A DNA stretch of 64,000 nt from an uncultured bacterium (lineage in GTDB: Bacteria; Chloroflexota; UBA5177; JANWHV01), in the NCBI GenBank assembly GCA_963729625.1, contig CAVSOU010000009.1, forward strand, positions 1 to 64,000. Reading direction: 5' to 3'. Positions 1 through 64,000 of this stretch are shown piece by piece (the stretch's first letter is position 1; every line of letters begins with the position of its first letter). Made by a program: the position numbers and the translations under genes. A model generated the notes under the pieces. That model was not told where the DNA came from and ran no database searches. It saw nothing but the letters and a program-made list of their open reading frames with translations.

Positions 1-301
1 ACGGGCCTTTCCCGCTCTTGGCCTTCTGCGGTTTCAGGGTAAAGCAGGGCTTGTTACCACGCGCTGCTGCCGGACACCGATCCATAGGGCGAGATCGACA
101 GCCCAGCGTGCTAGCGATGCGCGCCGCGTCGACCGGACTACGTGCCTGCATGCGTGACCGCGGCCGGACGTCCTGCGGTGTGGTGCGCTTCGTACTGGCG
201 TTACAGCCTGGGAGAGAGGAGGCGGCGCCGAGCCGTCTCGCCTGTGGGTTGAACCGCCTCGGACGGCATAAGCGCCTACACGCCGCCGCTGCAGGCAGCG
301 A

Positions 302-424
302 TCAGGCGACGGCAAGCTCCTCAACGGCGTAGGCGATAGCCTGCTCCAGCGGCATCGCCTGCCCCTCCGTCCAGACAGTTGCCTGCACCTGCTCGTCGAG
401 CGCCCGGCGCGCAGGAGCGAGCCA
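302..424 (-). pseudogene. C-terminal remnant of an ATPase/TPR (AfsR/LuxR-type) regulator
   Basis: A frame absent from the ORF track reads WLAPARRALDEQVQATVWTEGQAMPLEQAIAYAVEELAVA*, resembling the typical 'W.EG.AM.LEQAIAYA' tail. Confidence 0.65.
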
Positions 425-558
425 GCACCTCCAGCGCTGGTTCTACCTGCGGTTCGCCGCGCGCTCCCAGATCGCGTGCCGTCTCGGCGCCCCAGGCGCA
501 CCGCGCTTGTGCTTGGCGCAACTGAGCATAGCCGCGACGTTCACGACCGTAACCACGG

Positions 559-835
559 GAGCGGCGCAAAGCGATCTAGCCGGTCGCCAGCGTAAACTCG
601 GTTCGACTGACCGGTTTCGTGCACGAGGAAGGGGGTGCTCAACACCGCGCGCCCCCGTGCTCCCGCCAGCAACGCTCCCGTACCGCGCCGATCACGCCAG
701 TCACAGCGCGGCGCGCGCCGTCATGCACGCGCGCAGCAAACGAGAAACGGGCTACCGGGTAGTGGATGTGCTGCATGTCGGCAACATTTTTAGAAACGGC
801 AACGGCCCACGCGCTACTCGGCAATACCCGTGCCC
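559..835 (+). repeat. Dispersed non-coding repeat, copy A
   Basis: Aligns with 2950-3105 and 28245-28490. Core AAACGAGAAACGG..AGTGGATGTGC.GCATGTCGGC.A.A..TT.GAAACGG. Confidence 0.85.
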
Positions 836-965
836 TACCGTCGTCCACCGTCGTCCACCTTCGGCCCATACGGCACTAGGCGCTTGCGCCGTCCACATCG
901 ACAACATGTTGTCGATAAGTTGCCCCATAGGGGCCTCTGCTGCTGAGCGGCGTCTCACCAGCAGG

Positions 966-1210
966 CTAGCCTCCTTGAGGCCAAAAGTCTGTTGTAAATG
1001 GGTCAAAGTTTATGCGACGAGCACCTCCTCGACGAAGTGACGTGTCGCGGTATCCAGGCGGTCGAAAGCACGGCGGAGGGCGGTGTTGCCGGGCGGGACC
1101 GGCGGCAGCACCTGGGCCAAGGGCCTCGATCCGCGCCGCATCCAGACCGTCGGCGATCGCCTGCATGCGCGCGGGGTCTGCGCACGTCAGGATCCCATTG
1201 TGCCTGCAGC
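966..1210 (-). mobile_element. Internally deleted remnant of an uncharacterised IS-like element
   Basis: Two peptide pieces are joined out of frame: NGILTCADPARMQAIADGLDAARIEAL and LAQVLPPVPPGNTALRRAFDRLDTATRHFVEEVLVA*. An AACTTTGACCCATT...CAAGGAGGCTAG tail follows. Family recognised from memory only. Confidence 0.4.
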
Positions 1211-1420
1211 AGACTGGAGAAGGGAGGAATGGTTCCAGCTCCAGCGGAGTGGGAATGTCGCAGCGGAGACCACTCTGGCATCTCAGAATGGCCGTCCAAG
1301 GGTGAGGCGCAGCCAACCCGACAGACCGAGCAAGAAGCAAGGGCCCTGGGAGAACTTCGCGATGGTGATCAAGCTGCGCTGACCATGTCCCCCGTGTTAT
1401 AGTCCTCCTGTGCTCTACCG

Positions 1421-2668
1421 GTGATTGGAATGGCGGAGATGGAGGCTGGGTCAGACGCTGGCAACGGCATGCATATCTTCAGTGCCCGCGAACGGACCGA
1501 TCGCGGGCCTCGGCACCGCACAGAGACGAGCTTCCAGTTTCTGGATCGCGTCGACCAGGTCTACTGGAGCCGCGTGCGCGGACTCCTTGAGGACTGGATT
1601 TGCCGCTATCCGGCTGGCCGTGACCGCCGCGATCTCATTCAGCGTCTGCGAGGAACTGAGGACGATGCGCACTATGCCGCCTTCTGGGAGCTGTATCTGC
1701 ACGAGAGCCTCCTACGCGATGGTTGGACGGTCACGCCGCATCCGGCGTTGTCGGGTACGTCAGGGCAACCGGACTACCTCGCGGTGCGTAGGGCAGACAC
1801 CTTGCTCGTAGAGGCGACGACTATCTGCCGGGATACCCGGATGGTGGCTGAACACAAGCGCATGCAGCAGGTGCTTGCTGCGGTCGATGCCATCCCTGCG
1901 CAGGACTTCTACCTAAGCGTTGAATACGAGAGGATTGGTCTCAACTCGCTATCCGCGAAGAAGTTGAGGGGCGAACTCGAACAGTGGCTGAGCACGTTGG
2001 ATGCAGCAGCGATCCGCGCTGCTCTGCGTGCCACTCCGGAGATAGGGCGTTGGAACACCTTGCCACAGATAGCTTGCGAACCCGGACCAGGTTGGCGTCT
2101 AGTGTTCACAGCTTGGCCGGTCGATGAAGGACGGCTTCGGCGGCCCGGAACCAGAACCGTGGGCATGGAGGGACCTGGCGAAGCAGTGATGGTCGACGAT
2201 GTCGGCCCGCTCCAAAGATGCCTGAAGGGTAAGGTAGGGAAGTACGGGACGATGCCGCAGCCGTTCGTCATCGCGGTGCTCGATCTGTCCGAGTACCTTC
2301 CAGATGACGATGCCTGTGCCCGCGCCCTGTACGGGACGCTGACTGGTTGGTTCGACGTCGAGACACACCGGGAGCATTCCCCCTTTCGCGCGCATGATGG
2401 CTTTTGGTCTTCAGGCCGGGCGAGTGCCGCATCGGTGTCGGCCGTGCTGACAACCTGCGAGTTGCGCCCCTGGACGGTCCCAACGGCCGCACCCGTTCTC
2501 TGGCAGATTCCCGCGCCCCGTGTGGCGTTGCCTTCGCTACCTTGGCGGTCCTGCGCCCTCACGACAGATGAGGTCAGCGTCGTGAGTTCAGCGGTTGAGC
2601 GCGACTGGCGCGCATTCTTTGGCCTCCCTCCGGAGTGGCCTGGTCCAGAGGCGCCATTCGTTCGCTAA
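1421..2668 (+). CDS. Hypothetical protein with a PD-(D/E)XK nuclease-like motif
   Basis: 415-aa ORF with FWELYL...QPDYLA...LLVEATT. Start codon uncertain. Confidence 0.7.
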   Translation: MIGMAEMEAGSDAGNGMHIFSARERTDRGPRHRTETSFQFLDRVDQVYWSRVRGLLEDWICRYPAGRDRRDLIQRLRGTEDDAHYAAFWELYLHESLLRDGWTVTPHPALSGTSGQPDYLAVRRADTLLVEATTICRDTRMVAEHKRMQQVLAAVDAIPAQDFYLSVEYERIGLNSLSAKKLRGELEQWLSTLDAAAIRAALRATPEIGRWNTLPQIACEPGPGWRLVFTAWPVDEGRLRRPGTRTVGMEGPGEAVMVDDVGPLQRCLKGKVGKYGTMPQPFVIAVLDLSEYLPDDDACARALYGTLTGWFDVETHREHSPFRAHDGFWSSGRASAASVSAVLTTCELRPWTVPTAAPVLWQIPAPRVALPSLPWRSCALTTDEVSVVSSAVERDWRAFFGLPPEWPGPEAPFVR

Positions 2669-2949
2669 CCTGGAAAGAGTGTTGCGCGCGTACCTACCGT
2701 GAGCGACATCGGGACGCCGTGGCTCTGCCTTCACGATTCTGGCTTGGCGGGACACCTGAGCCCATCGGTCGCCTCTCACAAGGAAACTCGATGCTACACG
2801 GAGAAATTGCTTCTGCATGCCATCAGTGGCTGGCACCACAAGCACTCTGGCGGAGTCCCACCGGGTTCGCGGGACACTGGCGCCTTGGGTGGCTTGGCGG
2901 TCTTGTGCTTCGCCGATCCATGGCCCTGATGCTGGGACGGTGACTCTCG

Positions 2950-3105
2950 TACGCGCCGATCACGCCGGTCACAGCGCGGCACACGGCGCCATGCACGCGC
3001 GCAGCAAACGAGAAACGGCCTACCGGGTAGTGGATGTGCCGCATGTCGGCGATATTTTTAGAAACGGCGACGGCCCACGCGCTGCTCGGCATTGCCCGTG
3101 CCCTG
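2950..3105 (+). repeat. Dispersed non-coding repeat, copy B (5'-truncated)
   Basis: Closely similar to 684-835. Confidence 0.85.
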
Positions 3106-3227
3106 ACGGCCGTCCAATCTTGGGCCATAAGGCACCAGTATTCATGAGTCCGGTGCCCCCTCACGAGTCAGTGATGACCGTGGCAGGGATCGGTTGCTGG
3201 TGCCCCAGTGGCTGGAGGACCGGTGTC

Positions 3228-3620
3228 GGAGACGATCCCGGCGTCTATGCGCTGTCGGGCAACGTGCAATGGCAGCAGCCCTAGCTATGCAGCGTGGTCT
3301 TGAGCAAGCGGAGGACCGAAAGCAGCGTGGACGTCAATTATCGAACTCGATAATTGAACTTGACCAGTCAACTCTGGCAAAACTCTACGGGTCCAAACAA
3401 CCACGGGTATCTGAGGCATTTACTGTTCTTACCTACGAGCCCGAGTTGGTGGATGCGGTGGTCAAGGGCGGATCGCTGAACGACGCCTATACTATCGCGA
3501 GAGCTGCCAAGGCCCGCAAGGATGCCGAGGCGAGACGTGAGGCATCCAATCTCATTCTGCTGCGCGACCGGCACCCGGACCTCGCGGCGCTGGTCGGCGC
3601 GGGCACGATGACGCTGGCGG
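3228..3620 (+). pseudogene. ParB-like (plasmid replication/partition-related) remnant
   Basis: GDDPGVYALSGN is followed out of frame by GQRAMAAA...VSEAFTVLTYEPELVDAVVKGGSLNDAY. Confidence 0.6.
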
Positions 3621-3755
3621 CGAGGGCGTGGCTGCCATCGACATGTGCCGACGTAGGATGCCACGGCACGGCCAGCTTCGTGCACGACAGTCGCCTTGCA
3701 AGTTGTCGTGACCTTCGGCACAGCGGTCATGCTCTCGGAGCGCACGAAGGAACTC

Positions 3756-3923
3756 TTAGACCTTGTACACCTTGAGCACTTCGTCCCCGTAGTGGTTGAT
3801 CACCTTGACGACGATCCTGCCGGTGCTCGGGGGATCGAACGGGTAGTTGATAGTGGAGTACAGTTGCGACCACGCTGCTTCGTCGATGTCTGCACGCAGC
3901 GCCTTCTGAAGCTTCTCGTATCC
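3756..3923 (-). pseudogene. C-terminal remnant of a type III R-M DNA methyltransferase (Mod)
   Basis: Reads GYEKLQKALRADIDEAAWSQLYSTINYPFDPPSTGRIVVKVINHYGDEVLKVYKV*, with the characteristic KVINHYGDEV tail. Confidence 0.7.
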
Positions 3924-4117
3924 ACGGACGAGTCTGCTTGACAGCCACGAACTTGCGGCCTACAGTGTGCTCGCAATCGAACTGGACGGTATCGGTTGCG
4001 ATTACAGAAATCGAAAGAGCCCGTGGGAGATGTCTTGGTCGCTAGGCATCGCGGTTGCCGGTCAACTGGTGGCAATTCATCGACCTGGAGCGCGCTAGCT
4101 AGAACAGGAGGAAGAAC

Positions 4118-4996
4118 ATGATGCGACGGGTGGTAATCGTTCTTGCGTGCCTGATGCTCATGCTTGGTGGCGCACTTGCGCCGAGTGCACGTATCGTTCG
4201 CGCCGGTGAGTTGCAGGCGGCAAATGTGGTCCCACTTGAGGCACTCTCGGCGGTGGATTCAGGTGGTGTAAGTGTGATTTCTCCGAGCAATACGGCGAGC
4301 TATCATGGATCGGTGATCAAACGGGGATTGAAGTTTTCTGTCTATTCTAACCCTGCCTGTGAGAGCCAGAGGTGCGGTCCGTACACGAAAATTCAGCTTG
4401 GACTGAAATTCAGCTATCTGCAGGGAGCAATCTATGGTGATGACAAGAACATGTCAAGCGGGCACAACTTCATCATCTACGACACCACGCACACCACGGA
4501 CCTTGGCAAGGCGCGGTCTCTATATGAATTCGCTATAACCGAAAACGACGTGCGTGGGTCATTCAAGATCGATGTCCACGCCGTTAACTTCATCACCATC
4601 GTGGTGGACAGTCCGGATCCTATCCTGGATCTCGTCGCTCAATTAGGCACAGGCTCCTCGGCACCTAGCCCAGCCCCGTCCCGAGGCGCTTCGGTCTCGT
4701 TGTCCTTCCCAGCCGACAAGAGCATCGTGACAGGCAACGGCCTGCCGTTCGTGTGGAAGCCGTATCCTCATGCTGCTGCCTACCTGGTGCACGTCTGGCT
4801 AACGAAGGCGGATCCTGGGCAAACTATCACCGCCTCCACCATCGCAACAGCCGCCAGCACGGCCGTGGGAACGCGCGCCACAATCAGCACCACCGGCATG
4901 CCCAAGGGCCTCTATCAGTGGGATGTGGCTGCAATCAATGCGAGTGGGCAGATGATTGCCGGATGGAGCGCGCCTCGCAGCGTACAGCTTGAGTAG
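4118..4996 (+). CDS. Secreted protein with an NPCBM-like beta domain and an Ig/FN3-like C-terminal domain
   Basis: AGGAGG RBS, signal peptide, and a Pro/Ser linker between two beta-rich domains. Confidence 0.75.
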   Translation: MMRRVVIVLACLMLMLGGALAPSARIVRAGELQAANVVPLEALSAVDSGGVSVISPSNTASYHGSVIKRGLKFSVYSNPACESQRCGPYTKIQLGLKFSYLQGAIYGDDKNMSSGHNFIIYDTTHTTDLGKARSLYEFAITENDVRGSFKIDVHAVNFITIVVDSPDPILDLVAQLGTGSSAPSPAPSRGASVSLSFPADKSIVTGNGLPFVWKPYPHAAAYLVHVWLTKADPGQTITASTIATAASTAVGTRATISTTGMPKGLYQWDVAAINASGQMIAGWSAPRSVQLE

Positions 4997-5139
4997 TCCA
5001 TTCCTTACCGGGCGCTCAGTGCCTGCAATCGCGCACCCGGCCTGCGGGGCAGTATTCTTCACCGGTGGCTGAATGGATAGGGAGCGCAGCAGGCCAGAAG
5101 TGAATCCGTGAAGGTCTCTCTTCGGGAAGGAGCCGATAA

Positions 5140-6132
5140 GTGGCAAAGTGGTTCGGACGCCTGGTCATCATTTCAACGTGTGTAGTGGCGCTTGGGCTGT
5201 CGAGCACCATTGGCTTCCCATCAGCACATGCCCGTGTAGGCAACTCGGTGCAGGCGCCAGGTCCCGCATTTGTGTACCCGTCGAACGGCCAGACCTTGCC
5301 TGCGGGCGGCAACTACCTGTTCCAGGCAGAACAGGTGAGCGGCGCGGTTGGCTATCTCTGGAGCTTTGTCCAGGGCGGCGCCATAGTGTGGGAGAATCTT
5401 GCATTCGACGGGACACTTTCCTCGAATACCTACGTCATCAAGATTGGCAGCCCGGCCTACCGTAAGCTGCATGGCGGCGTGCTACAAGTCTGGGTTCGCG
5501 CCGCGCTGCCCAGCGTGCAGTGGAGCAAGGTCACTGTGCTCACGGTGACCCTGGCAGGCCGCACTCCCTTGCCACCTCCGGCGGGCCGAACGCCGTCGCC
5601 GGGATCCGGCGGGCGGGTGCTCTACCAGGCCGACTGGTCGCACGGTCTGAACGGCTGGTCGGGCGTAGGTTGGAACAGTGTCGGTGGTCTGCTGGTCGCC
5701 GATGGCAGCGGCGGTAACACTCCGATTTTCGCGCCCTATCGCCCGCGGACCGCTAACTACGCGGTCGAGGCGCAACTGAGAGTAGATCTGTACGCTGGAG
5801 GCTGCAGCCTCTTCCGGCTCGTTGCCCGCCTCACGCAGAAGGGCGGGTACGGTCCTTCGGGATTGGGGTGTGGCGATCCCGTAAGGATTGACGCCATCGA
5901 CGGAAGCGGCCTTGGTATCAACATAATCGCCTCGGCCAGTAACTCGCCAAGTCCTGACAACGCGTGGCATACCTGGAGAGTAGAAGTCAAGTATAACCGG
6001 ATTACCTTCTCTTACGACGGAACTGTCTTGGTAAGCACGACCGACAACCGCTTCTTGGATCCTGGCCGGGTTGGCTTGCTGGCAAGCGGGGATCAAATCA
6101 GCGTGCGAAGCTTCCGAGTGATTGCCCTTTGA
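5140..6132 (+). CDS. Secreted protein with an Ig-like domain and a concanavalin/DUF1080-like domain
   Basis: AAGGAG RBS, signal peptide ending AHA, and C-terminal WHTWRVEV...G.VGL...ISVRSFRV. Confidence 0.8.
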   Translation: MAKWFGRLVIISTCVVALGLSSTIGFPSAHARVGNSVQAPGPAFVYPSNGQTLPAGGNYLFQAEQVSGAVGYLWSFVQGGAIVWENLAFDGTLSSNTYVIKIGSPAYRKLHGGVLQVWVRAALPSVQWSKVTVLTVTLAGRTPLPPPAGRTPSPGSGGRVLYQADWSHGLNGWSGVGWNSVGGLLVADGSGGNTPIFAPYRPRTANYAVEAQLRVDLYAGGCSLFRLVARLTQKGGYGPSGLGCGDPVRIDAIDGSGLGINIIASASNSPSPDNAWHTWRVEVKYNRITFSYDGTVLVSTTDNRFLDPGRVGLLASGDQISVRSFRVIAL

Positions 6133-6257
6133 GATAGCTCGACACTGAACAAGATTGGGGAGAGGTGTGTCAATGGCTAACTTCTGCAGCGAATGCGGTT
6201 CCCAGATCACCGTTGGTGTCTTCTTATCGGTTTCGGCGCGCTGCTCAACCACCTTGC

Positions 6258-6383
6258 TCAGGCCTGCACCTTTGCGGCAGACATGGCCCGCTGAGCCTTC
6301 GAGATGTTGTGGCGATGAGCACCGTGATAAAACACGTGGCGGGTAGGATCGTCACCCGAATACACCACAAACGACGGTTCAAT
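6258..6383 (-). pseudogene. Second ParB-like remnant
   Basis: Reads IEPSFVVYSGDDPTRHVFYHGAHRHNISKAQRAMSAAKVQA*, the same GDDP...QRAM motif as at 3228. Confidence 0.6.
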
Positions 6384-6573
6384 CCGCCTGCCGCAGAGGT
6401 TCCGGTATGTCATGGGCGGGCATCCGGCGCTGTACGAAGTCCTGCCAGGGCCTATAATCGACTAGGCGGCCGAGCAGTACCTCTGGGGTAGTAGCCATGT
6501 CGAAGCGCACTTCACAAATTGCTTCGATAATCGCATCTATCTTCAGCCTGTCGGGCATACGCTTGCTGCGCAT
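6379..6573 (-). pseudogene. N-terminal fragment of a TIGR04255-like protein
   Basis: PDRLKIDAIIEAICEVRF motif, truncated at 64 aa. Confidence 0.55.
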
Positions 6574-6838
6574 CGTGAACTGTCAAGGCCGGCCGGGGTT
6601 TGACCCGGTAGCGCCGGTTTGAGGTGATCCACCTCTGGTCGACTCGCGTACGCTTGTGTCGTGATCATGGTTAAATCTGTGGCAGGACGCAGGCAGACGC
6701 ACCCACATGGGCGAGAGTTCCGGCGATCAGCGCCGCTGCCCAGGGCGAGAAACGAGACAGAAAGAAACGTGTTGTTGTTCCCAGCCCGGCGATCGACGGA
6801 TGGCACGGTGCCGGCGGCGTGCGGCCGGAAGGCGCCGG

Positions 6839-7636
6839 TCAGGCGTTCTGCGGCATCACCTCCCTTGGCGGCAGCGCGTGGGAGGGCGGCAGCAACGGCA
6901 CGTGGTCTTTCATGCGGTAGCTGGGCCCATTGATGGTGAGCACCTCGGCGCGGTGCAACACGCGGTCCAGGAGGGCGCCGGCGAGGACCTCGTCGCCCAG
7001 GAGCGGTCCCCATTCGGCAAAGCTCTTGTTGCTGGTCAGGATCAGGCAGCCAGCGCCGGTGTAGCGTGCATTGACGAGTTCAAAGAGCAACTGGCCTTGT
7101 TTGGGGTTGAGACGCGTGTAGCCGATCTCGTCGATCACCAGGACCTGCGGGCGGGTGTAGAAGCGCAGGCGACGACGCAGGGTATCCTTGCGGCCGGCGG
7201 CATCAAGGTCCTCGACCAGGGCGGACAGGCTGGTGAAGAAGGCGGAGTAGCCGGCTTCCAGGGCTAGCCAGGCTAAGGATCCGGCCACGTGGGTTTTTCC
7301 GACCCCGGGAGGACCGAGCAGGACAATACTGGTGGCCGTCTGGACGAAGGAGAGGCCGGCCAGTTCGCGCACCTGACGCTCGGAGAGCCCGGGCTGGAAG
7401 GAGAAGTCGAAGGCGTCCAGCGTCTTGCGGGCGGGCAGGTGGGCCGCTTGGCTGCGCCGCAGGAGCACGCGCTGACGACGCGCCTGGGCTTCGACGGCCA
7501 GGGCCCGGTAGAGGAAGGTCTCATACGAGACCTGCTGCTGGCGCGCTTCATCCAGGAGAGTCGGCAAGGCTTGGCCGAGATGGCGCAGTCCAAGTTGCAC
7601 GAGCGGCGAGCTGCTCTCGGCGAGAAAGGCGTCCAT
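6839..7636 (-). CDS. istB: IS21 helper ATPase IstB
   Basis: FDFSFQP, Walker A GPPGVGKT, IDEIGY, ILTSNK, LDRVLH. ATG overlaps the istA stop. Confidence 0.95.
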   Translation of the reverse strand: MDAFLAESSSPLVQLGLRHLGQALPTLLDEARQQQVSYETFLYRALAVEAQARRQRVLLRRSQAAHLPARKTLDAFDFSFQPGLSERQVRELAGLSFVQTATSIVLLGPPGVGKTHVAGSLAWLALEAGYSAFFTSLSALVEDLDAAGRKDTLRRRLRFYTRPQVLVIDEIGYTRLNPKQGQLLFELVNARYTGAGCLILTSNKSFAEWGPLLGDEVLAGALLDRVLHRAEVLTINGPSYRMKDHVPLLPPSHALPPREVMPQNA

Positions 7637-8190
7637 CAGCGCCACCCTTCCACGCCGTAGAGGGCATCATAGGCGGCAGTCGGCCGCTGGAGCACGGTCG
7701 GTGCCGGGAGCTGATGCGCCAAGGGTTGCTGCTGACGGCGCAGCGATGTGGCCGGCAGGACGTCGCGGAACTGCTCAGGATGGGTAACGATCTCCCCCGA
7801 GCGGGCCTGCTTGGGGAGCTGGGCCAGCTGCTCGCCGTGCCGCCAGATGGAGAGGTGGGCGCCATGGTCACGCACCTGCACCGTGCTGCCTGCCGCGCTG
7901 GCCGCGGAGGGCAGACCGTAGAGGACGCCGTCGAAGGAGAGATAGCCGTCCCAACTTACGCGGCGCTCCTCGGTCGCAAAGCGCTCCCAGGCGAAGGCCG
8001 CCGGCAACGGGCGCAGCTGCTCGGCGGCAAGCAGGTCACAGGGACGCTGTCGGGTGGTGCGGTGCACACGCCCATTGCGCCGATCACACCAGGCCAGGGC
8101 CTGCAGATTGAGGTCATCCAGGTCGCCAAAGTGCGCCCCGGGCCAGAGACTCCGTTTGACGACCCCAATCGTGCGCTCGATCTTCCCCTT
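7636..8190 (-). pseudogene. istA: IS21 transposase IstA, C-terminal part
   Basis: KGKIERTIG...RVHRTT...RRVSWDGYLSFDGVLY, continuing the 11597-12276 part. Confidence 0.9.
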
Positions 8191-8225
8191 GGACAAAGCT
8201 AGGCAATGCACCGGATGGCACTGGT

Positions 8226-8525
8226 GTGGCAGAAACCTTCAGCGTCACGCACCCATTCCACCCCTGGCATGGGCGCAGCTACGGCGTGCTGGCCCAGAAG
8301 TACCGCTGGGGTGATCAGCGCGTGTACTTCCAGGATGAGCAGGACCGCCTGCGGTCGCTCCCGCTCGCCTGGACCAGTCTGGCCGCACCAGACCCATTCG
8401 TGGCCCGTGCCGCGGGTCGCGCGTTCTTCCGGCCTGCCGATCTGCTGGCGGTTGCCCTGCTTTGCCAGCGGCTAGACAGCGTCTTATGCACAGGGCGAGG
8501 CCACGATGAGCAGTCAAAGGTGTAA
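8226..8525 (+). CDS. DUF5372 (Y4bD/Y4pK)-like protein; likely true 5' end lies at the other end of the element
   Basis: VTHPFHPWHG...LP.AWTSL...DPF...GRAFFR..DLL. No clear RBS before GTG 8226. Confidence 0.8.
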   Translation: MAETFSVTHPFHPWHGRSYGVLAQKYRWGDQRVYFQDEQDRLRSLPLAWTSLAAPDPFVARAAGRAFFRPADLLAVALLCQRLDSVLCTGRGHDEQSKV

Positions 8526-8562
8526 GCTCAATTATGCCGCATGTGTAAAGGGAATTATGCCG
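8521..8562 (+). repeat. Two 19-bp direct repeats TGTAA-N4-AATTATGCCG, putative operator
   Basis: Copies at 8521-8539 and 8544-8562, with an inverted related copy at 8712-8730. Confidence 0.7.
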
Positions 8563-8691
8563 TCCGGTGGCAGGGACCGTGAGACTTGCCCGCAGCCACT
8601 CTACCCGATCGTCGCTGCCTGTTCTCAGGAAACTTGCGAGAATGGTCCTCGCAATGGCCACGATGTGCTTGGCTCTCGGGGGCGATTCTGC

Positions 8692-8720
8692 TTGCACAAC
8701 GGCACCATGATGGTCATAAT
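8692..8720 (+). promoter_or_regulatory. Sigma70-like promoter of the HTH-small ORF-recombinase operon
   Basis: TTGCAC-N17-CATAAT upstream of an AGGAG RBS and ATG 8755. Confidence 0.65.
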
Positions 8721-8754
8721 GAGTTTGACATATCGGCCGTTGCAGGAGAGTCGC

Positions 8755-9270
8755 ATGCCTACCACCACCACTGCTGATGATGAGAAAGTCGCCGCTCTGC
8801 GCCTCGCTCACGCCCTGCATCATCAGGCTGCCCTGGTGACGGACCCGGCGTTTGGCGCAGGACAGTCGTTCTTTGATGCACGGGATCTGGTGCAAGTGAA
8901 GTACGAAATGTTGCGCCGGGTGCACGTCGACGGCCATAGCGTGAGCCAGGCGGCTCACGCCTTCGGGTTTTCCCGACCCTCATTCTATGCGGCACAGCGG
9001 GCCTGGCTGGCCGCCGGACTGGCTGGCCTGATCCCTCAGCGGCCTGGGCCACGCCGCGCGTCCAAGTTGGCACCCGCCTTGATGGCGTTTGTGGACGGCT
9101 GTTTGCACCGTGAGCCCACCTTGCGGGCACGCGATCTTGCCGCTCGACTCGCGGAGCAATTCGGCGTGCAGGTGCACCCCCGGAGCATTGAGCGGGCCTT
9201 GGTACGCCGGGGAAACCCGTTGCTGGCGCGGCTGCCGCGCCAGTTCCGAGAGGAGGAGCTGAGTCCATGA
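8755..9270 (+). CDS. Helix-turn-helix protein of the recombinase element
   Basis: FFDARDLVQVKYEMLR...FGFSRPSFY...GL.GLIPQRPGPR...VHPRSIERAL, with an RBS before ATG. Confidence 0.85.
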   Translation: MPTTTTADDEKVAALRLAHALHHQAALVTDPAFGAGQSFFDARDLVQVKYEMLRRVHVDGHSVSQAAHAFGFSRPSFYAAQRAWLAAGLAGLIPQRPGPRRASKLAPALMAFVDGCLHREPTLRARDLAARLAEQFGVQVHPRSIERALVRRGNPLLARLPRQFREEELSP

Positions 9271-9521
9271 GCGCTGTCTATGAAACCTTGCGCGGTGCTG
9301 CCCAGCTGCAGCAGCTGCCCGTCGCCTTCGCCCGCGATTGGGAGCTGCTGCGGCGGCAGGGTATGACGGCCTGGTTGCAGGCGTCTCCGGCGCTCGCACC
9401 GCCGACCCAGCTCACGTGGTCCCTGGCCAAGCCAGCCGGTGCGCCCGCGTGCGTGTTGCCTGCTCTGGCGCACCTGCTCAGCGCGATGATTCTCGCTCAG
9501 CGAGGGGAGCACGCCCCATGA
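9267..9521 (+). CDS. Small hypothetical protein of the recombinase element
   Basis: GGAGG RBS, ATGA overlaps on both sides, YE.LR...LL.RQGMTAW motif. Confidence 0.75.
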   Translation: MSAVYETLRGAAQLQQLPVAFARDWELLRRQGMTAWLQASPALAPPTQLTWSLAKPAGAPACVLPALAHLLSAMILAQRGEHAP

Positions 9522-11590
9522 TGGCTGCACAGGAGAAAGTCAGTGCCCAGCATCTTGCCCGTATGGCCTACCTGTATGTCCGCCAAAGCACGGTGCGCCA
9601 AGTGTTTGAGAACACGGAAAGCACGGTGCGGCAGTATGCGCTGCGCGAGCGGGCCATCGCACTGGGGTGGCCTCCAGAGCGCATCGTCGTCGTAGACAGT
9701 GACTTGGGGCAGTCTGCAGCCTCGGCGGTCGACCGCGCCGGCTTCCAGACGCTTGTCGCCGAGGTCGGCTTGGGGCATGTCGGCATAGTCCTTGGTCTGG
9801 AAGTGTCGCGCCTGGCGCGCAACAACAGTGACTGGCATCACTTGCTGGAGATCTGCGCCTTGACCGAGACCTTGATCCTGGATGAGGACGGCATCTATGA
9901 TCCCGGTCACTTCAACGATCGCCTCTTGCTCGGCTTGAAAGGCACGATGAGTGAGGCCGAGCTCCATGTCTTGCACGCCCGGCTTCGTGGCGGCATTCTG
10001 AGCAAGGCCCGGCGAGGAGAATTGCCGATCCCGTTGCCGATTGGTTTTGTGCGCACCGAAAACGGTACGGTGGTGCTCGACCCTGACGCGCAGATCCAAC
10101 ACGCCGTCCGGCTGTTCTTCGCCACGTTCGCGCGCACCGGCTCCGCCTGGACGACGGTCAAGGTATTCCGAGAGCAGGGCTTGCTCTTCCCGCGTCGTCT
10201 GCACAGCGGCCCCCATAAGGGTGAAGTGCTCTGGGCGCCGCTCTTGCATAGCACCTGCCTGCATCTCTTGCACAACCCACGCTATGCCGGGGCGTCCTTT
10301 TTTGGTCGCACCCGCCAGCACAAACTGGGAGACGGCCGGGTGCGCAGTCGCCTTCTGCCGCAGGACCACTGGCTGGCCCTGCATCAGAATGCGCATGCCG
10401 GCTACATCAGCTGGGCCGACTTTGAACAGAATCGGGCGCGTCTGCTCGAGAATGCCCAGGCGTGCGGCCAGGACCGGCGACACGGGCCGCCACGGGAGGG
10501 GCCGGCGCTGCTGCAGGGTCTCGTCCTGTGCGGCCGGTGCGGGGAGCGGATGACGGTGCGTTATCATCGGCACCACGCGCAGCTCATGCCAAGCTACCTC
10601 TGCCAGCGTGTCGGGATTGAGCACGGCGACCATCTCTGCCAGGTCGTGCCGGGGGCACGTCTGGACCAGTTGATCGGGGAGTTGTTGGTCGCTACGATGA
10701 CCCCCGCCAGCGTGGAGGTCGCACTCGCCGTGCAAGCGGAAGTCGCGCAGGACGTGGAAAACACGGACCGCCTGCGCTTGCTGCAGGTAGAGCGCGCTCG
10801 CTACGACGCCGATCTCGCAGCCCGGCGCTTCCGCCAGGTGGATCCTGACAATCGCCTGGTCGCGGCCGTCCTGGAAGCGGAGTGGAACGAGCAATTGCGC
10901 CTGCTCACAGAGGCCCAGGCGACGTACGATCAGCAGTGCCAGGCCGATCGGCAACAGATCAGCGCGCACGACCGGGCGGCCCTCGTGGAGCTGACCGCGG
11001 ACTTTGCCCGTCTCTGGCGTGACCCGCACACTCCCGACCGCGAGCGCAAACGCATCGCACGTCTTCTCCTCGCGGATGTGACCATCACCAAACAGGACGA
11101 CCATATCCTGGCCCAAGTCCGCTTCGTCGGCGGCGCAACCCGCACACTGCAGGTTCCCTTGAGCCATGACTCCAGCCAGTTCCACACCACCGACCCGGCT
11201 ATCGTGGCCCAGATAGACGACCTGCTCGACCAGTACACGGATGCCGGTGTGGCGCAGGTGCTCAATGAACGTGGCCTCCAGACCTTCACGGGGCGCCCAT
11301 TCACCGCCACCCGCATCACCAGCCTGCGAAAGCGGTGCCACCTACGGGACCGCTACACCAGATTGCGCGCGGCAGGCTTGTTGACCCGCCGCGAGATGGC
11401 CGCGATTCTGGGCATCTCGACTGCCACGGTGCCGGTCTGGCGAGACCAGGGTACGCTCCGCGCCTACACCTATAATGATCAGGGTGCCTGCCTCTATGAG
11501 CCGACCGGCAACTGCCCGCCGCAGAAATACATCACCCGCTACCGTACGCGAAGAATCCTACAGCAGCAGCATGTTGGAGGTGCAGTATGA
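9518..11590 (+). CDS. Large serine recombinase (resolvase, recombinase, zinc-ribbon and C-terminal HTH domains)
   Basis: AYLYVRQST catalytic Ser, EVSRLARN, LL.NPRYAG, LLQGLVLCGRCG. Confidence 0.95.
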   Translation: MMAAQEKVSAQHLARMAYLYVRQSTVRQVFENTESTVRQYALRERAIALGWPPERIVVVDSDLGQSAASAVDRAGFQTLVAEVGLGHVGIVLGLEVSRLARNNSDWHHLLEICALTETLILDEDGIYDPGHFNDRLLLGLKGTMSEAELHVLHARLRGGILSKARRGELPIPLPIGFVRTENGTVVLDPDAQIQHAVRLFFATFARTGSAWTTVKVFREQGLLFPRRLHSGPHKGEVLWAPLLHSTCLHLLHNPRYAGASFFGRTRQHKLGDGRVRSRLLPQDHWLALHQNAHAGYISWADFEQNRARLLENAQACGQDRRHGPPREGPALLQGLVLCGRCGERMTVRYHRHHAQLMPSYLCQRVGIEHGDHLCQVVPGARLDQLIGELLVATMTPASVEVALAVQAEVAQDVENTDRLRLLQVERARYDADLAARRFRQVDPDNRLVAAVLEAEWNEQLRLLTEAQATYDQQCQADRQQISAHDRAALVELTADFARLWRDPHTPDRERKRIARLLLADVTITKQDDHILAQVRFVGGATRTLQVPLSHDSSQFHTTDPAIVAQIDDLLDQYTDAGVAQVLNERGLQTFTGRPFTATRITSLRKRCHLRDRYTRLRAAGLLTRREMAAILGISTATVPVWRDQGTLRAYTYNDQGACLYEPTGNCPPQKYITRYRTRRILQQQHVGGAV

Positions 11591-11596
11591 GACCCA

Positions 11597-12276
11597 CCCC
11601 TTCGTCTGGGGGGTGTAGGGCTTACAGACGCGAATGCTCAGGCCCACGGAGGCGGCAAAGTCGGCAAAGCGGGCATTCCAGACTGGGATCTGGCCGTCCA
11701 TGTCGACCAGCACGCTCTTCATGCGGTCCGTCAGCGCCACCTGCGGCAGACCGCCAAAGTACTCGCAGGCCCGCATCAGGCCGCGAATCAAGGTCGATGT
11801 ATCACAGCGCTTGCTGAACTGCACAAAGCGCATGCGAGAATAACCCAGCACGGCCGAGAACCCGTAGAGCTTGTGTGTCGTCCCCTCTCGCTCGTAGACA
11901 AACTCGCCCCAATCGAACTGTAGTTGCTCCCCCGGTCCCGTCTCGTACCGCACCACCGGCTGGTGCCCGGCCGTCCCCAGTCGAAAGGGCTGCACAAAGT
12001 CCTTCAAAATGGTGATGCTGCCCGTATACCCCTGCGCCTGCAGCCGCTCGCGCATCGTCTCACAGTTATAGAGATGATCCTCGCGCAGCCAGGCCATGAT
12101 CTGCTCCTTATAGGGATCCAGCTTCGACCGCCGCCGCGGCCGTGCTGCTGGGGACGGCGCACCACGCAGGTACTTGCGTACCGTGTTGCGCGAATGTTGG
12201 AGTTCCCTGGCAATCGCCCGGATCGGTTTCCCTTCCGTGGCCAGTCCCAGTATCTTGTTCACGGTCCCACTCCTTA
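11597..12276 (-). pseudogene. istA: IS21 transposase IstA, N-terminal and catalytic part
   Basis: IARELQHSRNTVRKYL, RYETGPGEQLQFDW, LGYSR, TDRMK, CKPYTPQTKG. Start codon displaced to 13570-13572. Confidence 0.9.
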
Positions 12277-13565
12277 GGACCCATCCATAAATAACATTGT
12301 TACTATTTGGTGTGCGGCAGGATGGTGTAGTTCCATTCGCCATGGAAGTCGGCCCGCTCGATGTGCAGACTGTCCATCTCCGCCTCGGTTGGGGTGATGC
12401 CGGTCGGGTAGGCGTGGGTATCCAGGTAACTGGTCACGGTCAGACCCGTCGTAGTTGTCGTCGCCGCAATCAGGCTGAGGATCACCGCGTAGCTGAGCAG
12501 CGGCCGGCCCCGCCAGTTCTGGCTGATGTAGGCAAAGAGCCGGTGCTCAATCTTGTTCCACTTGCTGGTGCCCGGCGGGTAGTGGCACACCGTGATGGCC
12601 AGACCGGTCTCATCTGCCAGGCGCTGCAACTCCCACTTCCACAGGCGCACGCGCGACCCATTGCTGCCGCCGCCATCCGCGGTGATCAGCAGGCGCTGGG
12701 CCAGCGGGTAGTGCGCCTGGCCCGCTTCCTGCCACCAGCGGCGGACACTCGCCACCGCAAAGGCGGCCGTATCATGGTCGATACCGACGTTCACCCAGCC
12801 GGCATTCTCGGCCAGGTCATAAACCCCATAGGGGCTCACCCGTCCTTGGCCCGCGATGGGGAAGTCGTAGACCCGTACTTCCTCCGGCTGGCCTTTGGGT
12901 CGCCACTCCCGGCCCCCGTTCTTGAAGTCCCCGACCAGTTCTTTCTTCTTGGTGTCCACGGAGATGGCCGGCTCGCCCGCCGCCACAAACCCCGTCGCCG
13001 TGGCGTTGATGTGCTCGAACTGGGCATCGCGATCGGCATGGCCTGTCCCTTCCCAGGTCTTGCTGGCGGCCTGCAGACTGTACCGGAGTTCGTGCAGGAT
13101 GTTGGCCACTTTCTGATAGCTGACCTGATGGCCTTTCGCCTGCAATGCGGCCGTCAGCCGCCGCAGACTCAGACAAGTCCAGCGCAACGGGGATTCGGGG
13201 TCGCCGCGCGTCACCGGTTCCACCATCCCCTCCAGGTCCGCCCGCAGGCTCGGATCATGCGTCTCCAGCGACTTGCGACCGCCGCCCGGTCGGCGCACGC
13301 GTCCGGGTGCCGCGCTGGGCACCTGCCCGCTCAGTTCCCGTATCCCCAGACGGATTACCGGCCGCGACAGCCCTGTGGCCCGCGACACCAGGGTGATCCC
13401 GCCCCAGCCAACCGCTACTGCTTCTGTGGCAGCCACGGCCCGCCGCCCCCGCTCATCCAGGTGCCTCGCGACGCGGGCATACCGCTCGGCTATCCTGCTT
13501 TCCTCATCCATGCCTCCACTCTACGCTTGCCCGCTCAATCGCAAACGTTGTTTGTTGATAAGTCC
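12277..13565 (-). mobile_element. ISAzo13-family insertion sequence
   Basis: Imperfect 19-bp inverted repeats GGACccATCcAtAAAtAAC and GGACttATCaAcAAAcAAC. TTA duplication at 12274-12276 and 13566-13568. Confidence 0.9.
12303..13511 (-). CDS. ISAzo13 DDE transposase
   Basis: TRGDPESPLRWT, ISVDTKKKELVG, TADGGGSNG, PPGTSKWNKIEHRLF, FHGEWNY. Confidence 0.95.
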   Translation of the reverse strand: MDEESRIAERYARVARHLDERGRRAVAATEAVAVGWGGITLVSRATGLSRPVIRLGIRELSGQVPSAAPGRVRRPGGGRKSLETHDPSLRADLEGMVEPVTRGDPESPLRWTCLSLRRLTAALQAKGHQVSYQKVANILHELRYSLQAASKTWEGTGHADRDAQFEHINATATGFVAAGEPAISVDTKKKELVGDFKNGGREWRPKGQPEEVRVYDFPIAGQGRVSPYGVYDLAENAGWVNVGIDHDTAAFAVASVRRWWQEAGQAHYPLAQRLLITADGGGSNGSRVRLWKWELQRLADETGLAITVCHYPPGTSKWNKIEHRLFAYISQNWRGRPLLSYAVILSLIAATTTTTGLTVTSYLDTHAYPTGITPTEAEMDSLHIERADFHGEWNYTILPHTK

Positions 13566-13693
13566 TTAGCAAGATTCCATCACCCTTCTCACCTGGTTCT
13601 TTGTGGAGATAAGGGTCATGGTTGGTTCAGGGGTGGGTCAACTCTTTCGGCGATCCAGGGTCAAGTCTACGCCGGCGCGGGCAAATTTGGACA

Positions 13694-13950
13694 TGCGCAC
13701 AATGACCATGGGTGATACCACCTTGTGGCTCGATTCTCTCCAGTCAATGCGTGGTCACAAGTGGAACCCGCACGGCGTGGGTGACCGCGAAGTCGGCTTC
13801 AACGACCCCGAGTACAAGGGTTGGCGCTTGTGTTTCTGCCGAGCCAACGTCATTGTCTCGTTCACGTTCTTTCACACAAACTCTGATATAGCAGGCCAGT
13901 ACGTGCGCATCGTGGACGGGCGTATCAAGCATTACCTGGATACTCATTAG
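13694..13950 (+). pseudogene. Hypothetical ORF, possibly 5'-truncated by IS21
   Basis: Protein-like frame beginning right at the IS end. Confidence 0.35.
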
Positions 13951-14394
13951 TGCCGCTCCCTAGCCACACGAAGATCGCGAAATCCCAGCGGTCAGGCGCG
14001 AATCATCGTAGCTCCCGTATCCGTCAACAAGGCACGCGTACGCCCGCCCGGGCTGGGCCAAACGCTGTTCCTCGACCGGGTCGCTTGTACGTGAGACAGG
14101 GGTGCTCAGAAGCGCGCCGCCTCTCTAAAGCCAGAATCTGTTCCGGCACAGCGGACAGCCTGCAGGCTGATCGCGCTCGTTTTTTTGCAAAGCAGGGATC
14201 AGTCCTGTCGAGCCAGCCTCTGAAGTGACCGATAGCACACCCGCGGAGCAAGTTCGCGCGTAGACGGGGCCCAGCGAAAGGCCTAGGCTTGTAGTTCCCC
14301 ACCAGAGATGGCCAGAGCAAGCGGTATACTTGCACTGGCATTGTGAGGGGCAGCCTCGGCTCCGCATGGGCATCGTACACGGAGGGAAAATGGG

Positions 14395-15207
14395 ATGGTC
14401 GCTCTCAAACGGAGAATAGGATCACGGGGCCGGCTGCGCTTAGCGCTGACGCTCGTCATCTCACTGGCCTGGACGCTGCCCCGTGCACAGGCCAGCCCCG
14501 CTAAGCTGCAGGTTTACGCGTCGCTGATGGGCACGATCGATTACGCGCAGCGGGTGAACAGCAGCATGACGTCCCGCAACGGAGATCAGACGACAAGCAG
14601 TTCGCACGACGACCTGCACACGACACACGTCATTGTGAATGCGCTCTACAACGACAAGGGCGGGTACTACGCGAGTGTGACTGAGAGCATATCCGATCAC
14701 GACGGCAATCTGACTACTACCCGCTCAAAGGATTCATGCAAGGATGTCCAGTACTCCACCGCAGACAAGTCAGGCAGCAACTACACGGTCACTGCCAAAT
14801 ACACCGGACACGCCTGGGTGCGTCCGTACGTCATGGACACAGGCCGGGATTTTGTGCATCCGCACTTCCAGGATCCCTACCAGCTTCAGCTGGGATTCAT
14901 TCTGCCCCAGTTTAGGGGCGAAGCACACTCGGAACGGTTCGACATCAATAACGATCCGTGCGTCACGGCGCCCCCTATACATGATGTGGATACGTATACC
15001 GAGTTGGAAGACCATCAACCGACCGGCATGTGGGAGGGGCATCCCGACAAGCATCCCAAGAGCGCGCGCACTCTCACTGGCAAGGTCATCACGATCGATC
15101 AGGTCCCGGATCCCGAACACGGTACGGCTACGACGACGATCACCTGGCGTTTGAACTACTGCGAGAAGCAGAGCGCTTCACAACCTGCCGGGCCGTGGAA
15201 GTGCTGA
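14395..15207 (+). CDS. Secreted hypothetical protein
   Basis: GGAGG RBS, signal peptide ending AQA, Thr/Ser/Asp-rich, four Cys. Confidence 0.75.
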   Translation: MVALKRRIGSRGRLRLALTLVISLAWTLPRAQASPAKLQVYASLMGTIDYAQRVNSSMTSRNGDQTTSSSHDDLHTTHVIVNALYNDKGGYYASVTESISDHDGNLTTTRSKDSCKDVQYSTADKSGSNYTVTAKYTGHAWVRPYVMDTGRDFVHPHFQDPYQLQLGFILPQFRGEAHSERFDINNDPCVTAPPIHDVDTYTELEDHQPTGMWEGHPDKHPKSARTLTGKVITIDQVPDPEHGTATTTITWRLNYCEKQSASQPAGPWKC

Positions 15208-15599
15208 ATACGGGTCCGGCAGCGCGTCGAGCGTGCAAAGGTGGAGCAGGAACATGGGGGATTCCCGGTGATGCACCGCCCTGCGCCTGTCTGCTGCCGA
15301 CTGCTGGTGCCACGCTGATTTCGGTACCGAGTTCGCATATATACTGGTCGCAGAAGTGGAGAGGTAGGATCGCATGTCGACGTTCCTCGACCAGTCGATG
15401 AGCTTCGATGACTACCTGGTCACGCCGTTGAGAACGTCCCCGCCCGGTAGTTGAACGGCGGTCAGAGAGCTGGTCGTAGGCGTCTTGGTGACGACCAGCC
15501 TCCGCGTCGGCGGGATCCCGAACGTGCTAGCGGACCGCGATTTCGACATGGTCAGGAAACGTTTTGACTTCGTCCTCGCTCACGACGCGCTGCGCCGTC

Positions 15600-15840
15600 G
15601 CGGTGAGGCTTGCTACCAGCGCCAGGTTGCCGCGAGCCTCGCGGATGGCGGACAATGCGGCCCGGAGGTTGCCCGCCTGCTCCGCCTGATCGAGGAGGTC
15701 CAAAGCACGCCGCTGCAGTTCCCGCACCTGGGCGAGCAAGTCAAGGCCCTCGGCAACCTCCTTCACTTGCCTCGCCTTGACCAGGGCGACCGGTAAATGA
15801 CCTTGCCGGTGTCGAGTCAGTGCATCCTCGGAAAGCGCGA
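15600..15840 (-). pseudogene. Remnant of a phage/satellite HTH protein (terminase small subunit-like)
   Basis: ALSEDALTRHRQGHLP..LVKA...DLLAQVRELQRRALDLLDQAEQAGNLRAALSAIREARGNL, N-terminus missing. Confidence 0.5.
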
Positions 15841-15967
15841 ATTATAGATAGTATCCTTCAGACCGGCAGTACGGGCGGTAACGGCTTGGTCCGTGCCGTG
15901 CTCATCAACCCACCTCCTCCTGCTTGTCGCTCTCGAGCGTGACCACTTGCAGCCCGCCGCGCCATAG

Positions 15968-16210
15968 CTACCTCTCGCCGACCTTTCGATAACCGTGAGC
16001 CTTCAACGCTTCCTCCGTCACCTCCCAGCAGTACTGGCGACGCAGCTCTTCCATCTTCTCGGGGGTGAAGCGGTCCTTGAATCGGCGAGGCATATGGGCT
16101 GCTGCTTCCGACAACAGCGAGTCATACCGCGCTGGGTCGTGCTCGGATAGCTCCGCGAGATCGAGCTTGTTGACCGTCCAGCTGACAGCTCCGTCCGCGT
16201 CCACCTCCAT
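15968..16210 (-). CDS. Small hypothetical protein (80 aa)
   Basis: AGGAGG RBS before MEVDADGAV. Confidence 0.55.
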   Translation of the reverse strand: MEVDADGAVSWTVNKLDLAELSEHDPARYDSLLSEAAAHMPRRFKDRFTPEKMEELRRQYCWEVTEEALKAHGYRKVGER

Positions 16211-16221
16211 GGCTGGTCCTC

Positions 16222-16440
16222 CTATGCTGCGTCCGCATGCCCGCGGCCTCGCCGCTCCGGACCAGCCGTGCTTACGCATACTGGTGTAACGTCTCCAGCA
16301 GCCGGTAGCGCACCACGTCGCCGTTTCGCTCTTCCGGCTGCACCAGCGACTTGTCCACCAGCCGCAGCATCCCGTCGAGCACCTCATCTGCCGCCGGTTC
16401 GTCGTCCGCGCGCGCCGCCTCGGCCGCCTCCAGAGGAGCA
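16222..16440 (-). pseudogene. Winged-helix fragment of an ATPase/TPR regulator
   Basis: EVLDGMLRLVDKSLV...RYRLLETLHQYA*ARLVRSGEA, with an in-frame stop. Confidence 0.75.
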
Positions 16441-16601
16441 TCGGGCAAAACTGCGTATTCACGTGGGTGGTCTCGTGGTCGGTTCTGCCTGTTCCCGTAT
16501 GGGAATCGCCCGTCCGCCGGCGCAGACTGTGGTCGTGACGTAGAAGGACGCCGCGAGGAATCGGAGAAGCCGGAAGACCGGCAGGACGAAAGGAGACCAC
16601 G

Positions 16602-16826
16602 GTGAGGCGACAGAACGAGTTCCACCTGGACCATGAGCTGGCGAGAGCCCATCAAGCGCAGATGCGTGACGAGCGGTCCGTCGACCGGCTTGCGCAACAA
16701 GCGACTGCCGGAGCGGAGCCCAGGGCGGCAGTCGATATCACGGTGCAAGCGCGGGCAAAACGCGTCCCGCTTCTCTACAGGCTCAACGTCGGTCGTATCC
16801 TGCGCATGCACCTGATGCCTCGTTAG
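16602..16826 (+). CDS. Small hypothetical protein
   Basis: AAGGAG RBS before GTG, 74 aa, directly upstream of the repeat protein. Confidence 0.6.
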   Translation: MRRQNEFHLDHELARAHQAQMRDERSVDRLAQQATAGAEPRAAVDITVQARAKRVPLLYRLNVGRILRMHLMPR

Positions 16827-16883
16827 CGATGCTTGTCCGTTGGCAGATGAGAGCGAGTACAGATTGAAGAAAGGGCTGGCACG

Positions 16884-17885
16884 ATGAACCTTCGACACGT
16901 TTCCGCGGCTGTGGTAGGCGTTGCAGTACTCTTTGGCGCGACCGGCATGGGCCTTGCATTCGCGAGCGCGACCAGGCAGACAGCTTGTCCGTCGGCACTC
17001 GTCGCCGGACGGCCCGGCGCTCTTGCCGCGGGCGCCAATCGCATTGCCTTCTCCGGGCGGCCGAGTGCCAATGCGGCCAATCGTTACGACTTCTCCGGTC
17101 AGCCGAGTGCGAATGCCGCCAATCGTTACGCCTTCGCCGGGCGACCGAGTGCGAATGCCGCCAATCGTTACGCCTTCGCCGGGCGGCCGAGCGCGAATGC
17201 AGTCAATCGTTATGCCCTCTCCGGTCGGCCGAGTGCGAATGCCGGCAATCGTTACGCCTTCGCCGGGCGGCCGAGTGCGAATGCCGCCAACCGTTACGCC
17301 TTCTCTGGCCGGCCGAGTGCGAATGCAGTCAATCGTTACGCCTTCTCCGGCCGGCCCACTGCCAATGCTGCCAATCGCTCTGCCTTCTCTGGCCGGCCGA
17401 GCGCGAATGCAGTCAACCGTTACGCCTTCTCCGGTCGGCCCACTGCCAATGCGGCCAATCGTTACGCCTTCGCCGGGCGGCCGAGCGCGAATGCAGTCAA
17501 TCGTTACGCCCTCTCTGGCCGGCCGAGCGCGAATGCAGTCAATCGTTACGCCTTCTCCGGGCGGCCGAGTGCGAATGCCGCCAATCGTTACGCCTTCTCC
17601 GGGCGGCCGAGTGCGAATGCCGCCCGGCAGCCCCTGATGCAGCGCCACTTGGCCGGCACGCCGCCCGCGCTCAGTAAGGCTCGTAGCCTGAGTGGTGTTG
17701 CGCCCAGCCCGTCTGGCCGGGGACCCAGCTTGCTGCACCGTGCCTCCTTGGTAGGCCGCCCGGCCCCGCTAGCCATCCATCGGACTCTGAGCGGCACTGG
17801 TCTGGCTGTCGCCAACATCCACTTGGCTCCCAGCAGCGTTCGGACCATGAAGGATGCTGCAGCCCAATGCCGTTACCTTGTTTGA
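16884..17885 (+). CDS. Secreted tandem-repeat protein (14 copies of NRYAFSGRPSANAA)
   Basis: Signal peptide ending ASA. Many repeat variants are synonymous in this frame. One Cys on each side of the array. Confidence 0.8.
   Translation: MNLRHVSAAVVGVAVLFGATGMGLAFASATRQTACPSALVAGRPGALAAGANRIAFSGRPSANAANRYDFSGQPSANAANRYAFAGRPSANAANRYAFAGRPSANAVNRYALSGRPSANAGNRYAFAGRPSANAANRYAFSGRPSANAVNRYAFSGRPTANAANRSAFSGRPSANAVNRYAFSGRPTANAANRYAFAGRPSANAVNRYALSGRPSANAVNRYAFSGRPSANAANRYAFSGRPSANAARQPLMQRHLAGTPPALSKARSLSGVAPSPSGRGPSLLHRASLVGRPAPLAIHRTLSGTGLAVANIHLAPSSVRTMKDAAAQCRYLV
17037..17624 (+). repeat. Tandem array of 14 x 42 bp
   Basis: Consensus AATCGTTACGCCTTCTCCGGGCGGCCGAGTGCGAATGCCGCC, contiguous, without spacers. 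Confidence 0.97.
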
Positions 17886-18193
17886 GCCCTATCCCTTCGG
17901 TGCCGGGCGGTGAGACGATCGCCGCCCGGCACCGGCGATCGACGGTCGAGTGCGACCACATTGCGCGGGCTGAGCAGGCGCGCTACACTGGCGCCAGCAA
18001 GCTGTTCCTATCTGTTCCGGCAGGTCTCGATGGACGCGATAATGGCTCTCGTGACCACGCTGCACGGATACCAAACTCCGGCAATGGCGACGTTGGCCTC
18101 ATTCGCGGCAATGCGCCAATCACCTCGCGCCCGTAGCCGGCCACGCGCTGTGGCCGACTGAGGCAGTGGGCATTGAGTAGAGGGGGTTACGAC

Positions 18194-20005
18194 ATGGCAC
18201 CAGTTCGGATCGCTTTGCGGATCGTTTTGCTGGCTTTGTTGTGCATCACACTTCAGGCCGCGCCCGGGCACGCCGCTGTCGGCGCGACTCAGCAGCGCCA
18301 CCGAGGCACCCTCACGATTGCCTACTCCTCCGCGTGGTCCTATGTCCGGCTCGGCCCGATTGGCCCGTTCGCCTACAACGGCGACAACTTGGGCGCCCAA
18401 CCACTCGTGGACGGTCCGTTTGCCGTCGACGACAAGGGCCGGTACGTCGCCGATCTGGCGACTGTCGTGCCCAGCGTCACGAACGACGGCATCCGCGTGA
18501 TCAACGGGGATGAGGTGGCGACGGTCCACCTCAAGCCGGGCCAGCGCTGGTCGGACGGCTCCCCCATCACGCCAGCGGACTACATCGGTGCCATGCTTCT
18601 CAGCGACGCTCCGGCTGTGCGGTGCCCGTGCCTCACGGTGATCAAAGGCGTGACGGCCTCGACCAGCACCGTCACCATCACTTTTGCCGGCATCTTTGGG
18701 CCGGAGCTCCCCGGCATCTTTCCCGCTCCCATGCCGATCGAGTACCTCCAGCGCAAGTACGGGGTGCGGCTCCCCGCCAAGCTCCTGGTTTCCTTCAGCC
18801 CGGCTGATGCCGGCGCGCTCTACGCTAGCCCATCCTACCAGGGCTCGGCACTGCAGCGGCTGGTCCAGCACTGGGGCCAGGATCCCTATAACAGCGTGGG
18901 CGACCTGTATAGTGGCCCCTACATGCCCGCCCAGCCGACGACTGAGACACTGCAGGTCCTGGTGCCCAACCCTTATTACGCCGCGCTGCCGCCTGACCCC
19001 CACCATCCCCGTCCGGCGCAGATCCGCACCGTCGTGCTCTCCGGCGACTACTTGAAAGCCGTCACCGCACCTGGAGCACAGATCTACGATTGGACGCTTT
19101 ATCCCGACCTCACCGCTGAGCCCGCCAACCTTCAATCCCTCCTAACGCAGGCAGGCTACCGCCTGGTGCTGGAACACGACTACGGGGTTGAGTTCCTGGA
19201 GCTGAACCTGGCCACGCCGGCACTCCGCGACGTGCGGGTGCGGCAAGCGATCTCCTACGCGATCGACCGGGAAGCGTACCTGCGGGCCATCTACCCGCAG
19301 CTATCCGCCGTGCAGCGCGATGCCTCGATGCTTGCGGCACCCTTCCCCCTTACGTCGCCCTGGTCGATCAACGACCAGCTGTCCCGAAATCCCTACGATC
19401 CGGCCAAGGCGCGTGCCCTGCTGGCGGCGGCCGGCTATGCCAGCAGGCCGGGCGCGCCGGGGCGGCACCTAAGTCTGGACTTCGTCACCAGCGGAGCGCC
19501 CTATCGGGTAACCAGCGGACGAACGCTGCGGCGGCTGCTGGCGCCCTTCGGCATCACGCTGCGGCTGCAGTTTGTGCCGCAGCGCGCCCCGATCGGCCTG
19601 TTCGCCCCTTACGACCAGGGCGGCGTCCTGGCGCGCGGTCGCTTCGACATCGCGCAGATTCTGGATCTGGATGGCATCGAGCCCAGCCCTAACTTGACGT
19701 CGGGCTTCGACCCCGGCCAGATTCCGGACGCAAACCATCCCAACGGTATCAATTATGGCGGTGTGCGTGACGTGCGGCTCCTGCAACTGGCGACGCAAGC
19801 GACACGCACGCTGGACGACGGAGTGCGCTACCAGCTCTCCGCACAGGCGCAGCGCCTGATCGTCGACGACGCCTACTGGATTCCGCTCTTCGACCCGCCG
19901 CACGTTGCCGCGCTGCGTACGACGTTTGGCAATTATCGGGGTGGTGGAGACGCGTGGTCCGATTCCTGGAACGCCTTCGCGTGGTACCGGAATGCCGCGC
20001 ACTGA
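18194..20005 (+). CDS. Family 5 (peptide/nickel) extracellular solute-binding protein, paralog 1
   Basis: LKPGQRWSDGSPIT, DVRVRQAISYAIDRE, YDPAKARALL. Confidence 0.9.
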   Translation: MAPVRIALRIVLLALLCITLQAAPGHAAVGATQQRHRGTLTIAYSSAWSYVRLGPIGPFAYNGDNLGAQPLVDGPFAVDDKGRYVADLATVVPSVTNDGIRVINGDEVATVHLKPGQRWSDGSPITPADYIGAMLLSDAPAVRCPCLTVIKGVTASTSTVTITFAGIFGPELPGIFPAPMPIEYLQRKYGVRLPAKLLVSFSPADAGALYASPSYQGSALQRLVQHWGQDPYNSVGDLYSGPYMPAQPTTETLQVLVPNPYYAALPPDPHHPRPAQIRTVVLSGDYLKAVTAPGAQIYDWTLYPDLTAEPANLQSLLTQAGYRLVLEHDYGVEFLELNLATPALRDVRVRQAISYAIDREAYLRAIYPQLSAVQRDASMLAAPFPLTSPWSINDQLSRNPYDPAKARALLAAAGYASRPGAPGRHLSLDFVTSGAPYRVTSGRTLRRLLAPFGITLRLQFVPQRAPIGLFAPYDQGGVLARGRFDIAQILDLDGIEPSPNLTSGFDPGQIPDANHPNGINYGGVRDVRLLQLATQATRTLDDGVRYQLSAQAQRLIVDDAYWIPLFDPPHVAALRTTFGNYRGGGDAWSDSWNAFAWYRNAAH

Positions 20006-20079
20006 GCGGACCGCGCTCCTGGCTGACTCTGCGCGCTGGCTGGCTGGGGCACTGTACGCGGAGTAGAGGAGGTCCCGAC

Positions 20080-21918
20080 ATGGCACCAGTTCGGATCGTT
20101 ATTCGGCTCGTTCTGCTCAGCCTGCTGTGCGGCGTGTTCCCGGCAGCGCCCAGGTCCACTGTTGCCGGAGCGACTCAACAGCGCTACTCCGGTACCCTCA
20201 CGCTGGCCTGGTACAACTGGTCCACGGAGACGCTCAGTTATGCTGGACCCTTCCCCTATGGTGGGGCGGGACTGGGGAGTGGGGGAAGTTGGTACGGCGC
20301 CCAACCACTGGTGGATACTCCTATCACCGTCGACGACCGTGGCCGGTATTTCGCCGATCTGGCCACGGTCGTGCCCACCGTCGCCAACGGCGGCGTCCGC
20401 GTGGTCAACGGGGATGAAGTCGTGACCGTCCGCCTCAAGCCGGGCCAGCGCTGGTCCGATGGTTCCCCTATCACGCCTGCCGACTACACCGGTTCCATGC
20501 TCCTCAGCTATGCTCCCGTGTGGGGTAGTGCGTTTCTCCCCTACAAGACCGTGACGGCCTCGCCGAGTACGCTCATCGTCACCTACGACGGCATCGTTGG
20601 CCCGGCCCTCGACAACAGTATTCCCGCCCCCATTCCCATCGAGTACCTCCAGCGCAAGTACGGCGTGCGGCTCTCCGCCAAGCTGCTGGCCTCCTTTAAT
20701 TCGGTGGATGCCGCCGCACTCTATGCCAGCCCCTCCTACCAGGGCTCGGCCTTGCAGCGGCTAGTGCAGCGGTGGAGCCAGGATCTCTACAACGGCCCGG
20801 GCGATGTGTTCAACGGTCCCTACATGCCCGCCCGGCCGTTTACCGCTCAGCTCGCGATCGAAGTACCCAACCCCTATTACGCCGCGCTGGCGCCCGATCC
20901 GCGCCATCTCCGCCCGGCGCAGATCCGCACGGTCGTGCTTAAAGGTGACTACCTCAAGGCCGTCACCGCGCCCGGAGCGCGGAACTACGATTTCGTCACT
21001 TTTCCATTTCCCGAGCTGGCTGCCGAGCCCGCCGACCTGCAGTTCCGTCTGGCACGGGCCGGCTATCGGGTGGTGCTGGCGCACAACCAGTACCTTGAGC
21101 ATTTGGAGCTGAACCTGGACAGCCCGGCACTGCGGGACGTGCGGGTGCGGCGTGCACTGTCCTACGCCATTGACCGGGAGGCCTACCTGCTGGCAGTCCT
21201 CCCGCAACTCACGCCCGCGCAGCGCGACGCCACGCTCGATGCTGCGCCGTGGCCCTTCACCTCACCCTGGTCGATCAACGGCCAGCTACCCCGCAATCCC
21301 TACGATCCGGCAAAGGCGCGTGCCCTGCTGGCGGCGGCCGGCTACGCCACCAGTGCGGGCGGGCCTGGGCGGCACCTCAGCCTGGACTTCGTGACCAACG
21401 CATCGCCGTTTCGGGCGACCAGTGCGCGCACGTTGCAGCGGCTGCTGGCGCCCTTCGGTATCACCCTGCGTCTCCACTTTATCTCGCAGCACGCCCCGAT
21501 CGGCCTGTTTGCCCCCTATGACCAGGGCGGCGTCCTGGCGCGGGGCCACTTCGACATCGTGGAGTTTGCGTACGGGACCAATGTTGAGCTAGCCGCCTCT
21601 GCCACGCCCTTGTTCGACCCCGGCCAGGTCCCGGACGCCAACCATCCCAACGGCGAGAACTATAGCAGAGTGCGTGACGTGCCGCTCCTCCAGCTGCTGA
21701 CGCAGGCAACGCACACGCTGGACGACGGGGCACGATATCAGCTCTCCGCGCAGGTGCAGCGCCGGGTCGTCGACAACGTCTACTGGATCCCGCTCTTTGA
21801 CTGGCCGTACGTCGTCGGGCTGCGCGCGACGTTTGGCAATTTCCGGGCGGGTTCGTTGAACTTTCCCATGACTGAGTTCTGGAATGCCTTCGAATGGTAT
21901 CGGAGCGGCACGGATTGA
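20080..21918 (+). CDS. Family 5 extracellular solute-binding protein, paralog 2
   Basis: Same motifs as paralog 1. GGAGG RBS and a duplicated ATGGCACCAGTTCGGATCG start. Confidence 0.9.
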   Translation: MAPVRIVIRLVLLSLLCGVFPAAPRSTVAGATQQRYSGTLTLAWYNWSTETLSYAGPFPYGGAGLGSGGSWYGAQPLVDTPITVDDRGRYFADLATVVPTVANGGVRVVNGDEVVTVRLKPGQRWSDGSPITPADYTGSMLLSYAPVWGSAFLPYKTVTASPSTLIVTYDGIVGPALDNSIPAPIPIEYLQRKYGVRLSAKLLASFNSVDAAALYASPSYQGSALQRLVQRWSQDLYNGPGDVFNGPYMPARPFTAQLAIEVPNPYYAALAPDPRHLRPAQIRTVVLKGDYLKAVTAPGARNYDFVTFPFPELAAEPADLQFRLARAGYRVVLAHNQYLEHLELNLDSPALRDVRVRRALSYAIDREAYLLAVLPQLTPAQRDATLDAAPWPFTSPWSINGQLPRNPYDPAKARALLAAAGYATSAGGPGRHLSLDFVTNASPFRATSARTLQRLLAPFGITLRLHFISQHAPIGLFAPYDQGGVLARGHFDIVEFAYGTNVELAASATPLFDPGQVPDANHPNGENYSRVRDVPLLQLLTQATHTLDDGARYQLSAQVQRRVVDNVYWIPLFDWPYVVGLRATFGNFRAGSLNFPMTEFWNAFEWYRSGTD

Positions 21919-21922
21919 GCGG

Positions 21923-24900
21923 TCAGCAGAGCGGGCGGCGAGGCTCGCCGCTGAGATACTGCGACCACTCCACCGGTGACAGTTCGCGGTTGGCCTGGGC
22001 ACAGGCGCGCGCGGTCCAGGTCGGCACGCCCATCTGCCAGAGGCGGACGGTGCCATCGGCGCCGGCGGAGAGCAGCAGCCGGCCATCGCGACTGAAGGCT
22101 AGGCCGCTGACAGCATCGCCGTGGCCGGTGAGCGGCGCGCCGATAGGCTGCCCACTGGCCACATCCCAGAGCCGCACCGTGGTGTCGGCGCTGCCGGAGG
22201 CGAGGGTGGTGCCGTCGGGACTGAAGTCCAGGCTTGTGATGCTGTCGGTGTGGCCGCCGAGCGGCGGGCTCGCCGGCAGGCCGGTGGCGGCGTTCCAGAG
22301 ATGGATTTCCCGATCCGTGCCTGCAGTGGCCAGCAGCTTGCCGTCCGGGCTGAACGCCACGCTATTCACGCTGCCCGTGATGCCGGCAAAGGGCAGGTCG
22401 ATCTGCCGCCTGTGAGCCAGATCCCACACCTCGATGGATCCATCGCCCGCGCCCACGGCGAGCCGTCGCCCATCCGGGCTGAAGGCCACGCTGTAGATCC
22501 CGTAGCCGTTGGTCGTCAGCGGCTCGCCCAGTCGTCTACCGTGTGCCACGTCCCACAGCATGAGGCTCCCATCGTTATTGCCGCTCCCCGAAGCCAATAT
22601 CCTGCCGTCCGGGCTGAATGCCAGGCAGATCACCACATCGGTGTGGCCGGTGAGCACGCCGAGCTCGCGGCCGCTCGCCGTGTCCCATAGACGTACCTGG
22701 TTATCGTTGCTGCCGGAGGCCAGCAGCCTGCCGTCCGGACTGAAGGCCACGCTCACCACCGAGTCTGTATGGCCCCGCAGCATGGCACGGACGCGGTGGT
22801 GTGCAAGGTCATAGAGCCAGACGTCGTTCCCGCTGCCGGAAGCCAGCAGGTCGCCACGCCGGCTGAGCGCCAGGCCCGCCGCGCCGCCGCCGGGCACGGC
22901 GATGGGGAGGCTCAGCGAGGAGGCACGTTCCACCGACCACAGCCCGATCGTGCCGTCCGCTTTGCCCGCCGCGAGCGTGCTGCCATCCGGGCTGAACGCC
23001 AGGTTGTTCACTGCTCCCGTGCGGCCGGGGAACGGGGCGCCGATCTGCTGCCTGCTCTCCACGTCCCACAACCGCACGGTCTGGTCGGCGCTCCCCGAGG
23101 CCAGCAGCATGCCGTCCGGACTGAAGGCCAGGCTGGTGATGCGACCGGTATGTCCGCTGAGAAGGCTGGCCGGTCGCCCGAGTGCCACATCCCACAGCCG
23201 GATAGTGCGGTCGTCGCCGCCGGAGGCCAGCAGCGAACCGTTCGGGCTGAAGGCGACGGCAGTCACGCTGCCGGTATGACCACGTAGCGGGGGGCCGACG
23301 GTGCGACCGCGCGCGATGTCCCAGAGACGGATCGTGCCGTCTGCAGCGCCGACGGCGAGGAGACTGCCGTTAGGGTCGAAGGCCAGGCTGCCCGGGTAGC
23401 TGACGTGGTCGCTCAGCGGCTGGCCGACCGGCCGCCCGTGTGCCACGTCCCACAGCCGGATGTAGGCATCACTGCCGCCGTAGGCCAGCACCGGCGCGAC
23501 CGGGCTGAACGCGAGATTGGTGATACTGCCCTGCTGGCCGAGACTGCCACCGCCCGGCGAACCGGCAAGCACCTCGGCCGTAGGCCGGCGCGCGGTCAGG
23601 TCCCACAGCCGGATAGTGCCGTCAAGGCTCGCCGAGGCCAGCGTCCTGCCGTCGTGGCTGATGGCGATGCTGGTCACGCTCTCGCTGTGCCCGGTGAGCG
23701 GTTGCCCGCGCGGCTGCCTGCTGGCGAGATCCCAGAGTCGAATGGTCTTATCCGTGCCGCTCGAGGCCAGGGTCTTGCCGTCGGGGCTGAACGCCAGGCT
23801 CAGCACCGGACCCTGATGGCCGGAGAGGAAGGCTATCAGCCGCGGGTCGTGCTGCAGGTTGCGCAGGAGGCTGTCGCGCGCCTCCGCCGTATCGTGGACC
23901 CGACTGGCAGCGACGCTCAGCAGGAGCGCCAGGTCGGGCGCATCGTCCATGTGGGTGAGCGCCTGCGCGGAGAGCTGGCGGGATAGCGAGATCTCGCGCT
24001 CGGAAAGCGCCAGGTTCCTCGCCTCCGCGGCACTCCTGGCGTTGTCATCGGCGGTGTTCGCCTTCTCGAGGGCCAACACACTGAGCCCGGCGGACACCAC
24101 CAGGAACACCACCAGCACGCCCGCCAGGTAGCGCATGCGGGTGGCCGCGCTTCGGTTGGCCTGAGCGGCGGCGCGGGCCAGCGCCAGTTCCCGCGCGTGC
24201 TGCTCCTGTTCCGCCGCTGCCTGGCGCACCCGCTCCGCCACGCCCGCCTGCAGGAAGGCCCCTTCTGTCGCACTCGGGGTGTTCCGCTCCTGCCAGCCCA
24301 ATGCTTCGTCGAGCAGCGCGCCACGATAGACCCGGTCGGCCGGACTGCAGTGCTGCACCCACTCCGCCGCGTCGGCGCTGATCGCGTGCTGCATGCGGAT
24401 GTCCTCCCGTGCCTCCCGCAGCCAGTCCGCCACGCGACCCCACTCGCGGATCAGCGCCTCGTGACTCACCTCGATCGTGGTCACGCCTGCGTGCTCGTTG
24501 GTTACCAGCAGGCGCGCCGCCACGAAGGCGTCCGCCACCTCGCGCATGACTTGGCTTTGCGTGGGGTCGGACGGCTCGAGCTCGGCCAGGGCGGCGCGGC
24601 GCCGAGTGGTGTCCTGCTCGGTTGCGCCCGGGTCAATCAGCCGCAGATACAACGCCCTCGCCAGCCGCCGATGCTCGTCGGACGGCAGCGCGGCAAAAGT
24701 GGCTTCGGCATGGCGGGCCAGCGCTCCGCGCACGCCGCCCAGCTCCCGGTAGGCAGCGAGCGTGATAGTCCGGCCTTCCCGCCGATCGAAGAGCTGATCC
24801 AGCGTGAACTGCATCAGCGGCAGCGCGCCCACCTCGCCTCGCACCTCGAAGAGCAGGTCGCCGACCAGGTCGGGCTCAAAGCCGATTTGCACGCCGGGCA

Positions 24901-26263
24901 GCGAGGCAGGGCCATCGATAGCCTCGCGCAACTCAGCGACGGTCATGGGCGGGATCAACCTGCTCCGGCTCTGCAGCAGGCCGACCAGCGAGCCATAGCG
25001 CAATGGCCGGTCGTAGAAGTCGGCGCGCAGGGTCACGATAGCCAGGAGCGGCCCGCGCGGTTCGGTCACGGCGGTGACCAGCAGGTCGACGAACTGCTGT
25101 CGCTCGTCCTCATCAAGCGCGAGGGTGAACAGCTCCTCGAACTGGTCCACCACCAGCACGACTTTGCTGCCTGCCTGGCGTGCCAGCCCGCTAGCCAGCA
25201 GGTGCAGGGCGCGTGGTGACGTTTCCAGGTCCTCGCCGATCGCCGACAGGCTGCCGGCGGGCATGGCCGCGTGCAGGGCGACAGTCAATGCCTCGACAGG
25301 GTGCGTGCCGGGCACCAGCGGCTCCAGGTAGATCCATCGCTCGCTGCCCGGCAGTGCCCCGGCTTGCAAGGCGGGCAGCATGCCGGCCTGCACCAGGCTG
25401 GACTTGCCCGAGCCGCTCGGCCCTACCACCGCGAGGAAGCGGGGCGCACCCGCTAGATCCGCCTGGAGGCCGGCGATCAGCGTTGCGACGAAGCGCGCGC
25501 GGCCAAAGAAGTCGCGGGCATCCGCTCCGGTGAAAGCACGAAGTCCCTTGTAGGGGTTGCGCGGCGCCGGGCTCGACGGCGACGCGGTGCGGTAGGCCGG
25601 CGCCGTGTGACGGTTCTCGCTGCGGAGCATACCGAGCAACTCGTGCATGCCGGAGGCGTAAGCGGCGCCGCGAAGGTCGAGGTAGCGCACCTGGCTCCAG
25701 CCGGGCGGGGCGCAGTCCGGCCAGTGCTCCCCGGCTACCCAGAGCGGCTGCACCGTGCTCGCATACATCTCGGCAATACGCAGGACATCGGCCACGTAGC
25801 GCGAGGCGCGGGCGAGCGGCGAGACGAGCAGCAGCACCGCTTGGGCGCTGCGCAGCGCGTCCCGGAGGACATGCTCCCTGGCGGCAGTGCCCGGCTTCAG
25901 CTCATACCCGTCCAGCCAGCCGGCCAAGCCGCCTGCCCGCAGGTCTACGAGCAGTCGTTCGGCTGTAGCAAAATCCTCGGGCGCAGTGCAGATGGCGACG
26001 AAGGGTGGCTCGGGCAGGGCCATGCCCCGGTGCCGGCGTGCAGCGTCCTCCAGCACCGCACGCTCCCCGGCATCCAGCTTGAGCGCGGCGATTAGCAACT
26101 CCTGGGTCGCCGCGTGCGGCGCGCTGCTGATACCCCGCTCCAGGTCGCTCAAGCCCCGCAAGCTGATACCGGCCGCCTCGGCCAGCTCTTCCTGCGTGAG
26201 CCCTGCCCTGCCGCGGTAGCGCTTGAGCACCTCGCCAAAAGACTGAGACTGCTGCGTGGGCAT
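21923..26263 (-). CDS. XRE HTH-TIR-like-nSTAND1 NTPase-transmembrane-WD40 protein
   Basis: LTQEELAEAAGIS, NPYKGLRAF, GPSGSGKSS, VVDQFEELF, one hydrophobic helix, 14 WD40 repeats. GGAGG RBS before ATG 26263. Confidence 0.92.
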   Translation of the reverse strand: MPTQQSQSFGEVLKRYRGRAGLTQEELAEAAGISLRGLSDLERGISSAPHAATQELLIAALKLDAGERAVLEDAARRHRGMALPEPPFVAICTAPEDFATAERLLVDLRAGGLAGWLDGYELKPGTAAREHVLRDALRSAQAVLLLVSPLARASRYVADVLRIAEMYASTVQPLWVAGEHWPDCAPPGWSQVRYLDLRGAAYASGMHELLGMLRSENRHTAPAYRTASPSSPAPRNPYKGLRAFTGADARDFFGRARFVATLIAGLQADLAGAPRFLAVVGPSGSGKSSLVQAGMLPALQAGALPGSERWIYLEPLVPGTHPVEALTVALHAAMPAGSLSAIGEDLETSPRALHLLASGLARQAGSKVVLVVDQFEELFTLALDEDERQQFVDLLVTAVTEPRGPLLAIVTLRADFYDRPLRYGSLVGLLQSRSRLIPPMTVAELREAIDGPASLPGVQIGFEPDLVGDLLFEVRGEVGALPLMQFTLDQLFDRREGRTITLAAYRELGGVRGALARHAEATFAALPSDEHRRLARALYLRLIDPGATEQDTTRRRAALAELEPSDPTQSQVMREVADAFVAARLLVTNEHAGVTTIEVSHEALIREWGRVADWLREAREDIRMQHAISADAAEWVQHCSPADRVYRGALLDEALGWQERNTPSATEGAFLQAGVAERVRQAAAEQEQHARELALARAAAQANRSAATRMRYLAGVLVVFLVVSAGLSVLALEKANTADDNARSAAEARNLALSEREISLSRQLSAQALTHMDDAPDLALLLSVAASRVHDTAEARDSLLRNLQHDPRLIAFLSGHQGPVLSLAFSPDGKTLASSGTDKTIRLWDLASRQPRGQPLTGHSESVTSIAISHDGRTLASASLDGTIRLWDLTARRPTAEVLAGSPGGGSLGQQGSITNLAFSPVAPVLAYGGSDAYIRLWDVAHGRPVGQPLSDHVSYPGSLAFDPNGSLLAVGAADGTIRLWDIARGRTVGPPLRGHTGSVTAVAFSPNGSLLASGGDDRTIRLWDVALGRPASLLSGHTGRITSLAFSPDGMLLASGSADQTVRLWDVESRQQIGAPFPGRTGAVNNLAFSPDGSTLAAGKADGTIGLWSVERASSLSLPIAVPGGGAAGLALSRRGDLLASGSGNDVWLYDLAHHRVRAMLRGHTDSVVSVAFSPDGRLLASGSNDNQVRLWDTASGRELGVLTGHTDVVICLAFSPDGRILASGSGNNDGSLMLWDVAHGRRLGEPLTTNGYGIYSVAFSPDGRRLAVGAGDGSIEVWDLAHRRQIDLPFAGITGSVNSVAFSPDGKLLATAGTDREIHLWNAATGLPASPPLGGHTDSITSLDFSPDGTTLASGSADTTVRLWDVASGQPIGAPLTGHGDAVSGLAFSRDGRLLLSAGADGTVRLWQMGVPTWTARACAQANRELSPVEWSQYLSGEPRRPLC

Positions 26264-26554
26264 GCCACCCTCCGCCTGCCAACTCCCCAGCCCGCCGGTG
26301 CGGATCCGCATCGCAAGTGCGCCAGCAGCTATCGGCACCTAGCATACGCTATTGCTGCCGTGCATGCCCACCGCGGAATCAAACATGAGGGTGTCCTCCT
26401 GTGCTCGTCCGTGGCAGCGGGTCAGTCCGGCAATGCGGCACGCGTGGCGGGGCTCCTGGGAGGGGCCGCCTCAGTCATGACCTGCGCTCCCGGCACAATC
26501 CTGCCGCCGGACGAACACGTGATGGGTCGTATCGTGAGCACGGCGACCCGATGC

Positions 26555-27757
26555 TCACCCGCCTTTCACGACGCTCACGTGGTACTTCATGTTCTGGGCC
26601 GTGATCTCCAGACGGCAGCCACGCGAGCAGTTCGCGTGCTCCACGACCGTCTTCGACCCCGAGGCGATCTGGGCGTCGAACGGCACGCTCGTCTGGCCGG
26701 TGCTATCGTGCAGGTTCAGACCAAAGAGCGCGTTGCCGCTCTCTCCGGGCATCACGCTCCACTGGCTGTGGATCGTAAACGCGCCGGCGACCGTGAACGC
26801 CGGAGTCATCCTGCTCATATCGTTCGCGCCCGACACGTCGAGCACCGTGCCGCCAGGGTGCGGCGCGGGTGTTGGCGTCGCCGGCGCAGCCTGCAGTGCG
26901 GGCGGGTGCGTGCCCTGCTGGGTGGCGGTCTGCCCCGCACCGACATTCACCGTCACGCTCGCAGCGCGTATCCACTCAGCGCCGCTGATGACGTGGAGGG
27001 TGGTGAGCTGGGACTTGGGATCGTAGGAGACCCAGAATTCGGTGTAGCGGCCGCCGAGCGTGGCGCGCTCAGTGCTGACCGGGATGTCGTTATGTCCGCC
27101 GAATTGGCTGGTGATGTTCGCCCACACTTTCCCAAGCGTCAGTCCGAGCCGAATCTTCCAGTTCGTCGTCCCCGCGTCAAACGTGCAGCCGGCGGGTACT
27201 TCAAGGCTCGAGCCGGCCGCCATCCTGATCACCGAGTTGTCGCCCAGCGTCATCTCCACGTCCTGGTCCGCGGCGATAACCTGGCCCGGCGTCAGATGTG
27301 TTGCCTTCAAATCGGCTAGGTGGCTCGGCCCGCCGTTCGGGTTCTCCACGCTCACGATCTCGGTCTCGTCGTCCGTGCAGGGGTTCACGGGCTTCGCGCT
27401 GATGGTGAACGAGGCCAGCACGACATCGGTGGGATCCAGGTAGTAGATCATCCGATAGTGCGCAGGTCGATAGAACGTGCTGGCGCAGAAATATGGATCC
27501 GATGGGTCACCTTGCCTGCCCAGGTCCCCTACGTCCCGCCAGTAGTGCCACCCGCCGGCGGCCCACACCTCGAACTTGGTCCACCAGGCGCCCGGACCGC
27601 ACTTGCCCCGGACGACCGTGCCAGTGGGATACACGCGACCGGACTGGGGCACGACGCCAACGGCGAGCGCCGTCCGCGTGCCGCCGAGCGTGATGCTCGC
27701 ACCGAGCAGTCCGGCGAGCAGGCAGGACGCAAGTGCCACTCGCAACAGAGTCTTCAT
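26555..27757 (-). CDS. Secreted FecR-domain protein
   Basis: Signal peptide and EMTLGDNSVIRM...LTLGKVW...RYTEFWV...TTLHVISG. GGAGG RBS. Confidence 0.75.
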   Translation of the reverse strand: MKTLLRVALASCLLAGLLGASITLGGTRTALAVGVVPQSGRVYPTGTVVRGKCGPGAWWTKFEVWAAGGWHYWRDVGDLGRQGDPSDPYFCASTFYRPAHYRMIYYLDPTDVVLASFTISAKPVNPCTDDETEIVSVENPNGGPSHLADLKATHLTPGQVIAADQDVEMTLGDNSVIRMAAGSSLEVPAGCTFDAGTTNWKIRLGLTLGKVWANITSQFGGHNDIPVSTERATLGGRYTEFWVSYDPKSQLTTLHVISGAEWIRAASVTVNVGAGQTATQQGTHPPALQAAPATPTPAPHPGGTVLDVSGANDMSRMTPAFTVAGAFTIHSQWSVMPGESGNALFGLNLHDSTGQTSVPFDAQIASGSKTVVEHANCSRGCRLEITAQNMKYHVSVVKGG

Positions 27758-28244
27758 CGCTCACCTCCCGCCGGATCCTGTTGCGACCCGGCGCCATGGG
27801 CAGTGCCAGAGCATGTCTGTCCATCACGATAGGACGGGACATGTCCGGTGTCAAGCTGCCGAGCCCGCTTATAGGCCTGGCTGCGCGCGAGACGATTGCG
27901 ACTTCGGCCGCGAGGCTCACGTGCCGGCAGGGGATCACGCCCACAGGCTCGCACATCTCGGCCGCTGCCAGGACAAATCGCCCTGCATCGCATCGTGAGC
28001 CATGTGAACTGCCCGCTGGAAGCAGCCGCTCCCCTCTGCCTCAGAGGCGTGGCTTATGCATATCTCAACAGACGCAGCGATACGGCGGCTGACCCAGCGT
28101 GCTAGCCACGATCGACATCGACGATCTCGGCGACCAGTACGCCGGGGTGCGGCAGCGAGGCGCCATCGTCAAGCAGACTCGGCAACGCCTGAATCTGTAC
28201 CGCGCGCCAGCCGGTCGCGCAGGCACACTACCTGGCGCCGGCGT

Positions 28245-28490
28245 GAGCCGCGCAAAGCAATCTGGTGGCAGCGAGCCCAAGTCGTGTTCGGTCGGCCGGT
28301 CGCATGCGTGGGAATGGGGGTGCTAAACACCGCGCGCCGTCATGCTCCCCCCAGAAACGCTCCCGTGCCGCGCCGACTGCGCCGGCCACAGCGCGGCGCG
28401 CGTCGTCATGCAGGCCCCTACAAACGAGAAACGGGCTCCCGGCCAGTGGATGTGCCGCATGTCGGCAACAATCTTGGAAACGGTAACGAT
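28245..28490 (+). repeat. Dispersed non-coding repeat, copy C (more diverged)
   Basis: Aligns with 559-805, including GGGGGTGCT.AACACCGCGCGCC and the core motif. Confidence 0.8.
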
Positions 28491-29091
28491 GGTGAGGTCG
28501 CGCAGCACCACCGGCCCGGGCCCTGCTGCTGCAACACGCCGCGCTCTCACCGGCCATCGCCACATCGCCCGGCTTGACGCCCATGATCGCGGGGCTCATG
28601 ACCAGCGTGCGCATCGTGGTCCCGAGGTCTGGATCGTCAGCATTGGGGGGCTCGGCGAATGATGCTGGCTTCGGGTACGGCCGTTGTTATGCGCGGCACA
28701 ATAGCGGCTGGGACGCCTGTCCTGTGCTCACTCCTGGTGTGCCGCGCGGTACCGATCGCGAGGAGGACGCCATCCCTTTGATTGCTTGCACTCTCCCGGC
28801 TGACCGCCCAGGGCCTGGCACCGGCAGGCGGTGCAGCAAGGACCTGGGGCGGTCTGCGGGCAGCGTCCGGGAACATGCTGCTCAGCGGCGAATCGTCAGG
28901 TGGTACGTGGTTTCTACGGCATATCCGGGACCAGACGCGCGCAGGTCAAGCGTGTACCGTCACCGGTGGTGCGTATCGAAGGAGCCCGGCAGCACACCAC
29001 CGGGCTCCTCAGCGCCATCCCTCATGCGTGCCGTGCCGCGCGTGAGGAGTGGGTCAGATCGCGAGGTCTCACCAGATTAGGTGCCGATGTG

Positions 29092-29679
29092 CTAGTCTGT
29101 GTCGCACTCCCTCGTCCAGGTCGAGCCGTCGCGGTCGCAATGTCGCCAGCCGTAGGAGATGGTCCCAACCAGTATTTCGGTACCGCCTACGGTTTCCGGC
29201 GGACCCATGTTTGCCTGCAATCTCCCGATTATTGTCCCGTTCCCAGTCGCGTCGCGGAACCGCCCGGTGCCGCCTGTCACGACCCAGTGCGCGGACAGTA
29301 TTGAGACCACGTTCGTGGTGAAGTCATGTATGCCAGTGTAGGAGTCTGCCAACTCCAAGGTATCCCCGTTGGCAGCAGTGAACACGAGGCTCTCGATGTT
29401 AGTGAATCTGGCCTGCGATCCGGAGACGACCGCGGAGACCAGACCGACGAACCCAGTCGACGTGAAGGCATCGAGATAGGTTGCGGTCCCGGTTCCTGCG
29501 TTTTCGAAGCACTTGATTACAACAGGAACATGGAGCAGCGCACAGTTGGCCGGGTCCACCCCCGTGTCCACGATGGCCACTCTTGCGAAGAACGGCACGT
29601 GGCCGCGGGCCTGAGCCGGCAAGACAACGCCGAGGGTGAGGGCCATTACCAATGAGAAGCTGATCAGTAGCCTGCGCAT
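29092..29679 (-). CDS. Secreted beta-barrel protein (dirigent-like)
   Basis: AAGGAG RBS, signal peptide ending AQA, FTAANGDTL...VTGGTGRF..ATG.G. Confidence 0.75.
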   Translation of the reverse strand: MRRLLISFSLVMALTLGVVLPAQARGHVPFFARVAIVDTGVDPANCALLHVPVVIKCFENAGTGTATYLDAFTSTGFVGLVSAVVSGSQARFTNIESLVFTAANGDTLELADSYTGIHDFTTNVVSILSAHWVVTGGTGRFRDATGNGTIIGRLQANMGPPETVGGTEILVGTISYGWRHCDRDGSTWTRECDTD

Positions 29680-30344
29680 GACAGCCCGCTCCTTTCGCTA
29701 CTTTCCAGGGTGGGGGCGAAACCCCCCCCGCCGTGTCCGGTCATGGGGCAGACGCCGGTGAACGCTGTACTCACGTACAGATCCGCATCGCAGTGGGGAC
29801 TGAGGCCGTGGCCGGCACCCACGAAGGTGAGTTCGTACGTGTACGTACCGGCGCCCGTGGTATTGGTCACAATATCGAATACGCCCGCCGGGTTAGCACC
29901 GCCAGAACAGGTGCGCCACCAAGTGGCCGGCCAGCGAGGGACTGCCGGTCGCGGCGCCGGCGGGCCGCGGCAGTCCTCCCAGCAGGCTCGCTAACAGCGC
30001 AAACACTAGTGCCGAGACATAGACCAGCCTGCGCCTGACGATCCACCTCCTTCCTGTGCCGGGCACAAGAAACCCGGCGCACGACTATGCCATCGTGGCC
30101 GGGTTCACCAGTTGCTCGCCGCCGTCCAGGGGTGGCCAGACAAGAGCAGGCGTCAGCAGGAGGGGAGCGGTCGTGTCGCTCGCGGTACCTTGGGCGTCGG
30201 ACCCTTTCTAGGACGGCAGGTCAGCGCATCCACTACACCTCGATCATAATCCTCATGTCAACATTCGGCTGTGTCTGCTCGTTCGCTCTGGCCGCTGGCC
30301 GCGATGCCCGCGCGGGCGTGAGGTCGACTGCGGGCGCAGTGAAT

Positions 30345-30543
30345 GCCGCGCGGTCGCCGGAGCCGGAAAGCACCGTCAGTGTGTCCACGGCACCATTCAG
30401 ACCGTAGCTGCCGTTGAAGAGATCGAACACGTCCTCTGCGGTGCGCTTGGCGAAGTGATGCACGACGACGATCGCGATGCCGCACTGTTTGGCGAGGTCA
30501 GCCAATCGGCGCAGCGCGCCGTAATCCTCGCAGTACGCGTTCC
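30345..30543 (-). pseudogene. AAA_25/RepA-type helicase fragment
   Basis: NAYCEDYGALRRLADLAKQCGIAIVVVHHFAK...D.F....GSYGL.GAVD. Confidence 0.7.
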
Positions 30544-30568
30544 GCGGTCAGGTCTAGCTGCTCTTCAC

Positions 30569-30592
30569 CAGCTAGTCAGACAGTTGGTCAGA
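30569..30592 (+). repeat. Tandem 12-mers, putative integrase arm-type sites
   Basis: CAGCTAGTCAGA followed by CAGTTGGTCAGA, about 95 bp from the tRNA fragment. Confidence 0.45.
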
Positions 30593-30687
30593 GAATGCTA
30601 GTTGGTTGCTGACAGGCATCTTCTCTGGTGTCGGCACTCACCGATACGCGCCGAAGTACCGCGACATGTCCGTGAAGGGGCCATGCA

Positions 30688-30735
30688 TGACTTTTAATCA
30701 AGCTGTCCTGGGTTCGAGTCCCAGTGCCCTCACCA
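30688..30735 (+). tRNA. 3' half of tRNA-Lys(TTT), putative attR, not a functional tRNA
   Basis: TGACTTTTAATCA anticodon arm, CTGGGTTCGAGTCCCAG T arm, CCA end. No D arm or 5' acceptor strand upstream. Confidence 0.85.
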
Positions 30736-30883
30736 TTATCCTGCAGCAGACACCGAAACGAGTAGAGCGACCGACGACTATGGCCTCGCCAACCTACCCG
30801 GCTCCAGTGAGACCATTCCGTGAGCCGATGGCCATGCAGCACCCGCCACCCGCTCGGCACTGGGTAGCGGGAGCGCCTGAGGC

Positions 30884-31228
30884 CTAGCCTGGCTGTGAGT
30901 CGATCACGAGATCAGGGAGCGGGCCAGGCATTGGCTGCGCCAGATCAAACCCGTGGATCTCCAGCACCTGTGCTCGGAACCACTGGGTGAAGGGATCGCC
31001 CGACGCACCAAACTGGCTTATCGCACCCGCTGGATCCGCACCATCGACCGTGACAATAGCCAGATCGCCCTGCGGTGTCGCTTGCAAAAAGGCACGCTCG
31101 TGCACACCGATGCGCTGCCGCGAGGCCACGTACTCAGCGCGGCGTGGCCCCTTCAGTTCGGCGGCGAAGCGCCGCCACTGCTCGGTCTTGCCCGGTAGAA
31201 TTGGGATCGCCATTGCAAGCAACGCCAT
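30884..31228 (-). CDS. Small hypothetical protein, dimeric alpha/beta-barrel-like
   Basis: Own GGAGGGAG RBS before MALLAMAIPILPGK. Confidence 0.75.
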   Translation of the reverse strand: MALLAMAIPILPGKTEQWRRFAAELKGPRRAEYVASRQRIGVHERAFLQATPQGDLAIVTVDGADPAGAISQFGASGDPFTQWFRAQVLEIHGFDLAQPMPGPLPDLVIDSQPG

Positions 31229-31419
31229 GTTCGGTCTCCCTCCAGCACTCGTGGTGGCTGCGCAGCGTTCCTTCAGATGCAGCACAATGCTGGCCGCGCG
31301 TGACACCCACACCATCTGGATCGTACATCGCAGCACCATAACATGCCGGGCGTCCGCCGGTGTGCGCGACCGGGCTCTCGGGATGGCTGGCGGACACCTT
31401 GGACGGGCCGCATTGGGTA

Positions 31420-32278
31420 TGTATGGTGCATGGCGCGCCAGGTGTTCGCGCAGGCTGACAGCAATAGAATGGTCGGCCCGCCAGCGTGGCTCAAGAAAGC
31501 CGTTATAGAGCACAAGGCCAATGACGCCGTTCTGTTCGGCGATCGCACGAATGACCGGGTCGCTCAAATGGCGATCGGTTGGGGTCAAGGCTTGCGCATT
31601 GGCATGAGACGCGCACACTCGGGGACCCCGCAAGGCGAGACCTTGCCAGATACCCGCTTCTGTGAGATGCGACACGTCCCAGATGCACCCCAAAGCGGCC
31701 ATTGCCTCGAGCAAGGACACGCCGGACGGCGTCAGACCGCCAGTGCGGTGCGTCTCGTGACCACTCGCAACGCCACACCCATACGCCGTGTCGCCGTACG
31801 TCAGCCCGATCATGCGCAAGCCGCGGCACCACCAGGCGGGCAGGTCCGCGACCTGGACGATTGGATCAGCTCCCTCCATGAGCAAGACGAGCCCGGGTTT
31901 GCGGTCGTGCCGCCATCGGTCCAGGTGACGGTCGAGATCCGTCGCCGACCTGAGTACACGAACGCGCCCTTGGGTTTCCCACGTCTCATAGAGAGCGAGC
32001 TGACGCAGCGCCTGTGCTTCGGCCTCCTCAGGCGTGCCATAGAGCGCGGACCGCGGTTCAAAATCGGCGCCAACGTCGGCGGCCAGGAACCCCGGCGTCA
32101 GCGTGGCCACCACGATTGCAATCCCGCCTAGTTCGAGGTCCGGCAGGGACACGGTCGCCTGGCGCGTTGCTCGGCGTTCACACTTTCTGATCGTCGCCGC
32201 GCTCAGCGTCAGGTCGCGGCCAAACAGCGTTACATTTTCAGCCAGGTCAAGATGCGAATCGACATTGGGTAGCGTCAT
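31420..32278 (-). pseudogene. Membrane dipeptidase (M19), C-terminally truncated
   Basis: DSHLDLA, LMEGAD, DVSH, ASHAN, GVIGL present. Final GSD motif absent. Confidence 0.65.
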
Positions 32279-32304
32279 GACGGCGGATCCCTCACTCACC
32301 GCTT

Positions 32305-33573
32305 TCACTGCCCGTGTCGGTATTCCTGGACCGCGTCGAAGAGCGCGAGCAGATTCTCCACAGGGATACCTGCTTGCACATTATGGATCGGATTGAATAC
32401 GAAGCCGCCGCCGCGACCAAACACGCGCATGCGGTCACGGACCATGGTCCGAATCTCATCCGGAGTGCCAAAAGGAAGGACCTTCTGCGTGTCGATGCCG
32501 CCGCCCCAGAATGTGACGCGGTCGCCATACTTCGACTTCAACGCCGCCGGGTCCATCTCCGCGGCCGAGGTTTGTACCGGGTTGAAGATATCGAAACCTG
32601 CTTCGACCATGTCATCCATAAGGCGCCAGATCGAGCCGCAGCTGTGGACGAAGGTCTTCCACCGCGTATTGGCGTGGATCCAGTCGTTCACACGGCGTTG
32701 AAACGGCATGAATAGCGTACGATACAGCTTCGGCGAGATGAATGGGCCGTTCTGCGCCCCGAAATCGGTGCCACTTACGACGGCTACCGTCACCCGGTCT
32801 CCCACCACACCGTGAATGCGTTCCAGGTTGCGGAGGGCGATCTCGCACTGCCGCTCGAACAGTTCGAAGACGTAGGCACGGCGCGAGCTAAGGCTCACGT
32901 ACCACTCCTCAATGCTGCGTATACCTTTCGGGTGCCTCAGATTCAGGCCAGGGATATGTGCGATATTCCCGAAGCTCGTACCCCCGAAACTGCTGATGAC
33001 AGCACGTCCGCCCGCCGCCAACTCCTTCACCTGGCAGTCCAGGAAGGCCAGGGTCTCGTCCGAGACAGGGCCGTATCCCTCCAGGTTGTCTTCTACCCTG
33101 AGGTTGTCGTCATCAATGGGTTCTTGGCGCTCGATTGCGTCGAAATAGTAGCCGCTGCGAGGCATGCGGGCACAGGCCGGCGCAGACTTGTCGCTCAGCG
33201 GGTACATCAAGATATCGCCATTAGGCTGCGGTTCAGTGTTGAACCCCCCAGGCACGAGCACTGGCGTGCCGGAAAACGTAGTCCACGGCTTCCAGCTATC
33301 GTTCCGGAAGCCGAAGCGAGTCGTCGGCATACTCAGGCTGACAACATCGATGCCGAGCGCATCTTGCAAATCCGTGCCGACCTCGCCGAGGAGCATGTAA
33401 GGCTCGACCACCTTGACCGGCGTGCCCGGTGGATCCAGATGTAGCGCCTGCCGCAACAGGTAGAGCGAATCGACGTGTACCCCGGTCGACGTGCTGCCAC
33501 CAAGATCCAGGGGTACCCAGTCGGGCTCGTGGTGCTGCAATGCAAGCTCCACGCGTTCTCGAGACGTCAGCAC
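32305..33573 (-). CDS. Uroporphyrinogen decarboxylase-family (MtaA/CmuA-like) protein
   Basis: TSRERV, DFGAQNGPFISP, HSCG, NPVQ, FWGGGIDTQ, HNVQ. Confidence 0.9.
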   Translation of the reverse strand: MLTSRERVELALQHHEPDWVPLDLGGSTSTGVHVDSLYLLRQALHLDPPGTPVKVVEPYMLLGEVGTDLQDALGIDVVSLSMPTTRFGFRNDSWKPWTTFSGTPVLVPGGFNTEPQPNGDILMYPLSDKSAPACARMPRSGYYFDAIERQEPIDDDNLRVEDNLEGYGPVSDETLAFLDCQVKELAAGGRAVISSFGGTSFGNIAHIPGLNLRHPKGIRSIEEWYVSLSSRRAYVFELFERQCEIALRNLERIHGVVGDRVTVAVVSGTDFGAQNGPFISPKLYRTLFMPFQRRVNDWIHANTRWKTFVHSCGSIWRLMDDMVEAGFDIFNPVQTSAAEMDPAALKSKYGDRVTFWGGGIDTQKVLPFGTPDEIRTMVRDRMRVFGRGGGFVFNPIHNVQAGIPVENLLALFDAVQEYRHGQ

Positions 33574-33747
33574 GGCTGTACTTCCCTTCGACTCGACTGT
33601 GCAACATCGGTCAGGACTCCGCAGATCGGTTCTTCGCGCCAACTTGCCAATGCCGCCGCATGATTCGTGTCCTTCGACGGCAAATCCGGCCTGATAAATC
33701 CGGAGTTCTCTTTTCCTTACGCTCTGTCAGCTGTCGCGCGACCAGCG

Positions 33748-35298
33748 TCAGACTGCCGCACCTGCATCCAGCGTACTCAAGTCGGCATAGACTCCTGCCG
33801 CATCCAATGCGCTGTAGATTGAGTTGAACACGCGGTACAGGCGATCATACAGGTCGCGGTGCCGCGGCTCCGGCGCAATAATGCTCTGCACCTGCGCGAG
33901 CGCCAGCGCCTGCGAGAAGTCTTTCCAGAGGCCGATACCGACTCCGCCCACTACTGCCGCGCCCATAGAAGTGCCTTCCTCCAACATCGCCAGGCGGTGT
34001 AGCGGCACGCCCAGGATGTCGGCCAACACCTGACACCACACCAGACTGCGGGCTCCTCCGCCCATGATCCGCAGCTCGCTGATAGCAGTTCCCTGTGCAA
34101 CAAGGGCCTCAAGGATCACACGCAGATTGAACGCAACGCCTTCCAGCACCGCGCGCAGCAGGTCATCGCGCCGGTGTCGCATGGTGAGGCCTACAAAGGC
34201 GGCGCGCGCCTGGGGATTCCAGCGCGGGCTGCGCTCGCCAAGCAAGTAGGGCAGGAACACGACGCCTCGTGCACCCGGAGGAGAGTGTTGTATCGCCTCG
34301 TTCATGAGGTCATATGGTGATCGGCCGTCAGCCGTCGCCGCTGCCACAAGGTCGCGCGCGAGCTCGCCGCGAGCCCATTGGTAGGAGGTTCCGGCGGCCT
34401 GCATGGTGCCAGCCGGGACGAACAGGTCGGGAATGACGTGCGCCCAGGTGACCGTGCGCATGCTGCGGTCCAGGATCGGCTCCGCTGTAGCGAGCTGGAT
34501 CCAGGAGGACGACCCGATATAGCAATACGCTGCACCCGGGTAGACTACGCCCGCGCCTATTGCCGCGCACGATCCGTCGCCGCCGCCGATCACGACCGGT
34601 GTACCAGGGCGCAACCCGATCTGGCCCGCGGCATCCCGTTGAATCTCGCCCACAACCGTGGTGGATGGATAGATAATGGGAAGCTTTTCCGGCGCCACGC
34701 CGAATGCTCCTACCATCTCGTCGGACCAGACGCCACGCCGGATGTCATAGAGATTCGTGCCTGAAGCATCCGAGGGGTCAGTGGCAAACACACCCGTGAG
34801 CCGGGCAACCATAGCGTCTTTCGCCTGGAGATACCAGGCAGTCTGTGCGGCCGTGTCAGGGTCGCTTTCTTGCAACCAGCTCATTTTCGCCGCCGAATAG
34901 GACGGGCTGAGACGATGACCGGTAACTTCATAGACGTGCCGGGGATCGGTACGCTGCGCGACGCGGTCAACGACCGAGGTGGCTCGCTGGTCGGCCCAGA
35001 TGAGGGCACGTCTTGCCGGCCGGGCCTTCCGGTCAACTGCGACGAGCCCCTGCATTTGTCCACTGAACACCACGCAGGCGATCTCCTTCGACGTGGCTGT
35101 CGTTTGTTCCAGTATCTGACCTGTCGAGCGGCAGAGAGCATTCCACCAATCGTTGGGATCTTGCTCTGCCCATCCGTGCTGCGGGTAGGTCGTGTCATAC
35201 GCGACGAAAGCGCTGCCGTGCATAGCGCCGAACTCGTCGAACAACGTCGCCTTGTCTCCGGTGGTGCCCAAATCATGCGCCAGTATGTAGCTGCTCAT
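33748..35298 (-). CDS. xylB: FGGY-family sugar kinase (xylulokinase-like)
   Basis: HDLGTTG, SGQMQG, WADQR, DASGT, FLPYLLGERSP. Confidence 0.9.
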   Translation of the reverse strand: MSSYILAHDLGTTGDKATLFDEFGAMHGSAFVAYDTTYPQHGWAEQDPNDWWNALCRSTGQILEQTTATSKEIACVVFSGQMQGLVAVDRKARPARRALIWADQRATSVVDRVAQRTDPRHVYEVTGHRLSPSYSAAKMSWLQESDPDTAAQTAWYLQAKDAMVARLTGVFATDPSDASGTNLYDIRRGVWSDEMVGAFGVAPEKLPIIYPSTTVVGEIQRDAAGQIGLRPGTPVVIGGGDGSCAAIGAGVVYPGAAYCYIGSSSWIQLATAEPILDRSMRTVTWAHVIPDLFVPAGTMQAAGTSYQWARGELARDLVAAATADGRSPYDLMNEAIQHSPPGARGVVFLPYLLGERSPRWNPQARAAFVGLTMRHRRDDLLRAVLEGVAFNLRVILEALVAQGTAISELRIMGGGARSLVWCQVLADILGVPLHRLAMLEEGTSMGAAVVGGVGIGLWKDFSQALALAQVQSIIAPEPRHRDLYDRLYRVFNSIYSALDAAGVYADLSTLDAGAAV

Positions 35299-35636
35299 CG
35301 TACCTCCGGCGTCACTCGTACCCGCTGGCGGGCCCGGCATGCCTGCGGGCCACTTGGCTGGGCCATTCCGGCCTGCTAGAACCTGCTGCGGCGCCTTGAC
35401 GTCCAAACGGAACGCGTCGCGCGTGGCGTCGCACCACGCCACCCCGTGTAACCGCATGCGGGATCGCCTACTCGATCTCTCCCCGCCCGATACTATGCCT
35501 CCGATCGGATCGCCGTCAAGGCACTGCTCGACTTCCTGTCAGTGCCCACACGTAGCGCCGCTATTGCGGTAGGGTTCGTGGCCAGCTCGCCATGCATGGG
35601 AGGACGGCACTCACCGCCTCCGGTTGCACCAGATCG

Positions 35637-36230
35637 CTACGTGTCATCCACGCCGTATAATCGTGCTTCCAGCGCCCGACGCACATCCGGCCATTCGTCG
35701 TCGATGACGCTGTAGATCACGGTGTCTCGTGTGCGTCCATCGGGCATGATCATGTGCTTACGCAGGACACCCTCTCGCACAGCACCCAGCGCCTCGATCG
35801 CGCGTTGCGACCGCGTGTTGAGGCTGTCGGTCTTGAACCACACGCGCTGGCAGCCCACGACCTGGAAGAGATGGCGTAGCATGAGGTACTTTGCCTCGCG
35901 ATTCAGCCCCTTTCCCAGCCAGGGGCGGCCGAGCCAGCTGCCGCCTATCTCGACGCTTCGGTGGACCAGCTGGATGTCCATAAAGCGGGTGCAGCCAATT
36001 ACCCTGTTAGTCGAGCGTTCCACAATCGCGAACGGCAACTGTTCGCCGCGTGCCGCGCGCTCGTGCTCTTGCGCGAGCCAGCTCACGATATTCCCTCGCC
36101 ACGATGCCATGTACTGCAAATCCTCCCCGTCTCCCGCGAGAACGGCGAGGTCCGATTCGTGGCTTGCCGCCAGCGGTTCCAGGCGCACCAGGCGCCCAAC
36201 CAATACGGTGGGCTCGATCATGGCTGCCAT
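35637..36230 (-). CDS. RimJ/RimL-type GNAT acetyltransferase
   Basis: VRLEPL, EIGGSW, N.RSQRAIE.LGA..EG.LR.H. Confidence 0.9.
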   Translation of the reverse strand: MAAMIEPTVLVGRLVRLEPLAASHESDLAVLAGDGEDLQYMASWRGNIVSWLAQEHERAARGEQLPFAIVERSTNRVIGCTRFMDIQLVHRSVEIGGSWLGRPWLGKGLNREAKYLMLRHLFQVVGCQRVWFKTDSLNTRSQRAIEALGAVREGVLRKHMIMPDGRTRDTVIYSVIDDEWPDVRRALEARLYGVDDT

Positions 36231-36319
36231 CGACGGCCTCCCATCGATCCGGGTCGGTCCACAATCTCTATCTCGAGAGCATACTCACACGGCTGGAGCG
36301 ATGCGGGCACCGCCGATGC

Positions 36320-37189
36320 CTACGCTTGCCATCCGGCCTTCCAGCTTGCCTGCAACGTCCTGTAATCAAGCAGGATGATACCTTCCTGCCGCACGATGTC
36401 TCGCGCCTCCTGCGACGTGACAAACTCGAAATCGGTCTGCCGCACGCGCCAACTGGGCATCAGCGCTTGCAGCTCGGCGTTCCCGATTCCAGGATGGACC
36501 GCCCATTCACTGAGGCCGGACGGCAATGCCCGCAACATCCCTGCGTAGCGGGTGGATTTGTCGGTCGTCTCCAGATCGTAGCTGTCGAGCAAGTCGTGAT
36601 CGTTTGTCGGACATCCGCACCGCCGCATCCTCTTGATGAACGGGGCGGAAGTAACCCGCAGCGCCAGGTCGTACTCACGCGCAAGCGCGACCGTCATTTC
36701 AAAGATGTCTTCACGGCGGGAATGGATGCCGCAATGGCTATCGATATGGGTTGGTATCAGACCCACGGTCACGGCGCGTTCGATTTGGGCGCGATATTCC
36801 ATTTCCAATTCGGCCAGCCTGACCTGACTGAGAAACTCGTCAATCCGCGTGTTCGTGTAGAAGTAACCGGCTTCATCAACCAAGGATGGCACGTCCTCGC
36901 GGCAGGTCAGAGGTCCCCAGCGATACAGCGGTTGCTCGCTGACCGCTGTCAGATGGACGCCACAGGAAACAGCAGGCCGGTCCCGCAGCGCCGCAAGAGC
37001 ATGCAGCGCCCACGGGCACGGCACCATGACGCTGCACGACCGGACGATACCGTTCTGCAGCGATCGCAGTATGGCATCGTTGACGGCATGACACATACCA
37101 AAGTCGTCGGCGTTGACAAGCAATAGGCGAGCATCAGGGGGATACCCCAAGAGGCTGTTTGTGCGGCTCATGGGATCCGAAGCCATCAC
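36320..37189 (-). CDS. YdjC/ChbG-family deacetylase
   Basis: NADDFGM, GVHLT, PTHIDSH, EWAVHPG. Confidence 0.9.
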   Translation of the reverse strand: MMASDPMSRTNSLLGYPPDARLLLVNADDFGMCHAVNDAILRSLQNGIVRSCSVMVPCPWALHALAALRDRPAVSCGVHLTAVSEQPLYRWGPLTCREDVPSLVDEAGYFYTNTRIDEFLSQVRLAELEMEYRAQIERAVTVGLIPTHIDSHCGIHSRREDIFEMTVALAREYDLALRVTSAPFIKRMRRCGCPTNDHDLLDSYDLETTDKSTRYAGMLRALPSGLSEWAVHPGIGNAELQALMPSWRVRQTDFEFVTSQEARDIVRQEGIILLDYRTLQASWKAGWQA

Positions 37190-37794
37190 GCGACTCCCTC
37201 AATTCGACCACAGCCATTGTGCTGGCTCAAAGCCGCGGCACGCGGCATGGAGCAGCTTGAGCCCATGATACCGTTCAGGGCCAGCCAGCCACGCAAGGCC
37301 ATTCGAACGCCCGATAGCTGCCGGGTGACGGACCAGCATGGGGCAATCCTCCGGACGGCTTGGTGCCCGGCCTCTCGTCGTCTGCTGGCCTACGCATCTG
37401 TGCCTTATGGGCGTGGACATACTGCCGCACGTGTGCGGTACGACGCGAACGGGTTGTCGCGGCTTGATACGGCGGCCACAAGCAACATGTGCGCAGCCCA
37501 TTTCACGTCGGTGCGCGAAGCCTGGCGAGAGGTCGAACTGGAAACTACTCGCCTCGACACGCTGAGATTGTCGAGACTACTTCCTGTCCTGCTGCCTCGT
37601 GCCGAAACTCTGCAAAAGGTGCCGGCAGATACGTGCCATGCCACCTCTAGCACCTTCGCCAGATCCCAGAAGCGCGACTCGCACAGCAAAGCACGGACCC
37701 TGCGACTACAGCGCGTTCAGGTATCGCTCCCGCAGCGGCAGCTAGCGTCGCTGTGAGGCTCCGCTAGCTGCCCCGTTACTACCCGCCGGTGCTA

Positions 37795-38013
37795 CTAGCC
37801 TTGTGGCGACTCGATTCGCCGGACATTCACTGCGCGGTCGCCGCGTCCTCGCGGATCCCGCTCGCGATCAAACTCGACATGATCGCCTCTGTGCAGGCTT
37901 TCGTAGCCGACACCCACCAGAGCAGTGCTGTGAAAGAACAGGTCCTGTCCGGTGCCTTGGTCGATAAATCCAAACCCGCGATCGGTGAGCCGAGCGATCG
38001 TTCCCTGCGCCAT
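37795..38013 (-). CDS. Cold-shock domain protein
   Basis: RGFGFI (RNP1), DLFFH (RNP2), AVNV. Confidence 0.9.
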   Translation of the reverse strand: MAQGTIARLTDRGFGFIDQGTGQDLFFHSTALVGVGYESLHRGDHVEFDRERDPRGRGDRAVNVRRIESPQG

Positions 38014-38145
38014 CGTATCTGCTGCTTTCCTGCACCTGGTCACACCAGCACGGTGCCGGTATTTTCCAGTGTCTTGGAGCATACCACGTTGGCACGTAAT
38101 TTGGCAGACCTGGTCTCAGCGGCTCAGCGGTCAGCGGCTCAGCGG

Positions 38146-38970
38146 TCAGCGCGCCAGCCGTGGCAGCAGCGACGACGCCGTTACCACGCCGATCAACAGC
38201 GCCATGAGGAGCACGCAAAAGTCCAAGGCGACATTGCTGGGGGTGCCCAGTAGTACGCCTCGAAGTCCATCCACTTCGTAGCTGAGAGGATTGATCTTGC
38301 TTATCACCTGAAGCCAGTCGGGCATGAGGTGAGATGGATAGAGCGCGTTCGACGCGAAGAACAGCGGCATGGTGATGGCCTGGCCAATTCCCATGAGCCG
38401 ATCCCGCTTGAGCACCAACCCGGCCAATGTCACGGAGAGCATCGTGAAGAACGCGGAGCCGATCACCACGAGGAGGAATGCCGCGGCCAGGCGAAGCGGG
38501 TTCCAGTCAAGCCCAATGCCCATGATGGCGCTCACAACCAGAACGATGAGCACCTGGCTCATGGCCCGCACGCCCGAAGCAAAGGCCTTGCCGGCGACGA
38601 GGGCGGAGCGCGGCGTCGGCGTGGCCATGAGCTTGGTCAGCACCCCGGCATCACGTTCCCAAATGATTTGAATCCCGTAGAATATGGCAATGAAGAGAGC
38701 TGACTGAGCCATGATCCCCGGAGCCAAATATGCCAGATACGGGATGTTGCCGGTAGGAATGGCGCGCAGGCGGTTGAAGGTCTCACCGTAGATCAACAAC
38801 CAGAGCATTGGCTGGATGGCCCGCATGTAGATCTCGGTGCGATCATGGCGGATCTTCCGCAGCTCTACCAGGCAAAGGGTGATGATCCGGCTGATAAGAA
38901 TTCGCCAGGACTGCATTGCCGGCGTGGTGTCAACCAAGCCGGCGGGCGGTGCGGCGGGTGCTGCGAACAT
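38146..38970 (-). CDS. ABC-2 type exporter permease
   Basis: APGIMAQSALF...WERDAG...NPLSY. Confidence 0.9.
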   Translation of the reverse strand: MFAAPAAPPAGLVDTTPAMQSWRILISRIITLCLVELRKIRHDRTEIYMRAIQPMLWLLIYGETFNRLRAIPTGNIPYLAYLAPGIMAQSALFIAIFYGIQIIWERDAGVLTKLMATPTPRSALVAGKAFASGVRAMSQVLIVLVVSAIMGIGLDWNPLRLAAAFLLVVIGSAFFTMLSVTLAGLVLKRDRLMGIGQAITMPLFFASNALYPSHLMPDWLQVISKINPLSYEVDGLRGVLLGTPSNVALDFCVLLMALLIGVVTASSLLPRLAR

Positions 38971-39736
38971 CGCTGAAACTCCCTTGATCGACTAGGTCAT
39001 CGCCCGTGTAATGCCTGAACACATCGTCGAGGCTGGCGCCGGGATGCAACGAGGACTTCAGTGCGGACGGTGTGCCGATCGCGCGTACCGTACCGCGATG
39101 CATCATCGCCACGCGATCGCAGAGTGCGTCCGCTTCCTCCATATAGTGGGTGGTCAGCAGCACCGTGGTGCCGTCTTGCGTGCCCAAAGCTTGCACCCGT
39201 TCCCACACGCCCGACCTTGCGATCGGATCGAGGCCAACCGTGGGTTCGTCGAGAATGAGCACGCGAGGACGGTTGACCAGCGCTTGGGCGAGCTCGAGCC
39301 GGCGAATCATGCCGCCTGAGTATGTCGAGACCAGACGGTCCGCGGCGTCTTCCAGCCCCATAGCCTCCATCACCTCCGCTATGCGTTGCTTTCTCTCGCG
39401 TCGCGGCACATCGTACAGCCTGGCGAACAGCCAGACGTTCTCGTAGCCGGTCAACGCCGCATCGGCAGACAGCTGTTGCGGCACGTAACCGAGAAGTCTA
39501 CGAACAGCCATGGCGTCATGTTGAACGTCGCGGCCCATCACCAGTGCGTGTCCACGCTCGGGCGGCAAGAGCGTTGCAAGTATGCGGATGGTCGTCGTCT
39601 TGCCGGCGCCATTGGGGCCAAGCAGCCCGAACACCTCGCCCGACGATACGTCGAAGCTGGCTCCGTTCAGCGCGTGGGTGGCGCCAAAAGTCATCTCAAG
39701 GTCCACGCATTCGATCGCAGGGGTTTCAGGGTTCAT
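38930..39736 (-). CDS. ABC exporter ATP-binding protein (DrrA-like)
   Basis: GPNGAGKTT, YSGGM, LDEPTVGLD, TTHYMEEA. Confidence 0.93.
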   Translation of the reverse strand: MNPETPAIECVDLEMTFGATHALNGASFDVSSGEVFGLLGPNGAGKTTTIRILATLLPPERGHALVMGRDVQHDAMAVRRLLGYVPQQLSADAALTGYENVWLFARLYDVPRRERKQRIAEVMEAMGLEDAADRLVSTYSGGMIRRLELAQALVNRPRVLILDEPTVGLDPIARSGVWERVQALGTQDGTTVLLTTHYMEEADALCDRVAMMHRGTVRAIGTPSALKSSLHPGASLDDVFRHYTGDDLVDQGSFSDVRSTRRTARRLG

Positions 39737-40208
39737 CAGTCATACCCTCGAGCGAGCAGGCCAGGCGCTCGAGCACCGGAAGGCACGCAACAATGTGCTC
39801 GCGCTCGGCTGTTTCCAGTGAGTCGAGGGCTGTGGCCAGTACCGATGAGCGCATGTCGCTCCATGAGTTCATGCGTGCCACGGCCGCCGCGGTAAGCGTG
39901 ATGCGGGCCGAGCGGCGATCTCGGCTGTCGACAGCGCGCTCGACATAGCCTCTACGAGCGAGCTGATGCAGGAGCGTGCTCACCGTGTTCGATGCGAGTC
40001 CTAGAGACACTGCGACCTCGCGCGCCCGCAATCCCGGCTCACGAAGGAGCAGGCGAAGTATTTCGACTTGTGCTTGCGGCAGCGCCGGTCCTGTCAGAGC
40101 CTCGCGTACGCGCCTGCGCAGTGCGCGGTGCAGCCGGCTGAGCACCAGCGCAAGTTCCGGCCCGCCTCCACTGCCGGCGTCTACAGGTTGTTCGGATGAG
40201 GAAGACAT
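39726..40208 (-). CDS. MarR-family regulator
   Basis: SNTVSTLL..L...G.VER..D..DRR. Confidence 0.9.
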   Translation of the reverse strand: MSSSSEQPVDAGSGGGPELALVLSRLHRALRRRVREALTGPALPQAQVEILRLLLREPGLRAREVAVSLGLASNTVSTLLHQLARRGYVERAVDSRDRRSARITLTAAAVARMNSWSDMRSSVLATALDSLETAEREHIVACLPVLERLACSLEGMTDEP

Positions 40209-40470
40209 ACACCCTCACTGATTACATCTGTCTGTTACAGAACTATCTTCAAGTCCAGTATAGCATGTGACGCAGTGGTTTTGGCGCGATGCGGGGCGGC
40301 CTCGGCAAGCCAGGACCCCGATCCGTCGACGGTTTCACAGATCGGGGTCCTGGCTTCACTCACGTGGGTTAACGAGGCGCGTGCGCCTGCTGTGGCAATG
40401 AGTTCAGCTGCAGTGTGCCGTGCGGAATCCAAGAAGCCGCGACGAGCCAACAGGAAAACGCGGTCCGATG

Positions 40471-41335
40471 CTACTGCTGGTTGCCCTGGCTATCGTCCGG
40501 GAATGCCGCGACCTGAGCGGCGGGCATGCCGACGAGGATCCGCAGCGCGGTGATCGACGTGTTATCGGCACCGGCAGTGCCTTCGACCAGCACTCGATCG
40601 CCGACCTCGGCTCCGGGGGCGGTGACGCCCGGCACGGGCGAGGGCGAACCGCTCACAGAGGGCGTAGCGCTCAGCACTGGCGTGACACTTAGCACCGGCG
40701 AAGCGCTGGGCACGAGGGTGGCGCTCAACGCGGGGGTGGCGCTCGGCGCGGGCGTGCCATCTTGCGGACCGGTTCCAGTCCGACCCCCCGGACCGCGAAG
40801 CCACTGGCGCAGCGCCCGTGTTTGCAGCCATTTGGTGCTCTGCGTAGTGGCTACTGTAACGGTGTCGCCGCGATTCGAGAGTACCGTTAGCCCCGTGCCG
40901 CTCACAGTCTGCACTATGCCCTCAACTCGTGGCAGCAAGATCGTTACGCGCGTCGCGGCAAACGCGTGCGCGGTACGGTCGAACGACCCTGCGACCCGGA
41001 CCCACATACCTTGCTGAACTGCGGCGCCAGTCACCTGCGCACCAGCCTCCAAGAACGTGGTCGAGGGCACGACGGTAACAGCCAGCGGCAGAGTCTCTGG
41101 GAGGCTCAGAACCCATCCACCTTGAGAAGTAGTGGTCACAACTCCGGTCTCCATAGAGGCACGGAATGGGGCAATGCTGACCGTGGGACCAAACTTCTGC
41201 GGCATGGTAATACGACTTGCTGGTTGACCGTTCTTGAACCCTTTGCCTCCGCCCTTGGCGGCGTAAACACCGCTTGCGGACATGATAATACTCGCGATCA
41301 ACGCAGTCGCAACGAACAATTCGCCCCGTTCTCAT
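40471..41335 (-). CDS. Secreted DUF5666-like protein with an apparent 1-nt insertion near the start
   Basis: Repeated 'G..V.V.G....A..I' modules. The RBS-preceded ATG at 41335 is one base out of frame. Confidence 0.7.
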
Positions 41336-41575
41336 CGGTAGTATTCCCTCTTCCTCATCGCGCGTGCAGGCAATCTGACAGCCGTCACCAAAGTTCCCGC
41401 GTGAGGGTGCGGGCACGAGCGGAATTGGCATTCCGCTGCTTGAGGCCGGTCCTGGCATGTGACCACTATAGGCGATTTCCTGTAGGCACACCATCACCAG
41501 CACGGGGGGAACCATCTGGCGCGACGCGCGCACGCTGGGCGCGCACGTGAGGCCGAGACGTCAAATACTCCGTGC

Positions 41576-42767
41576 CTAACGATCAAGACGCAGGCCCACG
41601 AGGCTGCCAAGATCGCGGAGCACCGACGGCGCCGACACGTGCCCGAGACCCGTCAGATCCAGAAGACACTGCGCGGCCAGAGGCGTGTTCAGGTCGTCTG
41701 CCAGGGCAGCCACAAACCGATTTCGCACCTCCTCCACCGGCCCGGGCAGGTTGCCCTGATCGGCGGTAGCGGCAGCAGGATCCCCACCGCGCCGCACGGC
41801 GGCTTGCAGCGCCTCTGCGTCACGAGCCGCGACCTCCATCTCCTCGACGCGATACTCAAACGGCCTGCGGTAGTGGTGTCGCAGCAGGCAAAGGCGGATG
41901 GCATCCGGTGAATAGTGGGCTAGCAGCTCGCGCACCAGGACCAGGTTGCCGAGGGACTTACTCATCTTCACGCCGTCACAGAGCAGCGCGGCATTGTGCA
42001 TCCAGATCTTGGCGAATGGGACGATGCCAGTCGCACTCTCGCTTTGCGCAATCTCGCAGCTGTGATGGGGGAACACGAGAATCGTCGCCGCCTCCATGGA
42101 TGTCAAGGCGAGAACCCAGGTACCGTGTGGCCATGGCTGAGCATTCGATGTGCCAGCCTGGACGGCCCGCACCCCAAGGACTCGGCCAGCTCGGCTCGTC
42201 CGCGGCCGAGCCCTTCCAGAGCACAAAATCGAGCCTGCTACGCTTGTCCGGGTTATCGGGGTCGTCACCGGTCTCGGCGAATCGCGCCTCCATCTGCGCA
42301 TGTGACAGTCCGGCGAGGCGCCCGAAATCCGGTGCTGACGTGCTGTCAAAGAACACCTGGCCGCCGGATCGATAGGCGTTGCCCTTCTCGAGCAGCGCGC
42401 CGATCATATCGATCATCGCGGGAATCTCCGCGGTAGCGCGCGGGTAGTGGGTTGGCGGAAGTATATTAAGGTCCTCCATGTCGCGCTGATACTGCGCAGT
42501 CTGCTCTCGGCCGAGCACGTCCCAGGGCACGCCGATCTCGCGCGCCTTGCGCAGGATATCATCGTCGATGTCCGTGACGTTCTGGGTATAGCGAACCTCG
42601 TGCCCGAAGAACCGGAGGGTGCGGATCAAGACGTCAAACGCGGCGTAGCTAAACGCGTGTCCGAGATGCGTGGTATCGTATGGTGTTACGCCACAGACGT
42701 ATATGCGTACGATTGGTCCGGGCGCGAAGTCCTCCGGGGTTCTTGACATCGTGTTGAATATCCGCAC
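41576..42767 (-). CDS. Short CysRS/MshC-like ligase with a 1-nt frameshift at ~42080
   Basis: YVCGVTPYDTTHLGH, NVTDIDD, GRPGWHIECS, HGGG.D|LVFPHH, KMSKSLGN, DDLNTP. No anticodon-binding domain. Confidence 0.85.
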
Positions 42768-43098
42768 GAGCAGCTCCGTTCATTTCACAAAGGCGATCAT
42801 CAAGGATCGTCACGCGTAGATTCTATGGTACTCCAGCCGCCGTGGCCGGACGCAGTTCCGAGAAGGTGGTAAGAGTTCAGAGTTGAGGCAAAGCAGTCCG
42901 CAGCGCCTCGACGCACGAAGAAGGTGGCTAGCTCCGAGGGAAGCAAAGGTGTACGCTGGAAAGCGGTGGTAAGCATCTCGACAACACGGTGGCGGTCGCG
43001 GCTGCAAGGAAAGGACAGGTCAGCCGGGGACAGGGTAGCGTCGGGTTGCCGGCCACGTGCGGGAAGCGTGAAGCAGTGTAGCTTCGAGGGGAACAAAT

Positions 43099-43272
43099 AT
43101 GGCCGCCTACGAGTTCGAGTGTCAAGCCTGTGGCGAGCGATTTCAGGTGACGTTGCCAATGCGTGATTACAAGCAGCTCAAAGAGCAGGCGCCGGCATGC
43201 CCCAAGTGTGGTGAACGCAAGACGCGCCAGCTCGTCTCAGCATTTGGCTGCAAGACTCCCAGCGCATACTGA
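43099..43272 (+). CDS. FmdB-family zinc-ribbon protein (57 aa, not in the ORF track)
   Basis: MAAYEFECQACGERF...CPKCG...QLVSAF, with a GAGGGG RBS. Confidence 0.85.
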   Translation: MAAYEFECQACGERFQVTLPMRDYKQLKEQAPACPKCGERKTRQLVSAFGCKTPSAY

Positions 43273-43331
43273 TCCGCCCCGGTCGCCGTAGGCGCCAAGC
43301 GCGATCGTGATGCTCCGGGGCGAGAACGAAA

Positions 43332-43359
43332 GGGGAGGGAGGCTTTCGCGTCCCTCCCC
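43332..43359. terminator. GC-rich hairpin downstream of the zinc-ribbon gene
   Basis: GGGGAGGGA-N10-TCCCTCCCC with no clear U tract. Confidence 0.35.
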
Positions 43360-43778
43360 CTCTGGCCGACCATACGACCGGTGTCTGTTCCCACAGGCTT
43401 TGCGCCACACACCAAGCGTCTAGCTGTGCTATTCCGCCGCATTCGTTCCTCGAAAGGTAGGAAGCTCGAAGACTCGTGCACTGCGCATGTGTACACTCAA
43501 CAGTCTGGCGTGAGCGCGGCCTACTCCACTACAGCCCAGCAATCCTACGGACACTGACGTCGCGTAGCCTACAGGATCGCCAAGCCAATGTCAGTCGATC
43601 TGGAACACTCCAAAGACCAGGTGTGGCTTCCTGCGTGAATACATCGGAAGTCTCCAGTCCAGGCGCTGGTTGGGAAGCTGTCGGCCTCCAGGTACCCACG
43701 CTATGCAGATCGTCCTACGCGGTGCAGAGACATGAGTCAACAAGCTTTCACTGGTAAACAGTTTGAGGAGGATTTGGA

Positions 43779-45377
43779 ATGGATGACGAAGTCTTGAGCC
43801 TGTTCGGCGCATACCGCGAAGGAAGGCTCTCGCGTCGAAGTTTCGTGCAACAGGGTGTGGCACTGGGTATGACGGTGTCGTCGCTTGGCATGCTGATGCA
43901 CGGCGCCGGACGTGCGCGCGCCGCATCTGAGATGGCGGTGGCCACGGTTAAGAGGGGCGGCACACTGCGCGTGGCGGTGGTCCCTCCAACGACCCCTCTC
44001 GATCCGGCACTCATCGGCGACGTCGCCACCATCCTTATCGGCGACGATGTCTATAGCTTTCTGGTTCGCCTCGACCACAACCTCGTTCCATACCCGGACC
44101 TGGCAGTCAAATGGACTGTCTCGACCGATGGGCTGACCTGGACCTTCCCGCTTCACAGGAATGTGAAGTTTCACAGCGGCAAGGCGTTCACCGCCGACGA
44201 CGTGTTGTACACGGTGCAACGGACACTGAACCCAAAGACGGGGTCGCCGGTGGCAAACCTGTTCCAGGGGATCGCCAAGATGGTGAAGCTGGACGAATAC
44301 ACCGTGCAGTTCACGCTCAAGGCGCCAGATCCGGACTTCCCGGTAAACTTCGCCGACTATCACATGTGCATACTCGAGAACAACTACTCCGGCAGCTTCA
44401 CGAAGAGCCCGTCCGGTACGGGCCCCTTCATGTTGAAGGAGTATGTGCCTGCCGACCATGCTACGCTGGTGCGCAACCCAAACTATTTCGAACCCGGTTT
44501 TCCCTACCTTGACAGCATCAAGCTCGTATTCCTTCCCGATGTGTCGACGCAAGTCGCCGCCCTGAAGTCGGGCACAATCGACGCCATGACCCATATCACC
44601 CCCACGCAGGCCGAGGGTGTAATGGGGGTGTCGGGGATCCACGCCCCTGCCATCGGCGGCACCGGCTTCAACAACTTGCGTATGCGCTCGGACATGAAGC
44701 CTTACAGTGATCCTCGCGTAAGGATGGCGTTCAAGCTGGTGACCGACCGGCAAGCGATCAATGCAGCGGTCCTGCGGGGCGTCGGTACGATTGGTGACGA
44801 CCACCCGATCGCGCCTGCGTACGGCGAGTGGTACACGAACATCGGCACCCGCCCGCGCGACGTCGCGAAGGCCAAGGCTCTGCTTGCCGAGGCCGGCTAT
44901 CCAAAGGGCCTCACCGTCACACTGACCACACAGGCGGCGTACGGCGGCTCGGACTTCGCGGTTGCGTACCAGCAGCTTGCCGCCGATGCCAACATCACGA
45001 TCAACATCGTTCTGGACGGCGGAGGACAGTATTTCGGCACCGACTGGACGACAGTTCCGCTTGGCATAACGTCCTGGGGGGCGCGTCCAGTGGTTAGCCA
45101 GATACTGCAGCAACTCTATGTTACCGGCCAGCCGTACAATGAGGCTCACTACAGCAACAAGACGCTGGATGCGCTCATCGCTGCGTCAGCGTCCGAGTTG
45201 AACATAGGCAAACGCAAGGCATTGTACAGGCGGATAGAGCAGCTAATCAGCGATGACGGGCCTTCGATCATCCCGATCTTCACCACGTTTGTGTTCCCGT
45301 ATAGCGACAAGGTCCAGGGTTACCAGCCGATGCCAAACACGTTCCAGTACTACAAGAGTGTGTGGCTGTCGTCATAG
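43779..45377 (+). CDS. Peptide/nickel ABC substrate-binding protein with a Tat signal
   Basis: SRRSF, VKFHSGKAFTADDV, GTGPF, D.RVR.A. Confidence 0.93.
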   Translation: MDDEVLSLFGAYREGRLSRRSFVQQGVALGMTVSSLGMLMHGAGRARAASEMAVATVKRGGTLRVAVVPPTTPLDPALIGDVATILIGDDVYSFLVRLDHNLVPYPDLAVKWTVSTDGLTWTFPLHRNVKFHSGKAFTADDVLYTVQRTLNPKTGSPVANLFQGIAKMVKLDEYTVQFTLKAPDPDFPVNFADYHMCILENNYSGSFTKSPSGTGPFMLKEYVPADHATLVRNPNYFEPGFPYLDSIKLVFLPDVSTQVAALKSGTIDAMTHITPTQAEGVMGVSGIHAPAIGGTGFNNLRMRSDMKPYSDPRVRMAFKLVTDRQAINAAVLRGVGTIGDDHPIAPAYGEWYTNIGTRPRDVAKAKALLAEAGYPKGLTVTLTTQAAYGGSDFAVAYQQLAADANITINIVLDGGGQYFGTDWTTVPLGITSWGARPVVSQILQQLYVTGQPYNEAHYSNKTLDALIAASASELNIGKRKALYRRIEQLISDDGPSIIPIFTTFVFPYSDKVQGYQPMPNTFQYYKSVWLSS

Positions 45378-45461
45378 CGACGTCAGCCGGCGGAGGGGGC
45401 CAGCGCTTGTTGCCGGCCCCGGCCGTCATACGGCGCGATACCCCAGCCTTGGAATGAGTGG

Positions 45462-46406
45462 ATGAGACGATTTATAGTTCGACGCTGTCTGCTGATCGTT
45501 CTCGTTCTGTTCCTGGTCTCTCTCATAGTGTTTCTCGTCACCAGCATCCTTCCAGTAGATACTGCTCAGGCAATTCTCGGCCAGTCAGCAACGCCCGAGG
45601 CGCTCAGAGCCTTACGCCACACCCTTGGGCTCGATCAACCGCCAATCGTTCGTTACTTCACCTGGCTTGGCAACCTGCTGCACGGTGACCTCGGCGACTC
45701 GCTGACTTACCAGGTGCCAATTGCTCCCCTGTTGCTCGACAAACTCGGCAACTCGGCGATCCTGGCGGGCGCTGCATTCCTCTTCACGGTGCCGGTCTCG
45801 CTGCTGCTTGGCGTCGTTGCGGGGCTTAACAAGAACCGCTGGCCTGACGCCGTCATTTCGCTGGTCTCTCTGTTGGCGGTCGCGCAGCCGGAGTTCGTGA
45901 GCGGTACGTTCTTGATTGCGATATTCGCCTCATGGCTGCACTGGCTGCCGGCCACCAACACCTTTGATTCAAGCACTGGACTCTGGCCGCTCGTCCAGTC
46001 GTTCATCATGCCGGTGCTCACGCTTTCGCTTGTGCTGCTAGCATATATCGCCCGTATGACGCGCACCAACGTGATCGACGTCATGGAAACGGAGTACATA
46101 CGCACGGCGACGCTGAAAGGCATGCCCTACCGGACGGTAGTGGCGCGACATGCCTTACGCAATGCGCTTTTGCCGTCCATCACGATTATTGCCTCGAATG
46201 TCGGCTGGCTTCTGGGAGGGATCGTGGTAACGGAAAGCCTGTATGGTTATCCCGGTCTTGGCCGACTGCTTCTTCAGGCCGTTCAGGGACGCGACGTACC
46301 GCTGCTGCAGGACATCACCCTGCTGATTGCACTGGTGTTCTCCCTGTCGAATCTCGTAGCGGATGTCCTCTACGTGCTGCTCAATCCTCGCGTTCGGCTG
46401 GCCTAG
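45462..46406 (+). CDS. Peptide ABC permease (DppB-like)
   Basis: LGLDQP...GDLG.S, HALRNALLP, NPRVR. Confidence 0.93.
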   Translation: MRRFIVRRCLLIVLVLFLVSLIVFLVTSILPVDTAQAILGQSATPEALRALRHTLGLDQPPIVRYFTWLGNLLHGDLGDSLTYQVPIAPLLLDKLGNSAILAGAAFLFTVPVSLLLGVVAGLNKNRWPDAVISLVSLLAVAQPEFVSGTFLIAIFASWLHWLPATNTFDSSTGLWPLVQSFIMPVLTLSLVLLAYIARMTRTNVIDVMETEYIRTATLKGMPYRTVVARHALRNALLPSITIIASNVGWLLGGIVVTESLYGYPGLGRLLLQAVQGRDVPLLQDITLLIALVFSLSNLVADVLYVLLNPRVRLA

Positions 46407-46408
46407 TC

Positions 46409-47338
46409 GTGGCTGATTCGGCGGACCTCCTGGAAGACGCACCGCGCACTCATGGCGCTCGGCGACTAGCGCGCCGCCGCCTCGCGTGGTGGGTGGCTCA
46501 GGCACGCGAGCAACCGCTCGCGGCTCTCGGCGCCGTCTTGGTGCTGGCGTGGATCGTGACCGCGGTATTCGCCCCGCTCATCGCGCCATACGACGCGATA
46601 AGGGGCAGCTTTAGACTTCAGGACCTGCAGGCAGCTCCCAGCGCGAGCCATCTCTTTGGCACCGACGATCATGGCCGCGACATCCTGAGTCGTGTCATCT
46701 TCGGCAGTCGTTCCGTGTTGCTGCTGAGCGGCATATCGACCCTGGCGTCGCTTATTTGCGGAACGAGCATCGCGCTTGTAGCGGGATATTATGGCAGCAT
46801 TGTGGACGAAATCCTGATGCGCATTGCGGACGCTGCCATGGCCATGCCTGCGGTGCTACTTGCGCTTCTTATCGTGGCAATGGCCGGGCCGGGCAATGTC
46901 GGCCTGTTCGTGGCCACGGTACTGGTCTTTTCGCCTCTGGTGGCGCGGGTAGTTCGGAGCGCGGTGCTGCCACTCGTGGATCGCGAATTTGTCGCGGCTG
47001 CGCGGCTTCGAGGCGAGCGTGGGCCATCGATAATGTGGCGCGAGCTGTTACCGAACCTTCTCGGCGTGCTCGCAGTCGAAGGCTCGATCCGGCTTGGCTA
47101 CGCGATCTTCATGATTGCATCACTCGGCTTTCTCGGCGTCGGCGTTCAGCCACCAACCCCCGACTGGGGAGTGATGGTCAGCGAGGCGCAGCAATATGCG
47201 TCTGTTTCGCCATGGATGGTGATATTCCCCGCCCTGGCCATCTCCAGCCTGGTGGTCGGGGTGAATCTGGTCTCGGACGGCGTCAAACAGCTCGTCACCG
47301 CTCTCGATCAGCGCAGCGCGGAGGATGAGGGAGAGTGA
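46409..47338 (+). CDS. Peptide ABC permease (DppC-like)
   Basis: HLFGTDDHGRDILSR, LGFLGVG..PP.PDWG. Confidence 0.93.
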   Translation: MADSADLLEDAPRTHGARRLARRRLAWWVAQAREQPLAALGAVLVLAWIVTAVFAPLIAPYDAIRGSFRLQDLQAAPSASHLFGTDDHGRDILSRVIFGSRSVLLLSGISTLASLICGTSIALVAGYYGSIVDEILMRIADAAMAMPAVLLALLIVAMAGPGNVGLFVATVLVFSPLVARVVRSAVLPLVDREFVAAARLRGERGPSIMWRELLPNLLGVLAVEGSIRLGYAIFMIASLGFLGVGVQPPTPDWGVMVSEAQQYASVSPWMVIFPALAISSLVVGVNLVSDGVKQLVTALDQRSAEDEGE

Positions 47339-49428
47339 TATCCACGCCGCTTTTGGAAGTGCGAAACATGAGCGTCTCCTACCGGCACGGCCGGGTTTCG
47401 ATTCCGGCGCTGAGAAACGTATCCCTGACCTTGAGCCGCGGCGAGGCATACGGCATCATCGGTGAGAGTGGCTCGGGCAAATCCACCCTGGCCTTTGCAA
47501 TCATGCAGTACCTCGGCAGTGGGGGCTTCATCGACTCAGGCGCAGTCCTCTTCGAAGGCAATGACCTCACACGCATCAGCGATAGTCACATGCGCGCGCT
47601 TCGCGGAAATCGCATCGCCATGGTGTATCAGCAACCGCAGGCAGCTCTGAATCCATCCATTCAGCTTGGCGCCCAGGTCGCCGAAGTGTATCGCATTCAC
47701 GGTGACGCCTCGAAAGAAGAGGCGCGGGTGCGGGCCCTGGAGATGCTGGAGCAAGTTCGCATCAACGATCCCGAGGCCGTGTCTCGCCTCTACCCGCATC
47801 AGGCCAGCGGAGGCATGCAACAGCGCGTGGTCATCGCCATGGCGCTTGCGCTTCGGCCAGACTTGCTTCTGCTAGACGAGCCAACGACTGCACTCGACGT
47901 TACCACTCAGGCAGCTGTTCTTGAGTTGCTTGAAGAACTGCGGCTCCAGTTCGGGACGGCGCTCATATTCATCGCGCATGATCTCGCGATGATCGCGCGC
48001 ATATGCGATCGAATCGCGGTCTTGTACGCCGGCGAGATAGTGGAAGAGGCGAGTCTCCGCGATCTGTTTCGATCACCGCATCATCCGTACACTGCCGGCC
48101 TGATGGAGTGCCTCCCGGCACGTGGGACCGCGCTGATACGCCAGCCGCTGTCGCCTATCCCGGGGCGCCTGCCGAGTCTGGCGCGTCTACCTTCCGGCTG
48201 CGTGTTCGAACCGCGATGCCGGTATGCACGGCACGATTGCAGGCAGTCGCGGCCCGAACTCGCGGAAACATATCGGAACCGCCGGGCACGTTGTTTCTAC
48301 TGGAAGGAGGTGCACATCAGGACGCCGGGCGCCGATTCCCCGGCGAGCGTCGCAGCGACCCCGTTGGCGAACGCAGCCGGGCTCGAACCGGATTCGCGCT
48401 TGATGAGTCTCGAGCGCATCGAAAAGTCCTTTGGTCCGCGCCTGGCGGCGGCACATGTTTTGCGCGGCGCACGCCGGAACGCGCAGGTACTGGACTCCGT
48501 GAGTTTCGAGGTGGACAAGGGCCAGACCGTGGGCCTGGTGGGCGAGAGCGGCAGCGGCAAGACAACGCTCGCGCGCTGCATTCTTGGGCTGAATGCGTCC
48601 GACAGCGGTCGCATAATCTTCGGGGCTCGCGATCTCCCTTTGCGTATCGAGCGCCGCAGCGCCTCGATGCTGAGAGAGCTGCAGATGGTGTTCCAGAATC
48701 CGGATATGTCGCTCAATCCGCGGCACACGATACGCGCGATTCTTGTGCGGCCGCTCAGACTGCTCGGCCGTCTTGGGCGGAGAGAGGCGGAGGCAGCAGC
48801 CCGCGATCTGCTGCGTTCGGTGAACCTCGACGAGCGCTTTCTCGATCGGTATCCGTCGCAGCTCAGCGGTGGTGAGAAGCAGCGCGTGGCGATCGCGCGA
48901 GCCTTTGCAGCCCGTACCAAGCTAGTGATCTGCGATGAGCCGGTGTCCGGGCTGGACGTGTCCGTGCAAGCCACGGTTCTCAACCTTCTGCAGGAATTGC
49001 AGCGACGCTGGGGCACGGCGTACCTGTTCATTTCGCATGATCTGCAGGTGGTGCAATACCTGGCCGATCGCGTGGTCGTCCTGTATCGGGGTCACATCGT
49101 GGAGACCGGCACGACGTTCCAGGTATTCAGCGGTCCAAACCACCCGTACACGGAGCTGTTGCTGACCGCAATTCCCAGGCCTGACCCCGACGCGCCGCGC
49201 AATCGCCTTGCCTTGGAAAGCGAGACGAAGTCGGAGTCGAATGATCCCGGCGGCTGTCCGTTCAAGGGGCGCTGCCACCGAAGAATCGGTCCCATATGTG
49301 ATGAGGAGCGTCCGCCTCTTCGCGCGATTGGCGCCGGCCACCTGGCGCTATGCCATCTTCCCGTAGACCAACTACCCTCGGTCTCTCCAGTGGGCGTCAG
49401 TCCCGGCTTCGATAGGGCGGGAGCATGA
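47335..49428 (+). CDS. Fused double peptide ABC ATPase (DppD/F-like)
   Basis: Two GESGSGK motifs, SGG signatures, HPYT and Cys-rich tails. Confidence 0.93.
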   Translation: MISTPLLEVRNMSVSYRHGRVSIPALRNVSLTLSRGEAYGIIGESGSGKSTLAFAIMQYLGSGGFIDSGAVLFEGNDLTRISDSHMRALRGNRIAMVYQQPQAALNPSIQLGAQVAEVYRIHGDASKEEARVRALEMLEQVRINDPEAVSRLYPHQASGGMQQRVVIAMALALRPDLLLLDEPTTALDVTTQAAVLELLEELRLQFGTALIFIAHDLAMIARICDRIAVLYAGEIVEEASLRDLFRSPHHPYTAGLMECLPARGTALIRQPLSPIPGRLPSLARLPSGCVFEPRCRYARHDCRQSRPELAETYRNRRARCFYWKEVHIRTPGADSPASVAATPLANAAGLEPDSRLMSLERIEKSFGPRLAAAHVLRGARRNAQVLDSVSFEVDKGQTVGLVGESGSGKTTLARCILGLNASDSGRIIFGARDLPLRIERRSASMLRELQMVFQNPDMSLNPRHTIRAILVRPLRLLGRLGRREAEAAARDLLRSVNLDERFLDRYPSQLSGGEKQRVAIARAFAARTKLVICDEPVSGLDVSVQATVLNLLQELQRRWGTAYLFISHDLQVVQYLADRVVVLYRGHIVETGTTFQVFSGPNHPYTELLLTAIPRPDPDAPRNRLALESETKSESNDPGGCPFKGRCHRRIGPICDEERPPLRAIGAGHLALCHLPVDQLPSVSPVGVSPGFDRAGA

Positions 49429-49525
49429 ACGTTTGGCGACGGTATTGACCAGCGGATGCGCGATGTGATGTCATATTATTGACGATCCGCCCTCGAAGGC
49501 AGTCGTTTCGTAGAGGAGGGGCAAC

Positions 49526-50986
49526 TTGGGAATCGACGAATCGGGACTCGTTGCGGGGGTGCCTTGCCGACTCCTCGTCGACGGGACCTGGACAGAAGCT
49601 CGCAGCGGCGCACAGTTCGACGTCGAGGATCCCGCCACCGGTGCGTGCTTGACAAAGGTGGCGGACGCCGGACCTGAGGATGCGCTCGACGCCCTCGATG
49701 CGGCGGTACGCGCACAGGCGGCGTGGGCGAAACACCCGCCGCGCGAACGAGGGGAGATCCTTCGTCGCGCGTTCGAGAGAATGACGGCCCAACAGGAAGA
49801 GCTCGCCTACCTTATCACGCTTGAGATGGGCAAGCCGCTTGCCGAGGCGCGTGGCGAGGTTGCGTACGCGGCGGAGTTCTTCCGCTGGTTCTCCGAAGAA
49901 GCGGTGCGCATCGACGGTCGCTACACGGTTGCGCCGAACGGTCAGGGCCGGCTCATGGTGATGCGCCAGCCAGTTGGCCCATGCGTGTTGATCACTCCCT
50001 GGAACTTTCCGCTTGCCATGGGAACGCGAAAGATAGGGCCGGCGGTGGCTGCCGGTTGCACGATGATTGTCAAGCCCGCTCATCAGACACCGCTTTCGAT
50101 GCTCATGCTGGCGCGGATCATGGAGGAGTGCGGTCTTCCGCCCGGCGTGCTCAATGTGGTGACGACGTCGCGCTCCTCGCAGACCATCGCTCCGCTGCTA
50201 CGTGACCGGCGCGTGCGGAAGCTGTCATTCACCGGCTCCACCGAGATCGGTCGAACGCTTCTGGCCCAGGCCGCCGATGGCGTGCTGCGCGCGTCAATGG
50301 AGCTGGGAGGAAACGCTCCATTTCTGGTATTTGAGGACGCGGATGTCCAGGCCGCGGTCAAGGGAGCAATGATCGCGAAAATGCGGAACGGCGGCGAGGC
50401 ATGTACCGCTGCCAACCGCTTCTACGTCTCTGCCAAGGTTGCCGAGCAGTTCGCCGAGCTGCTGCGCGATCGAATCGCGAGTCTGCGCGTTGGCCGCGGC
50501 ACGGAACCCGGAGTGGATATCGGGCCCCTGATCGATAGTCCAACACAAATGAAGGTGCACGATCTCGTGCAGGACGCGGTCGCTCGCGGAGCGCGAGTGG
50601 TGGTGGGCGGCGCGACCGTCAACCGAGCGGGACACTTCTACCATCCGACCTTACTCGATCGCGTGCCGCGCGATGCTCGACTCCTGCGCGAAGAAATATT
50701 CGGGCCTGTGGCGCCGCTGGTCACGTTCGAGGATGAGGATGAGGCGATTCGATTGGCCAACGACACCGACTTCGGACTCGTCGCCTACGCCTACACGAAC
50801 GACCTGCAAAGAGCGATTCGCGTCGTCGAGGCCCTGGAAGTGGGCATGGTCGGCTTGAACCAGGGTCTGGTCTCCAATCCGGCGGCGCCGTTTGGCGGCG
50901 TCAAGCAATCAGGGATCGGCCGCGAGGGCGGTTCCGAGGGCATCCACGAGTATCTCCAGACCAAATACGTGGCGCTCGCGTTATGA
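49526..50986 (+). CDS. gabD: NAD(P)-dependent succinate-semialdehyde dehydrogenase
   Basis: ITPWNFP, FTGST, ELGGNAP, AKMRNGGEAC, EEIFGP, GREGG. Confidence 0.9.
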   Translation: MGIDESGLVAGVPCRLLVDGTWTEARSGAQFDVEDPATGACLTKVADAGPEDALDALDAAVRAQAAWAKHPPRERGEILRRAFERMTAQQEELAYLITLEMGKPLAEARGEVAYAAEFFRWFSEEAVRIDGRYTVAPNGQGRLMVMRQPVGPCVLITPWNFPLAMGTRKIGPAVAAGCTMIVKPAHQTPLSMLMLARIMEECGLPPGVLNVVTTSRSSQTIAPLLRDRRVRKLSFTGSTEIGRTLLAQAADGVLRASMELGGNAPFLVFEDADVQAAVKGAMIAKMRNGGEACTAANRFYVSAKVAEQFAELLRDRIASLRVGRGTEPGVDIGPLIDSPTQMKVHDLVQDAVARGARVVVGGATVNRAGHFYHPTLLDRVPRDARLLREEIFGPVAPLVTFEDEDEAIRLANDTDFGLVAYAYTNDLQRAIRVVEALEVGMVGLNQGLVSNPAAPFGGVKQSGIGREGGSEGIHEYLQTKYVALAL

Positions 50987-51036
50987 AAGGACGGCGGCAC
51001 GACGCATGCCGAACGGCACGTTCATGCCGGCGTGTG

Positions 51037-51930
51037 CTACAGCGTGTACACCGGCAGGAGACGCCGTTCGGTCTCGCCTTCGATGCTGGCGCGAACTTCG
51101 ATGTACTGCGCGATGCCGGACGTAGCGATTTTCGGCTTGAGCAGCTCGTCGAGCTGGAAGATACCGGCTGAGTTGTTCATGGCGATGCTAATGCCGATGG
51201 GCCGGTTCTCACCACGCTGGATGGTGACGGTATCGATTGCGGCAGCCGAAAGCGAGTGCACGTCGATTCTTCCGGCCTGAAAGCCCATTCTTGAACGTCC
51301 TTCGGCCATGTCCAGAGCATCGGCAACCTTCACGCAGCCAGCCTCCGCCGTGAGACCGCGCATATCGGACCGGTGGCTGATGATAGCGTTGAGTGTCTCG
51401 CTGGTCATGATCGTGCGCTCGGGCTCGTCATAAATCCCAACGAGCAGGCGGCGGATAATCGGCGCCGCAAGCATGAGACTGTACTGCTCGTGGTTGGCGC
51501 GGTGTATGCTCATGCCAACATCGTGCATCGAGGCCGCGAGCACCACCACCACTTCCGCATCGTCGACCTGCATGGCGTAGTCCTTCACAATGCCGAATTC
51601 GACGTCAGCCTCAGCCAACAGGCGCATCAGTCGCAGGGCAATGTTGGCCACGATGCGAACGTGAACCGGCCCGTGGTCGGTCATCTTGAGACGTTCGACT
51701 GCCGTCACGTTCGCGCACTTCCAGAGTTGCTGCAGCTCGATGTCTTCATTGATGTGGTCGACGGCCTGGCTCAGCCTTGCGTTATGCCGTGACGGAATCC
51801 GCATGCGCCGAGCGGTTGGCGCGCGCGGCGTTGCTTCCTCGCCTACTTCAGGTGCGGGCCGCATCGAGGCGCTGCTGAGAGCGCCGTCCCGCGAGTCATC
51901 GCCGATTATGCTTGTCTGCTTCGTATTCAT
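51037..51930 (-). CDS. HD-domain phosphohydrolase
   Basis: DHGPVH, HDVG, ADALDM. Confidence 0.88.
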   Translation of the reverse strand: MNTKQTSIIGDDSRDGALSSASMRPAPEVGEEATPRAPTARRMRIPSRHNARLSQAVDHINEDIELQQLWKCANVTAVERLKMTDHGPVHVRIVANIALRLMRLLAEADVEFGIVKDYAMQVDDAEVVVVLAASMHDVGMSIHRANHEQYSLMLAAPIIRRLLVGIYDEPERTIMTSETLNAIISHRSDMRGLTAEAGCVKVADALDMAEGRSRMGFQAGRIDVHSLSAAAIDTVTIQRGENRPIGISIAMNNSAGIFQLDELLKPKIATSGIAQYIEVRASIEGETERRLLPVYTL

Positions 51931-52308
51931 TCAATCCTCATTGACTACACTTCACTCTACTCCTTCCGATCCGTCACACGAGTTTCGGCTGTTCACTTGA
52001 CGGGACGACAATCATGGAGCATTGTGTTATGGCAAGCCCTACATTGCATAACACTGAATTGCCTTAGCCACAATCCTTGCCGGCAAGCGGTAGAGTGCGT
52101 TTTGCAATTCCTGTGAGTGCCAGGACGGCGACCTGGCCAATTAGCGATGCTTGCGGGAAGCAAAGCTTGCTGAGACAGTGTCGAATGGACGTCGACGCCG
52201 CTCAGCTCAGTTCCACCTCTGTTTCGGTCGCGCGTGGATGGCCCACCAAGGTAGCGAGTCCCGGGTCAGGCGCGGGGCCGGGACGACCACTCGATTCCAC
52301 CGGGTTGG

Positions 52309-52644
52309 ATGGTTACTCCAATGCTAGAACGGATGAGCAGTGCGATGATGCAAGTTGCCGATCTTGTTGAACCACAGACAGTTCGCCGTTGGACCAAGGC
52401 CGAGGTGTTTACCCAGGGCGAAGAGGATGTCGAGGCTGGCCGCGTGATTCTGCTGGTGTTCGGCCCTCGCTCAGTTACGGCACTGGTCGGTGGAAAGCGG
52501 TCCGAGACGGTGGAAATGAGCACGACCGCGGACGGGCTGCAATGGTCGTGCACCTGTTCGGCCGATAAGCAACGCCTGGGCTGCCGGCATTTTGTCGCCG
52601 TGGCGCTGGAAACGTGGCGCCAGTCGTCGGCAAGCCGCAGATAG
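52309..52644 (+). CDS. SWIM zinc-finger protein
   Basis: CTC...CRH..AVA. Confidence 0.75.
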   Translation: MVTPMLERMSSAMMQVADLVEPQTVRRWTKAEVFTQGEEDVEAGRVILLVFGPRSVTALVGGKRSETVEMSTTADGLQWSCTCSADKQRLGCRHFVAVALETWRQSSASRR

Positions 52645-52697
52645 CGTCGGGCCCGTATCCCCCCGGTCCAGTCGATCCAGCAATGCCAGGCGCCTGC

Positions 52698-53540
52698 TCA
52701 ACGCACGGCGCCGCCAAGCAGGCCGGTCACCAATCGTTTCTGCACCACTATCGCCACCAAGATCATCGGGATGATCGAGATGAGGGAGATAGCGCAGATA
52801 TTCCACCACGACGTCCCGAGCTCCCCTTGCTGGGATGCAATCATGATGGGCAGCGTGGTAGCGTTGCTGGTCGTGATGACCACCGCGAAGAGGTATTCGT
52901 TCCAGACAAACGAGAACGTGAGGAGAAACGTGGCTATCAAGCCGGGCGTGACAAGAGGCAGCGCAACGCGCAGGAAGATATCCAGTCGGCTGGCGCCGTC
53001 GACAAACGCGGCCTCCTCCAGGGCCAGCGGGATTTGCTTGAAGTAGCTCTGCATGAACCAGACAGTGATCGGCAGCGAGAAGCCGGTATAGATGATGATC
53101 ATTCCTTGCAATGTGTCCAGCAGGCCGAGGTTATTGAAGAGGATGAAGAACGCAAGCACGGTCACCACAGGCGGCATGATGCGCTGCGAGACGATCCAGA
53201 AAGCGATATCGTCGTTCCTCATCGGGCCGGCTCGGAGTCGGAAGCGAGCCAGCCCGTAGCCTGCCAGGCAACCAAGTATCACAGCAAGCACCGTGCTAGT
53301 GATGCCGATGACCAGGCTGTGCCACAGTGGGCCCAGAACGGAGTTTGACCCGCCCAGGATCTCGTGCCAGGCTGAGGTGTTCGGCTGGAAATCGAGCCAG
53401 GGAACCCACCGAGTCCCACCGTAGATGGACGTGTTGTCTTTGAAGGCGGTGACAGCCACCCAGTACAGGGGAAACGCCACAAAGATCGACCATGCCACGA
53501 GCGGGATGTATCGCCAGTCAAAGCGACGGTGGTGCGTCAT
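52698..53540 (-). CDS. Carbohydrate ABC permease
   Basis: IP..LEEAAFVDGA, WNEYLFA. Confidence 0.92.
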   Translation of the reverse strand: MTHHRRFDWRYIPLVAWSIFVAFPLYWVAVTAFKDNTSIYGGTRWVPWLDFQPNTSAWHEILGGSNSVLGPLWHSLVIGITSTVLAVILGCLAGYGLARFRLRAGPMRNDDIAFWIVSQRIMPPVVTVLAFFILFNNLGLLDTLQGMIIIYTGFSLPITVWFMQSYFKQIPLALEEAAFVDGASRLDIFLRVALPLVTPGLIATFLLTFSFVWNEYLFAVVITTSNATTLPIMIASQQGELGTSWWNICAISLISIIPMILVAIVVQKRLVTGLLGGAVR

Positions 53541-54487
53541 GTCTCAATTCTCCGCAGAAGCCGGCGCGTGACAACCAGGTAGGTGATGGCGATCAACGTG
53601 ACATAGACGAGCAACGACAACGCGATAGTCGCACCTGAGGACACATTGAAGTCCTTGTAGCCCTGAAAGTATGCGTAGAGGCTGGTCGAGGTCGTGGCGG
53701 TGCCTGGCCCGCCTCCCGTCAATTGCACCAACTGTCCAAATATCGTGAATGCCTCAGTGAACCGTAGGAAAATGGCCATCACTGAAATCGGCGCCAGCAT
53801 GGGGAAGATAATGCTCCAGACCACGCGCAGCCCGGACGCACCGTCAAGCTGCGCCGCCTCGATTGCTTCATCGGGCAGCGACTGCAGTCCTGCCAGGAGC
53901 AGCAGGAACATGAATGGCGTCCACTCCCACGTATCCATGATCAACACGGCGAAAAACGCGGCGTTGCCCTCCGAGAGCCACGGAACGGTGCCGATCCGCA
54001 GCTCGCGAAGGATGCTGTCGATGGGTCCATACGTTTCGTCGTATAGCATGCGCCACAGGAACCCGATCGCCACTGGCGCCAGCATCATCGGGATGCTGAA
54101 CAGCACGCGAAAGAAGCCGCCAAAGCGGACACGCCGCCACAGCAGGAGCGCCAGGCCGAAGCCGATCAAGAACTCGGTGGCCACGGCCGCGACCACGAAC
54201 TTCGTCGTGTACTTCAGCGAATCCCAAAATGTGCTGTCACTGAGAATTTGGCGCCAGTTATCGAGGGTGCTCGCTGTGAACGTGAGCCCGTTGTCCTGGC
54301 TCACGTTTGAAAAGCTCAGGGCCAGAGAAAAGATGAGCGGAAAGATCGAAATCGCCAGCAGGACAACGACTGCCGGCAGGACAAACGCCCATCCCTCCAG
54401 TCGCAGTCGCTTCCTCCAGGCGCCGTCCGGGGTCGCCGTGCTGAGCGTGAGATCGCTGTCTGGTCGGCGTTCGGAGGAGGGGGTCAT
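53537..54487 (-). CDS. Carbohydrate ABC permease
   Basis: W.WTPFM, EAAQLDGA, LTGGGPG. Confidence 0.92.
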   Translation of the reverse strand: MTPSSERRPDSDLTLSTATPDGAWRKRLRLEGWAFVLPAVVVLLAISIFPLIFSLALSFSNVSQDNGLTFTASTLDNWRQILSDSTFWDSLKYTTKFVVAAVATEFLIGFGLALLLWRRVRFGGFFRVLFSIPMMLAPVAIGFLWRMLYDETYGPIDSILRELRIGTVPWLSEGNAAFFAVLIMDTWEWTPFMFLLLLAGLQSLPDEAIEAAQLDGASGLRVVWSIIFPMLAPISVMAIFLRFTEAFTIFGQLVQLTGGGPGTATTSTSLYAYFQGYKDFNVSSGATIALSLLVYVTLIAITYLVVTRRLLRRIET

Positions 54488-54782
54488 GCAGTTTGCCGCT
54501 CCTTCTTGCTGGCTCGAGGACAGTATCACGAGCAGTTTCTTCGGTCGCCTACCCGGTACAGGCACCTGTCGTCATGGTCTCATGCGCCCGCGCGGCGAGG
54601 ATCCGGGGTTGCCTAGCTCGCCTGCACTCAGGCAGGGCCGCACCTCCGCGCCTTCGCCTCGGTCCTGATGATACTCGAATCCCTGCCTGAGCCGCTACGC
54701 ATGGATGTGGTTCCAGGAACCGCTACCTCTGGAGCCGGTTATGCCGGCTCCAGAGATGCGGGATGCCCCCCGTTGCGTATGA

Positions 54783-56273
54783 TCAGCCGCCTGTAACCGG
54801 AAGAGAAAGCGAAGCTCGATACGCGGCGAGTTGCTTCGCCGTTCCCTTTTGAGCATTGAGCGCATTCCACTGGTCCGCCAGGGCATTGAGCGCATCCTGC
54901 GCCTTGCTCTGGCCCGACACGACCTTCTGGCACGCAATCTCAGTGTCGTCCTGGAAGCTTGCGGCTCCAGGCAGACGGAGATCGTGTACGGAATTGGGGT
55001 CGAGGTCGCTGGCACGCATGCCCGCCAGATACAGGTCGAGATCCGGTTCGGGATAACCAACTGCCTTCCATGCCGCGACGTCGGTGAAGTGGGACATCCT
55101 GTAGGGGTTCATTCCGGTATTCGAGCCGGTGACCATCTTCAGGCTGAACGCAGGGCTTGCAATGAACGAGAGCAACTTGTACGAGAGTGGAATATTGTGC
55201 GAAGTCTTGCAGATGGTGCCGCACCAGCCGCCAAAGGCCAGCCAGGCAGGGCGGTTGAGCTTGGACATCGTGACCCACTGCTGTGTCTGGTAGTTCCAGA
55301 CCTTGTAGCTTCCCGGAAGTAGCTCGGTTCCGATCTTACCCCTGACCTTGCTTCCCTTCTGCAACTCGCCGATGATCGGGGTGTCGTCCCAATCGATGCC
55401 CAGCACTGCCTCTCCCGCGGCGAAGCGCTGGCGCACATCGTTGCTGCCGAAGTTGATCATGCCGGGAGGTCCCAGCTTCAGGGCTTCGGCATAATTCGTC
55501 ATTGCCTGCACGTGGCCGGCGTCGTTGACAAGCGCCTTGAGATTGGAAGGATCGAAGAACAGACCTCCCTTTTGGCCCGGAATTGTACACAGCGAGACGC
55601 AATTGGACATGTAGTACCAGAATGCCTGCCCACCGTGCTGATAGGCTTCCATCACGCCGTAGACGCCGTGCTTTCCATCCCCGAAGAAGCGGGCGATGTT
55701 CATGAAGTCGTCCCAGGTGGCCGGCGGAGCAAGCGGCTTGCCGAATTCCTTCTGGAACGCCGCGCTAAAGCCTTTATCGCCGATGACGTCACGCCGGTAG
55801 TAGCAGAGCTGGTTGTCGCCGTCGAGCGGCATGGCGATCTGTTTTCCGCCCCACTGGCCATTGCCCTTGTAAATGACATCGGACCAGTTGAGCGACGTGT
55901 CCTTGGCGATCATGGACGTAAGGTCCACAACGTAAGGATTGTAGTCACCGAGCCAGCTGGACGGACCGAGGATCACATCATAAGCGGTTCCGCGCGTGAT
56001 GAAGTTCTGAATCGTCTTCGTGTACAGGTCCCCATAGGGAGCAGTGATCAGCTTGACCGTGGCGCCGGTCAGCTGCTGGAAGGGGGCCATGGCATCTTGG
56101 ACCGCGCTGGCGATCGGAGGTCCGACTTGCGTGATCACCGTGATGGTCTCGCCCGCGTGTTCGCGCGAAGCGCGGACCGGCAGGTTCGGATCGACGAGCG
56201 TCAGACCCGTGCCCGCGGCGACGGCGCCCATGCCAGTCGCAGCAGCACTCTTCAGGAAGTCACGTCGTTTCAC
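54783..56273 (-). CDS. Carbohydrate ABC substrate-binding protein with a Tat signal
   Basis: KRRDFLK, YYRRD, PP.TW. Confidence 0.9.
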   Translation of the reverse strand: MKRRDFLKSAAATGMGAVAAGTGLTLVDPNLPVRASREHAGETITVITQVGPPIASAVQDAMAPFQQLTGATVKLITAPYGDLYTKTIQNFITRGTAYDVILGPSSWLGDYNPYVVDLTSMIAKDTSLNWSDVIYKGNGQWGGKQIAMPLDGDNQLCYYRRDVIGDKGFSAAFQKEFGKPLAPPATWDDFMNIARFFGDGKHGVYGVMEAYQHGGQAFWYYMSNCVSLCTIPGQKGGLFFDPSNLKALVNDAGHVQAMTNYAEALKLGPPGMINFGSNDVRQRFAAGEAVLGIDWDDTPIIGELQKGSKVRGKIGTELLPGSYKVWNYQTQQWVTMSKLNRPAWLAFGGWCGTICKTSHNIPLSYKLLSFIASPAFSLKMVTGSNTGMNPYRMSHFTDVAAWKAVGYPEPDLDLYLAGMRASDLDPNSVHDLRLPGAASFQDDTEIACQKVVSGQSKAQDALNALADQWNALNAQKGTAKQLAAYRASLSLPVTGG

Positions 56274-56912
56274 AGTGTCCTGTCCTCCTCATGGCTAAGG
56301 CCTACATCAGCGTAACGTTGTGCCAGTGGATGAACACATATCGAGTAGGGCGATGCCAAGACTGCTGTCGGGTATTCCCTCCTGATCTCCTTTCCCAGCT
56401 GAGGCCGACTCCATAAGGCTGCCGATGAGTATGTCATTACAAGAACCAACTCAGCCGCACCCCCAAAATACAGTGACCAGAGCACGCTGTCAACGCCAAG
56501 CCCCTGGTCCGCCCACGGAGGGGCTTCATGCGGGTTGGATCATGGCCGCGAGGGACCCAGCCAGCTACCACACCAGCAACCAGCAAGATCCAATGCAGCC
56601 TTGCACGCTCGGGAGTTGACGGGCCGCCGGCTGCGCTCGTATAGTTGCTGTGTCGAACCCATATGCTTGTAACGACAGGATGGCTGGACCGTGCCTGCAT
56701 CTGTGCATAGACGCCGCGACGTGCGCATGCCCTTTGCTACGACGAGCCGTGCCTGCTGGAGCACCGCAGTCGCGCGGTTGCGCGGCTCTTACGGCTGCAC
56801 AGAATCAAGAGCTTCAACACTTCTTGCAGGCGCGCCCGAGCATTCGCGTAACGGCCGCTCGCGGCGAGGCGCCAGTTGTCCTGAGTAGCACGTGGCGTTC
56901 GAGGAGGAGACG

Positions 56913-57395
56913 ATGAAGCGTGGACGCATTCTGAACGCGGAGCTGAGCAAGGCTATCGCTGTGATGGGGCACGGCGACCTGTTCATGATCTGTGACGCCG
57001 GCTGTCCCATTCCGCTAGACCGCTGGCGCATCGACCTGGCTATCGCCCGCGATCTGCCCGACCTGTACACCGTGCTCGATCTGGTTATTGCAGAGCTCAG
57101 CGTCGAGCGAGTGCTCTACGCCGACCTCATCGAGGTGCACAATCGTCCACTGCTTGAGCGGCTCCGCACCTCGTTTGAGAGGACCGGAGCAATTCTGGAG
57201 GCTGTGCCGAATGAGCGGGTAATGGGTGAGCTCATGCACAGCGCCAAGGTGGTGGTGCGGTCCGGAGCGTTCAACCCTTGGGGCAACATAGGCTTGATTT
57301 GCGGTACGGACCCGGACGACTGGTTCGCTATTCCCGGGACAGTGATGCCGGACTCTTACCGGGAGCGGCGGACGCGCATGGGCAGGGGAGGTTGA
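56913..57395 (+). CDS. rbsD: D-ribose pyranase
   Basis: ILNAELS..IA.MGHGD...I.DAG.PIP...IDLA. Confidence 0.9.
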   Translation: MKRGRILNAELSKAIAVMGHGDLFMICDAGCPIPLDRWRIDLAIARDLPDLYTVLDLVIAELSVERVLYADLIEVHNRPLLERLRTSFERTGAILEAVPNERVMGELMHSAKVVVRSGAFNPWGNIGLICGTDPDDWFAIPGTVMPDSYRERRTRMGRGG

Positions 57396-57396
57396 C

Positions 57397-58320
57397 GTGA
57401 CCGCTCCGTCGCCCAGAATCTTCTTCGTCGGCAGCTACATGCATGCGTTCGTACTTGTCGCCCCACGCTTCCCACTCGCCGGCGAGACCGTGTTCGGCAC
57501 GGAAGCGGATGTCGGCCCTGGCGGCAAGGGATCGAATCAGGCTATCGCCGCAGCGCGGTTGGGCGCTCGCGTCGCCATTTGGGCCTGCGTCGGCGACGAC
57601 AGCATGGGCACTTACGCCGACGACCTCTGGCGCGATGAGGGAATCGACACAGCCCTTGTTACGCGCAAGACCGGTGTAACCACCGGTATGGCCTTCATTA
57701 TGATCGACGCGACCGGGCAGAATCAGATCATCGTAGTGCCGGGCGCGAACGATCGCCTACCCGACTATGCAAGCGCGATCGACGCCGCTATCGCGGTGAC
57801 GCAGGTAGCGGTCGCTCAGTTCGAATCGCCCGTGGCGGCGGTCGAGGCCGCCTTCTCTCGTGCTCGCCGTCATGGCGTGCGCACTATCTTGAATCCCGCT
57901 CCGGCCCGCGTGGTGCCGGACAGCCTGCTCGCCTTGGCTGACGTGATCACGCCGAACGAAAGTGAGGCGGCGGCCCTGAGCGGCGAAGCCTCAAGCGACC
58001 CCGCAGTACTGGCGCGCGCCATTTGCGCCCGTGGCGCGCGCGCCGTTGTGCTTACTCTAGGTGAATCAGGAGCGTACGTGTTGGACGAGACGGGCGGGAG
58101 GCGCATACCGCCGGTACGGGTGCAAGTTCGCGACACGACGGGCGCCGGAGATGCCTTCACCGGCGCGCTGGCGGTTGCTCTCGCTCGTGGTGCGACGCTC
58201 GACGACGCGGTGGCCTACGGCAATCTCGGCGGCGCCTTCTGTGCTACACGCCTGGGAGTGGTACCCGGCTTGGGTCGAGAGGCCGATCTGCTCGCGCTTA
58301 AGGCGGCAAGGACTTCGTAG
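57397..58320 (+). CDS. rbsK: Ribokinase
   Basis: GGKGSNQA, LNPAP, PNE.E, DTTGAGDAF. Confidence 0.92.
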   Translation: MTAPSPRIFFVGSYMHAFVLVAPRFPLAGETVFGTEADVGPGGKGSNQAIAAARLGARVAIWACVGDDSMGTYADDLWRDEGIDTALVTRKTGVTTGMAFIMIDATGQNQIIVVPGANDRLPDYASAIDAAIAVTQVAVAQFESPVAAVEAAFSRARRHGVRTILNPAPARVVPDSLLALADVITPNESEAAALSGEASSDPAVLARAICARGARAVVLTLGESGAYVLDETGGRRIPPVRVQVRDTTGAGDAFTGALAVALARGATLDDAVAYGNLGGAFCATRLGVVPGLGREADLLALKAARTS

Positions 58321-58561
58321 TTGCTCGCGCCGGATGTGAGAGTGCACCAAAAGTGCCTGGTAGCAGTATGAACTGACACGCGCTCCCACGATCGTTGAAG
58401 CCAGCTGTCGGAGCGCGTCATCTGGCACCGGCGGCGAGCAGCGAATTGGAGTCGAAGCATGGCTATCGAGACAATTCGGGCGAGTCGGGGATGCCTTGAA
58501 GGGCGTGGAATGCCCTCGCACGGTGAGGAGCCGCTACCGGCTTCTGATGCACCCCTTCAGG

Positions 58562-60052
58562 CTATCGGGCGCCATACGCTACGGCAGAGCCCTGGCCGAC
58601 GACGTCAATCCATGTTTGTCCGGGATCGAACAGTTCTGGCGTGCCGCGAGCATCCATGAGCTGGAGCTGCGCATTCGTGGAGACCTTTCGCCACGTCCCC
58701 TTCTCCACGCGACCGTTCTCGAAGTACAGCGCGGAGCCGCTTCCGGTTGCATGCACATTGACCCCCTCGGGTGTAAATGCGTCGTGATCCGGCGTGACGG
58801 GCGTGAAGAGAACGACAATGTTGGCGGGAGCGATCATTCGCCGCGAGATCGCGTCGACTTGAGCCACGCCTTCTACGTAGCGGCTGTACCGATTCGTAGC
58901 ACGGTCGTACACCCAATGCACGTTGTACGCATAGGAGGAGAGGGCAACATCTATCAAGGCGGAGTCAGGTCGGTGAAGCAACTGGCTGGGCACACGATGA
59001 GGCAGCGTGGCCGGAAGGCTGCCAGAAATGGGCGCTCCGGCCTGAGCAGCGTACGCCCTCAATTCCGCGGTATTGGTGTACAGATTGTGAGGGGCCGCCC
59101 GGTATAGAGCGCGCACGAACGGTGGACCCAGCGGCCCCGGCGCCGCCAACAGGTCGAGATCGTCGATGTTCACCACATTTGGCATATTCAGGAGCTGGTA
59201 CAGCGCATCACTGTTGCCACCGGCGTGGGCGTACACGGCATGCAGACCGGAAGCCCAGGCATTGAAGTAGATCCGCGCGCTCCGCACTGGTCCGACTATG
59301 GGTGCGTCTCGTTCCAGAAAGACTGCCAACAAGCGGGTGACGCCGCCTTCCACGAGAGTCTCATATACTAGGCTTGCGCGGTTGAGCCCGGCCAGCGGGC
59401 GCGCATCAGGCGCGAAATTGTCGATCACTACCGCGACCGGGCGGCGGTTCGCCCAATCCGGTCGAGTCGGTAGTCCGCTCAGCGGGCCTGCAGGGCCGGG
59501 CCCCGTACCCTCGAGCGTGTCTTCCGCCAGGTAGGCTGGGTCGACGGTTGGGCTGGCGCTGGGGAGGGCGGACGGGGTCTGGACTGGTGCCCGGCCGGCT
59601 GTGGCCGTGGCAGTCTGCGTCGACGAGCTGGTTGGCGCCGGCGAAGCAGTCTTGCTTGGCGTCATCGTGGGGGTGACCGAGGGTGCTGGTGTCTCCGTGC
59701 TCGTGGGAGCATCGGTCGATCTGGAGGTCGCCCTTGTCGTGGCCGGCATCGGAGTTGTGCTCGAACGCGCGGCTACCAGATTTCTGTGCCTTGCGCTGCT
59801 TGCGTGGGACCACACCATACCAATTGCCATCACGCTCAGCAATACGGCAGCCGACGTAACGGCGCCCTGAACACGACGCGCGCGCAGATGTTCACGCGCT
59901 CGTTCTGCGAGCTGGGCGACCCGCCGGCCGCACGCTATTGCCCATCCACCAACGTTCAAGTACATGCGGTGGCGGTTCTCCACGTCTATTGCTGAGATAG
60001 GTCTATCTGGAAGGTAGCGACCCGATTGGGCAGCCGCCAAGGAGGGCTGCAA
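58562..60052 (-). CDS. DUF3048-family membrane-anchored protein (start uncertain)
   Basis: RPVAVVIDN, VEGGVTR, GPVRSAR, APHNLY, PGQTWI, with a Thr/Pro linker. Confidence 0.85.
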   Translation of the reverse strand: MQPSLAAAQSGRYLPDRPISAIDVENRHRMYLNVGGWAIACGRRVAQLAERAREHLRARRVQGAVTSAAVLLSVMAIGMVWSHASSARHRNLVAARSSTTPMPATTRATSRSTDAPTSTETPAPSVTPTMTPSKTASPAPTSSSTQTATATAGRAPVQTPSALPSASPTVDPAYLAEDTLEGTGPGPAGPLSGLPTRPDWANRRPVAVVIDNFAPDARPLAGLNRASLVYETLVEGGVTRLLAVFLERDAPIVGPVRSARIYFNAWASGLHAVYAHAGGNSDALYQLLNMPNVVNIDDLDLLAAPGPLGPPFVRALYRAAPHNLYTNTAELRAYAAQAGAPISGSLPATLPHRVPSQLLHRPDSALIDVALSSYAYNVHWVYDRATNRYSRYVEGVAQVDAISRRMIAPANIVVLFTPVTPDHDAFTPEGVNVHATGSGSALYFENGRVEKGTWRKVSTNAQLQLMDARGTPELFDPGQTWIDVVGQGSAVAYGAR

Positions 60053-60219
60053 CGATGGGAGCTACAGAACATGCTGCGTGCTTTCTCCTGCGGCCTCGGC
60101 TGGAGGGCCTTCAAGGACCGCTTTGTGGGCGCCGCCCCCGCACCCACCGAAGGGCGAGTCGCGGTGTCATGCCGCCAGACCTGTTTGAGACCTCATGGCA
60201 ATCGCCGTGTGTGGATACG

Positions 60220-60883
60220 CTAGCACTCGTCGCGTTGCCGTGCGAATGCGAGCAGCCATTCGCACCACGCGTCCATTCCTTCACCAGTCCTGCAGCTCAA
60301 TTCGAAGATCTTGAGCTTGGGATTGACCCGCAGCGCGAACTGCCGGACGCGCTGCAAGATCATAGGTGACATACGGCAGCAGATCGATCTTGTTGATCAC
60401 CATCACCTGGGAGGCAGCGAACATTTGCGGGTACTTGGCCGGCTTGTCGTCGCCTTCCGTGGTGCTCGCGACAACTACCTTGATATCCTCGCCGAGCTTC
60501 CACTCGGCCGGGCAGACGAGGTTCCCAATGTTCTCTATGACCAGCAGTCCGATACGATCGAGGTCCATCTGAGTCAAGGCGTCCCGAACCATATGTGCCT
60601 CGAGGTGGCAATTGCCGCGCGTCACTATCTGCACGCTCTCCGCGCCCGCGGCGGCCACCCGCTCGGCATCCGCCGTCGTCTCGACGTCACCTTCGATCAC
60701 GCCCAGGATCAGCCGACCCCGCAGACGCCGGATCGTTTCCTCGAGCAGGCTCGTCTTACCCGCGCCGGCGGAGCTCATCATATTGACGCAGCGCATCGAC
60801 CGGCGGGCGAGGCCCGCGTGTATTTCTGCCGCAACATCGTCGTTAACGGCAAGTACCTGCTGAGCGACCGTTACCCTTACCAT
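60220..60883 (-). CDS. hypB: Hydrogenase nickel-insertion GTPase with a 1-nt frameshift at ~60356
   Basis: GAGKT, CHL, EN.GNLVCP, EGDDKP.KYP, NKID. The C-terminus RVNP...SCRTGEGMDAW lies in the shifted frame. Confidence 0.88.
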
Positions 60884-60904
60884 TGGTTGTATCCTGGCAT
60901 ACCT

Positions 60905-61255
60905 TCACTCGTCATCGATTTCCATCTCCTGAACCTGGAATTCAGTGCCCGAGACGATATCGACGGCCAACGTTCCGCAATTGGGGCAATTCGCATCGAA
61001 GTCGTGGATCACGAAATCGGACTGACAGAGCTTGCATCGGCCGCGGTGGGGCACGATTTCGATGTCGAGCACGGCGTCTCGAAGCTTCGGGATCGACTCG
61101 ACCATCACCTCGAAGCCAAATCGCAAGGAGCTTGGGTCGACGGCCACCGCTTCGCCAATCAGCACCTTGATCGAGTTCACCCTTCGCGCGCCGTATATCT
61201 CGATCTGCTTCTGGGCGATGTCTACGATTCCCTCCGCGAGCGCCAGTTCATGCAC
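60905..61255 (-). CDS. hypA: Hydrogenase nickel metallochaperone
   Basis: MHELALA, CKLC, CPNCG, G.E. Confidence 0.92.
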   Translation of the reverse strand: MHELALAEGIVDIAQKQIEIYGARRVNSIKVLIGEAVAVDPSSLRFGFEVMVESIPKLRDAVLDIEIVPHRGRCKLCQSDFVIHDFDANCPNCGTLAVDIVSGTEFQVQEMEIDDE

Positions 61256-61514
61256 GTGACCTACCCCTGCAGTCAGTCTAGCGCTCAGGATGCGCACCTC
61301 AACGCATGTCCACGCGTCAAGATGAAACATACATGATAGCGGAGACAGATGGCCTAAACTGGTGCCACGACGGAACCTCAGGGTGGTTACGTCCTGGCGA
61401 TGGAGCGGATGGCCGGGGCGTCCACGGCGGACGAGGACGTCCGCCCCCCAGAATCGTGCGGTTCGATGGAGATCCCGTCGTGGCGTCACAGTAGTTGTCC
61501 GTTCCGTGCCTGCT

Positions 61515-62324
61515 TCACGCTCTCGTTCGGCCGGGCGCGGCAGCCACGATGCGCAGCCAGTTTTCGCACAGCATGGCAGTTTGTGCGGCGAACTCCAACT
61601 CCGTCTCACGAGCTCTCTCCAGCAGCGCTTCTCGCGTAGTCGGAGAGGCGGCTGTGGCGAGCACAGCCGGGGTTGCCGTACACCAGCTCGAGACACTCTC
61701 CTCGGTCACTTCGGGATGGAACTGTACGCCGTAACAGCTGCCGAGCTTGAATACCTGAGCTGTGTCGCGATCCGACATGGCCAGGAGGGCGGCGCCGGGC
61801 GGCAGGTCGAAGGCATCCTCATGCCACTGAAAGGTAAGCAGAACGTCCGCAAATCCAGCAAACAGCGGGTCACGCCGGCCGGCAGCAGTCAACTGGACCG
61901 GGAAGTAACCAACTTCCATCCGCGACTTGCGCCAGATCCGCGCGCCGAGGGACCGAGCCAACAGCTGCGCGCCGAGGCAGATGCCCAGCACTGGAATCCT
62001 GCGACGTGCAGCAACACGAAGCAGGGAGACCGTCTCGCCAAGGCTGGGATAGTGCGCGTCGTCCTCGGCGTTCATGGTGCCGCCGAGCGGGATTACCCCG
62101 TCATACTGGGTGACGTTGGGCAGCCTATCGCCGCCGTGCACGCGCACTACATGGACGTCCGCCCCGAGCGATTCCAAACATGAGGCAAGCCTGGCTGGTC
62201 CAATATCAGGCTCAAACTCGATGCAGAGCAGGCGGGCGGGCTCCCGCACCACGGCGCTGTCGGGTTGCGATCGAATCATGGATGAGGCAGTGCTGAGCCT
62301 GCGTTTTGCATGCTGTGCAGCCAT
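61515..62324 (-). CDS. Type 1 glutamine amidotransferase
   Basis: LGICLGAQ, QWHED.F, VQFHPE. Start uncertain. Confidence 0.9.
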   Translation of the reverse strand: MAAQHAKRRLSTASSMIRSQPDSAVVREPARLLCIEFEPDIGPARLASCLESLGADVHVVRVHGGDRLPNVTQYDGVIPLGGTMNAEDDAHYPSLGETVSLLRVAARRRIPVLGICLGAQLLARSLGARIWRKSRMEVGYFPVQLTAAGRRDPLFAGFADVLLTFQWHEDAFDLPPGAALLAMSDRDTAQVFKLGSCYGVQFHPEVTEESVSSWCTATPAVLATAASPTTREALLERARETELEFAAQTAMLCENWLRIVAAAPGRTRA

Positions 62325-63409
62325 CCTGCCACGACGTAGGACCCCAGCGTGCTATCGCGAATCCCGAGGGTGCCATCCGCGTACATTGTGAGGCTCGCCG
62401 TGCCAGTCTCCGACCAGTTTTCTTCGACAATGTCCAAGCGCCTGGCGCGCCGGTCAACCCCGGCAACCAAAGCGACGTGACCGAATGAACCGCCATAGAA
62501 GACGATGGCGTCGCCGGTTCTCGGACCAACCGAGCCTCCGTTTGGTGTGAACACGATGCCGCGCGGATGGTGCAAGCGCATATCGACGGCAGCTCCAACG
62601 CCCTGCCAGATGGTGGCGTACCCCCAACGTATGGAAAAATAGCGCTGTACGAGCTCGACACACTGGTATGAGATTCCGTACGTGCTGCCACAGCCGTTGT
62701 TGATGTCACCGGCGTTCGAATATACCGGGACGCCATCGAGCTTCGTCAGCACGCGTCCCCAGCCGGCGCCCCAGGCAGGGCAATGGCAACAGCCCTCCGC
62801 CGCGGGATGGGGCGATGGTGTGGGCGTGGCCGACATGGGACCCTTGGGCGGCGCGGCGGGCACGTGCATGCTCGAGGCGATCTGCAGCGGCAGGCTGGTC
62901 TGTCCGGAACCCGACGGCACTATCGCGTTAAAGCGGTACGCGAGACCCTTATGTTGCATGTACAGCACTTCTTCCGCGAACCCGGCGGCCTTAGGCGCTC
63001 CTGAAAGCATTGTGGCGCGGCCGAGCGGCAGCACGACATCCTCTCGAGTCGCGTGAGAGAGGAATGTTGCGTCCTGCGCGATCAAGTCACCTAAGGTTGG
63101 TCCGTGAGGGTTGAGCGGAATAACGACAACGTCCACGATGCCTCCGGCAGGCGACCATAACGACAGCTGACCATAGGTTGCAAGCGTGTCGGGCCAGCTG
63201 CGCGCGGTCCAGCCTGGAGGATAGGAAATGCTGTAGCTGGGCACGGGCCGACGGACCACGCCGCCGGTGCTCGAGCGAGTGGCGCCCGTGTAGCGCGATG
63301 TTGGCCAGTCAGCCGTACCGGCGGTGCCGAATGCAGGTGGCGGCCAGACGGCCCCGAGAAGCGCGCATGCGAGCCAAGCAGCCAACGTGGCACGGAAAAG
63401 TACACGCAT
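62276..63409 (-). CDS. Secreted CHAP-domain amidase
   Basis: Signal peptide, YQCVELVQRY, GHVA.V, EENW. Confidence 0.85.
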   Translation of the reverse strand: MRVLFRATLAAWLACALLGAVWPPPAFGTAGTADWPTSRYTGATRSSTGGVVRRPVPSYSISYPPGWTARSWPDTLATYGQLSLWSPAGGIVDVVVIPLNPHGPTLGDLIAQDATFLSHATREDVVLPLGRATMLSGAPKAAGFAEEVLYMQHKGLAYRFNAIVPSGSGQTSLPLQIASSMHVPAAPPKGPMSATPTPSPHPAAEGCCHCPAWGAGWGRVLTKLDGVPVYSNAGDINNGCGSTYGISYQCVELVQRYFSIRWGYATIWQGVGAAVDMRLHHPRGIVFTPNGGSVGPRTGDAIVFYGGSFGHVALVAGVDRRARRLDIVEENWSETGTASLTMYADGTLGIRDSTLGSYVVAGWLHSMQNAGSALPHP

Positions 63410-63478
63410 ATGGTGCCTATGTTTCCTCGGTGGTCGTACTTGGCGCGTCGCCCAAGACCCTGCCCTGGCGAGCGGAGG

Positions 63479-63847
63479 TCACGCGGCGATCGATGCCAAT
63501 CGTTGAATAAGTCGAGGGATGTTCTTGTCTTTGAGCAACACCGCCCGGGCGCCTGCGCGCAGGAACGAATCTGCTTCGTCGTCGTCCAGCCAGGACGTCC
63601 ACACGACTACCGGGCAACCGGCCGCCAGGAGTGGTGCGAGGTCGTCGCACAGCCGGTGGCCGCTCGTCTTAGGCTCGTAGAGAACCACGTCCGGACGGAG
63701 CGCGCGCACTAGTGGCACGGCGCTGGCCACGTCCGAGACGGCAGCGAGAATGATCGCTTCGGGAAGGCGGCGCAACCTCTCGGCCAGCGCAAGGCGTACC
63801 TGCGCGTGATCGTCGACGATCAAGAGGTGTACGGGCATCGCCATCAT
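63479..63847 (-). CDS. Stand-alone response regulator receiver domain
   Basis: LIVDDH, PDVVLYE, AGARAVLLK. Confidence 0.8.
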   Translation of the reverse strand: MMAMPVHLLIVDDHAQVRLALAERLRRLPEAIILAAVSDVASAVPLVRALRPDVVLYEPKTSGHRLCDDLAPLLAAGCPVVVWTSWLDDDEADSFLRAGARAVLLKDKNIPRLIQRLASIAA

Positions 63848-64000
63848 GATCTCGCCTCAATTCCCCCCGGCCAGCACACACGATCGTGACGATCAACCTG
63901 GCCCTTTGTAGACGATTCTACGCACCGCTCACGCCGGGGGCCACAGCCGATTGATGGCCTCGCCGTGGGCCGACCGGCACTGAAATGGGAAGCGACCGGC

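Follow-up and report, generated by a model that had tools for sequence, protein, structure and literature searches.

The stretch of DNA analysed here (the window, 64,000 nt) carries at 8191–11602 a 3.4-kb mobile element with the gene order DUF5372 > HTH > small ORF > LSR, inserted into an IS21 istA gene (Table 1). Its domains, its 2-bp core and the inverted repeat of its attP identify it as a large serine recombinase (LSR) mobile element.

ORF 8226–8525 encodes a DUF5372 protein (PF17342, E 1.5e-20, 73.4 bits against a curated cut-off of 25, profile positions 1–76 of 78). Its frame has a stop at 8157 and then no ATG, GTG or TTG until GTG 8226; positions 8191–8225 hold zero start codons, and GTG 8226 is the sole start available to this gene in the integrated state. 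The promoter-like site at 8693–8720 (TGCACA-16-CATAAT) lies 3' of DUF5372 and 5' of the HTH gene, so that the gene is indeed upstream of the predicted promoter, as had been claimed from the sequence. The HTH protein resembles the N-terminal domains of IS630/IS481 transposases. No Pfam family match was found for the small ORF (9267–9521), whose relatives share the motif YExLR...GMxAW...LAxM. The LSR matches PF00239 (E 3.3e-16), PF07508 and PF13408 over 9521–11590, and its ORF (9518–11590) is uninterrupted in the integrated element; it is DUF5372 that is split. At the right end, ATG 11587 overlaps the LSR stop as ATGA, and the three overlaps of this type that had been noted earlier are all present (9267–9270, 9518–9521, 11587–11590). 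Six bases 5' of this ATG lies a GGAGG (11576–11580), partly within the conserved arm GAGGTGCAGT.

Table 1. Features of the element and of its insertion site in the window.
Feature	Position	Strand	Remarks
istB	6839–7645		next after istA C-terminal part
Interrupted istA, C-terminal part	7636–8190	-	Mu-transpos_C_2
Crossover dinucleotide TT, left junction (attL)	8189–8190	.	14-2-14 geometry; X1 contig loose end at 8189; IstA frame restored with one TT
Element left end	8191–8225	+	joined-frame DUF5372 codons 6–17 and left attP arm AATGCAC (8205–8211)
DUF5372 body	8226–8525	+	PF17342 domain at aa 7–82 of the GTG-started ORF
Promoter-like site	8693–8720	+	TGCACA-16-CATAAT, for the HTH > small ORF > LSR operon
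HTH protein	8755–9270	+	HTH_32, HTH_28, HTH_29 and HTH_23 matches
Small ORF, 84 aa	9267–9521	+	ATGA overlap with each neighbour
LSR	9518–11590	+	Resolvase, Recombinase and Zn_ribbon_recom domains; coiled coil; C-terminal MerR/excisionase-like HTH
Element right end	11576–11602	+	GGAGG (11576–11580), arm GAGGTGCAGT (11577–11586), ATG 11587 and five codons, crossover TT (11601–11602)
Interrupted istA, N-terminal part	11603–12343	-	rve domain stops at the junction

Crossover site and joined reading frame

When 11587–11602 is fused, across one copy of the core, to the sequence starting at 8191, a frame results that opens with ATG and continues without a stop into ORF 8226–8525, in agreement with the original prediction. 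The same holds for the placement of attP inside the DUF5372 gene, since the crossover falls between codons 5 and 6 of the joined frame. The proposed core CCCCTT (8185–8190) does not as such form the crossover: the exchanged unit is its last two bases, TT. This dinucleotide is found at 8189–8190 and 11601–11602, each time 14 nt from an arm of the inverted repeat (GAGGTGCAGT at 11577–11586 and AATGCAC at 8205–8211). If the element is removed in silico and a single TT retained, a 432-aa IstA frame is recovered. In contigs of run X1 this element stands between different flanks, with breaks at 8189 and 11604; in runs X2 and X3, relatives of 90–95% similarity have their break at 11602. The circle junction was sought in the X1 contigs and none was seen.

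The attP consensus over 53 distinct junctions is GTGCAGT-14-TT-14-ACTGCAC, an imperfect inverted repeat, in which the GA of GAGG and the start codon have no mirror image in the left arm. The family also has a defined attB motif, located inside transposase genes. Relative to the attP arm, this half-site motif is closer to the centre, an arrangement also seen in canonical LSR sites.

Conservation among relatives and the joined form in nature

The family comprises at least 600 relatives in species-representative genomes and occurs in 455 plasmid records, among them that of pNGR234a, a rhizobial symbiosis plasmid. We surveyed 80 relatives from many phyla, which provided 71 testable loci, 66 of them tested by script. 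Chance would put about one third of the junctions in frame, the figure that the original prediction named as speaking against it. The fusion is in frame and stop-free in 67 of the 71 loci (61/66 by script and six by eye), clearly above that figure; the loci are not independent because the elements share ancestry; part of this conservation is a DNA-level constraint, since the joined frame overlies the LSR's own binding site. The 56 LSRs fall into 32 clusters at 70% identity. In the window's phylum, an in-frame start and an open frame are present in 11/11 loci, and all nine distinct elements are in frame. The arm-14-NN-14-arm geometry has matching crossover dinucleotides at 10 of 11 loci in this phylum and at 58 of 66 in other phyla (56 TT, one CT, one AC). 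The pattern fails in four of the 71 loci: L073 shows a stop or a 1-nt offset, and the right-end arm was looked for and not found in L071, L105 and L109.

The ends are supported by several further loci. The three copies in G047 provide an independent check of the ends, and an IS1380-like target there stays in frame only under the proposed geometry (reading by eye); G401 also has multiple copies. Both flanks of L123 match an uninterrupted paralogous IS21, overlapping on the paralogue by exactly 2 nt. Element-sized contigs end at TT sites, as at L065, where the contig measures 3347 nt and the element 3345 nt. The family targets transposase genes; at rve-type targets with a Pfam match in the reading frames of the flanks, the transposase gene that is interrupted runs on the opposite strand.

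Across 53 distinct left ends, the DUF5372 frame contains stops in 0/53 cases, compared with 38/53 and 31/53 in the other two frames. The first His codon of the domain is 45 nt (48 loci) or 42 nt (five loci) away from the left arm, both multiples of 3, and the 56–59 nt preceding the domain vary in length by whole codons only. Judged by this signature, the left-end stretch is coding from the first base of the element. At the right end, ATG directly follows the arm in 40 of the 53 and GTG does so in 11, with the start 3 nt later in the remaining two, and GAGG occupies −10 to −7 in 47/53. The type of start (ATG, GTG or a start three bases later) switches at least eight times on the LSR tree, with zero losses.

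The HTH gene is present in 77 of 80 relatives, and two variants (L118 and L044) consist of DUF5372 and LSR only. A promoter-like site similar to that of the window was detected in 39/67 distinct relatives and in 8/67 shuffles, with TTGACA/CATAAT in 20; this putative promoter 3' of DUF5372 is thus conserved.

The joined form is present on one metagenome contig, L137 (2689 nt), where the LSR and the junction are followed by a complete DUF5372 gene, a hairpin resembling a terminator and the promoter-like TTGACA-16-CATAAT. The gene order that had been foreseen for the circle exists in nature; this is the only joined contig found, and it is shorter than the element, so that a circle and a tandem copy are indistinguishable in it. 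In a sigma-70 consensus scan of this single natural junction (545–590), a promoter-like site was absent, and the only one lies 3' of DUF5372. The attP pattern was found in 0/5 host genomes and 0/401 further genomes, where controls also gave 0, and tandem copies were found neither among the 80 loci nor in these genomes.

Predicted LSR complex, proposed mechanism and competing explanations

The AF2 model of DUF5372 has five strands and two helices (pLDDT 83.5) and corresponds to a small SH3-like barrel with a C-terminal helix. Matches to this predicted fold are generic (Z 5.7 or less), and charge is inconsistent across the family (median pI about 7). The predicted complex of DUF5372 with the LSR scored 0.77 (median of three runs), compared with 0.01 for the best of three controls; contacts agreed by at least 68% between runs, and partner pLDDT was at least 70. 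Of 157 solved complexes, 116 attained the score mark that we used, as did 2 of 215 mismatched pairs; these numbers apply only roughly, since our own alignments were used. The predicted interface comprises LSR residues 336–341, 392–415, 478–516 and 521–540, which by residue range correspond to the zinc ribbon and the coiled coil's two ends, and DUF5372 residues 21–25 and 68–101, where most of the conserved residues of the family are found. DUF5372 is thus predicted to dock on the zinc-ribbon/coiled-coil junction, and the model supports binding. Verified recombination directionality factors (RDFs) are reported to bind the DBD2-CC junction (PMC12286644). The predicted complex lends support to the earlier proposal that DUF5372 could be a state-dependent directionality or integration factor.

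In the mechanism that we propose, the LSR would move the element by cut-and-paste, and the attP of the circle would sit within the element's own DUF5372 gene, at codons 5/6. On integration, the right end would keep the GAGG, which resembles a Shine-Dalgarno sequence, together with the start codon and five codons, adjoining the LSR stop; the left end would hold the remainder of the gene, upstream of the element's promoter. Because the start and five codons are apart from the rest until the ends join, only the excised circle (or a tandem copy) would contain the complete gene. Excision would join the ends at TT and make DUF5372 the last cistron (promoter > HTH > small ORF > LSR > DUF5372), positioned for translational coupling to the LSR. 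We infer that DUF5372 is made from the circle only and acts as a cofactor of the recombinase, its synthesis reporting the excised state. It would most probably drive or license re-integration of the non-replicating circle, or block re-excision, and would be switched off by the integration that it promotes. The reading as a whole, in which attP splits the element's own DUF5372 gene and a recombinase cofactor has its synthesis tied to the excised state, we consider probable.

According to textbook LSR logic, the recombinase alone integrates and excision needs a cofactor, so one that appears only once excision has happened is not what would be expected. A more far-reaching version, which we put forward tentatively as possible but doubtful, makes DUF5372 a mirror-image directionality factor whose gene is assembled by excision and dismantled by integration. 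The LSR alone would then excise and the LSR with DUF5372 would integrate, a self-contained two-gene direction switch in a family that parasitises insertion sequences across bacterial phyla at the sequence coding for their catalytic motif. Each state of the element would make exactly the proteins needed to leave that state. The opposite assignment, a canonical RDF made from the circle, would have DUF5372 stimulate attL x attR, block attP x attB, lock the excised state and trigger excision of sister copies, with no help to integration. The predicted docking site is that of verified RDFs, and the position of the attB motif, being canonical-like, would make integration by the LSR alone the default. 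Yet a non-replicating circle that blocked its own integration would be lost, the factor would be missing at the first excision, and the two-gene elements lack any other accessory gene; moreover, circle-specific signals elsewhere, reportedly in Tn4451, serve insertion or transfer. We regard this assignment as unlikely.

It is less likely still that DUF5372 is an ordinary gene, translated during integration from an internal or unusual start, with the open junction frame a by-product of constraints on the recombinase-binding site. The Pfam domain is complete in the integrated ORF, gene callers assign proteins of 79–102 aa, and the joined region doubles as the LSR binding site. An in-frame GTG or TTG occurs inside the element in 19/53 relatives, mostly 2–4 codons before the domain, and from it, or from GTG 8226 in the window, a shorter protein could be made in the integrated state; in 34/53, however, a canonical start upstream of the domain is absent. 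This explanation also has to accommodate the stop-free left end with its whole-codon length changes, a GA and start codon unmirrored in the left arm, starts that are exchanged or shifted by 3 nt and never lost, a putative promoter downstream of the gene, and rve-type targets whose interrupted gene runs on the opposite strand. A tandem or head-to-tail array, or a larger attP-carrying replicon, seems very improbable as the relevant joined form in place of the free 3.4-kb circle: L137 is too short to demonstrate circularity, but the search for tandem copies was negative throughout and element-sized contigs end at TT sites. Coincidence in the window has a negligible chance of being right; a single junction is in frame once in three by chance and GC-rich DNA is poor in stops, but the relatives in frame together with the left-end coding signature refute it.

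If the cofactor reading is correct, the physical state of the element, integrated or excised, is written directly into the wholeness of a cofactor gene. Serine integrases are strictly directional, and the case bears on how small non-phage elements control direction without a regulatory circuit. DUF5372 gains a first functional context and a testable partner, a widespread element family is defined, and gene callers as a rule mis-start the DUF5372 gene. The preference for transposase genes means that one mobile element parasitises others. Should the cofactor set direction, the LSR, a cofactor of about 100 aa and a defined 46-bp attP would form a compact pair for genome engineering.

Comparison with known systems

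In the literature searched, we found no paper describing this element family and no description of a circle-only whole gene for bacteria, serine recombinases or an accessory factor. Such genes are already known from archaea, in tyrosine integrases whose own gene is split. The SSV-type ("suicidal") tyrosine integrases, found in archaeal viruses and plasmids (SSV1, pTN3, pT26-2), have the attachment site inside their own gene, which is whole only in the circular form and split on integration, a trait called exclusive to archaea (PMC8371274). The window element is alike in that the site lies within a gene of its own that is whole only as a circle. The SSV type splits the recombinase itself, a tyrosine enzyme, whereas here an accessory gene is split and the serine recombinase stays whole; no more than five codons and the ribosome site are set apart, and most hosts are bacteria. 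Membership in the SSV type is rejected, since the LSR is intact when integrated and has serine recombinase domains.

The circle of Tn4451/Tn4453, moved by the LSR TnpX, reportedly assembles from its joined ends a promoter driving the recombinase, as Lyras and Rood are said to have described in 2000. The circle proposed here would likewise gain an expression signal that is missing when integrated; in Tn4451/Tn4453 it is a promoter, whereas here it would be an ORF with its start codon, and the sigma-70 scan found no promoter-like site at the L137 junction. Circle-dependent transcription is also said to occur in Tn916, and the joined ends of IS3, IS30 and IS21 family circles form junction promoters. 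Expression in these systems likewise depends on end joining but acts at the level of transcription, and we know of none of this kind in which a start codon is parted from its coding frame.

Enzymes of the TnpX type fall in the DUF4368 clade, and this domain occurs in 63% of the TndX/TnpX clade (PMC10083194). The window LSR has no match to DUF4368 at E 0.01 or better and is not assigned to this multi-targeting clade. In the same study, multi-targeting LSRs have TT as their crossover core, and each recombinase lineage uses many target sites (Durrant et al. 2022, PMC10083194). The window family resembles them in its TT crossover and many targets; they belong to the TndX/DUF4368 clade and use AT-rich, relaxed targets, whereas the window family has its defined attB motif in transposase genes.

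Known RDFs are expressed by the integrated prophage and so permit its excision, whereas the DUF5372 gene is whole only after excision. DUF5372 has no sequence or fold relation to phiC31 gp3, Bxb1 gp47 or SPbeta SprB, and RDFs have no common fold (PMC12286644). It resembles these three in being a small accessory protein and, according to the model, in being placed at the same DBD2/coiled-coil junction.

Ends and surroundings of the element in the window

Four ORFs, all in one orientation, occupy positions 8185–11602 of the window (see the table). At the right end, GGAGG stands six bases 5' of an ATG that overlaps the stop codon of the large serine recombinase (LSR) gene as ATGA, and ATGA overlaps recur at both other gene junctions (HTH gene/small ORF and small ORF/LSR), all as described in the original prediction. 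As long as the element is integrated, the stop at 8157 closes the DUF5372 frame upstream, and the first start is GTG 8226. The gene had been placed upstream of a predicted promoter, and the promoter-like site does lie downstream of it.

Features of the element and of the interrupted IS21 in the window
Feature	Position	Strand	Remarks
istB	6839–7645		
IS21 istA, interrupted, Mu-transpos_C_2 part	7636–8190	−	
DUF5372 (PF17342)	8226–8525	+	E = 1.5e-20
Promoter-like site	8693–8720	+	Only one between genes on this strand; downstream of DUF5372
HTH protein	8755–9270	+	
Small ORF, 84 aa	9267–9521	+	No Pfam family
LSR, 689 aa	9518–11590	+	Resolvase, Recombinase and Zn_ribbon_recom domains; C-terminal MerR/excisionase-like HTH
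IS21 istA, interrupted, rve part	11603–12343	−	

Joining the two ends through one copy of the proposed core CCCCTT gives an ATG-started, stop-free frame running into DUF5372, as had been claimed; the crossover itself, by comparison of relatives, involves not these 6 bp but 2 bp, TT at 8189–90 and 11601–02. The right-end arm, GAGGTGCAGT, is common to all elements, the left-end arm (ACTGCAC or a near variant) is its inverted repeat, with 14 nt between either arm and the crossover dinucleotide. The site used on the excised circle, attP, falls inside the DUF5372 frame, where the prediction had put it, and an integrated copy has the ribosome site, the start codon and five codons detached from the remainder of the gene.

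Several independent lines agree with these ends. With 8191–11602 deleted from the sequence, the flanks again form a 432-aa IstA frame that reads through the catalytic-glutamate motif. Sequencing run X1 covers 86% of the sampled words of the element, and its contigs carry the same element in different flanks with breaks at 8189 and 11604; in runs X3 and X2, relatives 90–95% alike have their break at 11602. In Candidatus Accumulibacter, the flanks of one locus (L123) overlap by exactly 2 nt on an uninterrupted paralogous IS21. Genome G047 holds three near-identical copies of the element, and its targets, IS1380-like by eye, are in frame solely under the 14-2-14 geometry when the sequences are read by eye. 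In-register joining through a whole 6–8-bp repeat was considered for this genome and rejected: CG occurs twice in the core CCGCGG, and the target is in frame only with 14-2-14.

Several assemblies contain contigs of 3.3–3.5 kb, close to the length of the element; that of locus L065 has 3347 nt, the element plus 2 nt, an excess expected where the ends of a multi-copy repeat interrupt the assembly. A second copy with the same flanks stands on another contig of the window's genome (C16, 47636–51136); the block that it shares with window positions 7191–12277 is 5087 nt long and 99.92% identical, with its limits inside istB and istA, and it may represent a duplication of the IS21 together with the element, a variant from another strain or an assembly repeat. 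An uninterrupted copy of the window's IS21 was not found in the genome.

A 402-aa ORF at 12303–13511 (−), transposase-like by eye, adjoins the interrupted IS21. The C-terminal extension of the LSR (residues about 618–680; window 11375–11470) resembles a MerR-like/excisionase HTH (HTH_17, E = 5.6e-4; phrog_2474, E = 1.6e-7), which is unusual among the serine integrases known to us. Copies of the small ORF share the motif YExLR...GMxAW...LAxM across phyla.

Members of the family, in the window and at loci L050–L129, have other mobile elements as their targets, in which they interrupt transposase or recombinase genes. Flank frames matched rve, rve_3, Mu-transpos_C_2, IstB, IS66, IS91 Y2_Tnp or Phage_integrase at 33 of 50 loci (29 of 50 without HTH-only matches), a minimum, as the scan took the longest frame abutting the element. 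Target sites (attB) have the consensus cTCgac....cC.TT, which at rve-type targets coincides with the sequence encoding the catalytic-glutamate motif, and there the interrupted gene is on the strand opposite to the element. The symbiosis plasmid pNGR234a of Sinorhizobium fredii NGR234 also carries the element (NC_000914.2, 33989–37258; L138), with TT matching TT, a joined frame that is open by eye and an annotated DUF5372 start at an internal GTG; its small ORF (L138:2224–2490) is named 'transposase' in RefSeq. In this strain LSR relatives occupy three places on pNGR234a and six on the second replicon. Among plasmids, the LSR family occurs at 877 places on 455 records, mostly of rhizobia.

The joined frame in relatives

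Of 401 genomes from the window's phylum, 18 have a PF17342 match, which is above the cut-off in 12. From 16 stretches retrieved, 11 loci including the window had both ends and represent nine distinct elements; the dinucleotides match in 10 of the 11, the exception being L035, and all 11 have an in-frame start and an open frame.

A wider search of species-representative genomes with an LSR alignment found at least 600 relatives, and the best 80 were analysed. They come from Chloroflexota, Acidobacteriota, Gemmatimonadota, Planctomycetota, Verrucomicrobiota, Actinomycetota, several proteobacterial classes, Bacillota and one archaeon, and in 77 of these 80 DUF5372 lies upstream on the same strand, the other three being cut by contig ends. 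A script could test 66 of them (eight of the remaining 14 were cut by contig ends and six failed the motif search): the dinucleotides match in 58 (56 TT, one CT, one AC), and in 61 the arm is followed directly by an in-frame start codon from which the frame is open as far as the domain. Six further loci (L063, L067, L096, L099, L100 and L107), read by eye and outside the script count, also conform. The resulting 67 in-frame fusions among 71 testable loci are far from the one-in-three rate proposed as the alternative; L094, cut by a contig end, was left out of this total. The joined frame of L073 is broken by a stop or shifted by 1 nt, and reading by eye gave no right arm for L071, L105 and L109. 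L073 and L044, whose LSR has three stop codons, are likely decayed copies.

The coding signature was counted in 53 distinct joined regions, taken only from loci with matching dinucleotides, and the DUF5372 frame is stop-free in all 53. The left-end stretch alone has stops in 0 of 53 in this frame vs 38 and 31 of 53 in the other two. Between the left arm and the domain's first His codon there are 45 nt in 48 loci and 42 nt in five (48 nt in pNGR234a), always whole codons, with the left arm chosen under a tie-break that favoured the usual distance. No in-frame ATG, GTG or TTG occurs inside the element before the domain in 34 of 53, and the internal starts of the others are mostly a GTG two to four codons 5' of the domain.

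Directly after the arm, 40 have ATG and 11 have GTG, with a start 3 nt later in the two exceptions, and the start type changes at least eight times on a FastTree phylogeny of 56 LSRs (median pairwise identity 57%, 32 clusters at 70%). GAGG occupies −10 to −7 in 47 of 53; its first two bases and the start codon have no mirror in the left arm, as would be expected of a ribosome site more than of a site for the recombinase. In 52 of 53, no more than about 20 nt separate the LSR stop from the start, and in 17 the two overlap as ATGA. Taken from loci that share ancestry and from a region that doubles as the LSR binding site, these counts suggest that conservation of the joined frame reflects selection rather than shared descent or chance.

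The joined form as DNA

Metagenome contigs were scanned with an attP pattern requiring both arms 30 nt apart, and one match was obtained, a contig of 2689 nt (L137). On its minus strand, the full LSR is followed by the arm, a start codon and the crossover, and then by a whole DUF5372 ORF such as was expected, in the gene order predicted for the circle. L137 is the joined form, from either a circle or a tandem copy, which would look alike at its 2689 nt. Since the ends need to share only the crossover dinucleotide, we infer that an assembler should not join them without junction-spanning reads. No circle junction was seen in contigs of runs X1, X2, X3 and X8, and contigs drop rare forms.

The pattern had no match in five host genomes or in 401 genomes of another phylum, with reversed-pattern controls also at 0, and none in viral contigs, where three LSR relatives all lie inside larger contigs. 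The L137 junction had no blastn match among plasmids. An attP-like pair at L080:361–406 was taken as chance, given its 32-nt spacing and an in-frame stop seen by eye.

About 60 nt 3' of the DUF5372 ORF, L137 has a terminator-like hairpin and then TTGACA-16-CATAAT (11/12 matches), followed by the apparent start of the next gene by eye. A scan of this one natural junction with the sigma-70 consensus showed no promoter-like site. Among distinct relatives, a promoter-like site lies between DUF5372 and the HTH gene in 39 of 67 vs 8 of 67 shuffles, and TTGACA with CATAAT in 20 of 67.

Overall, the original observation is confirmed, and completion of the gene by excision is strongly supported by sequence comparison and one natural joined contig.

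DUF5372 and its proposed role in the direction of recombination

The AF2 model of DUF5372 (pLDDT 83.5, 62-sequence alignment) is a five-stranded barrel followed by two helices, matching only generic SH3/KOW/Tudor barrels (Foldseek E = 3e-3; VIA-align Z 5.7, rmsd 1.3 over 44 aligned residues). NCBIfam and PHROGs gave no match, a protein atlas returned only DUF5372 clusters, and a PDB profile search found no solved relative by sequence. The pI varies widely, with a median near 7.

A complex of the LSR with DUF5372 was predicted with a score of 0.77 (median of three runs) vs 0.01 for the best of three controls; at least 68% of contacts are common to the runs, and partner pLDDT is at least 70. Among solved complexes 116 of 157 attain this mark, and among mismatched pairs 2 of 215, a calibration that is only rough because own alignments were used. 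The prediction supports binding of DUF5372 to the LSR. By residue range, the predicted interface covers the zinc ribbon and both coiled-coil ends of the LSR (residues 336–341, 392–415, 478–516 and 521–540) and DUF5372 residues 21–25 and 68–101, which include the majority of positions conserved in the family. It takes in the DUF5372 motifs HPFHP and GR..FR..DLL and LSR residues about 494–521. PMC12286644 describes verified directionality factors as binding the DBD2/coiled-coil junction and as lacking a common fold, and DUF5372 is predicted to bind the LSR where such factors bind.

Two minimal variants of about 2.4 kb, L118 (intact; 141–2559) and L044, lack the HTH and small genes and carry only DUF5372 and LSR genes, so these two genes look like the core module. 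In L118, DUF5372 overlaps the LSR start, and at attL the crossover T and the left end form an in-frame TTG by eye.

We infer that the excised form would be the main source of the protein, which would influence which way recombination runs. DUF5372 could be a canonical directionality factor that locks the excised state, which would fit the place where it is predicted to dock as well as attP and attB, both canonical in appearance; this would, however, leave the first excision and the final integration unexplained. We favour the reading that DUF5372 would promote or license integration of the circle, or block re-excision: a non-replicating circle would have to integrate quickly, and integration would then switch the factor off. 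This favoured reading would parallel Tn4451, in which joined-end signals reportedly serve insertion.

We found no paper naming DUF5372, and the literature on serine recombinases, circles and transposase targets, with subscription journals and preprint supplements outside its scope, gave no description of the element family; that on NGR234 gave nothing relevant. The TT core is shared with the multi-targeting LSRs of Durrant et al., which differ in belonging to the DUF4368 clade (PMC10083194). In principle, the nearest system is the SSV-type archaeal tyrosine integrase, in which the att site lies inside an element gene, that of the integrase itself, and the gene is fragmented on integration, a trait called exclusive to archaea in a review (PMC8371274). 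Here, in contrast, the recombinase is of the serine type and is kept whole, and the split gene encodes a putative cofactor. Junction promoters, as in Tn4451 and IS circles, and read-through in Tn916 act on transcription, whereas in this element it is a coding frame that is assembled.

Follow-up and report, generated by a model that had tools for sequence, protein, structure and literature searches.

A polycationic tandem-repeat protein, putatively exported, from an uncultured bacterium and its two metagenomic relatives

Introduction

A stretch of DNA of 64,000 nucleotides from an uncultured bacterium (the window, G+C content ~63%) contains an open reading frame, here designated P0001, whose central part is built of short and nearly identical tandem repeats. 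This locus raises the question whether such a repeat belongs to a genuine, translated gene and, if so, to which family its product can be assigned and what function it may have. The initial annotation, made from the sequence alone, had described a secreted and strongly basic protein of no recognised family, and had offered as alternatives a precursor of many cationic peptides, a beta-solenoid or functional amyloid, and a surface protein binding polyanions.

The gene and its reading frame

The following features were assigned to the locus:

16884..17885, + strand: open reading frame of P0001, complete, with ATG start, 333 aa plus stop; polycationic tandem-repeat protein, putatively exported
16866..16875, + strand: Shine-Dalgarno-like purine-rich stretch GAAGAAAGGG, a partial match read from the sequence, ending 8 nt before the ATG
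16884..16964, + strand: signal-peptide-like N-terminus, residues 1-27, with MNLRH, a hydrophobic core and A-F-A before Ser28
16965..17036, + strand: linker rich in Ala, Ser, Thr and Gly, residues 28-51, with Cys35 (codon 16986-16988) and a weak partial unit AGRPGA at residues 41-46
17037..17624, + strand: 14 tandem units of 14 aa (42 nt each), residues 52-247, consensus NRYAFSGRPSANAA
17625..17882, + strand: basic tail rich in Pro, Ser, Leu and Gly, residues 248-333, with the motifs RQPL..R.LA.TP and APSPSGRG.SLL and Cys329 (codon 17868-17870)
17897..17935, + strand: G+C-rich hairpin of 17 bp, beginning 12 nt after the stop; terminator-like, without a T-run

No sigma-70-like promoter was found between 16400 and 18300. 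The hairpin, detected as an inverted repeat and unique in the window, has a fold energy of -46.4 kcal/mol (z = -5.06, equalled in 0 of 200 shuffles) and was not called by a consensus terminator scan. Factor-independent terminators without a T-run occur in high-G+C bacteria, and the hairpin may represent such a terminator or an element stabilising the mRNA. Its location after the stop codon suggests that the P0001 gene is a stand-alone transcription unit.

Stop codons are absent from the array in all three + frames and in one - frame, so that an open frame there does not, taken alone, argue for coding. We therefore rely on the differences among units, on codon usage and on the flanks. Compared to the consensus, codon differences among the units comprise 33 synonymous and 18 non-synonymous changes in + frame 0; the corresponding values are 6/45 and 3/40 in the other + frames, and 6/45, 22/21 and 5/46 in the antisense frames. 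When distinct variants were counted, 13 of 23 were synonymous and 10 non-synonymous in + frame 0, with 26% synonymous expected (p=0.002), and a rough omega of 0.27 for the units was derived from these counts. The antisense frame sharing the wobble positions ranked second (12/23 synonymous, p=0.011). The codon-usage score of + frame 0 was the highest of the six frames (0.587, the others 0.51-0.56), at the low end of the range of confident genes of the window (0.58-0.74). Furthermore, + frame 0 is the sole frame that stays open through the non-repeat flanks, and the protein sequence of these flanks is conserved in two relatives described below. The synonymous excess, the best codon usage and two relatives with the same start, frame and flanks thus support that the gene is genuine and, as far as the sequence can tell, translated in + frame 0. 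Judged by these codon counts, we show here that the repeat unit is under purifying selection.

The repeat array and its flanks

Tandem Repeats Finder located the array at 17046-17624 with a period of 42 nt, 13.8 copies, 85% matches and a score of 808. In protein register it comprises 14 complete units (residues 52-247), in agreement with the 14 near-identical 14-residue repeats of the initial annotation. A degenerate codon-level pattern of the unit matched 11 times in the window, always within the array, with 0 matches expected from 100 shuffles. N1, R2, G7, P9, A11, N12 and A13 are invariant in all 14 units; positions 3, 4, 5, 6, 8, 10 and 14 vary, with conservative changes (F/L at 5, S/A at 6, S/T at 10, A/V/G at 14). 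Mean pairwise identity among the units is 85% for nucleotides and amino acids alike. Units 13 and 14 as well as 4 and 11 are identical at the DNA level, other units diverge by up to 12 of 42 nt with the peptide retained, and no higher-order structure is evident among the repeats. Most of the variation within the array resides at even positions, where 14 minor residues occur versus 4 at odd positions (p=0.03). Beta-strands constrained on a single face would be expected to alternate in this way.

The N-terminus, inspected by eye, shows the n/h/c layout of a signal peptide with R4, hydrophobic residues at 6-24 and A-F-A at 25-27, in line with the signal peptide of the initial annotation, and residues 4-24 are helical in the AF2 model. 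We infer a Sec signal with a cleavage site after about 27 residues. The presumed mature form of 306 aa would have a mass of ~31.5 kDa and a pI of 12.0. With 41 Lys and Arg versus 2 Asp and Glu, the protein is indeed strongly basic and nearly devoid of acidic residues. The low-complexity tail of 86 aa had been thought to consist of degenerate xxGxP repeats; an HMM of the 14 units detected no copy in residues 248-333, and upstream of the array only the weak partial copy AGRPGA. The xxGxP repeats are a visual pattern only. In a charge-hydropathy plot the array falls on the disordered side (H 0.427 versus a boundary of 0.461), and the value for the complete mature chain nearly coincides with the boundary between order and disorder (H 0.456 versus 0.458).

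Database searches

P0001 and both relatives matched no Pfam family even at E<=10. NCBIfam returned one chance match of 12.9 bits, far below the cut-off of 125, a search of PDB sequences gave no match at E<=10, and the ESM Atlas held no usable match. The initial statement that no family can be recognised holds in all these resources. An exhaustive phmmer search of 1.84 billion representatives at E<=0.001 yielded 225 matches; of the 150 that were listed, P0004 alone matches P0001 in both flanks, N- and C-terminal. Nine other matches inspected proved to be unrelated repeat proteins (tail-fibre-like, adhesin-like and others) with a period of 14 residues in eight cases and of 7 residues in one, and were rejected as matches of periodicity and composition. 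Many copies in phase multiply what is a modest match per unit, and this accounts for their E-values.

A word-indexed homolog search with the whole protein, which low-complexity words probably overwhelmed, scored 8000 candidates, none of them significant; when it was restricted to residues 1-51, 1336 candidates were scored, again without a significant one. Scanning the contigs of 185,579 species-representative genomes gave 599 pattern matches for P0001 and 75 for a binding protein encoded downstream of it, of which none was confirmed in either case. Against plasmids, tblastn produced 18 weak matches to the repeat; none covers 80% of the query, and identity does not exceed 34% in the 10 records listed. 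One of them, annotated as 'YadA-like', was set aside, as the match lies on the antisense strand of that gene. No paralog of P0001 was found within the window, and a search of the literature on bacterial secreted arginine-rich disordered repeat proteins gave nothing pertinent among the papers listed.

Relatives of P0001

Two metagenomic relatives, P0004 (153 aa) and P0152 (180 aa), bring the family to three members among ~15 billion proteins. They share with P0001 the start MNLR, the predicted signal peptide, the frame, units of the type R-[Y/H]-A-F-S-x-R and a tail with RQPL..R.LA.TP and APS.SGR..SLL. Identity in the alignment is 54-55%. BLASTP within the family gave an E-value of 2e-28 over the N-terminus and one of 1e-20 over the repeat and the tail, and phmmer with the flanks alone gave 1e-17 and 1e-8 to 1e-9; with the tail alone, only the two relatives were found at E<=1e-8. 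Both homologs keep the frame and no known structural repeat family matches, so that the initial annotation as a repeat protein without known family stands.

The number of units, which the initial annotation had proposed to compare, is 14 in P0001 and 3 and 4 in the relatives. Conservation, for which three members make a thin statistical basis, is highest in the signal-peptide region, where 3/3 members agree at 23 of the first 28 residues and keep the n/h/c layout; these residues are much better conserved than the remainder of the protein, and in the tail 25 of 86 alignment positions are invariant. The core R-[Y/H]-A-F-S-x-R is common to the units of the whole family and the remaining positions vary. 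R2 is invariant in 21/21 units; A4, F5 and R8 each predominate with 19/21, position 3 is Y or H in 19/21, and S6 and P9 each occur in 17/21. The second half of the unit reads S-A-N-A-A in P0001 versus T-T/V-Y-A-T in the relatives, in which G7 is found in 0/7 and P9 in 3/7 units. A tyrosine is usual in each unit and shifted in place, being at position 3 in 12/14 units of P0001 and at position 12 in 5/7 units of the relatives. The residue before R2 is N in 14/14 units of P0001 and K or R in 6/7 units of the relatives, which creates dibasic junctions. All three proteins are strongly basic, the ratios of K+R to D+E being 41/2, 23/5 and 26/1.

The two cysteines of the clamp proposed in the initial annotation are present in P0001 itself, where Cys35 and Cys329, the latter followed by four residues, are the only cysteines. 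One relative has no cysteine and the other two near its C-terminus; as Cys35 is not conserved, the clamp is not a feature of the family.

Retention of a residue type while its position moves, as seen for tyrosine, would be typical of disordered repeats driven by composition. Taken over 21 units, the pattern favours a putative design of motif plus spacer rather than a fold of the whole unit. Conservation in the family likewise favours a repeated linear motif in what may be an extended chain, which comes nearest to the polyanion binder among the alternatives offered initially. P0001 is the founder of a tiny, lineage-restricted family of predicted exported tandem-repeat proteins, which belong to a well-known class.

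Structure prediction

A full-length AF2 run with the alignment of the three family members resulted in a mean pLDDT of 45.2, with 50-67 in the array, below 50 in the flanks and ~25-30 in the tail; one strand of 7-8 residues was predicted per unit. For the array alone, the five models reached pLDDT values of 88.8, 65.0, 60.7, 56.7 and 33.0, the best one having a pTM of 0.82 and regular strands. Foldseek searches of the PDB with the full-length and the array model gave no match at E<=0.001. The nearest shapes were beta-helices and amyloid subunits (SufB/SufD, tapirin, FapC and CsgA) with TM values of at most 0.43; E-values were 0.27 for FapC and 3.9 and 5.6 for two CsgA chains.

AF2 is known to be biased for such sequences (PMC11795689), and solenoid-like models are a known artefact for near-perfect repeats. 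Because of this bias, the solenoid-like predictions for the array were given little weight and are, as models, not trustworthy. The sequence itself gives conflicting signals: the variation at even positions is strand-like, and the array lies on the disordered side of the charge-hydropathy plot.

A proposed role as a multivalent polycation

We tentatively favour the reading that P0001 is a Sec-exported, largely extended polycationic repeat protein that binds anionic polymers of the envelope or matrix in a multivalent manner, and regard it as plausible rather than established. After removal of a signal peptide of ~27 residues, a low-complexity and mostly extended chain would display 14 copies of the basic and aromatic motif R-[Y/H]-A-F-S-x-R(-P), separated by spacers of small residues. 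Outside the cell, arginines would contact phosphate, carboxylate or sulphate groups and Tyr and Phe would add aromatic contacts, so that the protein would be held on anionic polymers such as wall polymers, extracellular DNA or acidic polysaccharide. The length of the array would set the valency and could change by unequal recombination, as the 3, 4 and 14 units of the family may illustrate. Support comes from the array being on the disordered side, from the mean pLDDT of 45 at full length and from the genomic context, since no dedicated enzymes and no secretion or nucleator genes were found near P0001 among the ORFs scanned. The bias of variation towards even positions, the single array model at pLDDT 88.8 and the position of the mature chain close to the order/disorder boundary count against it.

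Known repeat proteins provide partial parallels. Mycobacterial Erp has a signal peptide, as is predicted for P0001, and resembles it further in that short tandem repeats occupy the centre and the C-terminal part is free of repeats. Its unit consists of 5 aa (PGLTS) versus 14 aa in P0001, the two sequences are not similar, and Erp lacks a polycationic character of the kind seen in P0001. No PGLTS-type repeats were found in P0001, whose unit is NRYAFSGRPSANAA. The number of repeats in Erp varies between species. Erp is an analogue in architecture only and not a member of the family.

Animal repeat proteins of the resilin and mussel-adhesive types are secreted, as P0001 is predicted to be, and have low-complexity units of 14-15 residues in which G, S, P, A and N abound and one Tyr is usual. 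The unit encoded by Drosophila resilin exon 1 contains the tetrapeptide G-R-P-S, which is found in the P0001 unit as well. Basic plus aromatic residues on a flexible chain are a design logic common to both, and Rec1-resilin is reported to be intrinsically disordered (PMC4455251). These proteins are eukaryotic and no homology is implied; moreover, resilin is not strongly basic.

If P0001 indeed acts as a multivalent polycation, it would represent a compact natural bacterial extracellular polycation with a valency tuned by repeat number, relevant to the building or decoration of envelope and matrix in poorly studied bacteria and possibly useful as a protein polymer that sticks or coacervates. 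P0001 is one among many lineage-restricted repeat orphans, and its value lies in being a clean case under selection.

Alternative explanations

It is possible, though doubtful, that the array is of the cross-beta type, each unit supplying a rung of 14 residues, either as a narrow two-sheet beta-solenoid or as a fibre resembling functional amyloid. Tyr3, Phe5, Ala11 and Ala13 would then point inside and Asn, Gly and Pro would form the arcs, with ladders of arginine on the outside. The regular strands that AF2 placed in every unit, the best array model and the beta-helices and amyloid subunits nearest to it in shape are in line with this, and invariant G7, P9, N1 and N12 together with the even-position variation fit one buried face. 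Apart from the AF2 bias, however, the five array models disagree and confidence collapses at full length. Two uncompensated arginines per 4.8-Å rung would repel each other strongly. In addition, the relatives have only few units, lack G7 and often P9, and carry a replaced Ala/Asn half, so that the proposed solenoid core is not conserved.

The curli subunit CsgA and Fap proteins are exported by Sec, as is predicted for P0001, and would have in common with it imperfect tandem strand-turn-strand units and Asn/Gln plus Gly at the turns; CsgA and FapC are among the weak structural neighbours of the model. Their units comprise ~19-23 aa. The 14-aa unit of P0001 is shorter and its charge is extreme, neither Curlin_rpt nor any other Pfam entry matched, and no csgB, csgEFG or fapA-F operon was present among the ORFs scanned. 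The head repeats of YadA form the 14-residue left-handed beta-roll of trimeric autotransporters and have in common with P0001 the 14-residue period and a partial alternation of Asn, small and hydrophobic residues. P0001 gave no Pfam match to a head or anchor and has no membrane anchor domain, its C-terminus being a basic low-complexity tail. A cross-beta array, if real, would constitute a new cationic cross-beta fold of the shortest rung class.

Rather unlikely is a second explanation, according to which the gene is real and functionally marginal: a young, fast-evolving orphan in a decaying region rich in IS elements, whose array would have grown recently, through slippage or unequal crossing-over, to 14 copies without specific role. 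Mobile-element genes do crowd the region of 6.8-13.7 kb, where the following cluster (6839-13715) was found:

6839-7645, - strand: IstB-like ATPase
8506-9270: HTH protein
9338-11590: large serine recombinase
11558-12343, - strand: rve integrase
12303-13511, - strand: ISAzo13-family transposase

The stretch directly upstream of P0001 (15207-16884) contains only overlapping ORFs without family match. The rarity of the family, the codon adaptation at the low end of the window genes and the DNA identity of units 13/14 and 4/11 also agree with a marginal orphan. Against it, units that differ at up to 12 of 42 nt with the peptide kept and a rough omega of 0.27 indicate an array old enough to have diverged and held by purifying selection, and frame, start and tail are kept in two relatives at 54-55% identity.

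Less probable still, we consider P0001 to be a Sec-exported polyprotein precursor of many cationic 14-mers with antimicrobial or signalling function, possibly bound by adjacent solute-binding proteins. Each unit would be cleaved behind its invariant R2 by an extracellular Arg-specific protease, from which the R8-P9 bond would be protected. The invariance of R2 in all units of the family, the dibasic junctions of the relatives and the variable copy number would suit such a precursor, as would a signal peptide far better conserved than the product region, a feature of toxin and pheromone precursors. Directly downstream of P0001 lies a pair of binding-protein genes:

18173..21918, + strand: two tandem paralogous family-5 solute-binding proteins (PF00496, E 1.3e-33 and 2.8e-30), 68% identical to each other

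This pair of oligopeptide/dipeptide-type binding proteins begins 288 nt downstream of P0001, after the hairpin, and has no adjacent permease or ATPase genes. Adjacency alone links it to P0001; as family-5 binding proteins are common, a third one being encoded at 43779-45377, this adjacency may be due to chance. It is very unlikely that up to 14 cationic 14-mers are released and act as antimicrobials or as a diffusible signal captured by these two orphan binding proteins. The junction in P0001 is N-R and not dibasic in 14/14 units, the ORFs scanned in the vicinity include no gene for a protease, a receptor, immunity or export, the conserved 86-aa tail would have no obvious role, and the strong hairpin separates the P0001 gene from the binding-protein genes.

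Multi-copy peptide precursors are exemplified by insect apidaecin, fungal repeat precursors processed by Kex2 and exported pro-peptides of the Phr type. Like P0001, whose signal peptide is a predicted one, they combine a signal peptide with many copies of a short peptide and basic residues at the junctions; unlike them, P0001 has an N-R junction and no processing, modifying or receptor gene nearby. Its length of 333 aa and its neighbours, which are solute-binding proteins and ORFs without family match, do not correspond to a Phr/RRNPP system, in which a small precursor would accompany the gene of a cytoplasmic TPR-type receptor. No enzyme of RiPP maturation (radical SAM, YcaO, lanthipeptide synthetase, ATP-grasp or peptidase-exporter) was detected among 26 large ORFs of the window and 23 ORFs around the gene, a scan that left out ORFs of 120-195 aa at 27-30 kb. 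The earlier remark that no modifying enzyme is adjacent thus applies to every ORF scanned from ~13.9 to 27.8 kb. To our knowledge, a bacterial Sec-exported precursor with 14 peptide copies has no precedent, and P0001 would, if it were one, be the first bacterial example of a logic so far seen in insects and fungi.

Finally, it is highly improbable that the repeat is not translated in + frame 0 and is either a non-coding 42-bp minisatellite or part of an antisense ORF (16272-17738, 488 aa). The several open frames and the synonymous excess of the wobble-sharing antisense frame lend this idea some support. Against it, the flanks are open in + frame 0 only and conserved as protein, and the antisense ORF has no family match, poorer codon usage (0.52-0.56) and a course that continues through the 5' end of the gene into the upstream stretch.

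Other features of the window

Further genes and gene fragments surround the locus:

14395-15207, + strand: hypothetical protein of 270 aa with a signal-peptide-like N-terminus, no Pfam or NCBIfam match
21923-26338, - strand: nSTAND1 NTPase fused to ~12 WD40 repeats, 1471 aa, beyond the binding-protein pair
41576-42349, - strand: ORF of 257 aa matching only the last third of the catalytic domain of class-I cysteinyl-tRNA synthetase (profile positions 217-299 of 301)

The product of 14395-15207 would be a second putatively exported protein without family near P0001. A minus-strand segment at ~16272-16430 presumably resembles the winged-helix part of STAND/NB-ARC regulators, which suggests a gene remnant upstream of P0001. 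Rfam gave 0 matches and a tRNA scan 0 genes. The IS cluster had no DNA-level match in plasmid records, and rhizobial and Streptomyces copies of its ISAzo13 transposase in these records do not exceed 63% identity. In plasmid records, too, the aldehyde dehydrogenase of the window comes closest to actinobacterial copies (~64%), and for the sugar kinase the 8 records listed stay at or below 38%, with no record attaining 60%; these homologs point to no consistent lineage. A complete peptide-type ABC system is located at 43779-49428. The ORF with the cysteinyl-tRNA synthetase match may belong to a gene that has been truncated, or its limits may have been set incorrectly.
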